From: Raja brachyura
Lineage: Eukaryota
NCBI GenBank assembly: GCA_963514005.1
Contig: OY740785.1
Span: 34,100,001 to 34,164,000, forward strand
Direction: 5' to 3'
Length of the DNA: 64,000 bases
The stretch's first letter is position 1. Each line of letters opens with the position of its first letter. The translations under genes and the position numbers were made by a program. This document shows, in pieces, positions 1-64,000 of the stretch. The notes beneath the pieces are model-generated. The model searched no databases, was not told the origin of the DNA, and saw nothing but the letters and a program-made list of their open reading frames with translations.

Positions 1-719
1 GATGCCGCCTGCCCTGCTGAGTAGAAAAAGCACAACTTTTTCCCAGGTGTCTTTCAACTTTACTCCACTTGCATTAACCCTCTGCTGTCTAGTATTTGAT
101 ATTTCTACCCTGGGGAAAAGATTTTATCTACCCTATTTATAAATGTTATGAACTTCCATCTGGTCTCTTCTCAGCCTCGGACATTCTTGTATTGCATTTG
201 TCGGCAGTTCACAGACTTGCATGTGGAATTATTATTACATGCAGCAATTACATGTCATTTAAATAAATGTGATGGTAATTGGACTGCTATACCAGTGTAA
301 AATGCCAGGAATTCACAGTGACCAGGAAATGAATTAAAAAAATTGGTAAGCAGCATTCATTGGGAAAGGCATAGCAGGGTGCACAGATGTATTCCATAAA
401 CTGTCTCAAGAATTGATGCTGAGGTTTAGCTGGTAATTTGCATTGTGAACTTGGATTCAGGAGCACAATGTAAATTAATCTGGTTCGCAAGTAATAAAAT
501 ATCACAGATCATGCGATATATATTGGTGAAAGCAGTGGCAGGCTGAAGGAAATTTGTTGGGAGCTGCAGTCTGCCTTAATACATGCTTGACATTTTAACC
601 AAGGATATGAGTGTTTTTAATCGTTTTGGCCAGACTAAAACTTGCCAGCATCTAAATTTATGGTACAACAACGCAGTAAAAGGGAAGTTCAGTAACATCA
701 AAAATGATATACAAAATGG

Positions 720-850
720 AGAGGAAAACAAACTACTGGAGGAAATCAGCAGGCCAGGCAGCATCTGTGGAGGGAAAAGATACTGCCTGACCCTCTGAGT
801 TCCTCCAGCAGTTTGTTTTTTGCTTGAGATTCTAGCAGTCCCTTGTGTCT
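720..850. mobile_element. Older inverted pair of pLTR-derived arms
   Basis: aaacaaactactggaggaaatcagcaggccaggcag is inverted to ctgcctgaccctctgagttcctccagcagtttgttt. Confidence 0.6.
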
Positions 851-883
851 GAATGTGCAAAATAGATTTTGTTTTAGTGTTTA

Positions 884-1410
884 CATAGAACAATACTGCA
901 CAGGAACCAGCCCTTCATGACAATGTTGAATGTAATGCCAAGATGAACTAGTCTCCTCTGTCTGCACACGATCCATATAGTGTAATCCCTGCAAATTCAT
1001 GTGCCTCTCTAAAAGACTTGTAAATGCATTTAACATCTGACTCCAACCCAGGCAGCCACACTTACTAAAAAAAAGTTTTGCTTCGGACATCTCCTTTAAT
1101 TTTTTTTCCCCTCTCACCTTAGCTGTGCCCTCTAGTCTTTGACATTTTCACCCTGTGAAAAAAGGTTCTTGCTGTCTACCCTATCTATGCCTCACATGAT
1201 TTTACATACTTCTATCAGGTCTCCCTTTGGCACTGCAGAGAAAACAATCCAAGCTTGTCCATGCTCTCCATATTGCTAGTACCCTTTTAGCTAGGCAGCA
1301 TCCTGGTGAACCTCTTCTACGCCCCCGCATCCTGTAAGCCTCCACATCCTGTAATGGAGCGACCAGAACGGCATACAATTTTCCAAGTGCAACCTAACCA
1401 ACGTTCTGTG
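884..1410 (-). mobile_element. Old CR1 LINE 3' fragment
   Basis: catagaacaatactgcacaggaaccagccctt tail and degenerate RT C-terminus. Confidence 0.65.
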
Positions 1411-1734
1411 GTTCATGACTTCCTGACACTCCATGCTACTATTTATCTCCACAGTAGCATGCAATGTCCATCTAACATAATTATTTTGTTTGAAAGCCTA
1501 GGTAAGGAAATCCAGACTTTTATTTAGGAAAGAAAATTATCAGGATCAGTGCTATGACATCAAACAGTGGCAGTATTGAGCAAATAACACTGAGATTTTG
1601 TTCATTAAAACTTTACCTAGTTTGTAGAGATAAAACTGTGTAAGTTAGACTCTTGTCATTTGGAATGTCTTCACTGTCTTCTGCACTCCCACGATATGAA
1701 AACTGAACTCGAGCCATTTCCCTGACAAAGGGAT

Positions 1735-2290
1735 CAGACGATAGGAGTGGAATTGGGCCATTTGGCCTGTCGAGCCTGCTCTGCCATTTGATCATGGTTG
1801 ATCTATTTTTCCCCTCTCTACCCTATTTGCCTGCCCCATCCCTATAACTGATGCCCTTACTAATCAAGAACGTATCAACCTCCCTTTTACCCAATGACTT
1901 GGCCTCCATGGCTGTTTGTGGCAATGAATTCTACAGATTCATGACCCTCTGGTTAAAGTAAAGGGCCTGTCCAACTTGATGATTTTTCTTGGGCGACTGC
2001 CGGCGTCATATCATGGTCACCAAAATATTTTGAACATTTCAAAATCCAGTGGCGACAAAAAAATGTTGCGACACTTGAAAAAACACTGCGCGTCAATACG
2101 TCATCACGCCGCAAATCAGTGACCTGATACGGCAATCAATGATGCCGGCAGTCCCTGAAAAAATTGCCAAGTGGGACAGGCCCTTTCACTCCTCCTCATC
2201 TCTATTCTAAAGGCACATTTTTTTAAAATTCTGAGGCCGTGACCTTTGGCACAAAACTCTCCCCGTACTGGAAACATCCTCTTCACAACC
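1735..2290 (-). mobile_element. CR1 3' fragment interrupted by a MITE
   Basis: ggccatttggcctgtcgagcctgctctgccatt...gaattctacagattc. Confidence 0.7.
1962..2184. mobile_element. PIF/Harbinger-like MITE (inserted in a CR1 fragment)
   Basis: TIRs agggcctgtccaacttg / caagtgggacaggccct with extended inverted arms; left flank TAA, right flank imperfect. Confidence 0.7.
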
Positions 2291-2494
2291 ATATGGCAGA
2301 TGAGATTAATTTTTCTTGACATCATGTTCGGCATAGACATTGTGGACTGAAGTGTCTGTGCTGAGCTGTTCTACATTGTATGAGTGAGAAGGAGACAATT
2401 GCATCTCTTCAGGAAAGGGGGCTTAAATTGCTGATCAATGTATGGGGAGAATACAGGGCAGGGGATACATTTTAGTTTCTTCTTGCAAACATCT

Positions 2495-2612
2495 GCCGAA
2501 AGGTCCCAAACCAAAACCTTGCCTATCCTTGTTCTTCAGAGATGCTGTCTGACCCACTGAGTTACTCCAGCACTTTCTTTTTTTGGTAAACCGGAATCTG
2601 CAGTTCCTTGAG
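2495..2612 (+). mobile_element. Degenerate pLTR-derived short repeat
   Basis: gagatgctgtctgacccactgagttactccagc...atctgcagttcctt with an eroded hammerhead. Confidence 0.6.
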
Positions 2613-3731
2613 TAAACATGTAACAATGTTGCAATCAGCTCAATGTCTTTTGATAAACTTTCAAACACTTTTGATATGTCGTATTGTGTGAATTTCAATG
2701 CAACATAGTGATTTTCATGTGTGCGTAAGTGTTTGTATGCTTGTGATTTTAACGTGCATCAGACATTTGATAGGAAAATTACTGTTTGATGTTGATTTGA
2801 ATGGCTGTATTAGTTGCTACTAGATGAGATGAAAGATGACAAAATGGCTCTGAATATTTTTGTTATTAAAAATTAATACACATCCTTGGTGGTGTGGGGA
2901 TATCTTGGGGAATTTCTCCACAATGACCAATAACCAAGATAAATCTTCAGCAAGATGAGTAGGAAAGTAAAATCTTAATCTCATTTTGCTCTCAAAGAAA
3001 TACAGTGAAATAGAGGAATCATATCTATAATTCAATCTTCACTGGATGAAGTTGCCATAATTGTAGCAGGGCGAAGGCCACAGAGCAGCAGGAACTGGAG
3101 ATTTTAGCATTAATAGCTTTCCTTGGTTTGAAAAATTTCATGGCTCGTGTCTTTTTATATCGTGCTCCAGTATTAGTTTTGTTTATTGTCAGATGTACCA
3201 AGGTACAGTGAAAAGCTTTTGCGTGCAAACTAGTCAGTGGAAAGACTATACACAGTGTACATAATAAAGAATATTAGAATGTGATGTACACTTCAATGAT
3301 ACTGTTGCAATTTGGGGGAAATAAACTTGATTGTATTTCTTGTACATGATTTAAATAATGTTTGTACATCTTTACATTCATGGTGTCATCAAATCAATAC
3401 ATTAATTCTGCCATTAAACCAGTGCATCTTTACAATGCATCAAAGCTGATCTCATTTCCCCTTTCAGCAATAAACCCACAAAGGATTTGAGAGGCTGTTG
3501 CACACGACCAAGCTCTTCTGTGCCATAGTGGCAGGATGCTCAAGTGCAGTCCATGTTCTCAAAGCCCCTTGTGTTGGCTGCACCAAGCTTCAGTGCACCC
3601 CTTAGCATGTAGTCCCATAGCCTGTAAAAGGCCACTAAGCTGCATTCATTTGCAGATATCTCACTTTGCTGGAAGACCAAGTTTTGGACAGATCAAAATG
3701 CTTTTTTTAGAGTCAGCATGGTGGTGCACCA

Positions 3732-4030
3732 GGGCAGGACGGTGGTGCAGCAGTAGAGTTGCTGCCTTGCAACGCCACAGACCCGGGTTCGATCCTGACT
3801 ACAGGTCCTTGTCTATACGGAGTATGTATGTTCTCCTCGTGACCTGTGTAGGCTTTCTCAGGATCTCCGGTTCCCTTCCACACTCCAAAGACGTGCAGGT
3901 TAATTGGCTTGGTAGAATAGTAATTTGTCCCTAGTGTATGGAGGATGGTGTTAATGTGTGGCAATCGCTGGTCGGCACGGACTTGGTGGGCTGATGGGCC
4001 TGTTTCCATGCTTTATCTTTAAATTAAACT
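3732..4030 (+). mobile_element. HE1-type tRNA-derived V-SINE
   Basis: A box ggtggtgcagcagtagag, B box gggttcgatcc, V-domain tgttctcc..gtgacc..gt.gg...ctccggtt..c..ccaca.tccaaagac, CR1-derived tail. Confidence 0.85.
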
Positions 4031-4627
4031 TCCTTCACTAGTTGTTGATCTTCCAGTGGCAGTTGACTTTAGTCTCTAATAGCCTGTAAATTAGTGTCCT
4101 CTATTCTGAACAGTTTGTGATCAACTTCAACAAATTCCTTGCATCCTGTATTGGAACTTTTCAAATGCACGGAGGTGGATGATTGTCTCTTTATTGTGGC
4201 CATCTCAATGACAGCAGGCATTGGGAGTGAGACTATCCATGCAGAAAGAATCTGACAAGGGGGCTCCCTCTCCCTACCAGCCAAATGCAGTTTTAGTGCT
4301 TCTTGTGGCAAAGAGACTTTCTGCCCATGGCTTTGACAAACTGCTTGGGAAACTATTCCACAGGAGTTATGTTCTTCTCCTGAAAGTTAATTTGAACTTT
4401 CTAATCTGATCAATGTCTGATGGACTTATGGTCAAAGTTGTTTTTCCACAGAAATCTTTCTATAAAGGACAGATGGTGCAGCCAAGTCCAACGGAATAGA
4501 ATATTGCGTAGCAAAATGACCAGGCCCACCATTTGCAATATCTGGGAAAGGTATAATTTCAGAATCTAATGGAGCTTGCTAACTGCTTGAATAGAAGTGG
4601 GGTCAATCACTTACTCAAGTGATTTAC

Positions 4628-4884
4628 TTTACGTTTAGTTTAGAGATACAGTGCCAAAACAGACCCTATGGCCCACTGAGTCCGCGCCGACCAGCGATCC
4701 CTGCACACCAACACAATCCTACACATACTATGATCGATTCACAATTTCACCGAAGCCAATTAACCTACAAACCTGTACGTCATGGTGAGAACATACAAAC
4801 TCCATACAGACACGTGGACAGGATCAAACCCAGGTCTTTGGCGCTGTAAGGCAGCAATTCCACCGCTGCGCCACTGTGCCGTCC
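4628..4884 (-). mobile_element. HE1-type SINE
   Basis: Reverse complement of the same consensus. Confidence 0.8.
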
Positions 4885-5734
4885 TTGAATTGCTTCTCAT
4901 GAGCCACCTCTCAGTGTAAACAGATATTAATGATGAAATCTGCCTTCACTTTCAGTGTGTCAGCACTGCATTTAGATATCCGAGGGATACGGTATTAAGC
5001 TCCTTGTCCACTGAGCAACAGTGCACCATTTCTTTAATACATGAATCAAACTCTGCTTTGCAAACATGTTATTGCACCCATATTATTTTAATATGCTCCC
5101 ATCCCCCAATTATCATACCATTGTTTTCCTTTTACCTGCCCTTTCCTTTTGATATCATTGAATACACAATCTTCCCATTGTCTCCTGTTTCAGTCATGTT
5201 TTTGTTGCATCCACAACATGGAAACAAGGCTATTGGCAACTTCTCGCATTGTTGTGACTGAAGTTCATTGTTTTACTTTGACCTCTTCTACCTTTCATGA
5301 GTTTAACTACTTCCTACAATTCTACTTTAATGTCATCCACCTTGGTGTTTTTATTGTTCTTTCTTGGTTCAGCATCACCATAACTAAGATCTTGTGTGTA
5401 AATATCGCCTCTATTGTTATATGAAAAGCTACAGTATTGTACTTGCATGCATCCTATTTACGATAAGCTTGTCCTTAATGTCTGTAGCACTGCAGATGTT
5501 GTTTCACTTGCATGTTGATGATCATATAAATTGTAATGCTTAGTCAATGGAACAGAATGATAAAGTTTGTGTGAATTCAAATTTGTCTGTTGATATTTTT
5601 TTAAACAAGCGCTTTCCAATGATCATTGAGGGCTTTGACAGAGGCTCAATTTCTGCACTACACTTGACCTCTTTTGTACATAAAAGGCAGAATGTCTTTT
5701 GCCATTTTAGTTGACTCTATTTTGAATATGCAAA

Positions 5735-5920
5735 GATGGCTGTGGAGGCCAAATCAATGGATATTTTTAAGGTGGAGATTGACAGATTCTTGATTAGTAA
5801 GCTGTTAGCGGTTATTGGGGTGAAAGCAGGAGAATGGGGTGAGGGGGATAGATAGATCAGCCATGATTCAATGGCGGAGTAGATTTGATGGGCCGAATGG
5901 CCTAATTCTGCTCCTACAAC
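5735..5920 (+). mobile_element. CR1 3' tail
   Basis: gatcagccatgatt...gggccgaatggcctaattctgctcct. Confidence 0.7.
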
Positions 5921-6284
5921 TTGCATATTCAAGATACTTACATTTTAATCAGATGAGCATTATACACAAAAGAGATAATAAAGTAAGTGAAAGAGTATTC
6001 TAGTGATGATGTTGGCTAAACGGTGTACAATTTTATTTCTGTAGTTGTCGGAGGATGACTAAATGCAATAGGGCAGAACAGCTGGTCTTGAAGGGTGACC
6101 TGACGCTGGGACAAGAGCTGGAGTTTAAAGACTCTGTGAAGATCATGGGCTGTGTAACCAAAAAAAATGGGTAGAGCAATTGAGTAGTTAGAGTGGGGAA
6201 TTAAGTTCTTAGCATCGGCGTACACCAGATCTATGGACAAAAGTCCAATGTTCACAACGGGCTAGAGATGAATCGGATAGTATC

Positions 6285-6500
6285 CTAGCTTATGGAAGGA
6301 CCGTTCAGCAGCCTGATAAAGGAGAAGAAGAAGCTGTTCCTGAGTCTGGTGGTATGCATTTTCAAGCTTCTGTATCTTATGCCTGATGGTGTGGGACAAG
6401 TCTTTGATAATGCTAGCTGCTTTTCTAAGTTATCATGAAGCGTAGATGGAGTCAGTGGTGGGGAGTCTGGTCTGTATGATGGACTGGGCGAACATCCATG
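6285..6500 (-). mobile_element. Old Rex1/L2-like LINE 3' remnant
   Basis: PSG.RYRSL..HTTRLRNSFF...IRLLN, typical of these C-termini. Confidence 0.55.
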
Positions 6501-6568
6501 GATGGGAGCATTTATTGGCCTCGGAGACCAAATGTTTAAATTAACATCCAAGCCTTGCATCTTATTGT

Positions 6569-6771
6569 GTACGAAGGAACTACAGATGCTGGTTTAAACC
6601 GAAGATAGACAGAAAAAGTTGAAGTAACTCAGTGGGTCAGGCAGCAACTCTGGAGAAAAGGAATAGGTGACATTTTGGGTCAAAACCCTTCTTCAGACTG
6701 AAGAAGGGTATCGACCCAAAACGTCACATATTCCATTTCTCCAGAGATGCTGCCTGACCCACTGAGTTACT
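6569..6771. mobile_element. Palindromic Penelope-pLTR-derived short element (two inverted hammerhead arms)
   Basis: Arms meet at cttcag-a-ctgaag (centre 6697). 16-bp TSD ccttgcatcttattgt at 6553-6568 and 6772-6787. Confidence 0.85.
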
Positions 6772-8302
6772 CCTTGCATCTTATTGTCACTCTTTGAATA
6801 TTTTGCAGGTTAGTTATATATTATTGCATTTTCTCAGTTCCAGAAGGAAAAGCTGGTGGAAACTGAATAATGGTGTTTAAAATTCTGATGCTAATATAAA
6901 AATAGTTTGCATAGCAGAAAGCTGAAGCTGCATTCCCTCCCTGACTCCATTATATATAAAGTTACATAACGTTCTTTGGCACAGGAATGCTGATTCAACA
7001 GGGAAAAATATCAGTGATTTTGCCATTGTATACTATATTATCATTGTGGAAAATTCATACAAGTAGGGTGGGACCCACATCCCTGGGGCAGGGAAGAACT
7101 GGCTTCATTGTAAGCAATGCTCCTTTTGCTTCATCGAACAAACCGCATTGTAAGTTGTGAATGTATCCTACCATTCTGAATGAAGGAAGCTTTGTTTTGT
7201 GTACTTTGGGGGACTGGATGCCATTCAACTCATTTTTGGGTGTTCGGGGGATCTTTGGAAGAATTGGTTACTTCATTAGTGCAATCTATGTGACCTGCCC
7301 AAGGACCGTCCTGTTTAAATGTCCACTGTGTTTACACGAGTAGAGTATTTAATTGCCCTGTGCACTGACGATGGAACAATCAAATCGTTACTTGCAGCAG
7401 CATAACCGGCCTGTAAACTCAATACCCTTAAATAATATAATAATAAACATAAAAATTCAAATTAATAAAATTCAAACCAGTGCAAAAATCCCAAAGTCCT
7501 TAGTGTAATAAAAGACAGTCCATGCAATATCATGGTTGTTTTGTGGTATTCAAAAGCCCAATGTTGAGAAGAAGCTCTTCATGAACCTGGTGATCACTGT
7601 TTTGTCAAACTGCCCTACCAGCTTCCCAGGAGTGAAATGAGAGTGTGAGCAGCATGGTGTGGGTCTTTGATATTGGCTGCCATTTTGAGGTAGCACCTCT
7701 TGTAGGTATGTCAACTCAGTCTGCCTTCATTATGTTAAATTGGTTGGGATTGGAATACAATATTGAGCTTGAATTAATTGATTTAAATACGCACAGAATT
7801 TGCAGATTATCATGGTTTTTTTTGCTCAATCTGCAATCTTTTATTGCCTAATCCGCAAGAATTGCCACTTTTCATTTCACTGCACATCTCGTATGCGTAT
7901 GTGACAAATAAACTTGACTTGGTATTGGGGCTCAATTGAGACCACCGAGATGTTTGAAAAATTGGAGAGTGTCCAATGTAATGCCAGTATATGAAAAAGG
8001 AAACAGCTGATCGAGGCAATTACAAGTCAATTAGCTTGACATTTTTACGGTTGCAGAGGAAAAAAAGAGGAATCAATTAAAATCAAGTCAGATAAAGAGA
8101 AATAAAAGTATTTACTTGGACATCAGTATTACTTGATGAACCTTGTGGAATGGTGAGCAGTGGTAAAAGTCAGAGTAGATGAGAGAAATTCACTAGTTAA
8201 GAATGAGTAGGGGCTGTTTAGGCCCCTTTAATCTTTTGCACCATTCAATGAAATTAAGACTGACCTTTGACCGTAGTTTATAAATGTGGTTTAACATCTT
8301 TA

Positions 8303-10143
8303 TGGGCCTGTCCCACTTAGGCGATTTTACGCAGACACACAGTCACACACACCTCTGAGTCAAATTCACACAGTGCAAAGCCAATGTGATACAGACACAC
8401 ACCGCGATGAACAGGAAGGTTGGCGCTGTAATTAAGATGGCTAAAGCACAGTGTACGGTAAGTCCTTTAAAAGATGAGGGGGGGGGGGGGGGAAAGGAGG
8501 GAGAAGAAGTGGAGACAACTTTTAAGAAGCCAGAGATACACGGCTGTGAAGCTCGGTGAACATTTAACATCACCGGTCGGTTATCCTTGGTTCTGAAAAC
8601 TACTGCTTACGTTTTTTTTTCCCCAATGAGCCAATGAAATTCACCGGTCAGCACTGGCTACAACCTTCGAGAACCTTCAACCGAGGATGTAACTAGTAGA
8701 GTGGATAAGGGAGAACCAGTGGGTGTGTTGTATCTGGACTTTCAGAAGGCTTTTGACAAGGTCCCACATAAGAGATTAGTATGCAAACTTAAAGCACACG
8801 GTATTGGGGGTTCAGTATTGATGTGGATAGAGAACTGGCAGGCAGACAGGAAGCAAAGAGTAGGAGTAAACGGGTCCTTTTCAGAATGGCAGACAGTGAC
8901 TAGTGGGCTACCACAGCGCTCAGTGCTGGGACCCCAGCTATTTACAATATATATTAATGATTTGGACGAGGGAATTGAATGCAACATCTCCAAGTTTGTG
9001 GATGACACTAAGCTGGGGGGGGGGGGGGGGGCAGTGTTAGCTGTGAGGAGGATGCTAGGAGGCTGCAAAGTGACTTGGATAGTTTGGGTGAGTGGGCAAA
9101 TGCAGTATAATGTGGATACATGTGAGGTTATCCACTTTGGTGGCAAGAACAGGAAAGTAGACTATTATCTGAATGGTGGGCGATTAGGAAAAGGGGAGAT
9201 GCAGCGCGACCTGGGTGTCATGGTACACCAGTCATTGAAAGTAGGCATGCAGGTGCAGCACAGTGAAGAAAGCGAATGGTATGTTAACATTCATAGCAAA
9301 AGGATTTGAGTATAGGAGCAGGGAGGTTGTACTGCAGTTGTACAAGGCCTCGGTGAGACCACACCTGGAGTATTGTGTACAGTTTTGGTCTCCTAATCTG
9401 AGGAAAGGCATTCTTGCCATAGAGGGAGTACAGAGAAGGTTCACCAGACTGATTCCTGGGATGGCAGGACTTTCATATGACGAAAGACTGGATAGACTTG
9501 GCTTGTACTCGCTAGAATTTAGAAGATTGAGGGGGGATCTTATAGAAATTTACAAAATTCTTAAGGGGTTAGACAGGCTAGATGCAGGAAGATTGTTCCC
9601 GATGTTGGGGAAGTCCAGAACAAGGGGTCACAGGTTAAGGGTAAGGAGAAGTATTTTAGGATCGAGATGAGAAAAAAAATTTCACACGAAGAGTGGTGAA
9701 TCTGTGGAATTCCCTGCCACAGAAGGTAGTTGAGGCCAGTTCATTGGCTAAATTTAAGAGGGAGTTGGATGTGGCCCTTGTGGCTAAAGGGATCAGGTGG
9801 TATGGAGAGAAGGCAGGTACAGGATACCGAGTTGGATGATCAGCCATGATCATATTGAATGGTGGTGCAGGCTCGAAGGGCTGAATGGCCTACTCCTGCA
9901 CCTATTTTCTATGTTAACCTCCTGGAAACCCACCAGGACCTCCTGGCGACCCACCTATGGCTCGTGAATTGTCACTACTCTCCATGGCGGCTTCATTCTA
10001 GTCATCGCTAATTTTTCAACATTTCACTCCTCACGACCATGAAGGGGACTCCCCGGCAACCACCCACGAACATGTAGCGAACATGTCGCGACTGCATAGT
10101 TTCCTGCAGTCGCCTAAAAAGTCGCCTTAGTGGGACAGGCCCA
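8303..10143. mobile_element. PIF/Harbinger-like non-autonomous transposon containing a CR1 insertion
   Basis: TIRs tgggcctgtcccact / agtgggacaggccca; TSD TTA on both sides. Confidence 0.8.
8683..9915 (+). mobile_element. CR1 (HER1-type) LINE, 5'-truncated, frameshifted RT + 3' tail
   Basis: [58 protein letters not shown]; tail ttctatgtt; possible TSD aacc. Confidence 0.92.
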
Positions 10144-10805
10144 TTATCCTTAACTTTTTTTCATGAACAAAACCTATCAATTTTAAGTTTTTTAATTTAG
10201 CAACTAATCAAGCAATATCTGACCTTTGTGAAAGAGCGTTCTAAACAGTACAATTTCTGTGTCAAAAGGCTAACTTTAATTCATTTTATTTTTTATTTTA
10301 CCTCGACTCCCAAACTAGCAGGAATATTTTCTTTACTTATCCTGTCAGTGCAATATAATTTCTTGATAAAGAAGCAGTCAAACCTCTGGGGCAATATGAA
10401 CAATATGAATGTATTATGAATGGTCCCTCAAAATTTAACCTTAAGGTTGATATTGTTCTGCAGAAGTTAAGGCATACTCTCAAAGGTCAATACATCCATC
10501 ATGGAGTGTAATACACAGAACTGCAGGTCTTTTAAAAAAAAATCTATTTTGTATTGCAGAACCTCTGCCCACTTTAGTTCGAATCCTTGAGTTTTAATTA
10601 CCACATTCCATTAGCCTTGGTTATTTGACGCGTCAGTCCTTAAAAATATTACTCTTGTTACATGAACACCCACTTTCCCCACCCCAACAAATTTCATTGA
10701 ACAATTACTGTTTTTTTTTCATAATTCCGCAAGTTATGGAAGGAGGCCATACAATGATTGGCCTATACTAGTTCTTGAAGCATTCTGAATTCCCCGTTAA
10801 TAACC

Positions 10806-11075
10806 TTCAGACTTTAGAGATATAGGGGTGAAACAGGCCCTTCAGCCCACCGAGTCCACGCTGACCAGCAATCATCCCATATACTAACTAACAGACTAGG
10901 GACCGTTATTCAAATTACCGAAGCCAATTAACCTACAAACCTGTATGTCTTTGGAGTATGAGAGGAAACTGGAGCACCTGGAGAAAACTCACATGGTCAC
11001 ATGGAGAACACCCATAGTCGGTATCAAACCCACATCTCTGGCGCTGTAAGGCAGCAACTCTGCCACTGTACCAGC
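10806..11075 (-). mobile_element. HE1-type SINE
   Basis: Reverse complement of the same consensus. Confidence 0.8.
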
Positions 11076-11092
11076 CTATTCTCAAGTGATAT

Positions 11093-11541
11093 GGGGGGGG
11101 AAAGCAGGAACGGGGTATTGATGCTGGAGTAACTCAGCAGGACATGCAGCATCTCTGGAGAGAATGAATGGTTGACTTTTCTGGTCGAGACCCTTCTTCA
11201 GACCTTCCTCAAATTAGGAGACCAAAATTGCACACAATACACCAGGTATGGTCTCACCAGGGGTCTGTACAACTGCAGTAGGACCTCCTTGCTCCTAAAC
11301 TCACATCCTCTCGCAATGAAGGCTAACGTGCCATTAGCTTTCTTCACTGCCTGCTGCACCTGAGTGCTTACTTTCGTTGACTGATGTACAAGCACGGCCA
11401 GGTCCCCTTTTCCTAATCTGACACCATTCAGTCTGAAGAAGGGTCTCGCCTCGAAACGCCACCCATTCCTTCTCTCCAGAGATGCTGCCTGTCCCGCTGA
11501 GTTACCCCAGCATTTTGCTTCGATCTTTGGTTTAAACCTCA
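11093..11541. mobile_element. Composite: inverted pLTR/hammerhead arms enclosing a minus-strand CR1 RT fragment
   Basis: Left arm about 11120-11203, CR1 piece about 11204-11429, right arm about 11430-11538. Possible short TSD tgatat (11087-11092, 11542-11547). Confidence 0.7.
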
Positions 11542-12874
11542 TGATATATCATCTCTTCCTCTCCCTCCCTCAATGCTATTAGGCCCAGGAGTTAAGTGTT
11601 CGAAGAAAAATACAATATCCATAACTGAAATTGAAGATTTACCTTTAAAGGGTTAATCACAGTCAAATTGACAACTAAAAGTGGAAATTAAGGTTGTGCA
11701 GTTATTTCCATGTTGTAGTGGAGGGGATTGTTACATTTGTGCAGGAACGGGGTACTGAATGTGGATGATCAGCCATGATCACAGTGCTGGCTCGAAGGGT
11801 CAAATGGCCTACTCCTGCACCTTTTGTCTATTTCAAAGGCCAGTAATTGGAATGCATCAAACAAGATGTGGTTGAAGTAAAGGCCTGAGACCTTATGAAA
11901 AATTAGACTTTCACCATTGTTTTTATTTAACTTATTGTCCTTGCCTGTGGAATTTTTCATATCAACGCGTAATGATTAAATAGTGCTTCCCTCATTGTTT
12001 ACTGTGAACTGGTGAAGAAGCATTTCCAATTGAATATCTTTCATGGCCTAAAGTCAACTCAGAAGAATATGTACAGTCACTTGCAAGTAAGTCAAGTCAG
12101 GATTACTGATTTACTTTGCCTAAATATAAGGGTCTGGGTGAATGATACCATTTTATTTCTAACACCAACTCGTAAATTAAGTTCATAATTTGACCTATCA
12201 GTTTGCATTTTCAACTGCTGTTGCAGTGTGCTTTACCATAAGATCAGAAATCCGCTCCTACAATTGCCCTAATCAATTGCAGTGATTTTGGTTCTATGCC
12301 ATTGTCCCCAGAACAAAAAAACGGATCACTTTAAATACGTTGCAGAAGAGTGTACTCTTGATGATGTTTACAGCTACCCCGTGAATGGATGTATGTTCCC
12401 ATGCATTTGACAGCTGGAGTCTCCAGTGTACAACTTGAACTTGCAGATAAAACTGTTGCCAACTGAGTCGCACCTGGGACCTACCTCAACAACATGAACA
12501 TTTGTTTGGAAGACATTGGAATTACAGTTAAAATAAAAAAATTAAGAGGTTGTAGCTGAAAAGGCCAATGCAATTTAAAGTGAAACTATGTAGAGGAAGC
12601 AAATGTGAATGTTGTTTAGTGACCGTCTAAAATAAATGAAGAATGTTGGGTGTTGTTTTGTCAGGAGTGGCGGTGGTTGCAGTTACGATTGTGGTATTTA
12701 AGAAGCTTTTGGAGAGGCACATGGATATGCAGGGAATGGAGGGATATGGATCAGATGCAGGTAGAGGAGATTAGTTTAACTTTGCATCATTTACGGTATG
12801 GGCATTGTGGGCCTCACAGCCGGTTCCTGTTCTGTACTGTTCTATGTTCTAATGATGAGCAGTTTGACACGTGA

Positions 12875-13360
12875 ATAGACAATAGGTGGAGTAGGTCATT
12901 CGGCCCTTCGAGCCAGCACTGCCATTCAATGTGATCATGGCTGATCGTCCCTAATCAGTACCCCATTCCTGCCTTCTCCCCATATCCCCTATCTTAAAGA
13001 GCCCTATCTAGCTCTCTTGAAAGTATCCAGGGAGCCGGCCTCCACCGCTCTCTGAAGCAGAGAATTGCACAGACTCACACCTCTCTGTGTCTTCATCTTG
13101 CGTATGGTGCGCACAGCCTAAAGTTGTAGGACAACTTGTTCTATTTGATCTTCTGTTTGTGCACGTCGAGTTGATTGCATTTGTCGAAACGGGGCGGACC
13201 ACGTGAAGGTTGCAATCTTCCACCCCAGCTCTCTGTGTGAAGAACTGTTTCCTCGTCTCCGTTCTAAATGGCTCGCCCCTTACTCTTCAACTGTGGCCCA
13301 GTTCTGGACTACCCCAACATCGGGAACATGTTTCCTGCCTCTAGCATGTCCAAACCCATA
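12875..13360 (-). mobile_element. CR1 3' fragment containing a 138-bp insertion
   Basis: ggtcattcggcccttcgagccagcactgccattcaatgtgatcatggctgatc. Confidence 0.75.
13091..13228 (-). mobile_element. Short retroposed insertion (unclassified SINE or LINE tail)
   Basis: 10-bp TSD ctctctgtgt (13081-13090, 13229-13238); minus strand ends ccatacgcaagatgaag. Confidence 0.6.
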
Positions 13361-13408
13361 AGGAAATATAGGCTGGTTGGCAAAAGCGTTGATAAAGAGA
13401 CTAATTAA

Positions 13409-13636
13409 AGGGCCTGTCCCACTTTCATGACCTAATTCACAACCTTTTTTACTCGTGGATATTTTTCATCATGCTAGAAAAAACGCCCCGACCTACTTGA
13501 TGCCACGAGTACCTACGACTAGCATCACAACCTCCTACGACCTACCTACGACCTTGTGACAACCATGCTGCGAGTACGAGTCAAAGGCAAACTCGGCAGA
13601 GGTCGTATATTAGGTCGTGAAAGTGTGACAGGCCCT
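13409..13636. mobile_element. PIF/Harbinger-like MITE
   Basis: TIRs agggcctgtcccactttcatgacctaat / attaggtcgtgaaagtgtgacaggccct; TSD TAA. Confidence 0.85.
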
Positions 13637-13728
13637 TAACTCTTGTAAACAATAGGCTGCTAACAAGCTCGGGGACTTTGAGGATGGCTCAAAAACAAGT
13701 TAATGAGGAATAACAGGCAGTTCGTGAA

Positions 13729-13844
13729 CTGCAGATGCTGGAAAAATCGAAGGTAGCAAAAAATGCTGGAGAAACTCAGCAGGTGAGGCAGCATCTATGG
13801 AGAGAAGGAATAGGCGACATTTCGGGTCGAGACCTTTCTTCTAC
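13729..13844 (-). mobile_element. pLTR-derived short element with TSD
   Basis: 11-bp TSD cagttcgtgaa (13718-13728, 13845-13855); hammerhead remnant on the minus strand. Confidence 0.75.
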
Positions 13845-14082
13845 CAGTTCGTGAATGATGCTGTAATCAGGTGTGATCAACAAACAAGTAGAACTGGTTG
13901 TAAAATATTTGGTTATAAAAGGTAGACAATATAATTGAGTTCATTCCCTTTGGATGTGAAAAACCACCAGGATGGCCAAAAGTAGTCAACTTTGCTGCCT
14001 ATACAATTCCCTTCCTTCAGTTGATATTGATAGCAGACATTTTCTTGGATACTGCCCCTTCTTTAGATCTCTTTATAATCCT

Positions 14083-14360
14083 TTTAGTTTTAGAAACACA
14101 GTGTGGATACTTTGGCCCACCAAGTCCAGCGACCATCGATCACCCCTACACTAGTTCTATGTCCCACGCATTAGTTAGCCAATTAACCTACAACCCTGTA
14201 CATCTTTGGGATGTGGGAGGAGACCAGGACACCCGGAGAAAACCAACGTGGTCAACAAGAGAACGTACAAACTCCATACTGGCAGCACCCGAGGTCAGTG
14301 TGTAACCCAGGTAGCTGGTGCAGCGAGGCAGTAGCTCTACTGCTGAGCCACTGCTGTCCT
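14083..14360 (-). mobile_element. HE1-type SINE
   Basis: Reverse complement of the same consensus. Confidence 0.78.
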
Positions 14361-14569
14361 CTTGGTCTGCGGTGAATTTGCTGAACTCTACCTGTGCAAC
14401 AGCTGATGTAGACCCAACCAGCAGAAAAGGTGCTTTGGGTTACAAACCTGCAGCTCTCATTTCAATGTGTGGTCATACAGATGAAATACTGAAGTGTGTG
14501 TTTGCCAACCAGGCAATAACTAAATATATTGGCACTTTGCAAGCAAAGAAGACAATTATATTTTTCAAT

Positions 14570-14742
14570 AGATAGATATGAAATGCTGGAGTAACTCAAA
14601 GGGTCAGGCAGCATCTCGGGAGAAAAGGAATAGATGACGTTAGTCGAGAGCCTTCTTCGGAGGACCCAAAATGGCCCCCGTCAAATAATCCATCTCGACC
14701 CGGAATGTCACGTATACCTTTTCTCCAGAGATGCTGCCTGAT
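14570..14742. mobile_element. Inverted pLTR arms with a short spacer
   Basis: tcaggcagcatctcgggagaaaagg inverted to ccttttctccagagatgctgcctga. Confidence 0.6.
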
Positions 14743-15784
14743 ATCAAAAGCAAAGGAACAGTCTGCGTGATTGCTGACTAGGCAATGGAGAATTTATTGA
14801 ACATATTTGTTAGAAATGCTACTTGAGTGTTCTCTCTCCCATTGTCCCACTTGGAAAGCTTGCCACGTTTCTAGCATTTCATTTGAGGATTGTCATAGAC
14901 TGGAAAAGTAACTGTTTGGGTCCAGAGACAAAATGGACCACTTATCATTAATAAATGCTGTGGCCTTGTCATTACATTAAATAGATTTGTCCAGAAAGTT
15001 ATATATGTTTACTTCCACATCTGAGTTTCTCTTTCACCAGAGCAAACCTTTCTTTTTAATCCTTTATTTAGTTTTTATTTTACATAATTCATTGAAGTGC
15101 ACTGCATTTGGAGAGGTACTTTATTATGAAGTTTCGTCAAAGTGAATCACATACCACTTTTCGAACCAGAAAAATCAAGGATAAAACAATTGCATACACA
15201 TCAAGAGTGCAGAAGTTCATGTAATTCAGAAATGTTATGCAGCACGGAAACGGGGCCTTCAGCCCAACTCGTCTACGCCAACTAAAATACTCCATCTAAT
15301 CTAGTCCCATTTGCCGATACCTAGCCCATATTCCTGTAAACCTCTCTGGTCCACATACCTGTTTTAATAATGCTGTTGTTGTACCTTCCTCAACTAAACC
15401 CTCTGATACCCATTCGAAATACTCACCACCCCATGTGTGGAAAAAGTTGCCTCGAGTTCCTATTCAATCTTACCTATTAGGTTTTCCTCCCTCCCCTCCA
15501 GTTGACTTTGTTCCAATGCAGCCAGATGCAAATGTGACTCACCGAATAGACTGAATTTTTGGAATAACATGAAATGGTCCAGTGGCAATGGTGGCCGCCT
15601 CTCACAGCAAATAACCTTAACTTCCATTCATGTAACATCAAACACAGTTACACAATCACTCGCTCTGCCAAGGGATTTGTAGTTGCTTGCCAGGGAAATG
15701 TGTTCCAGAAAGGACAATGTTCCAGAAAGGAGAGAGTGCAGAGAGAGAACAAGAAGCAAAAAAGCAAGAAGTTATTTTTAATAT

Positions 15785-16095
15785 TAGTTTAGAGATACAG
15801 CATAGAAACAGGCCCTTCAGCCCACCGTGTCCACACTGTCCATTGGTCACCCATTATACTAGTTATCTCACACTATGTTATCTCACTTTCTCATCCACTC
15901 CCTACATACAATGTATGGACGCCAATTAACACACATCTTTGGGAAGGTTGGAGGAAACCGGAGCACCCGGGGGAAATATACACGGTCTCGGGGAGAATGT
16001 GTAAACTCCACACAGATAGCACCCGAGGTCAGGATTGAAGCCAGTTCTCTGGCGCTGAGGCAGCAGCTCTACCATCTGCACCATTCTGTTGCACC
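15785..16095 (-). mobile_element. HE1-type SINE
   Basis: Reverse complement of the same consensus. Confidence 0.78.
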
Positions 16096-16752
16096 ATTAA
16101 TAGTGCAATCAGGTTTCTGGACCAAGTGGCTGGGAAATGTGTGCCAGCAGTGTGGCTGAATATTGGACTGATTCACATTTGGGTGGGATGGCTGGTTAAG
16201 ACTGTTCCAAAAAAATTCTGAAAGAATGTTGCTTCTGGACCAACCAAGTAGCTGCCCAACTGCCAATTGGCAGTTTCAATTCCTGATACCTGACCCATGA
16301 TAACAACATTAAAAAAAAATACACATTGGCATGAAGCCAAGCAGGTGCTTTCACTGCATGTACACATTTACCCATCTGAAAAACATCACCCAGCAAGCAT
16401 GGGCTTGCATAAAGCACATTTGGAGTATCCACTCGTCCAGCACACTATTCAATTGTGACTCCAGCTATAACTATTACCAGAGTACAAATCTCGGAAAACA
16501 AATTTTCAAGATTGCTTAAAGTCATCCTTTTAAAGATTTTAAAATTCATCCCAGATATTTAATGATGTTTTTAGACATTGTATTGGCTGATATAAAAAAA
16601 GGTTAAACAATGGAACGAGCTACCTGTGGCAGTGACTATCCCTGGCTGGAAGGGGCAGATCCAACCCGCCGATCGGCGTAGAAGTCCCGATGAGATTGCC
16701 AAGTCTTCTGGTAACTTGAAGTAGCTTTTTTTAATTAAAAGTCTGGTTAGGT

Positions 16753-17231
16753 TAGAAACATAGAAAAATAGGTGCAGGAGTAGGCCATTCGGCCCTTCGA
16801 GCCTGCACCGCCATTCAATATGATCATGGCTGATCATCCAACTCAGTATCCCGTACCTGCCTTCTCTCCATACCCCCTGATCCCTTTAGCCACAAGAGCC
16901 ACTCCCTCTTGAATATAGCCAATGAACTGTCCTCAACGAGCTTGTGTGGCAGAGAATTCCAGAGACTCACCACTCTCTGGGTAAAGAATTTTTTCCTCAT
17001 CTCGGTCCAAAAGCAATTCCCCCTTAGACTGTGACCCCTTGTTCTGGACTTCCCCAACATCGGGAACAATCTTCCTGCATCTAGCTTGTCCAACCCCTTA
17101 AGAATTTTGTACGTTTCTATAAGATCCCCCCTCAATCTTCTAAATTCCAGTGAGTACAAGCCGAGTCTATCCAGTCTTTCTTCATATGAAAGTCCCGACA
17201 TCCCAGGAATCAGTCTGGTGAACCTTCTCTG
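16753..17231 (-). mobile_element. CR1 LINE 3' fragment
   Basis: QRRFTRLIPGM...RRLRGDLIETYKI; tail tagaaacatagaaa on +. Confidence 0.9.
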
Positions 17232-17649
17232 AACCAGAATGAACCATAGGTTGTGGCTATGATCTGAATAACTAAGCTTCATCACAGCTAAATCATTTAA
17301 AAGTTGAATTAGCTATGAAGACCTATCACTATTTTAGTACAACAAGTTGGGAAAGGATATGAAAATTGGGTCTAGCAATCCACACTGTGTAGATTTATAA
17401 GTTGCTCTTTCTTGACAAGCCACCTAGCTCAAAACTCATTTATCTCCATGCAATGTTAATACTGTGCACATCAATTGCTTTTTTGAGCTCTGTCATCGCG
17501 CTCAGTACACTTCAGGGTGAGAGCCTTTCAAATTGAACCAGCTCTTCCTTTCTTTGAACAGATTCTAATTTGAAGTGGTGAGTCGTTTGTCATGTTGAGC
17601 AAGCAGTTCCCTTTTTCTTCCTTTCTAAACCTATTATTGGAAATTAAAT

Positions 17650-17959
17650 GCACTGCAGATGCTGCAGAACTGCAGATGCTGTTTTAAATCTGGATTTAAG
17701 AGAGAGTTGGCACTAGCTCTAGGGGCTAGTGGAGTCCAGGGATATGGGGAGAAGGCAGGCACGGGTTATTGATAGGAGACGATCAGCCATGATCATGTTG
17801 AATGGCGGTGCTGGCTCCAAGGTCCGAATGGCCGCCTCCTGCACCTATTTTCTATGTTTCTACAGAAAGAAGAAGGGTTTCGACCCGAAACGTCACCCAT
17901 CCCCACTCTCCAGAGATGCTGCCTGTCCCACTGAATCACTCCACCATTTTGTGTCTATC
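17650..17959. mobile_element. Composite: pLTR stub + CR1 3' tail + hammerhead arm within one TSD
   Basis: 13-bp TSD ttggaaattaaat (17637-17649, 17960-17972). CR1 tail about 17692-17862; gaagaagggtttcgacccgaaacgtc near 17870-17894. Confidence 0.75.
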
Positions 17960-19321
17960 TTGGAAATTAAATTCCTGTAATGCAAAATTACCACTGCTCA
18001 TTTCTGCCTGAGCATTACCGTACAAAATGGATCTGACCAGCATCTTAAGATGCACAACAGAAGCTTCCTTTTCATTGGTATGCCTCTCGTGGTAGCCTAT
18101 GTTATGCTTCTTTCATTTAAAGAGCCGTTAATTTGATTTTATGCTCAACAATACCCATTGTTCTGTCAAAATCAACCAATGTTTTGGTTTGATATTTCTC
18201 TGTTAACATGGCAAAGTTAAACACTTTTATTCTGGTTGGCTATTGCCCAAAGAAATGTGCTGCCTTACTTTGTAATTACTCCCTTGTTTAATTAACAGTA
18301 AGATCCTGGGAATGATGGGATGTTTTGTTAATGGACAGACATGCCATCACTTTAACTGTTTAACACATGATACACTAAAAATAGCAGTAAACTGCCATCA
18401 TAACACAGCAATCTATTAAGCCGTTCTTCCAAATAGATGTTGAAGTTCACATGATAGTGAAGAATCATTTTTTTAAAATACTTTTGCTCTAAGATGCTTC
18501 CGTTCTAGTATCACTCATACTGCTCAGTATATATATTTTTTCTGTGCTTTATTGTGTATAAACATTCAATTTGCATTGTTAGTGAACTGCACTGATACAC
18601 AATCAAGGTTAAAATCGCCAGTGTGCAATAAGCTAACTGATCTTTATTCATAGAGGACTTGAGTTATTACTTGCATGTGAGCAGGTTAAAATGGCATGGA
18701 CTCTCACTCTGGTCACTTTTTAATATGTGGACTAGATTAGATCTGGTGTGATCCTGCATTACGGGCAAAAAGCCCATTGATACTTCATACTTAAATGCTG
18801 GCATTGAATGGGCACAGGACATAATTTGAGCTCGCCGAGATATGCCACAGCATGATTCGCAGCATTTTGGAAAGAAATGAAGTAGGAATACTCTATTGTC
18901 ACGTATGACCAGGCACAGTGAGATTCTTTGCTTGCATAAACAACGCACACAAATAACCCTAGTTAAAGCAAGGTGTACGAGCAATATTATGAAAAGATCA
19001 TGTAATAGTAGAATTAGGCCATTCGGCTTGTCAAGTCTACTTCGCCATTGAATCATGGCTGATCTATCTCACTCTCTCCTAACCCCATTTCTCCTGCCTT
19101 CACCCCATGACCTCCGACACCCGCACTAATTAAGAAATGCAACAGAATCGCAGTGCCATGTAGATGTTTGAAGATACCTTGCATTTTGATTGCTGCTCTT
19201 CACAACGTCCAGTACAATAGGCAGATGGGATTGTTTGTAAAGTATGCACAGAATCCTGTTTGCATTTACTTCGCTGGCAGCATCCAGTAAACTGATTGCT
19301 TGTGTTGTTTTTCATTTGCAG

Positions 19322-22300
19322 ATTCAGACAGCTTGGAGTTCACTCATGCAGGGGACAATGACTTTCCTCCAAGCTGCAAAAGACTCAAGACTGAAAAGGA
19401 CCCCCAGGTAGGCGTGGAGGCAGTGGGTCACCAAGAAGAATCTCCTGCTAGGCTGCCCAATGTGGCCAGACACCGTCATGATGCTTCCTTTCGACAAACG
19501 AATGGCTTTGTGAATCACAGCCATCTGGAGGCAAGCGTAGAAGTTATGCTGGAGGAAGACTGCGGTTTTGAGGAATCTTCCTTGTATTGTGAAAGGCTTA
19601 GCAAAACCAAACTGCCGGATGATGGGAAACTCTACAAATGTTCCTACTGTAACTACACAACTGACCAGTCAGACAAATTGAAGCATCATTTCCTGATTCA
19701 CGAAGGCCAGAAGGCTTCAAGGAACGTCACTGCACCTGACGGATTGGAAGCCCAGCCACAGAAAAAGTCTTACAAATGCACCTACTGTCATTTTGCCTGT
19801 GATCATATGATCACCTTAACGCGACACAAGAGGCAGCACATGAGCAAACCTTTAATGGATAAAAAAGGGAGCACTGGTTCTAAGAAACCTGTTCCCTCTC
19901 AGGCAGACTCTGACAAGACCACCATGGAAAGTGAAAAGAAGTTTTACAATTGCTCATATTGCAATTATACATCATATTTGATGGGGAATCTACAGCGCCA
20001 CATCCGTATCCACCTTGGAGAAAAGCCCTTCAAGTGTGACCAGTGCTACTATGCAACTGGCCAGTCAGGAAACTTGAAGCGTCACAAACTAACTCATACA
20101 CAGAAACGGTCTTACTCTTGTAACCAGTGTGACTATGCATCTGGTCAGATGGGCAATCTCAAACGACATATGCTGACGCACTCACGGAAAAAGTGCTTCA
20201 AATGCAGCCAGTGTGAATACGAAGGGGAAAGTATGGCTGACTTAATGAGGCACAAACAAAACCACAAGGATGACAACATTTTCTTGCAAAACAATGAGAC
20301 AGACACAACTGCATTAAACAAGAATGATGAAGAGAAGTCTTATAAGTGTTTGTATTGTAGCTATGCCTCGCCACTGTTGGGGAACCTCCAGCGACACATG
20401 CGTATCCACCTCGGAAAAAAGCCCTTCAGGTGCGACAAATGTGATTATTCCTCCTGTCAGACGGGGAACCTGAAACGCCACAAGCTGACGCACACACGTG
20501 AGAGAATTTTTAAATGCCGCCAGTGTGGCCACATCTGCAGTAACTTAATAGATTTAAAACGGCACAAAGCGACTCACTTAAAGGATAAGCCCTTACAAGA
20601 TGAGGAAAAAGCTCCAGAGAACAAGCGAGGTGTCGGCGATGAAGTCTCAGCCCTTACTCCCAAGCAAGCTGAAATGGGCACTGGGGATAAAAAGCCTTAC
20701 GAATGTTCGTATTGTGATTACACGTCGTTATTGTTGGGAAACCTCCAAAGGCACACTCGCATTCATCTTGGAGAGAAGCCCTTCAAATGCGACCAATGTG
20801 ACTATGCAACCTATCAGTCTGGGCACCTCAAGAGGCACAGACAGACACACGTGCACAAAAGATCACTGAGGTGCCGCTTTTGTGAATATGTCTGTGGGAA
20901 TGTGAGAGAAGTAAAGCAGCACCAACAAGAGCACACCAAGAAAACTGGAAGCGGAGACAAGAAGCCTTTCAAATGCACACACTGCAATTATGTGTCTTCT
21001 TTATCAGGGAACCTGCAACGGCACATCCGTATCCACTTGGGAGAAAAACCCTTTAAATGTGACCAATGCGAATATGCATCCCACCAGTCAGGAAATCTCA
21101 AGCGTCACATATTAACTCATTCTCGGCCCAAGTCCTTCAAATGTGGCATCTGCTACTGTACCTGCAGCAGCGCTGCGGGGCTAAAGGAACACAAGGAGAA
21201 TCACATCAAGAAAGAATTTCTGGTGCAGGACGACGAGGATGGGATTGGGAAAACCCAGGAGCGTTATTCCTGCAAGCTGTGTAGCTTTGTCTCAGAATAT
21301 CCCGGTCATCTCATGCGCCACATGAAAACTCACAACTCGGAGAAGCCATACAAGTGTCACTACTGTGCATATGCGACAGTACAACAGGGCAATCTGAAAC
21401 GGCACATATTAATCCACACTGGGGAAAAGCCCTTCCAGTGCGACGAATGTAGTTATACCTGTAGCCGGATGGAGAATTTGAAACGGCACAAGCAAATCCA
21501 TGTGGAAAATACATTCCCGGAAGAAGGGGAAGGCAGCAGTTCACTGAAATCCAAGATACTCTTTCCTTGTGAAGTGTGCAACTTTAAAGCCCAGTACCCC
21601 AGCATCCTTGCAAGGCACATGAAAGCTCACACAGATGAGGCAGGGAAAACAGAGGGGGCCGAAAGTGTCTGCCCAGATGAAAAGCCCTTTCGGTGTGACC
21701 AGTGCTCCTACTGTACCTGCAGTACGACCAGCTGGAAGGAGCATTTGCAGAGCCATGTGGACGGTGCAATAGCACAAGAGTGCAAGGAAGAAAGCAACAC
21801 TGAAAATGCCCCAAAGCATTTTTCTTGCAATCTGTGTGACTTCATCACCAAAGACCCCGAGGACTTAATGAGACACATAAAAATCCACAGCACAGGCTCT
21901 GCACCCGGTGATCCCCACACCCCTTCCACTGGGGTACCTACATGTCAAAGTAGTGAGAACATCTTCTCTTGCAAGTTGTGCAATTTTGTTACACAGTACC
22001 CCAACCACTTCATAATGCACATGAAAATGCACATGAAAACTCACACCACGAACAATAGTGAATACCAGTGTTCCCATTGCAACTATACCACCAAGCAAAG
22101 TGGGAACTTTAAGCGCCATATCCAGGTTCACTTGGGTGTAAAGCCATATAAATGTAAAAAGTGCGACTATGCTTCAATTAATTTTGCAAACTTGAAGCGG
22201 CACTTGCAGACCCATATGAAAGAAACATCTAACCAAATCAATCGCCCCTCTTCTGATACTGTTGATCAGGCACAAAAGGACATAAAAAAGGAGAAAGATG

Positions 22301-22947
22301 ATAATGTAGATTCGCAGGAAGGTAGCTCTGAAAATAATGACAAACCTCCCAGCTGTGCTTCAAGACATTTAAAACGGAAGAGGCAGCATAAATGTCCCCA
22401 TTGCTCATACAAGACCATCGAGCTGGGGAACCTCAACAGACACGTCAGGAGTCACAGAGGAGACAAACCCTTTAAATGCACTCAGTGTAACTATGCTTCC
22501 ACCCAAATGGTCAACGTCAAACGACACCTTCTAACGCACACGGGAAAGAGGTTCTACCAGTGCACGGAGTGCGAGTTTCTGTGCGAGGGCAAGGTGGCCT
22601 TTAAACTGCACAAGCAGAATCATACGGCAAGTTTAGAGATAAAGAAGGAAGGGGAGGATGAGAATGGCCTTGGCAAAGAACAGAAATTCTTCTCTTGCGA
22701 GTTGTGCAATTTTGTCTCTCAGTACCAGAGCAACCTCATCAGACACATGAACATACACAACTACAGGAGGCCATACAAATGCTCACAGTGTAACTACGTC
22801 TCTGCCCAACAGGGCAATCTGAAGCGACACATGAGGAACCATCTGCAGAGAGAAACCTTCCAATGTGAACAGTGCAACTATTCGTGTGCTTCCATGACCA
22901 ATCTCAAACGACATGCCAGGGTTCATACAAGTCCAATTGTGCAATAA
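19322..22947 (+). CDS. Large terminal coding exon of a 30-finger C2H2 zinc-finger protein, ZNF513-like (upstream exon(s) not identified)
   Basis: The 1215-aa ORF has 30 C-x2-C-x12-H-x3-H motifs and HLGEKPF/HTGEKPF linkers. Acceptor gtgttgtttttcatttgcag ends at 19321 (phase 1); stop TAA 22945-22947. The triplet SCKLCSFVSEYPGHLMRHMKTH / YATVQQGNLKRH / YTCSRMENLKRH resembles ZNF513 fingers as I recall them. The gene is convergent with SNX17, as ZNF513 is in mammals. Confidence 0.92.
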
Positions 22948-24165
22948 AGGGAAAGCTTGCGTTGGAAAGGTTAAAGAGTCCTGTTCAACGGGTTAGATTG
23001 TTGTGATGGGCAGCACTCTGCATCCTACACTGACTTAAGGAGTAATGCAGAGTTAGACATGTTTTACTGTGGCTTATCCCAGTATATAACTAAAAGGTGC
23101 AGTGATAGACTCTTGAAAGCCATCCAATACAAGCAACATCAAGAAACTAAAGGGACTTGTTTGGGATAAAATGGTATTAGTTTTGGGGGCAAGCATTGGT
23201 GGAGTGCCACTTTACAACTATACTTGAAATCATTGTAAATCTTAAAAATACATCGGTGTGAACAAAAGTTCTGATTGTTTAACCCACAGTAGAGTGAAGC
23301 TCTCTTCCGGCCTCTTTGGGATGTTCACTTGTCTTAAGTAGATTCTTGGTTATTACTGCCAATTTTCGATCAAAGTGAAAACCAGAGGCTATAACTTTCA
23401 CTGAAAAAAAAATCAAACTAAAGTAGATATATCAGGTAGACTTCATATCGAAAGGTGATAAACGTTTGGTTATATCATAGCAAAAAAAAATAGAAGGGGC
23501 ATTCATGATTGTTAAAACGGGGCCATTGGGATACAAGAGGAAAGCTGATTTTTCCATTTGCATCCACTTCTTATGTTTGTTTAAAATGATGTAAATGGGT
23601 ATTAAGAGGTAAATAACCTATTGAATGTACATTAGCAGATAGGAGATGCTGCAGATCCATATTAATCTAGCAGTGATCATTGACTGGCTAAGTAGTCAAA
23701 GCTGTACACCTAATTCATTTTCTTGAGGGGCTGAGCCTTTTGTCTTTCCCAGGATTACTACAGTCGTTTTACACTGGGGTTGTTGATTTAGTCTAAATTT
23801 GAGCAGAGTGTTCAATCACATTAAATACTAAAGCATGGGTTGTAATTATTTTTTTGATAATTTATATAGTTAGTAATGATTAAAGAACATTCATTATTAT
23901 GTGCTTCTGAATTTCATCTGAATCTGTCACCGTAACAAATAGCTTATATAAGTTTGTCCATGAAATGCCACTTTACTGTTTGTGTGTGTCATTCAAATGT
24001 CCTTAAACTTTCCAGTGAATTATAAATATAGTAAATGTATCCAATTTGGACACGATCCCTTAAAAGTGAATTCAATCTTGGTTTTACTACAATTTTATAT
24101 CTCTGGTTTTGTTCTCATTGCACCAGAAGTAGAATATGCATTTCAGGTAGTAAGACAAAAATCTT
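22948..24165 (+). other. Probable 3' UTR of the zinc-finger gene
   Basis: Repeat-free AT-rich stretch after the stop. AATAAA overlaps the stop codon (22943-22948); ATTAAA near 23820 and 23879. Confidence 0.45.
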
Positions 24166-24174
24166 AAATAGAGA

Positions 24175-24440
24175 ATGTAGAAACGAGGAACTGCAGATGC
24201 TGGCTTACAAAAAAAGAGACAAAGTGCAGGAGTAACTCAATAGGTCAGGCAGCATCCCTAGTTTGGTGAAGTGTTCGGTCAGGACCCTTCTCAGACCGTG
24301 GGGAGGGAAAGAAAGCGAGATAAAAGCCTTGCTTTCTTCGCCCCACCGTCACCATCAGACTGAAAAACGGTCCCTACTGAAATGTTCTCCACGGATGCTG
24401 ACTGAGCTGAATTACCCCAGCACTTTGTGCGGTTTTTTAA
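24175..24440. mobile_element. Degenerate inverted pLTR arms
   Basis: gaactgcagatgctgg...gacccttctcagac on the left and actgaaaaacggtccc...gatgctg...taccccagc on the right. Confidence 0.55.
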
Positions 24441-25426
24441 AGACTAAAATAAATATTGGTCTGGTTGAAGTGCAGGGATTCCCTTTAGTGCAATATCACT
24501 GACATGAAATGCATCATTGTGGGAAACAATTTGGACTGCAGAATTGAAGATGCTAATTCCCTTGCTGTTACGTTGGAGAATGCAAAATGCCTGTTAAACT
24601 GGAAGCAAATTAAATCTGCTGATTAGGTCATGATTTTGGTGAAACCTTTTTTTCATTTTGTCACCGAACGTTGCAAATATTTAATGGATTGTAGTTTAAT
24701 TTAGTTTGCAATTGCTCCTGGTAAATTTGAATGTACAATGGAGAAAAAAGCATAGCAAAAACCTGTTTGCAATTGTAATTTCATTCTTTCAAAACTCTAT
24801 TCTCTCTGTCGCTCTCCACTTCATATCGTTTGGACTTTTGTTGAATTTTCCATGTTACAAGGCAATAGAATCTACAGGAACGGATTTGGAAAATAAATTA
24901 TTTCGCAAGACATTGAGACTTTCCAGAAACAATGTTTGTATCAAATGCCTTTTTTTGCTTTGTTTGGCATAAAGTTGATCAATTAATACAGTTGCAAAAA
25001 CATGTCATTATTGTCATTTAATTTAATTTTGGTTAAATTTTACGAATCATAGTTAAGAGTTATGCAGAGCAGAAACAGACCCTTCAGTCCACAACACATT
25101 TTTGCCCTTCTACATTTTCATACATCAGATGCGTATACGTCTATGACCTGCCTTTTTGAGTACTGACTCCACTACTTTCTCTGGTAGTGAGTTCCACAAC
25201 TGCTTAACCACATCCTTTCAATAATGTGACTAGAAGTTCACACGATAATTAAGGTGTAATTTAACCATTGTTTTATAAAGTTGCAACACAATGTGCCAGA
25301 TTTGAGATTTTATGCTCCATCTGTGAAGACAAGCATGTCATATGCTTTTATTAACTTCCTATTTATTTGTGCTGCCACTTTAGGGGGCGCTATGGATTTG
25401 AACAAGCTTCCACTAAAATGCTGAAA

Positions 25427-26483
25427 TCTATATTACTTAAAGTCTGATCTTGACCACTTCCTGTTTTGTCTATTGATTTTAGAAAAAACACTGCCACTTA
25501 CAACTGTGATTTTTGGCCATCTTACTCGGAATCCCCCTCCGCTGTGCAGGACAAGAGGATTTTTCCCATCGATGAAAAGTCAGAGTTATTGGTGTTTAAA
25601 AAATGTTGAGATTCTCTCTCCTGAAGGCCACGCCCCTTCCGGAGGGACTATAAAACCCAGAAGTGTTGAGTGCCTCAGTCAGTCTCTGCAAGATGGGGGA
25701 GCGAGAGGGTCACATCTCTGTCTGAGCTGTGAATCAACTGAATACACTGAATGTCTACTGAACTGTGAGTGTGGTGTTTGTGGTTTTATGGTGGTTTCAC
25801 CCTGCTTGAAATGGGATGAAACTGCATTTGAATGTGCTGGCGTTGCACCCTGCATGAAATGGTATGAAACTGCATTTGAAATTGGTGGCCTTGCACCTTG
25901 CATGAAATGGTATGAAACTGCATTTGAATTTGGTTGCCTTGCACCCTGCTTGAAGTGGTAGGAAACTGCACTTGAATTTGGTGGCCTTGCACCCTGCTTG
26001 ATGTGGTCGGAAACTGCACTTGAATTTGGTGTCCTTGCACCCTGCTTGAAGTGGTAGGAAACTACACTTGAATTTGGTGGCTTTGCACCCTGCTTGAAGT
26101 GGTAAGAAACTGCACTTGAATTTGGTGGCCTTGCACCCTGCTTGAAATGGTTGGAAACTGCATTTGAATTTGGTGGCCTTGCACCTTGCTTGAAATGGAA
26201 TTTCAAGGAGTAGCCGTGAGGCAGCTGCCATCACATCAGGCCTGAGTGACTGAGCTGCCACCGCAAGAGTCCATTTGGCCTGCAATGTCCATACCAGCCC
26301 TCTGGAAACCAGCCCCTTCAGCCCACAATACCCATACTAGCGCTTCAGAAAGCCCCCCCCCCCCCCCCCACCACTGGCCACCAATATTGGAATTGGTGGA
26401 GAGGTGGAGTATTGCGTTGGGGGACCAGCCCTCCCATGTGAGCATGGGACCCAACGGGACCCAACGGGTCCCACTTAGTCTGG
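25427..26483 (+). mobile_element. Non-autonomous Helitron with internal minisatellite
   Basis: 5' end TCTATATTACT follows an A. 3' hairpin gggaccc-aac-gggtccc, then acttagt-CTGG (CTRR) followed by T. No TSD. Confidence 0.78.
25798..26198. repeat. 48-bp minisatellite, about 8.3 copies
   Basis: Unit ccctgcttgaa(a/g)tggtaggaaactgca(c/t)ttgaatttggtggccttgca; gives 16-aa periodic spurious ORFs. Confidence 0.92.
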
Positions 26484-26802
26484 TACACCCTAAAGATATC
26501 TGTTGAAGTAAGAGGAATTAAAAGTAGTTGAAGATCACTGCTATTTCTCATTTCTGAGAAAAGAACTACTGGAAGTGCCATTACTCAAGGACTGTGCATA
26601 GATCATTTATTGCAAAATTAAATATTTTCAGTCACTTACACTTTTGAATTTCAACGGTATGATTAATGCACTTACAATAGTTGTATTAATAAAATACATT
26701 CTGGTACAAATATCACTGAGCTTCACAGGAGAATTGTCAAATGCAGTAAAACATTCTCAGAGGCTCCATTAAAACATTATTTAACGCTGAGCTAACTATG
26801 TA

Positions 26803-27115
26803 GGGCGGCATGGTGGCGCAGTGATAGAGTTGCTGCCTTACAGCACCGGAGACCCGGGTTCAATCCAAACTACGAGTTCTTGTCTGTGTGGAGATTGTAT
26901 GCTCTCCCCGTGACCTGACTATGGGTGCTGTGTGCTTTTCCCGGGTGCTCTGGTTTCCTCCCATGTTCCAAAGACATACAGGTTTGTAGGTCAACTCGAT
27001 TCTGCAAATCATAAATTTTCCCTAATGTGTAGGAGAGTGCTAGTGTACGGGGTGATCGCTGGTCGGTGCGGACTCGGGGCAGAAGGGCTTGATTCTGCGC
27101 TGTATCTCTAAAGTC
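26803..27115 (+). mobile_element. HE1-type SINE
   Basis: gggcggcatggtggcgcagtgatagag...gggttcaatcc, V-domain, tail. Confidence 0.85.
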
Positions 27116-27543
27116 AAAATGTGATCTCCCATGCTCTTATGACTTAAACCTGAATGAGGCACAAATAATAGGAAGCACTGGAAAAAATGGCTTCTACTGT
27201 TTATTCTTAATATGCTCCCATAACCAAACTGTTTAAGCATGTGATTAACCACATGTGACCAGAGTGAAGCCACACAAACTGGAGAAACAACTCTTCATGT
27301 TCTGCTTGGGAACCAAGTGTTATGAACATTGAATTCTCCAGTGTGCAACGTCACGATGGCCGTACGCAGCGTCACGACGGCTTGACATCGGACGCCTGGC
27401 CCACAGCCTCACTCAGCATCACGCCTGCCCACTGTACCCTCCCCACCCGCCTCCCTCTTCCCCCCCCCCCCCCCCCCCCCCCCTCCCTCTCCCCCCACTC
27501 CCTCTCCCCCCACTCAACCTCACGTTCGGGGACCAGACCCAAC

Positions 27544-27746
27544 GCTTCAGGCAACGCTGACGGCACGTGGGCTGCACAGACCTTCCCGTCCTACAAGCGC
27601 TGCGGATGAAAGGCACAGAGAATTATGCCTACCTAAGAGATCGATCTCTTACATAGGCATAATTCTCCCATGCCTTTATTATTTATATTTAGTTATTACT
27701 ATGTTATAATTTTAGTCAGGGTAGGCAGTGCCAACCTTGCCTACCC
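27544..27746. repeat. Left arm of a 203-bp inverted repeat (partner 29139-29341)
   Basis: Reverse-complement match with one mismatch seen; runs into the assembly gap. Confidence 0.88.
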
Positions 27747-28012
27747 NNNNNNNNNNNNNNNNNNNNNNNNNNNNNNNNNNNNNNNNNNNNNNNNNNNNNN
27801 NNNNNNNNNNNNNNNNNNNNNNNNNNNNNNNNNNNNNNNNNNNNNNNNNNNNNNNNNNNNNNNNNNNNNNNNNNNNNNNNNNNNNNNNNNNNNNNNNNNN
27901 NNNNNNNNNNNNNNNNNNNNNNNNNNNNNNNNNNNNNNNNNNNNNNNNNNNNNNNNNNNNNNNNNNNNNNNNNNNNNNNNNNNNNNNNNNNNNNNNNNNN
28001 NNNNNNNNNNNN
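27747..28012. other. Assembly gap
   Basis: Run of N. Confidence 1.
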
Positions 28013-28604
28013 CACACGGGTGTATATATATACACATGTATATATGTATATAGTGTTAAAGAAGGAACTGCAGATGCTGGAGAATCGAGGGTTACACAAA
28101 AAGCTGGAGAAACTCAGCGGGTGCAGCAGCATCTAAGGAGTGAAGGAGATAGGCGACGTTTCGGGTCGAGACCCTTCTTCAGACTATATGTATATATGTG
28201 TATATATATATATGTACGTGTGTATATATGTATATGTTTTTGTGTATATATATGCATACATGTGTACGTGCATACATACATGTGTACGTGCATACATACA
28301 TGTGTACGTGCATACATACATGTGTACGTGCATACATACATGTGTACGTGCATACATACATGTGTACGTGCATACATACATGTGTGCGTACATACATGTG
28401 TACATGCATACATGCATGTGTACATGCATATATAGATGCATATATATGTATGTGTATACGCATATATATGTGTATGTATATGTGGGTGTATGTATGTGTG
28501 TGGGTGTATGTATATATGTATGTGGATGTGTATGTGCACATACATATACATGTGTATGTGTATATGTATACATATACATGTATACATGTGTGTGCGCGCG
28601 TGTA
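28013..28604. repeat. Purine-pyrimidine (TA/TG/CA) microsatellite with a 20-bp tandem unit catacatacatgtgtacgtg (about 6 copies, 28255-28385)
   Basis: Directly visible. Confidence 0.92.
28052..28185 (-). mobile_element. Young pLTR fragment with intact hammerhead, inserted in a microsatellite
   Basis: Near-identical reverse complement of 37555-37688. Confidence 0.85.
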
Positions 28605-29115
28605 TTCTCCCGATCGGCAGAGCATTTTGAGAACAGGGCGGCGAAGTTTGGAGCGGGCGGGAGCGTTTCTAGCTGCGTGAGGTGCGGCGCGAGCGTAGTT
28701 GGAGGGGGGCTGGGTTGGAGCGGGCAGGCGAGTCCAGCTGCGGGAGGAACGGCGGGAACGTAGTTGGAGGAGGGGGGAGGAGGCGAGCCGAGCTGCCAAA
28801 TGAAAAGAGAGAAGCGGCTTCAGATGGGGACATCAGCAGCTCATGCGGTCCCGTTTAGATTTTAAAATGAGTGAGTGGGGTGGGGGCGGAATTTTATTTA
28901 AAAATGCGTACATAAAAATGTCTAAATGTAATGAGTGGAGTAAAAGCGAAATCGCTGGTGAAATTGAAAAAATTGCAGAGTTTTCACGTCTGGTTTTGGC
29001 GGACCATGGAATCAAAGGCCAAAAATCTTATCTGAAAAAAAATGGAATGTGACATACACCAACAAACACACACAGCCGACACACACACACAGTTTTAAAA
29101 GTATACTAGACCAAG
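28600..29115 (-). mobile_element. Helitron-like 5' portion on the minus strand, joined to a Helitron-like 3' end
   Basis: Minus strand reads acttggtCTAG-TATACTTTTAAAACTGTG, resembling the ends of the 25427-26483 element (acttagtCTGG; TCTATATTACTTAAAGTCTG). Confidence 0.5.
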
Positions 29116-30384
29116 TCAGGGTAGGCAAGGTACCGTCAGGGTAGGCAAGGTAGGCACTGCCTACCCTGACTAAAATTATAACATAGTAATAACTAAATAT
29201 AAATAATAAAGGCATGGGAGAATTATGCCTATGTAAGAGATCGATCTCTTAGGTAGGCATAATTCTCTGTGCCTTTCATCCGCAGCGCTTGTAGGACGGG
29301 AAGGTCTGTGCAGCCCACGTGCCGTCAGCGTTGCCTGAAGCCGTCAGTTTCAAGCGGGGCTGAGGGCAGCAGAAATTCTGCCTTTGCAGCACTGCGCATG
29401 CGCAGCGCAGGTTTCGTGGCGGGGTTTTCAAATATGGATTGTCAATATTTTAAGTGTATGTTAGGTAACAAAGAGAGAAGAATGGAGTTTGTGTACCAAT
29501 AATGTGGTAAGTACATTTTGTGTTTATGTTTTTAAATACCGTATTTCCCGGGGTGTGGGGGTGGGGGGGGGAGAGCTCCTTTCACAGCGTTTGGCGAGTC
29601 TGGCACGGGGTAAAGTTGCAGGAAGGGCACGAATGTTATGAATGAGGGGATTGGGATAATGCCACTTGCGACGCTCCTTGCACGGAGGCATGTAATGACA
29701 AGGCATTGAGGCCGGGGGGGGGGAGGAGGAGAGAGAGAAGTAGCCCGGGTGGCTGAGCGGCCGCCAGCTTAGCTCCTTCTGCCGGTCCCCGCTCACCTCT
29801 GGCAGCTCTCTGTCTAAAAACCTCTCTCCTGTCGCTCGCTTGCCTCGCTCATGTCCTTAAATTCCGACAGCGCGATTGAGGTTACTCGGCTGTGGGAATT
29901 TAAGGATTTTCAGGAAGCCGCTGACTTGAGTGAAGTCGGCGAATGGCAGGTAACAGGTGTTCCGACGGAGAGCACTGCCAAAGGTGAGCGGGCCGGCAGA
30001 AGGCGCTGAAGTAGCGGCCAGTTCTGCTGTCGGGTCCCAGTGGCCGCTGGCAGCTCCCCGAACTGCTTCTATTCCCAGCTACAGTGCATGGCTTCGCGCC
30101 CGGAGAGCTGCGATAGCGGTGAGTGAGTTACTAGCAATATCCCTAACACCCTCCTTCTCAACACTCGTGCCCTCCCCACAACTTTACCCCTGGCACAGAC
30201 TCTCCACACGCTGTGAAAGGAACTGTTCCCCCAATTTGTCTAGGACTAGGAAGCCTAGGAAGGGCAAATTGAAATGTCACTTTTTAAATTTATTTATTTA
30301 TTTAGCGGAGATAACAATCTGCGCATGTGCGGTTCAATTTTTTTTCAAAGCGGACTGAGTGCCTACCCTGAGTAATTACTCACG
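29116..30384. mobile_element. CpG-rich non-autonomous DNA transposon-like element (hAT-like subterminal hairpin or Helitron body; class uncertain)
   Basis: Left hairpin gtcagggtaggca...tgcctaccctgac; right end tgcctaccctgag next to the gap; 50-bp internal palindrome. Confidence 0.5.
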
Positions 30385-30582
30385 NNNNNNNNNNNNNNNN
30401 NNNNNNNNNNNNNNNNNNNNNNNNNNNNNNNNNNNNNNNNNNNNNNNNNNNNNNNNNNNNNNNNNNNNNNNNNNNNNNNNNNNNNNNNNNNNNNNNNNNN
30501 NNNNNNNNNNNNNNNNNNNNNNNNNNNNNNNNNNNNNNNNNNNNNNNNNNNNNNNNNNNNNNNNNNNNNNNNNNNNNNNNNN
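30385..30582. other. Assembly gap
   Basis: Run of N. Confidence 1.
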
Positions 30583-30950
30583 GTACATACACAAGTATGT
30601 ACATACATACGTGTGTACGCGCGTATATATATGTGTATAAATATGTGTATAAATATGTATATGTGTATGTATATATGCGTGTGTATGTGTACACACGCAT
30701 GTAGATACACACGCGTGTCTATACGCGTGTCTATATATGTATGTGTATATGTACGCACATATGTGTGTCCGTGTGTGTATATGTGTGTACACACGCGTAT
30801 ACACACATGTGTATACACACGGGTGTATATACACACACGTGTATATACACACGTGTATATATGTATGCACGTATGTGTACGCGCGTGTATATACACGCAT
30901 GTGTATATGTATGTGTGTACACACGCGCGCACGTGTACACACACACACTC
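30583..30950. repeat. Alternating purine-pyrimidine microsatellite
   Basis: Directly visible (TA/TG/CA/CG)n. Confidence 0.92.
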
Positions 30951-30954
30951 TATA

Positions 30955-31150
30955 CTAATCCCTGCAGTGCACTAATTCTTACAGGCTTCCAGTTAGTAAA
31001 ACACCCAGCCACCATTACCCTCTGCCTCTTATCATAAAACCAATTTTGGATCCATTTTGCCAACACACTTTGGATCTCTTGCACCTCAATCTTCTGATCC
31101 AACATATGCAGAACCGTGTCAAAAGCCTTACTGAAGTTTGTATAACACAG
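30955..31150 (-). mobile_element. Old CR1 RT fragment
   Basis: FSKAFDTV.H...WIQNW...RQRV.V.G.F..WKPV. Confidence 0.7.
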
Positions 31151-31519
31151 TGTTACCTTCATCAATTTTCTTCGCATCCAAAAATCTGGGAAATAATCTC
31201 CCCTGCAAAATGTGACTTATTCCTCATGATTCTCAAATCCCTGCATTCCCAAGTAAACCTTATACTGGAATGCTGGAGCCCTGATAGTATATCAAATAAG
31301 TAGCTGGACCAAAATCTCCAAATGCCTGCTGTGTACACTGTATCAGAATAAAGAAGTTAATCAAATTAGAAGAGCATTTTACAGAAGCTCAATTTTCTGA
31401 ATAACAAAAACCTACAGTCGATGATTCGGTAATCAGTTACAACTTTAAGTTGAAATGCCAAATCACACAAAAGTAACATAGAAAATGTTGAAAATATTCA
31501 GCAACTCGGGCACCATCAG

Positions 31520-32319
31520 TTTACTTTAGGTTGGAGATGTATCACGGAAACAGGCCCTTTGGCCCACCAAGTCTGCACCGACCATGATCTGTGTACTGTA
31601 ACACTGTGCTACACATCAGGGACAATTAGCAATTTTTACCAAAGCCACTTAATCCTACAAACCTATACGTCTGGAGTGTATGAGGAAACCCACGCAGTCA
31701 AAGGGAGAACCTATAAACTCCATACAGACAGTACCGGTAGTCAAGATCGAATCCGGGTCACTGGCGCTGTAAAGGGCCTGTCCTACCAGCATCCGACTCC
31801 ATGCGATGAGCGTGATCAAACTAGAAGCGGGGGCCGCGCGGAGGTTGGGTGATTCCCTGTACAGGGCCGTTCCCACCAGCATGCGCCTGCATGCGGCAAG
31901 CGCGACCAAACCGGCAGTGAGGGCCGCGCGGAGGTCGGGTTAGTGGCGCAATGCAGCGCAAAGTGAGGCGAAGTCTTAAGGTAAGCTCGCCAGGACAGAG
32001 AGGGGCACAGAGGGCCACGGAGCCACACACATAGAGGGTCACGGAGGCACGACGTGGAGACGGTGTGTAATGCGTCGAGGCGACTGCGAGCCGACAAGCC
32101 GTTGCCGTGCGGAATTTTTGAACATAGTTTTTCGGAGCCCCGCGCGATGTCGGGACGAACTCCGCACAATTCCGCACGGCTCCGGCGATCGAAGTGGGAC
32201 CGGCCCCGCGAAGCCGGACGGCTCAAGCGACCACGTTAGGTCGCGCTCATCGCATAGAGTTGCATGCTGGTGGGACAGGCCCTTAAGGCAATAACTCTAC
32301 CGCTGCTATACCGTGCCGC
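31520..32319 (-). mobile_element. HE1-type SINE split by a MITE
   Basis: SINE body 31520-31772 and head 32284-32319. Confidence 0.78.
31773..32283. mobile_element. PIF/Harbinger-like MITE inserted in a SINE
   Basis: TIRs of about 40 bp (agggcctgtcctaccagcat... / ...atgctggtgggacaggccct); TSD TAA. It splits the SINE motif gcgctg-taa-ggca. Confidence 0.85.
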
Positions 32320-32434
32320 TTTAAATCAGTGGAGATTTAAAAGTCAGACCATTAACCTAAAATGTAGACTTCCCTTCAAAGATGTGGCTTAAATTTGTAC
32401 GTATTTATAAAACTTTTATTAATCAAGTTTATAA

Positions 32435-33150
32435 TTACAATTGTGGGCTGCATCAGTGAGGGGATGAAAGCTGAATACAGAGGGGTAGTCAACAACTTTG
32501 TTGAATGGTGTGCGCTGAAATGGGAGTTAGTGGTGAACTTTAGTAGGAGAGGAACACCCCTGTCCCCATCAAGGGTGTGGATGTGCAGTTTACCTGGACG
32601 GTAAACTGGACTGGTCCAGGAACGCTAAGTCACTGTATAAGAAGGGACAGAGCCGTCTCTACTTTCTGAGGAGGCTCTGCTCTTTCAATATCTGCAGTAA
32701 GATGCTGCAGATGTTCTACCAATCAGTGGCACAGTGCCATCTTCTACGCTGTCGTGTGCTGGGGTAGTAGGACGAAGGCTGCGGACGCTAACAGAATCAA
32801 CAAGCTCATCAGGAAGGCCGACTCCATCCTGGGAGTGGAGTTAGATTCATTGGAGGTGGTCTTGGAGTCGAGGATTTTCCTCAAACTGTGGAGCATCTTG
32901 GTCAATACAGCTCACCCCTTCCTTGACACATGGTGAACCTGAGGAGCACCTTCAGGATCTGACTGGTTCCACCAAGATGTAGCACAGAACACCATAGGAG
33001 ATCCCTTTTCCCTGTAGCTCTCAAACTGTACAACTCCTCCCACTTCTGTCATGGGATAGACCGACTTTCCCCTCCCTCCTCACCCCAATCTTTGCACATC
33101 CCCAAGCCTGGATTTTCCATTCGTCACTTTAATTTCTTATTTCATTATCC
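32435..33150 (+). mobile_element. Rex1/Babar-like LINE 3' fragment
   Basis: Frameshifted RT C-terminus: EYRGVV.NFVEWC, KLDW..N...LYKKGQSRLYFLRRL.SFNIC.KMLQMFYQSV, RINKLIRKA. Confidence 0.72.
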
Positions 33151-33499
33151 CGTTATTCCAACCCATGCCACGGGGCAAGCATTTTTAAATAGCTGCTGTA
33201 AAATGTTTTTATGTATTATTAAAACAATTTTTATTTTCTAATTTAGGTACATCTTGTTTTAGTACATCTAAAATATTTTTAGTTGATCATCACAAAATTA
33301 TTCCGTTGACAACTGAACCACAAAGAGCAGGAAGTTGTGTGTCTTTGCAACTCAGCGCTTGTGTAGTTTGCAAACCTCAGTTGGAAGTTCACAACGTTGA
33401 ATCATATCCATTGTTCCTAATTTCACACTATTTCAAACTGCTTCTCGTTTTAAAGTTTTGATTTTGTTTGTATTATTTTTTAAACGTGCATTCTGTCAC

Positions 33500-34435
33500 A
33501 CAAACATAGAAATTTGAAGAAGTTCACCCAGTCTCTTGATCCTGCAATTAAACAAAATTATGACTAAGTAATTGTAACCTTAACTCTGTACCCCTAGTCT
33601 ACTCATGATAAATTTCATCTCTTGATATTAAGAATCTACCTAATTGCCACAACAGAAAATTCAAAGACCTGGGCGTCTCTTCCTCCAAAGACCATAAGAC
33701 GTAGGTGCAGAATAAGGCCTTTCTGCCCATCAAGTCTGCTCTGCTATTCAATTATGATTTATCTATGTTTCTCTTTCAACCCCATTCTCCTGCCTTCTCC
33801 TTGTAACCTTCGACACCTTTACTAATCAAGAACCTCTGCTTTAAATATACCCGATAACGGCCTCCACAGCATTTGTGACAATGAATTCCAGATTCACCAT
33901 CCTTTGGCTAAATAAATGTTTCCTCATCTCCATTCTAAAAGAATGGTGAATGCAAAAAGCTTTCAACCCTTTGGGAGGAGGGAAAAAAAATCACAGGCAT
34001 CTACCACAGATAGATGATCAATTATTTTTATCAGGGACTTCCCAATTCTAAACTCTCCCACACGAAGGACCACCTTGTTAACACACCTCAGATGCACCAT
34101 GTTTCCATCAAGTCACCTCCACTCTTCTAAACTCAAGTGGATACAAGTCCAGCATGCCTAAACTTTCCTGTTCCTGATATCAGCCTAGTAAACCTCTGAA
34201 CATCTTCCAACATATTTATCTCATTATGTAAATAAGGAAACCAATATGATAGGTAGTATTCCAGGGTGGTCTCACTAATGCCACAATAAACAGAAGCATG
34301 AGCTCCCTACTTTTGAATACAATCCCCCCCCACAATAAACAATTAAAAATCGTGATAGCTTTCTTAGTTGCTTGCTGTACCCACTTATCAACCAGTATTT
34401 TGCAAACCATGCACTAAGACACTCAGATCCTTTCA
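33500..34435 (-). mobile_element. Cluster of old CR1 fragments
   Basis: CR1 tails and a degenerate WVQQA.KKA...KSRE.ML....ALVRP segment. Confidence 0.55.
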
Positions 34436-34451
34436 AATCATTGCCATCGCT

Positions 34452-34568
34452 TAGACACAAAATGCTGGAGTAACTTAGCGGGACAGGCAGCATCTCTGGT
34501 GAGAGAAAGAATGGGTGATGTTTCGGGTTAAGACCCTTCTTCTGGTGACGTTTCAGGTTGAGACCCTG
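34452..34568 (-). mobile_element. pLTR-derived short repeat with tandemly duplicated hammerhead segment
   Basis: ggtgatgtttcgggttaagaccc followed by ggtgacgtttcaggttgagaccc. Confidence 0.6.
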
Positions 34569-34777
34569 CACGTCGAGAAATTGCAGTCTCTTGCCGTTTA
34601 GATTATGTCTTTTTACAATTTCTTATCCAGAATTGGGTAGATGCATACTCTTGCCCAGAGTAGGGGAATTGAGGACCAGAGGACATAGGTTCAATTTAAC
34701 AAGCTGCCAGATGAGGTAGTTGAGGCTGGGACTACCCCAACATTTAAGAAACAGTTAGATGGGGGCATGGATAATGG

Positions 34778-34909
34778 GTAAGAAGGAACTGCAGATGCTG
34801 GTTTTATCTGAAGATAGACACAAAATGCTTGAGTAACTCAGCAGGACAGGCAGCATTTCTGGAGGGAAGGAATGGGTGATGTTTCGGGTCGAGACCTTTC
34901 TTCAGACTG
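34778..34909 (-). mobile_element. pLTR-derived short repeat inserted in a CR1 3' fragment
   Basis: gaaggaactgcagatgctgg...gtttcgggtcgagacctttcttcagact. Confidence 0.7.
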
Positions 34910-35854
34910 GTACATCGATAGGACAGGTTTAGAGCGATATGGACCAAGCTCAGGCAGGTGGGACTAGTGTGGCTGGGCAGGTTGGGCCTGTTTCCACACT
35001 GTATCACTGACTCTAATGAGGAATTTGCCATCCTTTGCCTGCCTATCTAACCTACCTATTGATTTGTAGCTTCATTTTTGTCCTCTTGGCAACTTGCTTT
35101 CCTACCTTGTGTCATCAGCACATTTAGCAACTAATCCTTCAGTCAGATAGTGAGCACGGTCAAACAGCCAGGCAACACAAAAGCAGGTCCTTCAGCCCAT
35201 TTTGCCCAAGTTGGGATACTGGGCTAGTCTTATTTTCCTGCATTTGGCTGATAGCCCTCCGAATCCTTCTTATTCATACATCTGTCCAAAAGTCTTTTAA
35301 AAGCCATAATTGTATCCATTTCTATAATTTCCGCTGGCAGCTCGATATTGAAATGGTTGCTATTGCCATTTTTGATGACACCTTTAAAAACATTTCCATT
35401 TCCCATGCACTGAAGTGAACCTGGTTCCTCGCACCTTTAACCTAACTCTGAATTAGAGGAGCCAATGAGTGGGGACTTTGATATGTAATCTGAACTATTC
35501 CAGTGTTGGCTTCCCGTCTATGAAGCTCTGCTCAAGTTGGCTGTGATCGAGGAAATGATAAAGCATATCACTGCCTTATTGGAAAATGCCAAGAATGCCA
35601 GTGGTTTGCCCAACATCCTCCCTCAATCAAAAATAAATCATCCTAGTATCCATTTAATTCTGGGTTTTAATTAAGGAATTTCACCAATTTTTGCAGAATT
35701 GGTGAAATTGGTCAGTATTGTTGTAATTAAATTAATATCTCTGTGAACCCAATGGAGAATGGAAATTCTGTTGAATGCACTAAACATCTCTGGTGCTTTC
35801 CTACAGAATTAATTCAGGGGGATTTCGACTTTTCAAATTTTAAAGTTTAGAAAC

Positions 35855-36436
35855 CATAGGAAAGATTTACGAGGATGTTGCCAAGACCCGAAGGCTTGCA
35901 CTATAAGGAGAGGTTGGGCAGACTAAGACATTACTCATTGGATTGTTGGAGGATGCGAGGGAATCTTATAAAGGTGTATGATGGAACCAGATAGAGTTAT
36001 TTTAATCAGAGATAGGTAATCAAGAACCAGAAGATATAGGTCTAAGGTGAGAGTTGATAGGAATCCGAGGGGCAACTTTTTATTTATTTTTACACACAGA
36101 GGATGGTGGGTATATAGAATGAGCAGCCAGAGACAGCACAGTGGTGCAGCTGTAGAGTTGCTGCCTCACACCGCCAGAAACCTCAGGAGCTGTCTAAACT
36201 GAGTTTGTACGTTCTCCCTGTGACCGTGTGGGTTTTCTCTAGGTGCTCTAGTTTCCTCCCACACTTCAAAGAGGTACAGGTTTGTAGGTTAATTGGCTTT
36301 GGTAAATTTGTAAATTGCCCCTAGTGCGCGTAAGGGTTGATCACTGCTCGGTGTGGACTCAGTGGGCACAAAGGGACTGTTTCCATGCTGTATCTCCAAA
36401 GTCTAAAATCCAAATGAGGTAGTTGGAGGAAACTAT
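35855..36436 (+). mobile_element. Old CR1 3' fragment (split by a SINE and the DIRS; continues at 44771-44930)
   Basis: gaggtagtt...actat|aacaacatttaacagacatttggacaagtacatggatagg is continuous across the DIRS. Confidence 0.7.
36131..36410 (+). mobile_element. HE1-type SINE
   Basis: gcacagtggtgcagctgtagagttgctgcc, V-domain, tail. Confidence 0.8.
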
Positions 36437-36658
36437 AATAGTAAGATTAAACAAGAACTTACCAGTTTGAAGTTTGATCTTTATTTTATGAGGAGTTACT
36501 ATGAGGGATTACGTGAAGAGCCCGTCAGCCCGCATGCGCGTCAATCTTCAAAGCAGCGGTGTGAAGTCACAGACAGCAATAGTTGACCTGAGAATAGTAA
36601 GATTTGAGGAACTAGAACTACCAGCTGAGTTTTATGAGGAGGGGTTGGGAGCGGAGGG

Positions 36659-36770
36659 CACGTAATCCCTCATCGTAACTCCTCATAAAATAAAGATCAA
36701 ACTTCATACTGGTAAGTTCTCGTTTAATCTTACTATTTTACTTCGGAGTCACGCGAGTGACTACGTGAAG
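36659..36770 (-). repeat. DIRS internal complementary region (ICR)
   Basis: 36659-36737 is the reverse complement of the left terminus (about 36437-36515). It is followed directly by tttacttcggagtca(c/t)g(c/t)gagtgactacgtga, the reverse complement of the right terminus ending at 44770. Confidence 0.9.
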
Positions 36771-36929
36771 ATTTTAAAGCTCTGTGACTTCATGCCGTGG
36801 AACGAGTCCATGCGTCACATACTGCATAGTTGACCAAGGAAGAGTGGACAAAAAGAGTGTTCAGTCACGACATAAATGAAACATGTTGACAATTTAATGT
36901 ACATAAAGAAAACAACAATAGTCACCTCT

Positions 36930-37423
36930 CTACCCGAGAGGGACTATAAACCCGAACTTAAAACTGAGTTCGCAAACACACTTGGTCTGGCTAAGGGTTT
37001 GTTTGTTATAGAACGTCTGAAATGTATGTTCTGAGGACCATCCTGCGGCCGACAGAATCTGGTCTAGCGGAACATCCATGCCACTAGCTGCGGACATAGC
37101 TGCAGCCCTGGTGAAATGAGATTTAAACATTTCAGTATCAACCTCAGCATCCGCCAGAACCTGTTTTAACCACCTGGAAATGGTCTGAGCTGAAACCCTC
37201 TTATGCGGTTTCTTGAGGCTAATAAATAATGCTAACTCAGACCCCCTAAGCCCCTTGGTGATATTGATGTATTGCTGCAGGTGAGTGACTACACATAATT
37301 TGGGATCCAAGGGGTAGGCCATGAATTGTAACTTTAAACCCAAAGTACCTGGTTTACTCTGTTTAATAGGGTCGTACACAAAAAAAGGTGATACCACTGC
37401 CAGAAGTGAGCATCCTATCTAGA
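36930..37423 (-). pseudogene. DIRS tyrosine recombinase, C-terminal part
   Basis: ORF 36930-37397 contains LCVV..L..Y, TISRWLK, HFTRAAA (HxxR), AAGWS and FQTFY catalytic-type motifs. Confidence 0.85.
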
Positions 37424-37557
37424 CGTAGCTTCTGCAACACAGCTTACAATGGCCCGTTTCCCTTATCATCAATACTTTTTTGCATATCTTTCATTCATTG
37501 TTCTTTATCTCTCCACATCACTGTTTATATCTCTCCTTTCACTGATCCCTGACCAGT

Positions 37558-37585
37558 CTGAAGAAGGGTCTCGACCCGAAACGTC
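37558..37585 (+). ncRNA. Minimal type I hammerhead ribozyme motif in the 5' pLTR
   Basis: CTGAAGA-A-GGGT(CTCG)ACCC-GAAAC-GTC: conserved core, stem II, palindromic stem III and GUC cleavage triplet. Such motifs are established in Penelope-like pLTRs. Confidence 0.8.
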
Positions 37586-37720
37586 GCCTATCTCCTTCGC
37601 CCCTTAGATGCTGCTGCACCCGCTGAGTTTCTCCAGCTTTTTGTGTAACCCTCGATTCTCCAGCATCTGCAGTTCCTTCTTTAACACTTTGTCTACTCCA
37701 CTGCGATATCTCCTCAAGGT

Positions 37721-40700
37721 ATGCCTACTTTGAAGAAGTTCTCCTCCTCCCTACGAAGACAGTTTCACAACCTCCTCTCTAACTGCTCCCCCTCTGTGAT
37801 ACCCCCTTCCCTCCAACTCTATGACCACAACCTCACCCAGACTCGATACCACAGCCACATCTGCTTCCTCGGGGCCTGCCTGCGTCTCCATCTCATACCT
37901 CGTGGATTCTAGCTCCAATTCCCTGCCTCCCAGTTCGGACCCCAGCCGGACTATCGGTACCGACTGGCCATCCGCCGCCACACTGTGCAATTCTCCAACC
38001 GGGCATTAAGATCCACCCTGGTTGCAATGCGCCGGCACCAGCAGGACCTCGCATTGACTCTCCCGAATCTTCGGGCCTCACTTACCCAGACCTGCAACGG
38101 ACCCCAACTACACTACATCCTTCGGAAGATCCACCCCTTCAATCAACAATTCCTGTCCCACCTTACCTCCACCAAGGACCTGAAATTAGCCCGCCTCCAG
38201 GCCGTTCCAGCTACCGACAATCCCCGACTCGACCGCCCGCAGGCCCCGGGCGCCAACTCTGGCCCGAGCCACCGGCCTGATTCCCCCGACGCCATCTTGG
38301 TCACAAGGAGCGCCTCCAGGACGCCGCCTTCACCGACCTCCACGCCGATGCTGCCGCCGACCTCCACCTGCCTACCGATGACGCCCAGCCCCGCCGCCTG
38401 CCTGGTAACTCTGTTTATCTCACCCTCCCCGATTCCACCGCCCATCTCCAGCTCAACTCGACCGCCGAACCTTGCCGCCCGCCGGGACCACCTACCCTCA
38501 TCGCCGCACCGGGCCCATCCAGCATCGCCGTTGTACTGGGCCCGCCGAAGACCAGAGCCGCACCCGCCTCACCTTGCATCGCCGCCGGACCGGGGCCCCT
38601 GAACATGGCCGCCCGCCGCACCCCACTCCTCTCGCCGCCTCACCGGGCGGGCTGAACCTTGCCGCCACACCGACCACTCGCCCACCGGGACCACCCACGC
38701 ATCGCCCGCCGACCCCGACTCCACTGCCCGCGGACTCCTACCTTCGGGCCCGCCGACCCACGACACTCCACCGCCCTCCAGCAGCCCGCTGGCGTCGCCT
38801 CACCTACAGACTGGACTGTGCAGCGGGCCTGAAGCCTCCACGTTGCTCACTCCTCCCACCACTCTGTTGTTAACGGAACTGGGTCCTAGTGCCCGTCTCC
38901 CCAGCCCCGGTGACCTCAGTAGCTATTCCACTGGGTCTTCCCCATCCCCCTCCTACCATGTAACCCCTGCTCTTTCCCACCCACACCGCAGCCCCCATAC
39001 CCCCCCCACCCCCTGACCACCTTCCACCCCGCCACCACACAACGCTCCGTCCTCAGTCCACTCACCTGCCTTCCTCCAGCCACAACCCCCATCCCTGCCG
39101 CGTGTTCACCATCCCCCGGACCTCCCCCTCTCCGACACCGAAAGGTCGGTCCTCAGCAGAGGTCTTACCTTTGTTCCCCTCCGTCCCCACCTCAATGAGT
39201 TCCGCGCCCACCACGACTTGGAGCTCTTCTACCGTCGCCTCCGCCTCACAGCGTTCTTTCACGGGAACAAGTCCTCGCCCCCCAGTGATGATCCTTTTTC
39301 CTGTCTCCCACGTACCCCCTCTTCGTGGACCCCCCCTCGTGACCCTCCAGCTTTAGAACTCTTTATTCAGAACTGCCGTCGGGACATCAACCGCCTCGAC
39401 TTCTCCACTCCCCTGTCTCACTCCAATCTCTCCCCCTCCGAACGCACTGCCATCGACTCACTCCGCAACAACCCAGACTGGGTTATCAAACCCGCCAACA
39501 AGGGAGGTGCTGTGGTAGTCTGGCGCGTCGATCTCTACAAAGCAGAGGCCACGCGCCAACTCTCGGACACCTCCTCCTACTTACCCCTGGACCATGACCC
39601 CACTGACGAGCACCAGGCCACCATCTCGAGCACCATAACTGACTTCATCAACTCCAGCTCCCTACCCCCCCGAGCCTCCAACCTCATCGTTTCCCAGCCC
39701 CGCACAGCCCGATTTTACCTTCTCCCCAAAATCCACAAACCCGACTGCCCCGGCAGACCCATTGTCTCTGCCTGTTCGTGCCCCACCGAACACATTTCCA
39801 CATACCTTGACTCCATCCTATCCCCCTTTGTTAAATCCATCCCCACCTATGTTCAAGACACCTCAGACACTCTCCGTCGGCTCCGCACATTCCGTTGTCC
39901 AGGCCCCCATCCTCTCATTTTCACCATGGACGTCCAGTCACTATACACCTGCATCCCCCACCAGGATGGTCTCAAAGCCCTCCGGTACTTCCTCGACCAG
40001 AGGAGCAACCCATACCCGTCCACTGACACCCTCCTCCGCCTAGCGGAGTTGGTCCTTACCCTCAACAACTTCTCTTTTGACTCCTCCCATTTCCTCCAAA
40101 CACAAGGCGTAGCTATGGGCACACACATGGGCCCTAGCTACGCCTGCCTCTTTGTCGGGCACGTCGAACAATCTTTGTTCTCGGCGTACCAGGGCCCCAC
40201 CCCCGATTTTACCTCCGTTACATTGACGACTGCTTTGGTGTCACTTCCTGCACCCACGCACAACTGACTGACTTCATCCATTTCACCACCAACTTCCATC
40301 CGGCACTCAAATATACTTGGACCATTTCCGAAATTTCCCTACCATTCCTTGACCTCACCATCTCTATTGCAGGTGATACACTCCTGACTGACATCCACTA
40401 CAAACCAACTGACTCCCACAGCGACCTGGACTACTCTTCCTCCCACCCTGCTTCCTGTAAGGACTCCATCCCCTATTCCCAATTCCTCCGTCTACGCCGC
40501 ATCTGCTCCCAGGATGACGTGTTCCACACCAGGTCATCCCAAATGTCCTCGTTCTTCAGAGAACGGGGTTTCCCCTCCCCCACTATAAATGAGGCTCGCA
40601 CCAGGGTCTCCTCCATACCCCGCAACACTGCCCTCTCTCCCCATTTCCCCGCTCACAACAAGGGCCGAGTCCCCCTGGTCTTCACCTTTCACCCCACCAG

Positions 40701-41282
40701 CCAGCGCATACAACAGATAGTCCTCCGCCAGTTTCGCCACCTCCACGTGACCCCTCCACTCGCCACATCTTCCCATCTCCCCCCCTGTCTGCCTTCCGCA
40801 AAGACCGCTCCCTCCGCAACTCCCTTGTCAATTCTTCCCTTCCCTCCCGCTCCACTCCTTCCCCGGGCACTTTCCCTTGCAACCGCAAGAGATGCTACAC
40901 TTGTCCCTTCACCTCCCCCATCCACTCCTTTCAGGGACCCAAGCAGTCATTCCAAGTCCGACAGAGGTTCACCTGCACCTCCTCCAACCTCATCTACTGC
41001 ATCCGTTGCTCCAGATGCCAGCTGATCTACATCGGTGAGACCAAGCGGAGGCTGGGCGATCGTTTCGCCGAACACCTCCGCTCGGTCCGCAATAACCAAC
41101 CCGACCTCCCGGTGGCTCAGCACTTCAACTCCCCCTCCCATTCCATATCCGACCTCTCGGTCCTGGGCCTCCTCCACGGCCAGAGTGAGCAACACCGCAA
41201 GTTGGAGGAACAGCACCTCATATTCCGCTTCGGGAGTCTGCATCCTCTAGGCTTAAACATTGAATTTTCTCAATTCTGTTAA
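37721..41282 (+). pseudogene. Penelope RT + GIY-YIG endonuclease ORF (premature stop, frameshifts)
   Basis: Starts MPTLKKF. RT motifs IKPANKGGAVVV, FYLLPKIHK..CPGRPIVS, TMDVQSLYT, GVAMG, and RYIDD near 40216. Cys linker CNRKRCYTC. Endonuclease LIYCIRC..C...YIGET.R.L..RF.EH...VAQHF...E...I...GLN; TAA 41280-41282. Confidence 0.9.
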
Positions 41283-41512
41283 CCCAGACTGCCCCCACCC
41301 CTCCCCACCTCTCCCTCAGCCCTCGGGCTCTGACATTCCTTCTCTATCTCCCCCCCTCCCCAGTCGCACTAGCCTCTCATTTTCACACCACAAACAGCTT
41401 ACAATGGCCTGTTTCCCTTATCATCAATACTTTTTTGCATATCTTTCATTCATTGTTCTTTATCTCTCCACATCACTGTTTATATCTCTCCTTTCCCTGA
41501 TCCCTGACCAGT

Positions 41513-41540
41513 CTGAAGAAGGGTCTCGACCCGAAACGTC
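41513..41540 (+). ncRNA. Minimal type I hammerhead ribozyme motif in the 3' pLTR
   Basis: Identical ctgaagaagggtctcgacccgaaacgtc. Confidence 0.8.
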
Positions 41541-41607
41541 GCCTATCTCCTTCGCCCCTTAGATGCTGCTGCACCCGCTGAGTTTCTCCAGCTTTTTGTG
41601 TAACCCC

Positions 41608-42116
41608 CGTAGCTTCTGCAACGACTGGACCCATTGAGATGACACTAGAGCCATGAGCATGGCCACCTTGTATGTGAGCCGAAGTAGAGACAGGGATGCT
41701 GCTGGAGACCATGAGCGAAGCAGAGTTAGGACCACCCCTACATCCCAAATTTCCGTGTATCTGGGCCTAGGAGGGTTTGAATTAAAGCCTCCCCTCATGA
41801 ACCTCGATACTAAAGGATGAGACCCCACAGGCTGGTGTCCTGAACTCGGCAGCAAGTATGACGACAGCGCACTTCTGGCACAATTTAGGGCACTGTAGCT
41901 TAATTTCTCATCAAAATGCAGTTTTGAGAGGAACTCCAAAACATCAGTAATGTGCGCTGCGGCATACGAGATATCGGACTGCGCACAGAACGCTTCCCAT
42001 TTCCTTATGGAGGAGGCGTATTGTTTTTGGGTACTGCTTCTCCAGGCCACAGTTAGCACATCCACCGTGCGATCAGCTAGTCCCAGTCCGAGGAAAGATC
42101 TTCTTAAAACCTGCAA
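41608..42116 (-). pseudogene. DIRS tyrosine recombinase, N-terminal part (truncated by the Penelope insertion)
   Basis: STQKQYASSIRKW, LSYSALNCARSALS, HPLVSRFMRG..N.NPPRPRY..IWDV..VL and LMALVSSQWVQSLQKL are typical of DIRS YR. Confidence 0.85.
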
Positions 42117-43400
42117 ACCAATAAGTTCAGCTGATCATGCAGAGGATGTACTTCCCCAGAAATGGGATGAGTTAACAGAGACCTGACCAGGATGAGAGGA
42201 TACCATGGCTGAGTGGGCCAGTCAGGGACTACCAGAATGCCGGAGGCAGAGTCCTGCTGAATTTTTTGCAGACATCGATTGACAAGGCAGAATGGGAGGA
42301 ATGCATAGAAAAACATTCCTCCCCAATGTAGTGAGAAGGCATCTATCGCTACTGCCCCTGGGTCTGGTTCCCATGCAACATACTTCGGTAACTGATGATT
42401 TCATCTCAAAGCAAACAAATCCATATCCGGTGTTCCATACCTAGACAATATCCTTAAACACTCTATGATTCAACATTCATTCTGTGTTGTCATTGAATTT
42501 ACATGACCTGGTGTCCACCACCGTGTTGAACCTACCTCGAAGGTAATTAGCTGAAACCCAAATATTCCTAATGATACACCAGTGCCAAATGAGGTTAGCC
42601 AATTTATCACAGGATACTGACTTGATTCCACCCATGTGATTTATGTATGCCACCGCTGTGGTGTTATCTATCTGTAATTGAGCATGCAGATGGTGCAATA
42701 TGCCTGCAATAAGCCTTCAGACCTTCAGACCTTCAGACTTCAGTGCTGCGAGCAACTCCAAATAGTTAATGCCATGCACCTGCAGAAAGGATAGCTCATG
42801 CATATCCCATCTGCCACCGCAGCTAGAAACGGTGTCAGTGGCGCCCCATCCCAGAGCACGGGCAGCAGTCTGTAAAAGAACAGAAGGACTTTTGATCTAA
42901 ATATTGCGAGAACAATGCAAAATACTGGCTTTCCACCACTGCAGCTCAGCAACAGCTTCAGCCGGTAATTGCATAGCCCAAATTGTGTTTAAGTGCCTGC
43001 ACCTTTGCTCTTTGTAATTGCTGATAGTGCAAAGGTTCATATTTAGCAGCAAATTGGTGAGGTTCATGATTCGTTTTTTCAATTACCTGAAATTCATATA
43101 ATGCCTGAATTTCATCCTGAACCTCCAAACCATCCTGTTGTGAACGAACAAAGGTACAGTTTGGAGCATGCTGTGTGGGTGGCAGTGAACCAGAAAACTC
43201 AATTTCAAACCCATATATACTGCGCAGTATGAACAAATCAGACGTTATCCACCGCCATTCATGCAAAAAGAAACATAACCTCCCACCAACATGCAATAGA
43301 CCCATACCGCTTATGTTCCATGGCGAACCAGACCCACCTACCTCCGTGGTTATTGGTGGATTCTTGATGTTTATTTCCTCCCCCAATGTTTGGGGGGAAT
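42104..43400 (-). pseudogene. DIRS RT/RNase H/methyltransferase-like ORF remnant (frameshifts; RT core apparently deleted near 43055)
   Basis: Fragments VGGRL.FF..EW.WITSD.FIL..I.G..IEF, ELQWW, DNTTAVAYINHMGG and YAFLPF..V.R.L.KI..D...ILVVPDWPTQPWYP. Confidence 0.75.
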
Positions 43401-43495
43401 GAGGTGCTGGAGTGCACCAGTTGCGCATCTTTGATGTTGGCCGGCTTGGGCCATGTCCTAAAAAAGACTTCCGGCCAGTTCTTTCGGTCCTTGAG

Positions 43496-44580
43496 CTAGA
43501 GGTGGTTTCCGCAGACCGTTTGGTTTTGGTAGAGGCATTGGGGTGCTGCCGTCGAAATGACACAGGTCTGTTCGCTGGTGGAAGCCGAAGTAGCCCCCAC
43601 AGCCTTCGACTCGTCGTCCAGGTCCTTCACTTGTTTGGACAGGTCTTCTCCAAATAAATAATTGGGAGGCTGCACATTACTGGACCTGCAACCCTGCAAA
43701 CTTGGGGTTGAGGACAGGACGAATGGCATTCTTGCGAAAGCAATTTATTTCAAAGTGTGCATTGCACAACAATGCCATTGCATCCCGTTGCGCCTCAGAT
43801 AGGGAGCTGACATCTACTGACCTGGCGAATGCTGTCACCCCCGATGCCAGCAGTTTCAGGATCCTCTGTAATTTGACCTCTTGGGACTTAATGCCCCCAC
43901 CAATGTAGCTCCAAATGGAACTATTCACAGCCAGTACCTTAAGGGAGGCGCAGTTGCTGGGCGTGTGGTACTTCATGACCATCTCCATCATTACCTGCTC
44001 TTGAAGCTGGTGAGAAGCGAGGTAATTAATACTGGCCGCTAGCTCTTCGTCCAGCGGCTTCCCGACCAGCGACGGCATTGCAAACTTAGAGACCATGGTT
44101 GGTACCTCTGCTTCTCACGGGTCCCGTGTTGTGAGACGTTCCACCGGCATCTCACTCAAATGAAAGTCCGCCCAGGACTGATGGCCTATGCTCCTATCCT
44201 CGGATAGGGAGATATAATGCAGCCCTGCACCAGGTGCTGCTGCGGGCCCCAGAGACCCGCTCTGATATGACTCCCCACTGTGGAGTATATCATGTTCGAG
44301 CACCTTCTCCATAAGATGCTCCACTCGGAAAAGATGAAGACGCTCCCCGCTACAGGAGGCGAACCCTCCCAGCCGGACTCATCCGAGTCAACCAGCCTGT
44401 TGGACTTGTACTTGGCCTTCCCGACCCGCGGGGTAGCCAGTGCACCGAGTCCGTAGTCGCTGGCTGAGCTGTCAGCGACCACGATGGTGAAATGGATGGC
44501 CGCCCGCTGACCGCACTCCCGCGGTCTTCCGAAGCGGTTCTCCCTGCGGACCATCGAGACTTCACCCTTGCCTTATCCAT
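43496..44580 (-). pseudogene. DIRS gag-like ORF1 remnant (frameshifted)
   Basis: Consecutive partial ORFs (KYHTPSNCASLKV..VN..IW; FRKNAIRPVLNPKFAGL; YLFGEDLSKQVKDL) upstream of the RT, in the element's orientation. Confidence 0.65.
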
Positions 44581-45111
44581 AGCTCATCCGTTCTTGAAGC
44601 TGTAACAAGAACGGGAGAAAAAATGACCGCAGACTAAGTAGGCCTTTTAAACTTACCGCTGGTGGAGCAACGGACCAACCAGCCAGTCGCAGCGCCATGC
44701 GTTAGACGTAATGACGCGCATGCGGGCTGACGGGCTCGTCACGTAGTCACTCACATGACTCCGAAGTAAAACAACATTTAACAGACATTTGGACAAGTAC
44801 ATGGATAGGAAAGGTTTAGAGGGACAAGAGCCTAACATGGTAGGTGGGACTAATGTAGATGGGACACCTTGGCCGGCATGGGCAAATTGGGCTGAAGGGC
44901 CTGTTTCGATGCTGCATGCCTATGATAGGAAAAATGTATTGTAGGAACAGTCAGCAGTTTTTCAAGAAGGTATGGCATTAAAAGTTCATTTGTGGCTGAA
45001 GAAGGAATTGATTCCTATTTCATAAGCAAATGTAGATTCCTTTAAGGACCAACAGAAAATGTGATACAGCCATGTTTATCAAAAAAAATTACAAGAATAA
45101 AGGAAAATTAT

Positions 45112-45222
45112 AGGTAGACACAAAATGCTGGAGTAACTCAGTGGGACAGGCAGCATCTCTGGAAAGAAGGAATGGGTGACGTTTCAGGTCGAGACCCTTC
45201 TTCAGACTGATGTCCAAAGGAA
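45112..45222 (-). mobile_element. pLTR-derived short repeat with TSD
   Basis: Flanked by the direct repeat aataaaggaaaa; contains gacgtttcaggtcgagacccttcttcagact. Confidence 0.7.
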
Positions 45223-45794
45223 ATAAAGGAAAAGTGCAGTCATTATAAGCAGCAAGTCAGAAGATCAAGAACGTTTTGGAATTCAGCAAAAGGGGGGGGG
45301 GGGGGAATAGAAGTTAACATGGGTTCCTTACAGATATCATTTTCAGAAGTTGTCATATTCCAAAATTTTATATCTTCTAGAATAACTCCTAAAGATTTGA
45401 TGGTTGCAGAAATATCCTTACTATTTGCAAGTAAGGGACAGAGAAAATGGGTGCCTATAGACCAGTTATTTGTATATTGGTAGGAGGAAAATGCGCAATA
45501 CTCTTATTAAAATTGTAGTAACAGAGCACACATAATGGCATTGTGCAGAGTCAACTTGGATTTGTGAAAGGCAAATCACGATTGATGTATCTATTTATGG
45601 TTAATGCGTTTGTAACTAGCAGAGTAGACGTGGGAGACCCAATGTACGTGTTGTATTGAACAGTTGGTTAATTGTAGAATGCCACATAAAAACGTACTTA
45701 ATAACATTAGACATGCCTCAAAGACATTCACAAAATGCTGGTGTAATTTAGTGGGACAGGCAACATCTCTGGATAGAAGGAATAGGTGGAATAC

Positions 45795-46360
45795 GCCACA
45801 CCTGGAGTATTGCGTACAGTTTTGGTCTCCAAATCTGAGGAAAGACATCCTTGCCATAGAGGGGGTACAGAGAAGATTCACCAGACTGATTCCTGGGATG
45901 TCAGGACTTTCATATGAGGAAAGATTGGATAGACTCGGCTTGTACTCACTGGAATTTAGAAGATTGAGGGGGGATCTTATAGAAACTTACAAAATTCTCA
46001 AGGGGTTGGACAAGCTAGATGCTGGAAGATTGTTCCCGATGTTGGGGGAGTCCAGAACAAGGGGTCACAGTCTAAGGATAAGGGGGAATTCCTTTAGGAC
46101 CGAAATGAGGAAAACATTCTTTACACAGAGAGTGGTGAGTCTCTGGAATTCTCTGCCACAGAAGGTAGTTGAGGCCAGTTCATTGGCTATATTTAAGAGG
46201 GCGTTAGATGTGGCACTTGTGGCTAAAGGGATCAGGGGGTATGGAGAGAAGGCAGGTACGGGATACTGAGTTGGATGATCAGCCATGATCACATTGAATG
46301 GCGGTGCAGGCTCGAAGGGCCGAATGGCCTACTCCTGCACCTATTTTCTATGTTTCTATG
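45795..46360 (+). mobile_element. Young CR1 LINE 3' fragment
   Basis: Open RT C-terminus to KAGTGY*; tail ttctatgtttctatg. Confidence 0.92.
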
Positions 46361-47794
46361 AATTAAGGAAGTAGCTCCGGAAATAGTGGATGCATTAGTG
46401 ATAATCTTTCAAAACTCTTTAGATTCTGGAGTAGTTCCCGAGGATTGGCGGGTAGCAAACGTAACCCCTCTTTTTAAGAAGGGAGGGAGAGAGAATTACA
46501 GACCAGCATGGATTTACGAAAGGTAAATCATGTCTGACGAATCTTGTGGAATTTTTCGAGGATGTAACTAGTAGCGTGGATTGGGGAGAACCAGTGGATG
46601 TGGTGTATCTGGACTTCCAGAAGGCGTTCGACAAGGTCCCACATAAGAAATTAGTATACAAACGTAAAGCATACGGCATTGGGGGTTCAGTATTGATGTG
46701 GATAGAGAACTGGCTGGCAAACAGGAAGCAAAGAGTAGTTGTAAACGGGTTGTTTTCACAATGGCAGGCAGTGACTAGTGGGGTACCACAAGGCTCAGTG
46801 CTGGGACCCCAGCTATTTACAATATACATTAATGATCTGGATGAGGGAATTAAAGGCAATATCTCCAAGTTTGCGGATGACACTAAGCTGGGGGCAGTGT
46901 TAGCTGTGAGGAAGATGTTAGGAGACTGCAAGGTGACTTGGATAGGCTGGGTGAGTGGGCAAATGTTTGGCAGATGCAGTATAATGTGGATAAATGTGAG
47001 GTTATCCACTTTGGTGGCAAAAATAGGAAAGCAGACTATTATCTAAATGGTGGCTGATTAGGAAAAGGGGAGATGCAGCGCGACCTGGGTATCATGGTAC
47101 ACCAGTCATTGAAAGTAGGCATGCAGGTGCAGCAGGCAGTGAAGAAAGCAAATGGTATGTTAGCTTTCATAGCAAAATGATTTGAGTATAGGAGCAGGGA
47201 GGTTCTACTGCAGTTGTATAGGGTCTTGGTGAGACCACACCTGGAGTATTGCGTACAGTTCTGGTCTCCAAATCTGAGGAAGGACATTATTGCTATAGAG
47301 GGAGTGCAGAGAAGGTTCACCAGACTGATTCCTGGAATGTCAGGACTGTCTTATCAAGAAAGACTGGATAGACTCAGTTTATACTCTCTAGAATTTAGGA
47401 GATTGAGAGGGGATCTTGTAGAAACGTACAAAAGTATTAAGGGGTTGGACAGGTTAGATGCAGGAAGATTGTTCCCGATGTTGGGGAGGTCCTTTCCAAG
47501 GGGTCCCAGCTTAAGGATAAGTGGGAAATCCTTTAGTACCGAGATGAGGACTTTTTTCACACACAGTGGTGGGTCTCTGGAACTCTCTGCCACAGAGGGT
47601 AGTTGAGGCCAGTTCATTGGCTATATATAAGAGGGAGTTAGATGTGGCCCTTGTGGCTAAGGGGATCAGAGGGTATGGAGAGAAGGCAGGTACGGGATAT
47701 TGAGTTGGATGATCAGCCATGATCATATTGAATGGCGGTGCATCCTCGAAGGGCCGAATGGCCTACTCTTGCACTTAATTTCTATGTTTCTATG
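46361..47794 (+). mobile_element. CR1 LINE, 5'-truncated with RT core
   Basis: [30 protein letters not shown]; tail ttctatgtttctatg. Confidence 0.92.
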
Positions 47795-47812
47795 TGATGT
47801 TTCGGGTCGAGA

Positions 47813-48475
47813 CATAGAAACATAGAAACTAGGTGCAGGAGTAGGCCATTCGGCCCTTCGAGCCTGCACCGCCATTCAATGTGATCATGGCTGATCATCC
47901 AACTCAGTATCCCGTACCTGCCTTCTCTCCATACCCCCTGATCCCTTTAGCCACAAGTGCCACATCTAACGCCCTCTTAAATATAGCCAATGAACTGGCC
48001 TCAACTACCTTCTGTGGCAGAGAATTCCAGAGACTCACCACTCTCTGTGTAAAGAATGTTTTCCTCATTTCGGACCTAAAGGAATTCCCCCTTATCCTTA
48101 GACTGTGACCCCTTGTTCTGGACTCCCCCAACATCGGGAACAATCTTCCAGCATCTAGCTTGTCCAACCCCTTAAGAATTTTGTAGGTTTCTATAAGATC
48201 CCCCCTCAATCTTCTAAATTCCATCGAGTACAAACCGAGTCTATCCAATCTTTCCTCATATGAAAGTCCTGACATCCCAGGAATCAGTCTGGTGAATCTT
48301 CTCTGTACCCCCTCTATGGCAAGGATGTCTTTCCTCAGATTTGGAGACCAAAACTGTACGCAGTACTCCAGGTGTGGCCTCACCAAAACCCTGTACAACT
48401 GCAGTAGAACCTCCCTGCTCCTATACTCAAATCCTTTTGCTATGAATGCTAACATACCATTTGCTTTCTTCACTG
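47813..48475 (-). mobile_element. Young CR1 LINE 3' fragment
   Basis: 189-aa open RT C-terminus; tail catagaaacatagaaa on +; TSD gagac. Confidence 0.92.
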
Positions 48476-48769
48476 AGACCCTTCTTTAGACCGAGTCAGG
48501 GGAGAGGGAGATAAAGATGTATAGAAGTGTAAGGTATGAAACGAGACAAAGGCAATGGAGATCACAGAAAATGCTGAATAGATCATTGTTAGGTAGCAGA
48601 AGGTAACAACAAAGCAAACAGAGTCAGACTGGTCGGAGAACTGTGAAGGAAGGATGGCGAGAGAGAAGGTAAAGGCAGACTGAGCGGAGGTGTTCAGCGA
48701 AACCTCACCTAGACCTGAAGCAAGCATCTCGCCCGGTCACAGATCTCATCAGGACATCTCCTTCTCGCT

Positions 48770-49640
48770 CCAAAACATGATGGTGGCCCATCCCTGCACT
48801 TTCCACTTCCAGCTCTTACCCAATCCACAAATAGGATTGTCCTGGGAGGCCCATTGTTTCCACCTGCTCTTGTTCTATTGAATTTATCTCCCCATGCCTT
48901 AACTCTACCCTGAATCCCCTTGTTCAGTCTCTTCCCATCTACAAACAGGATACCTTCCATGCTCTCCACCACTTTTAAAACTTGCGACTCCATGGCCGTT
49001 AATGCCTCATCTTCACAATCAATGTCGTCTAGATACATCCCCATTCCCTCTGAGGAAAGTCTTAAAGCCCTCCGCTGGTGAGCAATACAGACATAAGTAG
49101 TTGGCTTCTACCAACACTCATCTGCATGGTTGAATTAGTTCTTACACTGAACCATTCTCTTTTTTCACTTACAATAAATCATTGGCGAGCCCCAGATATG
49201 CCCATCTTTTCATTGGCCATGCGGAACGGTCCTCATTCCAAACCTTGGATCACTCAACTCATTCTCTGTAATATCTTTAACTGCATTGCTTTCTGTGTCT
49301 TTGCAGAACTTAAATCTTTAATCACCTTCACCTGCGCTAAAATTCACTTGGATGATTTCTAATTTCATTTTCATTTTCTAGATCTCTCGGTCACCGTCTC
49401 AAGAGACAAACTATCCACAAACATTTACTCTAAATCAACTGATTCCTACAACTATCCTGAGCTTGTCTCTTGTAATCACCACCCAATTACATCTCAGTTT
49501 CTCCAACTCTGCTGCACCCGCTATCAAGATGAGGCATTCCATGCCAAGATTTCTGAGATGTTCACTCCACTATCCACCAGCTGCATTGAGATTCCACCAC
49601 TAGCAACATCACCTGGTTCAGGAGACAGTTTTCAGCCAAT
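48770..49640 (+). mobile_element. Old, degenerate Penelope-like RT fragment
   Basis: Nucleotide similarity to 39700-40700 (e.g. atccacaaataggattgtcctgggaggcccattgtttc vs atccacaaacccgactgccccggcagacccattgtctc). Confidence 0.65.
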
Positions 49641-49717
49641 TGATTAATTCCTTGTGATATTCAGAAATGGCTAAGAGCTCTAGTTCACACAAAAGGCAAG
49701 AAAATCCAATCCAGCAT

Positions 49718-50090
49718 ATTTAGTTTAGGGATACAGCGTGGAAACAGGCTCTTCAGTCCACGCCGACCATCGATCACCCATAGACTAGTTCTGTACTATG
49801 CCATTCGTATATACTAGGCGCAATTTATATCAGCCAAGTTTGCATGTCTTTGGAATGTGGGAGGAAATCAGTCACAGGGAGTGTGTAGGAAGGAACTGCA
49901 AAGATAGACACAAAATGCTTAAGTAACTCAGTAGGGACTGGCAGCATCTCTGGAAAGAATGGGCAGTTTTGCGTCAAGACCCTTCTTCAGTCACAGGGAG
50001 AACATACATACTCTTCATAGACAGCACTCATGGTTATGTTCAAACACAGGTTCAAGCAGCAGCTCTTCTACCATTGCACCACTGTGCCTC
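49718..50090 (-). mobile_element. HE1-type SINE split by a pLTR-derived element
   Basis: Tail tttagtttagggatacagcgtggaaacaggc; head ctaccattgcaccactgtgcc. Confidence 0.7.
49882..49986 (-). mobile_element. pLTR-derived short repeat inserted in a SINE
   Basis: TSD tcagtcacagggag on both sides; eroded hammerhead. Confidence 0.7.
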
Positions 50091-52854
50091 CCAAAATCAT
50101 CTCAATCTCCATCATCAGCAAAATTAAAATCAGAAAATGCAAACAAATGGATCTTATCTGCCAATTGCTAGTCCACTGGTGTCAGGCTTGAGTTATGCCT
50201 TAACCACTTGGTTCCAGGTATTATGTGGACCACAGCTGAAGTTGACATAAGACTGACTATTATTTACATGAAAGCAATGTTCAACCAAGTGTAGAATCCA
50301 GATGCCTTGGTGGAACTGAATTCAATGCCCATCAAGGGGAAAATATTCCAATGGCTGGAGTCATATCACACAGGAAAATGGTTGTATTTGTACTTTAAGT
50401 TCCATGTGACAATAAACTCTTGAATCTTGAATATAATGTGAACAATATCAAAACCCCTCCTTTAATTCAAAATTAACATTTTGGGAAAGGAGGGCCCAAT
50501 GAAATTAACTGTTCTAAAATTAGGGTGATGAATTTTAAATTCATTCATAAGTACATACTGAAAGTATGCAGTTGTCATTTTACATATTCTAAAGACAAAG
50601 TGTATTGGATCTGAATTTATCCCAGATTGTTTACTGTCAGATTGGAGATGTGGTAAGCTTGAACAATTGTTTCTTGAATAGTGAAAACAAGTATTTTTCT
50701 TACTTGTGCAAAGGATTATTCCTCTGAACTTCCAACTAATAGCATGGGAACTACCCCAAAGCCAAAATCTCTGTTAAGCATCTACCTCAAAATACAATAT
50801 TCTTTCAGTAGTACACAGGAATGTCAGCCTACTAGTGAAATCCAAATGCTCAAATTTAAATGTGAGGCTTATACCAATGGCCACCTGATTTAAGAGGCGA
50901 GAATGTTACTGGTAGAACCATGGTAACACTTGATTCGATCCTGGGGTCTAAAGCCGTTTTTCCTATATTGCAACTTTCAGCAGATGGTCTCAAAAACTTG
51001 CCACAATCAATCTGGGATCACACTCTAGAGACCAAGAAACCAAATATGATTCTGAATGCAAGAAATACAATCAATTCTGTATTCTCATTTTACTGAAGTA
51101 TTATACTTAAAACAAAGTATAAACATAATAATTTTGTAGGTTTACATGACATACCCAGCTATAAATTCTGTACCTAAGCAAACTGCATCAACCTAACTGC
51201 ACAATTAAGTTGTTCAGATGAGAAGAAAAATGTTGAAAATATGAACCCAAATTACCATATATAATTAATTTCAGGTAGACATACCTCAGGAAGAATCTCA
51301 GCCAAAACAGATTTGCATTCCAAGTACCAATCTTTCACATGTTTTACTTTTATGAAGGAACACACAACATCCAAAATATGTCTTTGTATGAAAGCCAAAT
51401 TAATATGTGTTCCAATCATACTGGGAGATCTTCACTGGTTGCCTGGTTTGTCTAAACTGGTAGCTCCCTTGTCCATACGCCATGTTTGGCTCCTATGTAA
51501 GCTTGCTACAATTCCCCTGTCTTTACAACAGGCTTCCCATGGGGGAAAAAAGGCTATATCCGAAAAATATCTTTCATCATATGATGCAAGGAGAATGGTT
51601 AATTTGAATCGTGTTTTAGTTATTTTCAATGAGCGGCCGATTATGAAAAGCAAATACTCAAATAAAATCACATTATGAAAATAGTTTTATTTGCATATTA
51701 TACATTTCAAGCTTTTTAATATTTAATATAAAAATTAAATCTGCTTATCAGATTTCTGCTGGTATAGATACATACAGGAAAACAAGCTATAATACACACA
51801 CGGCAATTAGTGTTGCATTAAGGTGCATTTACAGGGTATTGAGAAGACAATAAGCAACTTTTAAGTCATAAGGTCAGTCTGACAGCAAGGTTAAACATGG
51901 CAGAACAATATCATTTAGTGTGACATAATCCAAGTATTAAATCTTATAATGGCATCAGGTGAGTAACAAATGGCAAAAATAGGAAACTTCAAATCTTAAC
52001 ATCATGAAAAGTGACGAAAGATTCAAACACTAATGGATATGATTCCAGTTATAAAATGTACAATATTGTGTACCAGTCTTTAATTCAAATTAATAATCAA
52101 AATTCTTCAAAAGCTATCTCGATCGCAGGTACAACTTCTATCACAGCTAAGATTCTAGCTGCAGGCTGGGTGAATATAGTAAAGATCTTTGGAAATGGTT
52201 TCTTACTTTTTCCAAGCTACTTTGATGAAATCAAAAGATTTCAACTAATATTCATTTAAGACTGGACATTGTTTTTATCAAAAAGTAGAATGGATGATAT
52301 TGGAAACAGAATGTTATGTTCAACAGCGAAAGCGACACAATGACAGATTCTTGGACTAAGCTCATGACATGATTGGCAAATTCACAGCATAATTCTCAAC
52401 CGACTCAATTAAACATTATGCACCCTCGCACTGGCCATCCAATACGTGCAAGCATTTTGAACAAGTGCCTTACAATTTAAGCATTATGGTCAGTTTAAAC
52501 TGTAAAAAGATCACTTGTAAAGCGCTTCAAAACTGCAACATTTGGCTTGTACTTTTTATCCAAAAGTTTTTGAAAGAAGACTTCAAAACATCTTGGATCT
52601 TTTATGCCAAAATGTTAATACAAGATGACCCTGATGAGAGAGGGGAGACTTTTAAAGTGTGCGGTATGATTTTAACCCCTAAAAAAAGTAGGGTGATTTA
52701 TTTGGTAGTGAAAGAGTTTAACACAGTAATGAAGACTCTTCAGTTACAAAGGGGTGGGACAGAGAGCAAAATAGTAAACATTTGTCAACGTAATTCCAAA
52801 TTTATTCCATTCCTGAAAATGATTTAATGTTATGCATGATCTTATATTTTTATA

Positions 52855-55800
52855 AAGTGACAAGATTAAACGTTTATTGTAACAATTTATCAACTACTTT
52901 ATAAACAAAGATTTAAAAACAATAAAAGTTGTTTTCTGGAAAAATGCAGGACCCTCAGATGCACCTTGTCTTCAGTAAATTTGTAACAAGTGTGGATTCA
53001 CACTGACATCAAAACAATCTTAATAAGCAGTGGTGTACATGCTGGTATTTAAGTTCAACCATTGTATAATTCATTTAAAAAAATTCTTGCAACATTTAAA
53101 AAGGAGACATTCAAATGATAGTGGATACATGTAGACAAAGCTAAATAATACAGATCAATTTTTTCAAACAAACTGACTTAAGGTGCTATAATGTGATAAT
53201 TATTCATGTTTATAATGCAGACATATTTCATTGTACATAATGCATTTTGCCCAAACTGTTTTGGGTTTATGGAAATTGAAAATAAAGAATTGTACGTTCT
53301 GTAGTACAAAAATAGTTAGTTTATATATTATAGATGGCAATGAAAACAGATGTTTCAATATACAGAATAAAGTACATTCCTTAAGTACCTCAGAATAACC
53401 ATGCACTTTGCTGCAGGGAATATTAGAAGTATATGAATGCATGTCTAATCATGTTAGATAATTGTAAATATTTTGTTTAAATAACTAATGGAGATTCACC
53501 TCATTAAAAGGTCTCCTTTAAGAAAGTTAATTATATGTCTTTCAACATTATATGCATAAATACAAAGACTACAATTATGGGCCTAGCACAAGTTTGATTG
53601 CTTAAGCCCTCCATACATACCAATAACAATCACAACTATATTCTCTATACATGTTTCAGGTTCTCCATACCCAAATTGGAATGCTTTCTTGCATCTCCAA
53701 AGTTAATTAATTATACAATCAGGCTACCATTTATCACTCAAAATTTAGTCCCAAAGGATCACAATTTTAAACACAGCATTAAAATTGCTGACTCCCATGT
53801 ATAAATCCCACATTAAGCATTTGCAGATGTTTTAATTGAAATAAAAACAGGATATACAAGGCATTGAACTTCTACTACTGAATGTTTCAAATACTAAATC
53901 AGTAATATTTACAATTGTAAAGGAATGACTAACATAACTACAACAATGCGCTACTATCAAAAGTGGAAGCAGGTAGCTTCATGGCCAACTGTTAAGGTTC
54001 AAAAATATTTTAAGAATCTATTGCATTTGTGAATCAACTTAAACAAGGGATCTCATTTTTTGGTAAAACGTTACTCTCCTGATTTGCAGCAATGGAGATT
54101 GAATACTACCCAAGGAAATCTAAATCAAGTACTTTTAATAACTATAGGAAAGTACATCGAATCATTGCCGATATTAAATGTGGATGATTAAAATATTATG
54201 GAATAATGGTGGGGACAGAAATTTGAAACAGAATTTTTCTCCTTGCTTGTTGCAACTTCAGTGGAAGGGCCTCATGAAAGATGCTTCTCTTTTACCAGAA
54301 TCTCCAAGGATGAAAGACAGAAACAGGGAAATTAATTCCTCCCCGCTACTACAATTAGTCTGAAGGGCCCCGACTCAAAACGTCATCCATCCATCTGCTC
54401 CAAGTTTCTCCAGTACTTTGTCTTTTTCGGTAAATTAGCATGTGTAGTTCCTTGTGTCTGCAGTTTTTTTTCCTGTAAGAGACTACTTACTCTGTTGTAC
54501 AATATTATTGCCACCTAAATATCCTGACATATTTCAGAGATTTCAACCAACTAAAGTAAACTCAAAAGATGGCATAAACTCAAGCTCTCCATAACCAATT
54601 CTTATATTAAAAAAGAAAATGCTGTGAAAGTGACCATATTACAATATCTCATGGTGCTTAGTAATTTTTGTTTTTGGGGATTTTTTTTTAAGATAATCAG
54701 CCGCAGACTATGATGATGTCTAATCCAGACGCATTTCAAAAACAAATAATTTTGCCCAGAATACCAGAAAACAAAAAGCCAATAAACACTTTGCACCTTT
54801 GATTTGTAAAAAAATGTTAATATTTAGGCAAGTTAATTAAACCTTCTTTAGGACTTTCACTGGCAAAAGTGCAAAGCAATCTTTCAATAGAATTACAAGT
54901 TTTGCCTGTGGCAAGGCTATGGTGAATATTTGGTCAGTACTTTTCAGCTGTTACAATTCTGCTAAAATTGTGATCAAATTATTTTGGTTTTCCTTGTACC
55001 TTGTGTATATTGTACAAACCTGATTAGGGCACGATAATAGGGAAAACACTTGGGATGATTAAAATAACCCTTGCTAATGATTTACTTTCAATACTTATCT
55101 TCCCCATTAATGAACAAGTTTTTAGAAACAACCTCCAATGTTCTGCAATCAAAGTAGAGTGCTGGATCAAAATTATGTGAAATTAATCAGATTTAACTTG
55201 CAATAATAGCCCCAGGTCACTAAATTGTAGGTTTACAGATATAGTATTCTGCTGAAACACTTAATATATTTATATAGATGGAAAGGTGATAATACGAGCC
55301 ATAAACCATTAACATTAGATAAAGGCAATCCAATAAAGAGATAGCAAAACAATATTAAACTTGCACTGAAATAAGGCAATTGAGAACTAGGAGTAGTAAT
55401 TTTGCCATACAATGACCAATGAGGTTTTCTCTGCAACTGGATACTTGAGCTTTCACACCTAAATAATCAATGTGGTGCACAGCTATCTAAAAAATGCTTT
55501 GTATCCACGATAGGTGGATGCTATGGGTTGGTTACGGGATATTTTACAAAACTCTGCTCCTATCTGTAAACAAATTAATTTTGTCACTCATCCTTAAATT
55601 TAACATTAGAAGCTAGCTCAATTTTGAACACACTGCTACTACTGATTTCAGATATTTTAAAAAATACTGTTAAATTCAACTGATACTGTGTAAACGAGGA
55701 TCTTATAGATTTTCAACAAATTTGAATCATTGTGCAAAATACTCTAGGAAACGATAATTTGGTGTCAATCATGATTATAAAAATCATGACTAACATTGAT

Positions 55801-55949
55801 TCTTGGTTGCATCACAACCAACGATGGCATCTTCATAATAGCAGTCAGGGTTCAATCTTTCCTAATTCGATTCAGTGCAAACTGATCAGATGCAAGTGCA
55901 AGATTTTGGTTTCTCCCCCAGCCAAGTAGATTTGTTCTCTTGACAGACT
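52855..55949 (-). other. SNX17: Probable long 3' UTR of SNX17
   Basis: Repeat-poor AT-rich sequence downstream of the stop. Minus-strand AATAAA (tttatt on +) near 52873; another candidate near 51686. Confidence 0.4.
54357..54462 (+). mobile_element. Degenerate pLTR-derived short repeat
   Basis: agtctgaagggccccgactcaaaacgtc...gtagttccttgtgtct. Confidence 0.55.
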
Positions 55950-56069
55950 TCACAAATCGTCATCACCGATTCCCTCAAAGGCATAGTTACCGTGGAGGTT
56001 ATTAGCACTGATGTCACCAGAGGAATTAGAAGTGCTGATCCCTCGGATGCTCACAGAAGAAAGTTTACT
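55950..56069 (-). CDS. SNX17: Sorting nexin-17 last coding exon: SKLSSVSIRGISTSNSSGDISANNLHGNYAFEGIGDDDL*
   Basis: Acceptor ctcttgcag, 120 nt to TGA. The C-terminus matches the conserved SNX17 tail HGNFAFEGIGDEDL. Confidence 0.95.
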   Translation of the reverse strand, partial: SKLSSVSIRGISTSNSSGDISANNLHGNYAFEGIGDDDL

Positions 56070-57109
56070 CTGCAAGAGGTCGAGATGAGGAAGGGGGAAA
56101 AAAATGCATAAAATACAATTGTTTTAATTGATAAGAATCAGTTAAAGCACAATACTATTAAAAGTATTTATTTTCAGACATATGACAGAAATTGTGTTAA
56201 ACTGCATATATAATTGGGCATGTAATGAATTTTCATGGCATTCTCTTATCTTTGAACTAGACATAAGTGAATTGAAATGCATGCTCATCAATTTGGAGTC
56301 CAAATTTTCACTGCAGTAGGTTCTAATCCAAGATACAAGTTTTTAAAATAATAATCAAAATTCGAACAAAAAACATAATCAGCAAATCTTAATTCATTAT
56401 TTATAAGTTAGCTATTCATTCCATCTACCTTTTCTGGCCATTGACAAGGTCTGTCCAATTTAGTCATGCATCTCAGCCTTTTCCCCCGTAACCTTGCATA
56501 TTAATCTTCTATTTACCACCCAAATTACCTTTGGAAGCTTCTATGGAATTAGTTTATGAAACGTATTCATTTATAATCTTGAAACCTTTCCAAATTACTT
56601 TTATTGATGATCTTTGCTCATCAGCCAAGAGCAAATCACTTCCTTCTTGCTCTTTCAAATCAATCATTGTTGAATCCTGTGAAGATTGCTCATTGCCTTT
56701 TTCTTTATATGAAAGAATCCCAGCATCTTCAATTCCTTCATATAATTATTCCTGTACTTCACCTTATAGCCAAACACCACCTACTGGATTCACTAATCTC
56801 TCTGGTTCCATATGCCTACTCTCATGAAATGACTTCCATTCGCACCTTCCTTTTAAATCAGATTTCAGCATTTGTAGCTTGTGTCACCGCTCATGCTTCA
56901 GCTTGTTTCCACCTTTATCTTCCCTCCCCCAGTTCCATCTCCACTACATTTCTTTGCTTCCTCCCATCCCAGACCAGCCTCCGAGTTCCAACCACCCCTC
57001 CCCCACCTGGCATCATCCATCACTCCTCTCTTCTATATACATACTACATATTTCAGCAAGAGTAGCTAATATAAATAATCCAATAGAGCGGAACATTGCA
57101 CAGCATACA

Positions 57110-57325
57110 AACATAGTTGCAGGAGGAGGCCATTCGGCCCTTCGAGCCAACACCACCATTCAATGTGATCATGGCTGATCATCCACAATCAGTAACCCAT
57201 GCCTGCCTACCCATATCCCCTGATTCCACTAACCCCAAGATCTCTAACTATCTTTTAAATTAATCCAGTGAATTGGCCTCCACTGCCTTCTGTGGCAGAG
57301 AATTCCACAAATTCACAACTGTCTC
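57110..57325 (-). mobile_element. CR1 3' tail in an SNX17 intron
   Basis: ggccattcggcccttcgagcc...gaattccacaaattcacaact. Confidence 0.75.
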
Positions 57326-57747
57326 GGTGGATGGGTTAAATCAATGCCAGATCACTGGGATTGTATGTCACATTATGCACAAGCATAGAAATCCAGCAGT
57401 TTATATTACACATCATAGTGAATGATGGCATTATCATCATCCATTGCAATTGCATGACATGGTATACCCAGACATGTCCCAGTATGTCTGGGATATACAC
57501 GCTGGTTAATAATATCTAGCATTCCATTTCCAGACAGCAAACAGAGGATTACTTAAGATTACTGGAGCAACTCAGTGGGACAGGCAGCATCCCTGGAGAG
57601 AAGGAATGGGTGACTTACCATATTTTACATTACGCTACATGTTTACAGAAATTTGTTCAGTTCAGACAAGGTGAAATTAAAGTGCTCAAATGCTTCCACA
57701 TAGATAAAATTAAAACATTTTAAAACAGAATGAATAATTATGCTTAC

Positions 57748-57789
57748 CGAGAGTTTGACAATAGGATCTCTGTTTGATTCAGGTGAATC
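57748..57789 (-). CDS. SNX17: Sorting nexin-17 penultimate exon: DSPESNRDPIVKLS
   Basis: Acceptor tttcctag, donor gtaagc, 42 nt, phase 0. Matches SNX17 ESPDATRESMVKLS. Confidence 0.9.
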
Positions 57790-57999
57790 CTAGGAAACAC
57801 ATGGTACGAAGCAATTTGAAATTGTTCTTCCACTATTTTAACACATTTTGATTGTTTAAACAGGACAGTAATATGGAGGCCACAATTACATTCCAAGGGA
57901 TTACCAACAGATAGGATTCTGAAAAAGTTGATCCATCAGTGATCCTTAATACATTCTTGCAAGGTCAGGTCTATATGCAGATAATGTTTGACATTGCTA

Positions 58000-59770
58000 G
58001 CACGCTAGCTTACCATTTGTCTAAATTTGGCCCATAACCATCTAAACCCTTCTAATCTCTATATCTGTCCAAACGTGTTAAGTCGTAATTATATCTGTGT
58101 TTACAGCTTCCTTTGGCTGCTCATTCCAGATGTGGATTATTGAACTATTCTCTAAAGTTGCCCCAAGGTCCCTCTTATATCACTCCTCTCAACCTTAAAC
58201 CTATGCCCTCTAGCTTTAGAATCCTCTAACTCAGCCTCCTGCGTTCACAGAAAAGAAGACCCAACCTATCCAAATTTTCCCTATAACTGAAGCCCGCAAG
58301 CCCAGGTAACATTCTGATGAATCTCTTCTGCATCCTTTCGAACTGAATAACTTCAATTGCATGGCTCTACATTACTCGGTGTGGTGTCACCAATGACTTG
58401 TACAGTTGCATCATAATAGTTTCAACTTTTGTATTCAATACACTTCCAATGAAGGCAAGTGTGCCAAACACCTTCACCACCTTCTGTCCACATGACTCGC
58501 TGCCTTTTGGGAACTGTACATCTGTACTCCCAGATCTCTGTTCTGGAACATCCTCCAGGGCTCTACCTTTTACTGTGTAGGTCCTGCCCAGGTTTGACAT
58601 ACCACAGGGCAATGCCTCATACTCCTCAGAGTTAAATTCTATTTGCCATTCCTGGACCCACCTTCCAAACCGAGCTGGATCCTTCTGTGAACTTGGATAT
58701 CCTTCCTCACTGTCCACTATACCACCAATTTGGGTGTCACTTGAAATATGCCTCCTCCATTACTCTGAACAACACATCAACATCTATTGTCAAGCAGAGT
58801 TCCCAAAACTTGCCAACTTTGCCCTTCGCCCTAACGTTCTGGACCCTGGAGACGACACAACATCCTGGATCCAACGTCCAAGCAGAGAATCTCTTGCCAA
58901 GAGTAGGGGAAAAATTGAGAACCAGAGGTCATAGCTTTACAGTGAAGGGGGTAAGATTTTATAGGAATCTGAGGGGTACCTTTTTCACACAAAGGGTGAT
59001 TGGTGTATGGAACGAGCTGCCGGATGTGGTAGTTGAGGCAGGGACTATTTCAAAGTTTAAGAAACGATAGAAACATTTTGGACAGGTCAGGTACATGGGT
59101 AGGTCAGGTTTAGAGGGATATAGGTCAAATGCAGGCAAGTGGAACTAGTGTAGATGGGACGTGTTGGTCAGTGTGGGCATGTTGGGCCGAAGTGCCTGTT
59201 TCCACACTGTGTGACTCTAAGAAAATAGCAGGAGTAGGCCACCCACCAAGTTCCTCAAGCCTGAACTACTCCTTTGTGCCTGATCTCCATAGTCATCAAT
59301 CTTTCAAATAATTAACTATTTCCACGGTAAAAAAAAAAGGATCTTGTCTCCACTACCCTTTGAATAACATAATTCCTAAGAATTACTACCTACAAAGAAG
59401 AAATGTCCATGCACCTCAGTTTGAAAGGCTGACACTCATCTTGTAACCAGGTCCCCTTGTCTGTGATTCCCTCACAAGAGGAAACATCTCAACATGTACC
59501 CTGGTAGGGCCCCTTATGTTTGAATTAAATCTGCACACATTATTTTACATTCCAAGGTATACAGACCCAATTTGTCTCTCTTTGCTTGTTTGTACAACCA
59601 TGTCATCCCAGGAATCAGCCTAGGGAATCTCCTTTGGATGGCCACCAATCCTTTCCTGGGTAAGGGGATCAAAACTGCAAAGAATATTGCAGCACCTTGT
59701 ACAGTTACAACAGAACCTCCATGTTTTTGAATCCCAAATCCTTTAAGTCCAATACCTCCATTGACTTAAC
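58000..59770. mobile_element. Cluster of old CR1 fragments (minus about 58000-58780, plus about 58885-59220, minus about 59220-59770)
   Basis: EWQIEFN, MQLYKSLV.PH and RTRGHS..VKG.RF..NLRG.FFTQRVIGVWNELP motifs, plus CR1 tails. Confidence 0.7.
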
Positions 59771-60480
59771 TATTTCAAACCAGATCACAGATTACATGAA
59801 CAAATTATTTGTTTCAAGATTGGTCATGTGCACACTTTCTAGCTAAGATGGATACACAATCCAATACCAATATGGAGTTTATATAGAGTACTACATTTTA
59901 TCCAATTTCTTTCTGTGCTCCTCGTGGTGTAACGATCAGATAAATGTAAACAAATGATTTTGCACACACACACACCCCCACCCCTCCTCTTGGGGATGGG
60001 TGAGACATCTGGCATAGACATTTCAAATTCAGAGAGTCATAGCACGGAAATTGGTTATTGGGACAACTCCTCTGTGTCAACCAAGATACCCCAACTAAGC
60101 TAGTGTCAATTGCCATGCTGGCCCATATCCCTCTAAACCTTTCCTATCCATGTACCAAGAACTATATTGCATTTTACCAGTACTTTATTTTGGATGGCAG
60201 AGAGGTAAGAAAGACTTGCTTTTTTTTTGAAAAGCAGAGGAATTGAGAGAAAAAACAATCAAGTTCAAAATGACAATGTTTGATCAGATTCAGGAAGGAA
60301 CACCACATGCAACATGGGGCAAGAGTCTGATTTTTGCAGTGCAAATTAATGCTTTACAATGGTTGAATATACCAGAATAGAATAGGCAGCTGTAAAATTT
60401 CCAGTGAATACAACAACCAATTCATTGACTACTCATTCAATTCAAACTTGAAAATAAAACTGCAAAGTAAATATTCTAAC

Positions 60481-60555
60481 CAGTAGTGGAGGGGACTTCA
60501 CAGCTTGCTGGCTGTCTGATCGATGCAGTGCACCATTTATTCTCTTCTTCAGCAT
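60481..60555 (-). CDS. SNX17: Sorting nexin-17 exon: MLKKRINGALHRSDSQQAVKSPPLL
   Basis: Acceptor ctgcag, donor gttaga, 75 nt, phase 0. Matches SNX17 MLRRRVGGTLRRSDSQQAVKSPPLL. Confidence 0.93.
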
Positions 60556-60774
60556 CTGCAGATCAGGTATAAAATGTTAGATAAAGATTCACACACACAA
60601 AAACTTGTTCATTCTGATGGAAAACACAGCACTCAAGCTTGCTCAAATCAAGCTCGACATCAATTAGGATAAAGTACTGGCATAAAAAAAAAAACTCTAT
60701 TACACCCAACTACAGAATGCATTGCCACAGCACTTCCCTAATAAACAAAGGCTGTTTAATGATGCAGCCCAGTG

Positions 60775-61077
60775 GGGCATATAAAAGAACTATCTCATAG
60801 CTTCAATGAACTAGGTTCAATCCTGACCTTCAATGCCAACTGTGTGCATTTGTATACTCTCACCATGACTGTAGGGTTTGTCCAGGTACTTTAGTTTACT
60901 CCCACATCCCCACATTGTGCAGATTGGTTGATTAATTGACATGTAAATTGTCCCAGTGTAAAATCTGGAGGAAGCTGATGCAAGTGTGGGGAGAATAAAA
61001 TGGGTTTAATGCAAACAGATGTTTTGACAGTTGATGTGGACTTTGAATTGAAAGAGACAATGTTCCATGCTGTATGA
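60775..61077 (+). mobile_element. Old V-SINE
   Basis: ggttcaatcctgacc B box, degenerate V-domain and tail. Confidence 0.55.
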
Positions 61078-61179
61078 GTAGGAAGGAACAGCAGATGCAT
61101 GGCCGCATGCTACACAACCTCATTGCTCCACCAACTGCATAGATTCTGCATGGAAATATGATTCCCTCTTTGTTACACA

Positions 61180-61645
61180 ACAGAGCGAGAGAGCGAGAGA
61201 GCAAGGGGGGGGGGGGGGGGAGAAGGGGCAGAGGAGGTGGGGACGACGGAAGGTCAGCGCTCCTCGGACAACATCGCCCCGTTGCCTTGGCCGTCCCTGT
61301 CCAGCCCCAAAGTGCCGCCGCCTCCTCGTCACCGCCTCCCCTCCTCCTCTTCCAGCCGACAGGAAGATGCAGGGCCGAGCGGTGCAGCTCAAAGATCCTA
61401 CAGCTATGGCAAATCGGCAAAAGGCGCTTTCAAAACAACCCCTCTCGCACGCCGAGGCCGGGAGGAGGGAGGGAGGGAGAGGGAGGCCTCCTTCCGCCGG
61501 GTGGGGTGCGGGAGGAGGCGGCGGTGGAGCCGCTGTCGCGGCCGCTGCTACCTCTGTTGGGGGCCCCGTCATTCGCTCCGACCCTTCGTCACCCCGCACC
61601 TAGTATCTTTGCCCCGTAATCAAAATCGCCGCCGACACGAGGCGT
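61180..61645. promoter_or_regulatory. CpG-island-like GC-rich segment in an SNX17 intron (promoter/5'-UTR-like or captured fragment)
   Basis: Dense CpG, GGC/GGAG runs, in an otherwise AT-rich CpG-poor intron. Confidence 0.45.
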
Positions 61646-61725
61646 CAGTTCCTATTCGCCAGAGATGCTGGCTGACCCGCGGAGTTACTTCAATTTTTTG
61701 CGTCTACCGGTATAAACCAGTATTT

Positions 61726-61822
61726 GGGTGCCAAGCCGGGCAAAATGAGGTGGCGTTTAGGTTGCCCGGCGGCACTTTCTGTGGTCAATGGCACCCAGGC
61801 AACCGCTAATTTCGAGCCGTGC
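61726..61822. mobile_element. Terminal fragment of a hAT-like MITE
   Basis: Internal inverted gggtgcca/tggcaccc and ggttgcc/ggcaacc motifs; ends gctaatttcgagccgtg. Confidence 0.4.
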
Positions 61823-62120
61823 ACGGGCACAAAGGAATGGGTAGTAAACTTTTATCAGTTTTACTATCTACGCGCACATTGTACGAATCAAAATTCTAAA
61901 AGCCAGGATATATTTTTAAAAGTATTACTTCAGAGAAATTGATTCAAATAGTTTCCTCTTGCAATAACCAACTTCGTCTTAACTGAATTATGGTTAAACA
62001 TGCCTCCTGGGATCCAACAAATGCACATTCATCACTGTTTGCATCAAAATATTTCAAAAGTACAGATCAAAAGCTTACAGGTTTTTGGCCTAACAATTTA
62101 AAAAATAATGTTGAATTTAC

Positions 62121-62198
62121 CTTCTTTATATTGCCACCTGATTTCTTTACCATGAGCTCATCCACCATTGCTTGTAAAGAGATACTCATCATTATTGC
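62121..62198 (-). CDS. SNX17: Sorting nexin-17, internal exon (end of FERM-like region): AIMMSISLQAMVDELMVKKSGGNIKK
   Basis: Hand translation of the minus strand. Acceptor tttattag, donor gtaaat, 78 nt, phase 0. Matches SNX17 AIMMSICLQSMVDELMVKKSGGSIRK. Confidence 0.93.
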
Positions 62199-62279
62199 CT
62201 AATAAACAATCAGTCAGAACAAATCTCAGCCTCTATTATGTTATGTTACAAGGAAAATAAATCTTCAAAATATTAAACA

Positions 62280-62830
62280 TGTAATAATGTTAAATGTTTA
62301 AGAGGCATCTCAGGTATTTGCCGCCATTAGCCTGGACATTGAATACAACAGAAGGCAGATTCTGGTACAACTGCATAAATCACTAATTAGGCCACAACTA
62401 GAGGATGGTCCGCAATTCTGATTGCTACACAGCAGGTATGATGTGCATTGAAGAGAGTGCAAGGGATGTTGTCTGGATTGGAGCATTTCAGTTATGAGCA
62501 GAAACTGGATATGATTAATTTGTTTTCTTTGGGATGGTGAAGGTTGAGGGTGACCTAAGTGAGGTACATAACACTGAAAGTAGTGTTATGTACCTCAGGA
62601 GTAGGAGATTGGGTAGGAGATTGAATGGATTTGAGATTTTTTTGGGGTAGATGGCAGTGTAAATTAAACTCGTGGACTAAAAGGGTCAGCGAACGGTAAT
62701 ATTCAGATGAATATTTGAAATGCTATTGAATAGAAATACAGTGAAAATCTACTGGGAAAATGGAAATGGTATACGTAATGGCCAGCATGTACATACTGGA
62801 GAAAAAAGAGTTTCCAGGCTGTACTCCATG
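62280..62830 (+). mobile_element. Old CR1 fragment
   Basis: Degenerate RT C-terminus (ctggtacaactgcataaatcactaattaggccacaactagag). Confidence 0.55.
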
Positions 62831-64000
62831 ATTGAAATTATTTGAGTATTAAGGAGCTACATTATGAAAGGTAATTTAATGCCACAACATTTGATTCTTA
62901 TTCTCAGCTAGGACATCTGAAATTTCCTGGCATAAGATGAAATGTAGAAAATTTGGTTCTACATACTGGTAGGTCCAAATTAACAGTAGAAGCCTGTGTG
63001 AAGTTCATTTACCTTTAAAAAGTGATTGATGTTGTAGGGGAAAAAAAAAAAATTGTCTTTTCAAACAAACTGACTCAGCGGAAATCCAAAACGGTTAATT
63101 GCTAAGCTTCTGGGAAGCTGGCCCAACTTTGGGGAATACTGATGAATTGAAGATTGCTGGAAATAGCAAATGATTCTTGTCCAGTTAATGACAGGTGGCA
63201 GTACAATATCATTCACTCAAACCCACTTAATAAAAGCTTTCCAGTCAGTTAAGGAATACTTACTTGAGAGTGTGGCCAAGTGACTTTTAAATACACACTG
63301 GGTAACAATTTAAGATCAAAACAAAAAATAATTTGGGAAGTCAGATTAGTTCAAAATCCATGCTTGTCCAGCAAGAAAAGTTGGGCTAAATACCTCCTGT
63401 GAATATCCACAATTCCATGTTTATGGACTACTATGAAACACAGGGTACGTCAATTTTGTGAGCATTTTTTGGAACGTATTTTTGATTTGCAAAAATGCAC
63501 CATCAAAAAGCAGCACTCTCAGCCAATGCAAAATTCATGCCCATGAAATTCCTAATGAAGCTTTTTGGGGGAATTTCTAAGACTAAGGGCTCAGCTTATT
63601 GTTGAGATTGATGAAATGCTGGCGACTCCTTTCATCAGAATTTCTAATCTCTATTACAGAAATATATACCACCGCCGTTTCTGATTTAGATTCTTTAACA
63701 AATCATTCTGGCTGAACCCTTCCAATGATTGAAAAGGTTAGGAATGACCAATATGGTTTTTTTTTTTAAGTTTAAAACCTGTAGCTTGAACCCAACAGCT
63801 GTGCTAAAATTCATTCACAATCAGATGGAAAAAACCCCTCAAAATACCAGAGGATTCTCAGGGAAGGAGTCGTATATAAATGGGGGTGACAAGAGAGCTC
63901 AAGAGCGAGTGGTTAGTTTTGATGCCAACAAAATGACAATGCTTTTAGTTACTGAAAAAAAAAAAAATTGTCACCATAGCACAACCACGGTACCCAATAA

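Follow-up and report, generated by a model that had tools for sequence, protein, structure and literature searches.

Penelope-like retrotransposons (PLEs) are known to leave complex insertions that combine an inverted, 5'-truncated pseudo-LTR (pLTR), a one-sided tail of 30-40 bp and a target-site duplication (TSD), as described for Pen2/Pen2a of Adineta vaga in the portions of PMC3846280 that we consulted, and a general scheme of inverted-pLTR insertions is laid out in extracts of PMC8557442. In the same partial accounts, a palindrome at the inverted-pLTR junction is interpreted as the result of self-priming on an antisense template (PMC3846280; PMC8557442). Minimal hammerheads were found by Cervera and De la Pena mostly as single, dispersed motifs, but also as pairs on opposite strands (PMC4209133), such pairs lying 100-700 bp apart in Schistosoma, and they are reported to cleave barely on their own. 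For PAc, a PLE of Anolis carolinensis, the available parts of PMC11167929 describe internal priming, a tail that lies between two start sites and uncut RNA as the main substrate, with cleavage requiring protein. The building of PLE pseudo-LTRs, inverted arms and tails is still unsettled, and the literature that we judged by title and beginning of the abstract contained nothing on a twin-priming mechanism or a cap signature in PLEs. Our literature search also found no paper on a Penelope-like hammerhead SINE family in sharks or rays; a curated Repbase or Dfam entry may exist.

Here, we analysed a stretch of 64,000 nucleotides (the window, to which all positions refer) and found that 6553-6787 is a single insertion with a duplicated target, derived from that end of a Penelope-like retrotransposon which carries the hammerhead and the tail. 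An exact 16-bp TSD (6553-6568 and 6772-6787, plus strand) bounds an insert of 203 bp, while a TSD score of at least 14 was reached by only 1 of 294 random placements. For the description of the copies we set +1 at A37555 of a full element in the same window, an initiator-like site and the inferred RNA start; on this scale the hammerhead core occupies +4 to +31, the pLTR ends at about +93 and the tail at about +134. The main arm (6569-6699, minus strand) represents element positions +1 to +131 and comprises hammerhead, pLTR end and tail, and the inverted arm (6698-6771, plus strand) extends to +77, lacks the tail and shares a 2-nt microhomology with the right TSD. A reading made earlier from the letters alone (hereafter the sequence-only reading) had described this copy as a head-to-head hairpin with a stem of about 75 bp centred on 6697 inside a 16-bp TSD, and we recovered both: the hairpin arms (6623-6696 and 6698-6771) measure 74 nt each and are 92% complementary, with 6 mismatches in 74 positions and a 1-nt gap. 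The centre common to both arms (6695-6699) is self-complementary save for one central mismatch, and its unpaired base, 6697, agrees with the main-arm template and not with that of the inverted arm. The predicted RNA fold has an energy of -128.3 kcal/mol (z -16.5), equalled by 0 of 200 shuffles. An inverted, shorter pLTR at the 5' end, a one-sided tail and a TSD are what characterises PLE insertions, and we consider it very probable that the structure is an integration product made when the element landed. None of the 6 arm mismatches is compensated, the arms diverge by 8% and no sign of selection was seen, and we take the copy to be a likely dead remnant, one that would fold into a long hairpin within the pre-mRNA of the host.

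Related copies are frequent in the window. A search with the 28-nt core allowing up to 3 mismatches gave 9 matches compared with 0 in 100 shuffles, and a profile built from ten window copies returned 25 arms compared with 0 in the reversed window; with 2 pieces added by BLAST or by eye, 27 pLTR-derived arms could be aligned at 19 loci (18 short, 1 full). The proposal of at least 15 copies derived from a hammerhead-bearing Penelope pLTR and its tail is thereby borne out, and the second of the two origins suggested for them, very truncated or short insertions, fits. A TSD search at 20 placements gave 6 exact duplications of at least 11 bp, one unreliable call in a (TA)n tract, one chance-level 8-mer and 12 without a TSD, a score of 11 being reached by 4 of 294 random placements. 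All the other TSDs named in the sequence-only reading for short copies, i.e. those at 13718 (11 bp), 17637 (13 bp), 45096 (12 bp) and 49868 (14 bp), are exact. Three of these belong to single arms on the minus strand: 13729-13844 (about +6 to +120), 45108-45221 (about -5 to +97) and 49882-49992 (with an internal deletion and a tail, its TSD overlapping the 5' end of the arm). Further single arms on the minus strand are found at 34776-34911 (with tail, about -3 to +127, TSD search negative), at 34452-34567 (+6 to +94, with a stuttered partial hammerhead ahead of it) and, within a (TA)n tract, at 28052-28186 (+1 to +134). The last shares 98.5% identity with the full element across 134 nt and belongs to the same subfamily, and therefore protein-coding subfamilies shed short copies directly.

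Head-to-head arrangements occur at 6 of the 18 short loci and a gap-free palindrome at only one of the 18, 6553 itself, and the description of the family as often palindromic was overstated. A TSD surrounds the pair at just two of the six. The second of these, at 17650-17959, joins a tail piece (+99 to +123) and an arm (+6 to +96) on either side of a piece of another repeat. The remaining pairs lie at 725-834 (+41 to +89 with +53 to +103, inner ends at +41 and +53, without hammerhead core or TSD), at 11121-11538 (+2 to +84 with -1 to +109, flanking 225 bp of another repeat, without TSD and possibly two events), at 14570-14741 (+3 to +97 and +15 to +62, with a spacer of about 31 nt) and at 24186-24438 (an old pair whose arms reach upstream of +1). 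The pieces enclosed between head-to-head arms at 11204-11428 and 17700-17862 come from other abundant repeats, and the composite at 17650-17959, lying wholly within one 13-bp TSD, results from a switch of the template to another RNA, or else from an insertion that came later. A GC-rich, promoter-like island (60900-61800) harbours a decayed pLTR arm (about 61638-61728). The window also holds MITE-like elements with terminal inverted repeats of 38-85 nt (13408-13637, 29607-30190, 31772-32284 and 36431-36743) and a tandem repeat with units of about 60 bp (25679-26336), visible as repetitive reading frames.

The catalytic boxes and helix II that mark a minimal hammerhead are present in the family, the core being intact in 6 of the 27 arms, 2 of which are in the full element. 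G12 is the catalytic base of the hammerhead. This conserved base is replaced by A in both arms at 6553, i.e. in the main-arm core (6669-6696, minus strand), where the 15.2 base is altered as well, and in the inverted-arm core (6698-6725, plus strand), and neither has the core of a minimal hammerhead. Within the hairpin, stem II has a predicted pairing probability below 1e-11 on both strands. Consequently, with both cores carrying the G12 change and buried in the hairpin, the view that palindromic copies encode a hammerhead on both strands does not hold for this copy. Stem II is predicted not to form even in an intact single arm, a prediction that agrees with the weak cleavage reported for minimal hammerheads and with the use of uncut RNA by the anole PLE. 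Rfam gave 0 matches at gathering score across the whole window and no hammerhead family at E values up to 10 for the intact pLTR, and neither viral nor metagenome contigs contained a match to the core pattern. In the arms at 24188 and 54362, small deletions shifted the alignment on which the core was called automatically; both cores are broken regardless. Two arms (45720-45788 and 57543-57616) begin at +29 to +33, at or near the predicted cut site after the GUC that ends at +31, which may be a weak hint of cleavage.

The full-length element (37439-41607, plus strand) is flanked by an exact 15-bp TSD (37424-37438 and 41608-41622), just as the sequence-only reading had it, and sits inside a tyrosine-recombinase (DIRS-like) element. 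It shows the organisation of an EN+ PLE, i.e. an RT followed by a C-terminal GIY-YIG domain, direct pLTRs with hammerhead and a TSD. The GIY-YIG domain has a Pfam E value of 2.6e-4, slightly short of the curated cut-off, two cysteines lie between the GIY and YIG boxes with histidines downstream (CCHH motif), and a CX4CxxC linker precedes the EN. Neptune elements are defined, in the sections of PMC8557442 available to us, by a CX2-5CxxC linker zinc finger, absent in Penelope/Poseidon, together with a C-terminal EN, and by these motif definitions the element would be assigned to the EN+ PLEs of Neptune type. Its pLTRs are 98.6% identical over 215 nt and both retain an intact core: the stretch reproduced by the short copies (37555-37688, plus strand) includes the core at 37558-37585, the pLTR end at about 37647 and the tail end at about 37688, and the 3' pLTR (41394-41607, plus strand) has its core at 41513-41540 and lacks the tail. 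The ORF starts with an ATG at 37721, after the tail. A single intact ORF is absent: there is a stop at 37910, and three different frames hold RT, thumb and endonuclease, so that in its present state the element is not autonomous. Furthermore, its pLTR shares 78-79% identity with the 6553 arms over +4 to +77, and the element, which belongs to a different subfamily, is a relative and not the parent of the 6553 copy. The suggestion that it is the autonomous partner of the short copy thus fails on both counts.

The tyrosine-recombinase gene that the full PLE splits is on the minus strand (36933-37418 and 41562-43626), with Pfam matches to Phage_integrase (E 1.5e-5) and Phage_int_SAM_4 (E 1.3e-5) and with retroelement-like frames upstream (DIRS-like). 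In the predicted fold of 37555-37690, the first 14 or so bases of the PLE pair with the tail end, competing with hammerhead stem II; such pairing, which may be a coincidental match of purines with pyrimidines, would place the priming site next to the inferred RNA start.

One way to account for so many short copies is that the palindrome, or the single arm of about 130 nt, constitutes a SINE-like or retrozyme-like non-autonomous family, with transcription of the entire unit and copying of it by the PLE enzyme, an independent amplification that the sequence-only reading had also put forward. Indeed, the segment is extremely abundant in four related samples and the single arms cluster by size, and there are precedents, since non-LTR retrozymes are proposed to derive from PLE pLTRs (bioRxiv 10.64898/2026.07.22.740005) and non-autonomous PLE derivatives are known in Chlamydomonas (PMC8557442), each according to the parts of these reports available to us. 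However, recurrent identical arm junctions had been named as the sign of such amplification, and in this window the six head-to-head pairs have six junction sets, none common to two, and no shared boundaries and internal junction of the sort a SINE-like palindromic unit would have, a count that rests on 18 short loci in one window of 64,000 nt. Tandem arrays, which define non-LTR retrozymes, were not seen either: none of the 27 mapped arms forms head-to-tail units with complete hammerheads, a single partial stutter at 34452-34567 being the nearest case. Together with the loss of the core in most arms, the predicted failure of stem II on both strands of the palindrome and the fact that the copies track protein-coding subfamilies, these observations make amplification as a unit improbable in our view. 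A palindromic subfamily outside the window and the re-copying of some single arms are possible. As the centre coincides with a point at which single arms naturally stop as well, amplification would not be proven by copies having it in common; only a shared outer end together with shared variants would do.

That natural stopping point is seen in the 5' ends. Sixteen arms reach the 5' edge of the hammerhead, and 13 of them end between about -7 and +7, near A37555, the other three extending further upstream; the 5' ends are spread over about 14 nt. When contigs of the related samples were aligned to 37436-37915 at 90% likeness, summed contig depth, which we do not take as copy number, rose several-fold near +1 and, in three large runs, dropped about tenfold past the tail. 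The loose ends before 37554 have a pyrimidine-rich consensus resembling the upstream pLTR of other subfamilies, and the step at +1 is for this reason partly an effect of the 90% threshold. Among the joints with letters in between, all 12 listed of 629 go back to 37554-37560, and in 5 of these 12, leaving from four different jump-off points, G or AG stands directly before 37555, as a cap-templated base would give. All five come from a single run (X9) and could represent one amplified variant or a subfamily base at -1, and none of the single-arm copies in the window has a G before +1. The +1 site fits the initiator pattern. The sequence there is compatible with a splice acceptor as well, and it is at the 5' edge of the hammerhead that the pLTR intron of D. 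virilis terminates.

We believe that the short copies are likely run-off cDNAs from the start of the RNA. A cDNA primed at the tail would reach the 5' end of the RNA after about 130 nt and run off at this size, which would explain the similar sizes of many single arms without a SINE. Tentatively, this may be extended to a scheme in which, in Neptune-type PLEs, a 'strong-stop' cDNA of 90-135 nt, primed at the pLTR end or the tail close to the capped 5' terminus of the RNA, has to jump to the 3' end of that RNA before a full copy can arise, although we think such a step rather doubtful. Failed jumps might then leave the short copies, jumps onto the same region the stutters with a cap-derived G, and jumps onto the own cDNA the palindromes, a set of assignments that we consider somewhat improbable. 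On the same speculative footing, the full element, with its 5' pLTR piece, a body from +1 and a closing +1 to +93, could be the outcome of two successful jumps. If true, the scheme, which resembles the first step of retroviruses, would unite the partial tandems, inverted pLTRs and tails of PLEs and make them readable from genomic junctions.

For the mirror arm at 6553, the account that we prefer has it built during integration: having run off where the element RNA starts, the first cDNA would fold back on itself. According to the literature on another PLE, the enzyme would nick the target and begin reverse transcription inside an uncut RNA, at two sites that bound the tail. If the RNA starts near +1, priming at the tail would give a short run-off cDNA of about 130 nt, the last base of which could pair back over a 3-nt loop, so that the enzyme would copy its own cDNA. 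The second overhang of the target, similar in sequence to +78 to +93, might then anneal with the new strand, and the TSD would be completed by repair. The product expected is the unit seen, a main arm of +1 to +131 and an inverted arm to +77 within a 16-bp TSD, the arms having since drifted apart with 6 mismatches, 0 compensated, and both G12 changed. Fold-back predicts the centre as observed, arms that are nearly identical and an outer end that is free and attached through microhomology: the unpaired central base follows the tail arm, the two arms are each other's closest relatives in the window (92% identity, versus at most 88% to the other short copies), and the inverted arm ends away from both usual 3' ends. 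DNA folding showed no stable hairpin at the run-off end, and among contigs aligned to 37436-37915 no opposite-strand joint occurs in the 15 listed of 144 joints. We give fold-back roughly an even chance of being how the mirror arm arose.

Alternatively, both target nicks could have primed cDNAs, the first at the tail and the second at +77, where the overhang would have paired in part with the RNA; both would have extended as far as the start of the RNA and been joined by their self-complementary last five bases. In the excerpts of PMC11167929, the protein of the anole PLE is a predicted dimer that in vitro both cleaves the two strands and extends them, and at 6553 both the likeness of the right TSD to +78 to +93 (a post hoc P of 0.025 for this junction) and the self-complementary centre with its one central mismatch suit such a course. 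However, the inverted arm lies off both common 3' ends, and under priming from both nicks it would more often end at +93 or +131; a centre base that follows the tail arm has even odds here and is certain under fold-back; and the best duplex predicted for the two run-off ends does not have the register that the joint calls for. Two near-identical RNAs, or a single RNA read twice, would also be required. We regard two-sided priming as a serious candidate, if on balance somewhat improbable. Folding energies do not separate the two, and the target sequences say little more. At the TSD junctions at 6568, 6772, 13728, 17960, 41608 and 45107, the target adjoining the 3' end of the element shares 2-4 nt, and sometimes, on looser matching, about 10, with the sequence that continues the element; overall, such microhomology was found at 6 of 8 junctions, with a combined P of 0.18 for strict and 0.002 for loose calls, and it lacks robustness, since a mismatch had to be skipped at two of the junctions. 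The shared bases would suggest homology-assisted priming, with the same reservation. On a practical matter, one can read from the short, very abundant stumps where the enzyme started and stopped, and a genome-wide count of their junctions could tell fold-back from two-sided priming as well as put the strong-stop scheme to the test.

The palindrome lies about 380 nt into the intron that follows the upstream coding exon (6045-6171, plus strand, edges from splice signals) of a host C2H2 zinc-finger gene, the large coding exon of which lies at 19322-22947 (plus strand). The N-terminus of a shark homolog matches 6067-6150 in the upstream exon (E 1.2e-5) and the large exon from 19324. The gene encodes about 1,250 aa, nearly all of its coding sequence being in one 3.6-kb exon, and our search returned only two close homologs (ray 71%, shark 61%), the others being far weaker. 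The RT region of the full element likewise has homologs of up to 74% identity in rays and sharks, and since rays and sharks provide the best homologs for the RT as well as for the host gene, the host is a cartilaginous fish. Of the earlier remark on double-stranded RNA in introns, the location can now be given, as the palindrome lies in the intron of the zinc-finger gene, and folding into dsRNA there is plausible.

Such a location raises the possibility that the host keeps the hairpin as an intronic regulatory RNA of the zinc-finger gene, i.e. as an editing substrate, a small-RNA precursor or a splice modulator. Besides the closeness to the exon and the stable fold, contigs from organisms A, B and E might be taken to speak for this, as they start 25-26 letters inside the inverted arm and continue through the right flank (with 33 differences in 914 letters in E). 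These 25-26 letters are below the bar of 31 letters for a bridging contig, and they hint that the insertion is old and probably shared among the three organisms. An empty site, which would appear as a skip of 219, is not among the 15 listed of 2749 joints, and opposite-strand joints on the 6553 reference are uninformative, the reference itself being a palindrome. Against a host role, the 6 uncompensated mismatches and the 8% divergence of the arms are as drift would give, and the Rfam microRNA matches are far below gathering scores; we consider such a role very improbable. A microRNA identity of the hairpin was also considered and rejected, the Rfam matches being generic to any long hairpin. 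At 47137-48475, a near-palindrome of 1.3 kb whose inverted arms, nested around a 16-nt centre, measure 414 nt (88%) and 242 nt (93%), and which apparently comes from the 3' region of a LINE (CR1/L2-like), would form a much longer intramolecular duplex than the 6553 palindrome. More generally, PLE stumps supply introns with long hairpins in large numbers, and RNA editing in cartilaginous fish could conceivably be affected.

Both the structure and the motif have already been published for PLEs, and the 6553 copy is a known by-product. With the described minimal hammerheads the family shares the catalytic boxes, the extra base between 9 and 10.1, the G10.1-C11.1 pair, palindromic 15.2/16.2 positions, the lack of a real helix III and the occurrence as mostly single, dispersed motifs; it differs from them in what appears to be a helix II of 4-5 bp and a helix I of 2 bp in most copies, and the 6553 copy in the change of G12 to A in both cores. 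Non-LTR retrozymes, to judge from the consulted parts of PMC7229834 and bioRxiv 10.64898/2026.07.22.740005, have likewise a type I hammerhead, are non-coding and pLTR-related and occur in a chondrichthyan genome, but they form head-to-tail tandem units of about 150-450 bp with a hammerhead in each and give rise to monomeric RNA in linear and circular form, whereas the copies described here are single or head-to-head, have TSDs and mostly broken cores. Compared with PAc, a Poseidon element, as portrayed in the excerpts of PMC11167929, the genomic 3' ends fall similarly at two places bounding the tail and the copies contain the uncut hammerhead. The clade is a different one, with a CX4CxxC linker that is absent in Penelope/Poseidon, the ORF starts after the tail (37721), and several junctions show short target-element microhomology, whereas PAc priming is reported as non-homologous. 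The closest likeness is to the insertions of Pen2/Pen2a as given in the available account: in contrast to these, the 6553 copy has no ORF between its arms (203 bp in all), a TSD of 16 bp instead of 8-10 bp and a junction at the 5' edge of the hammerhead, but it has in common with them the head-to-head arms with the inverted one shorter, the one-sided tail, the overlap or palindrome at the junction and the TSD around the whole unit.
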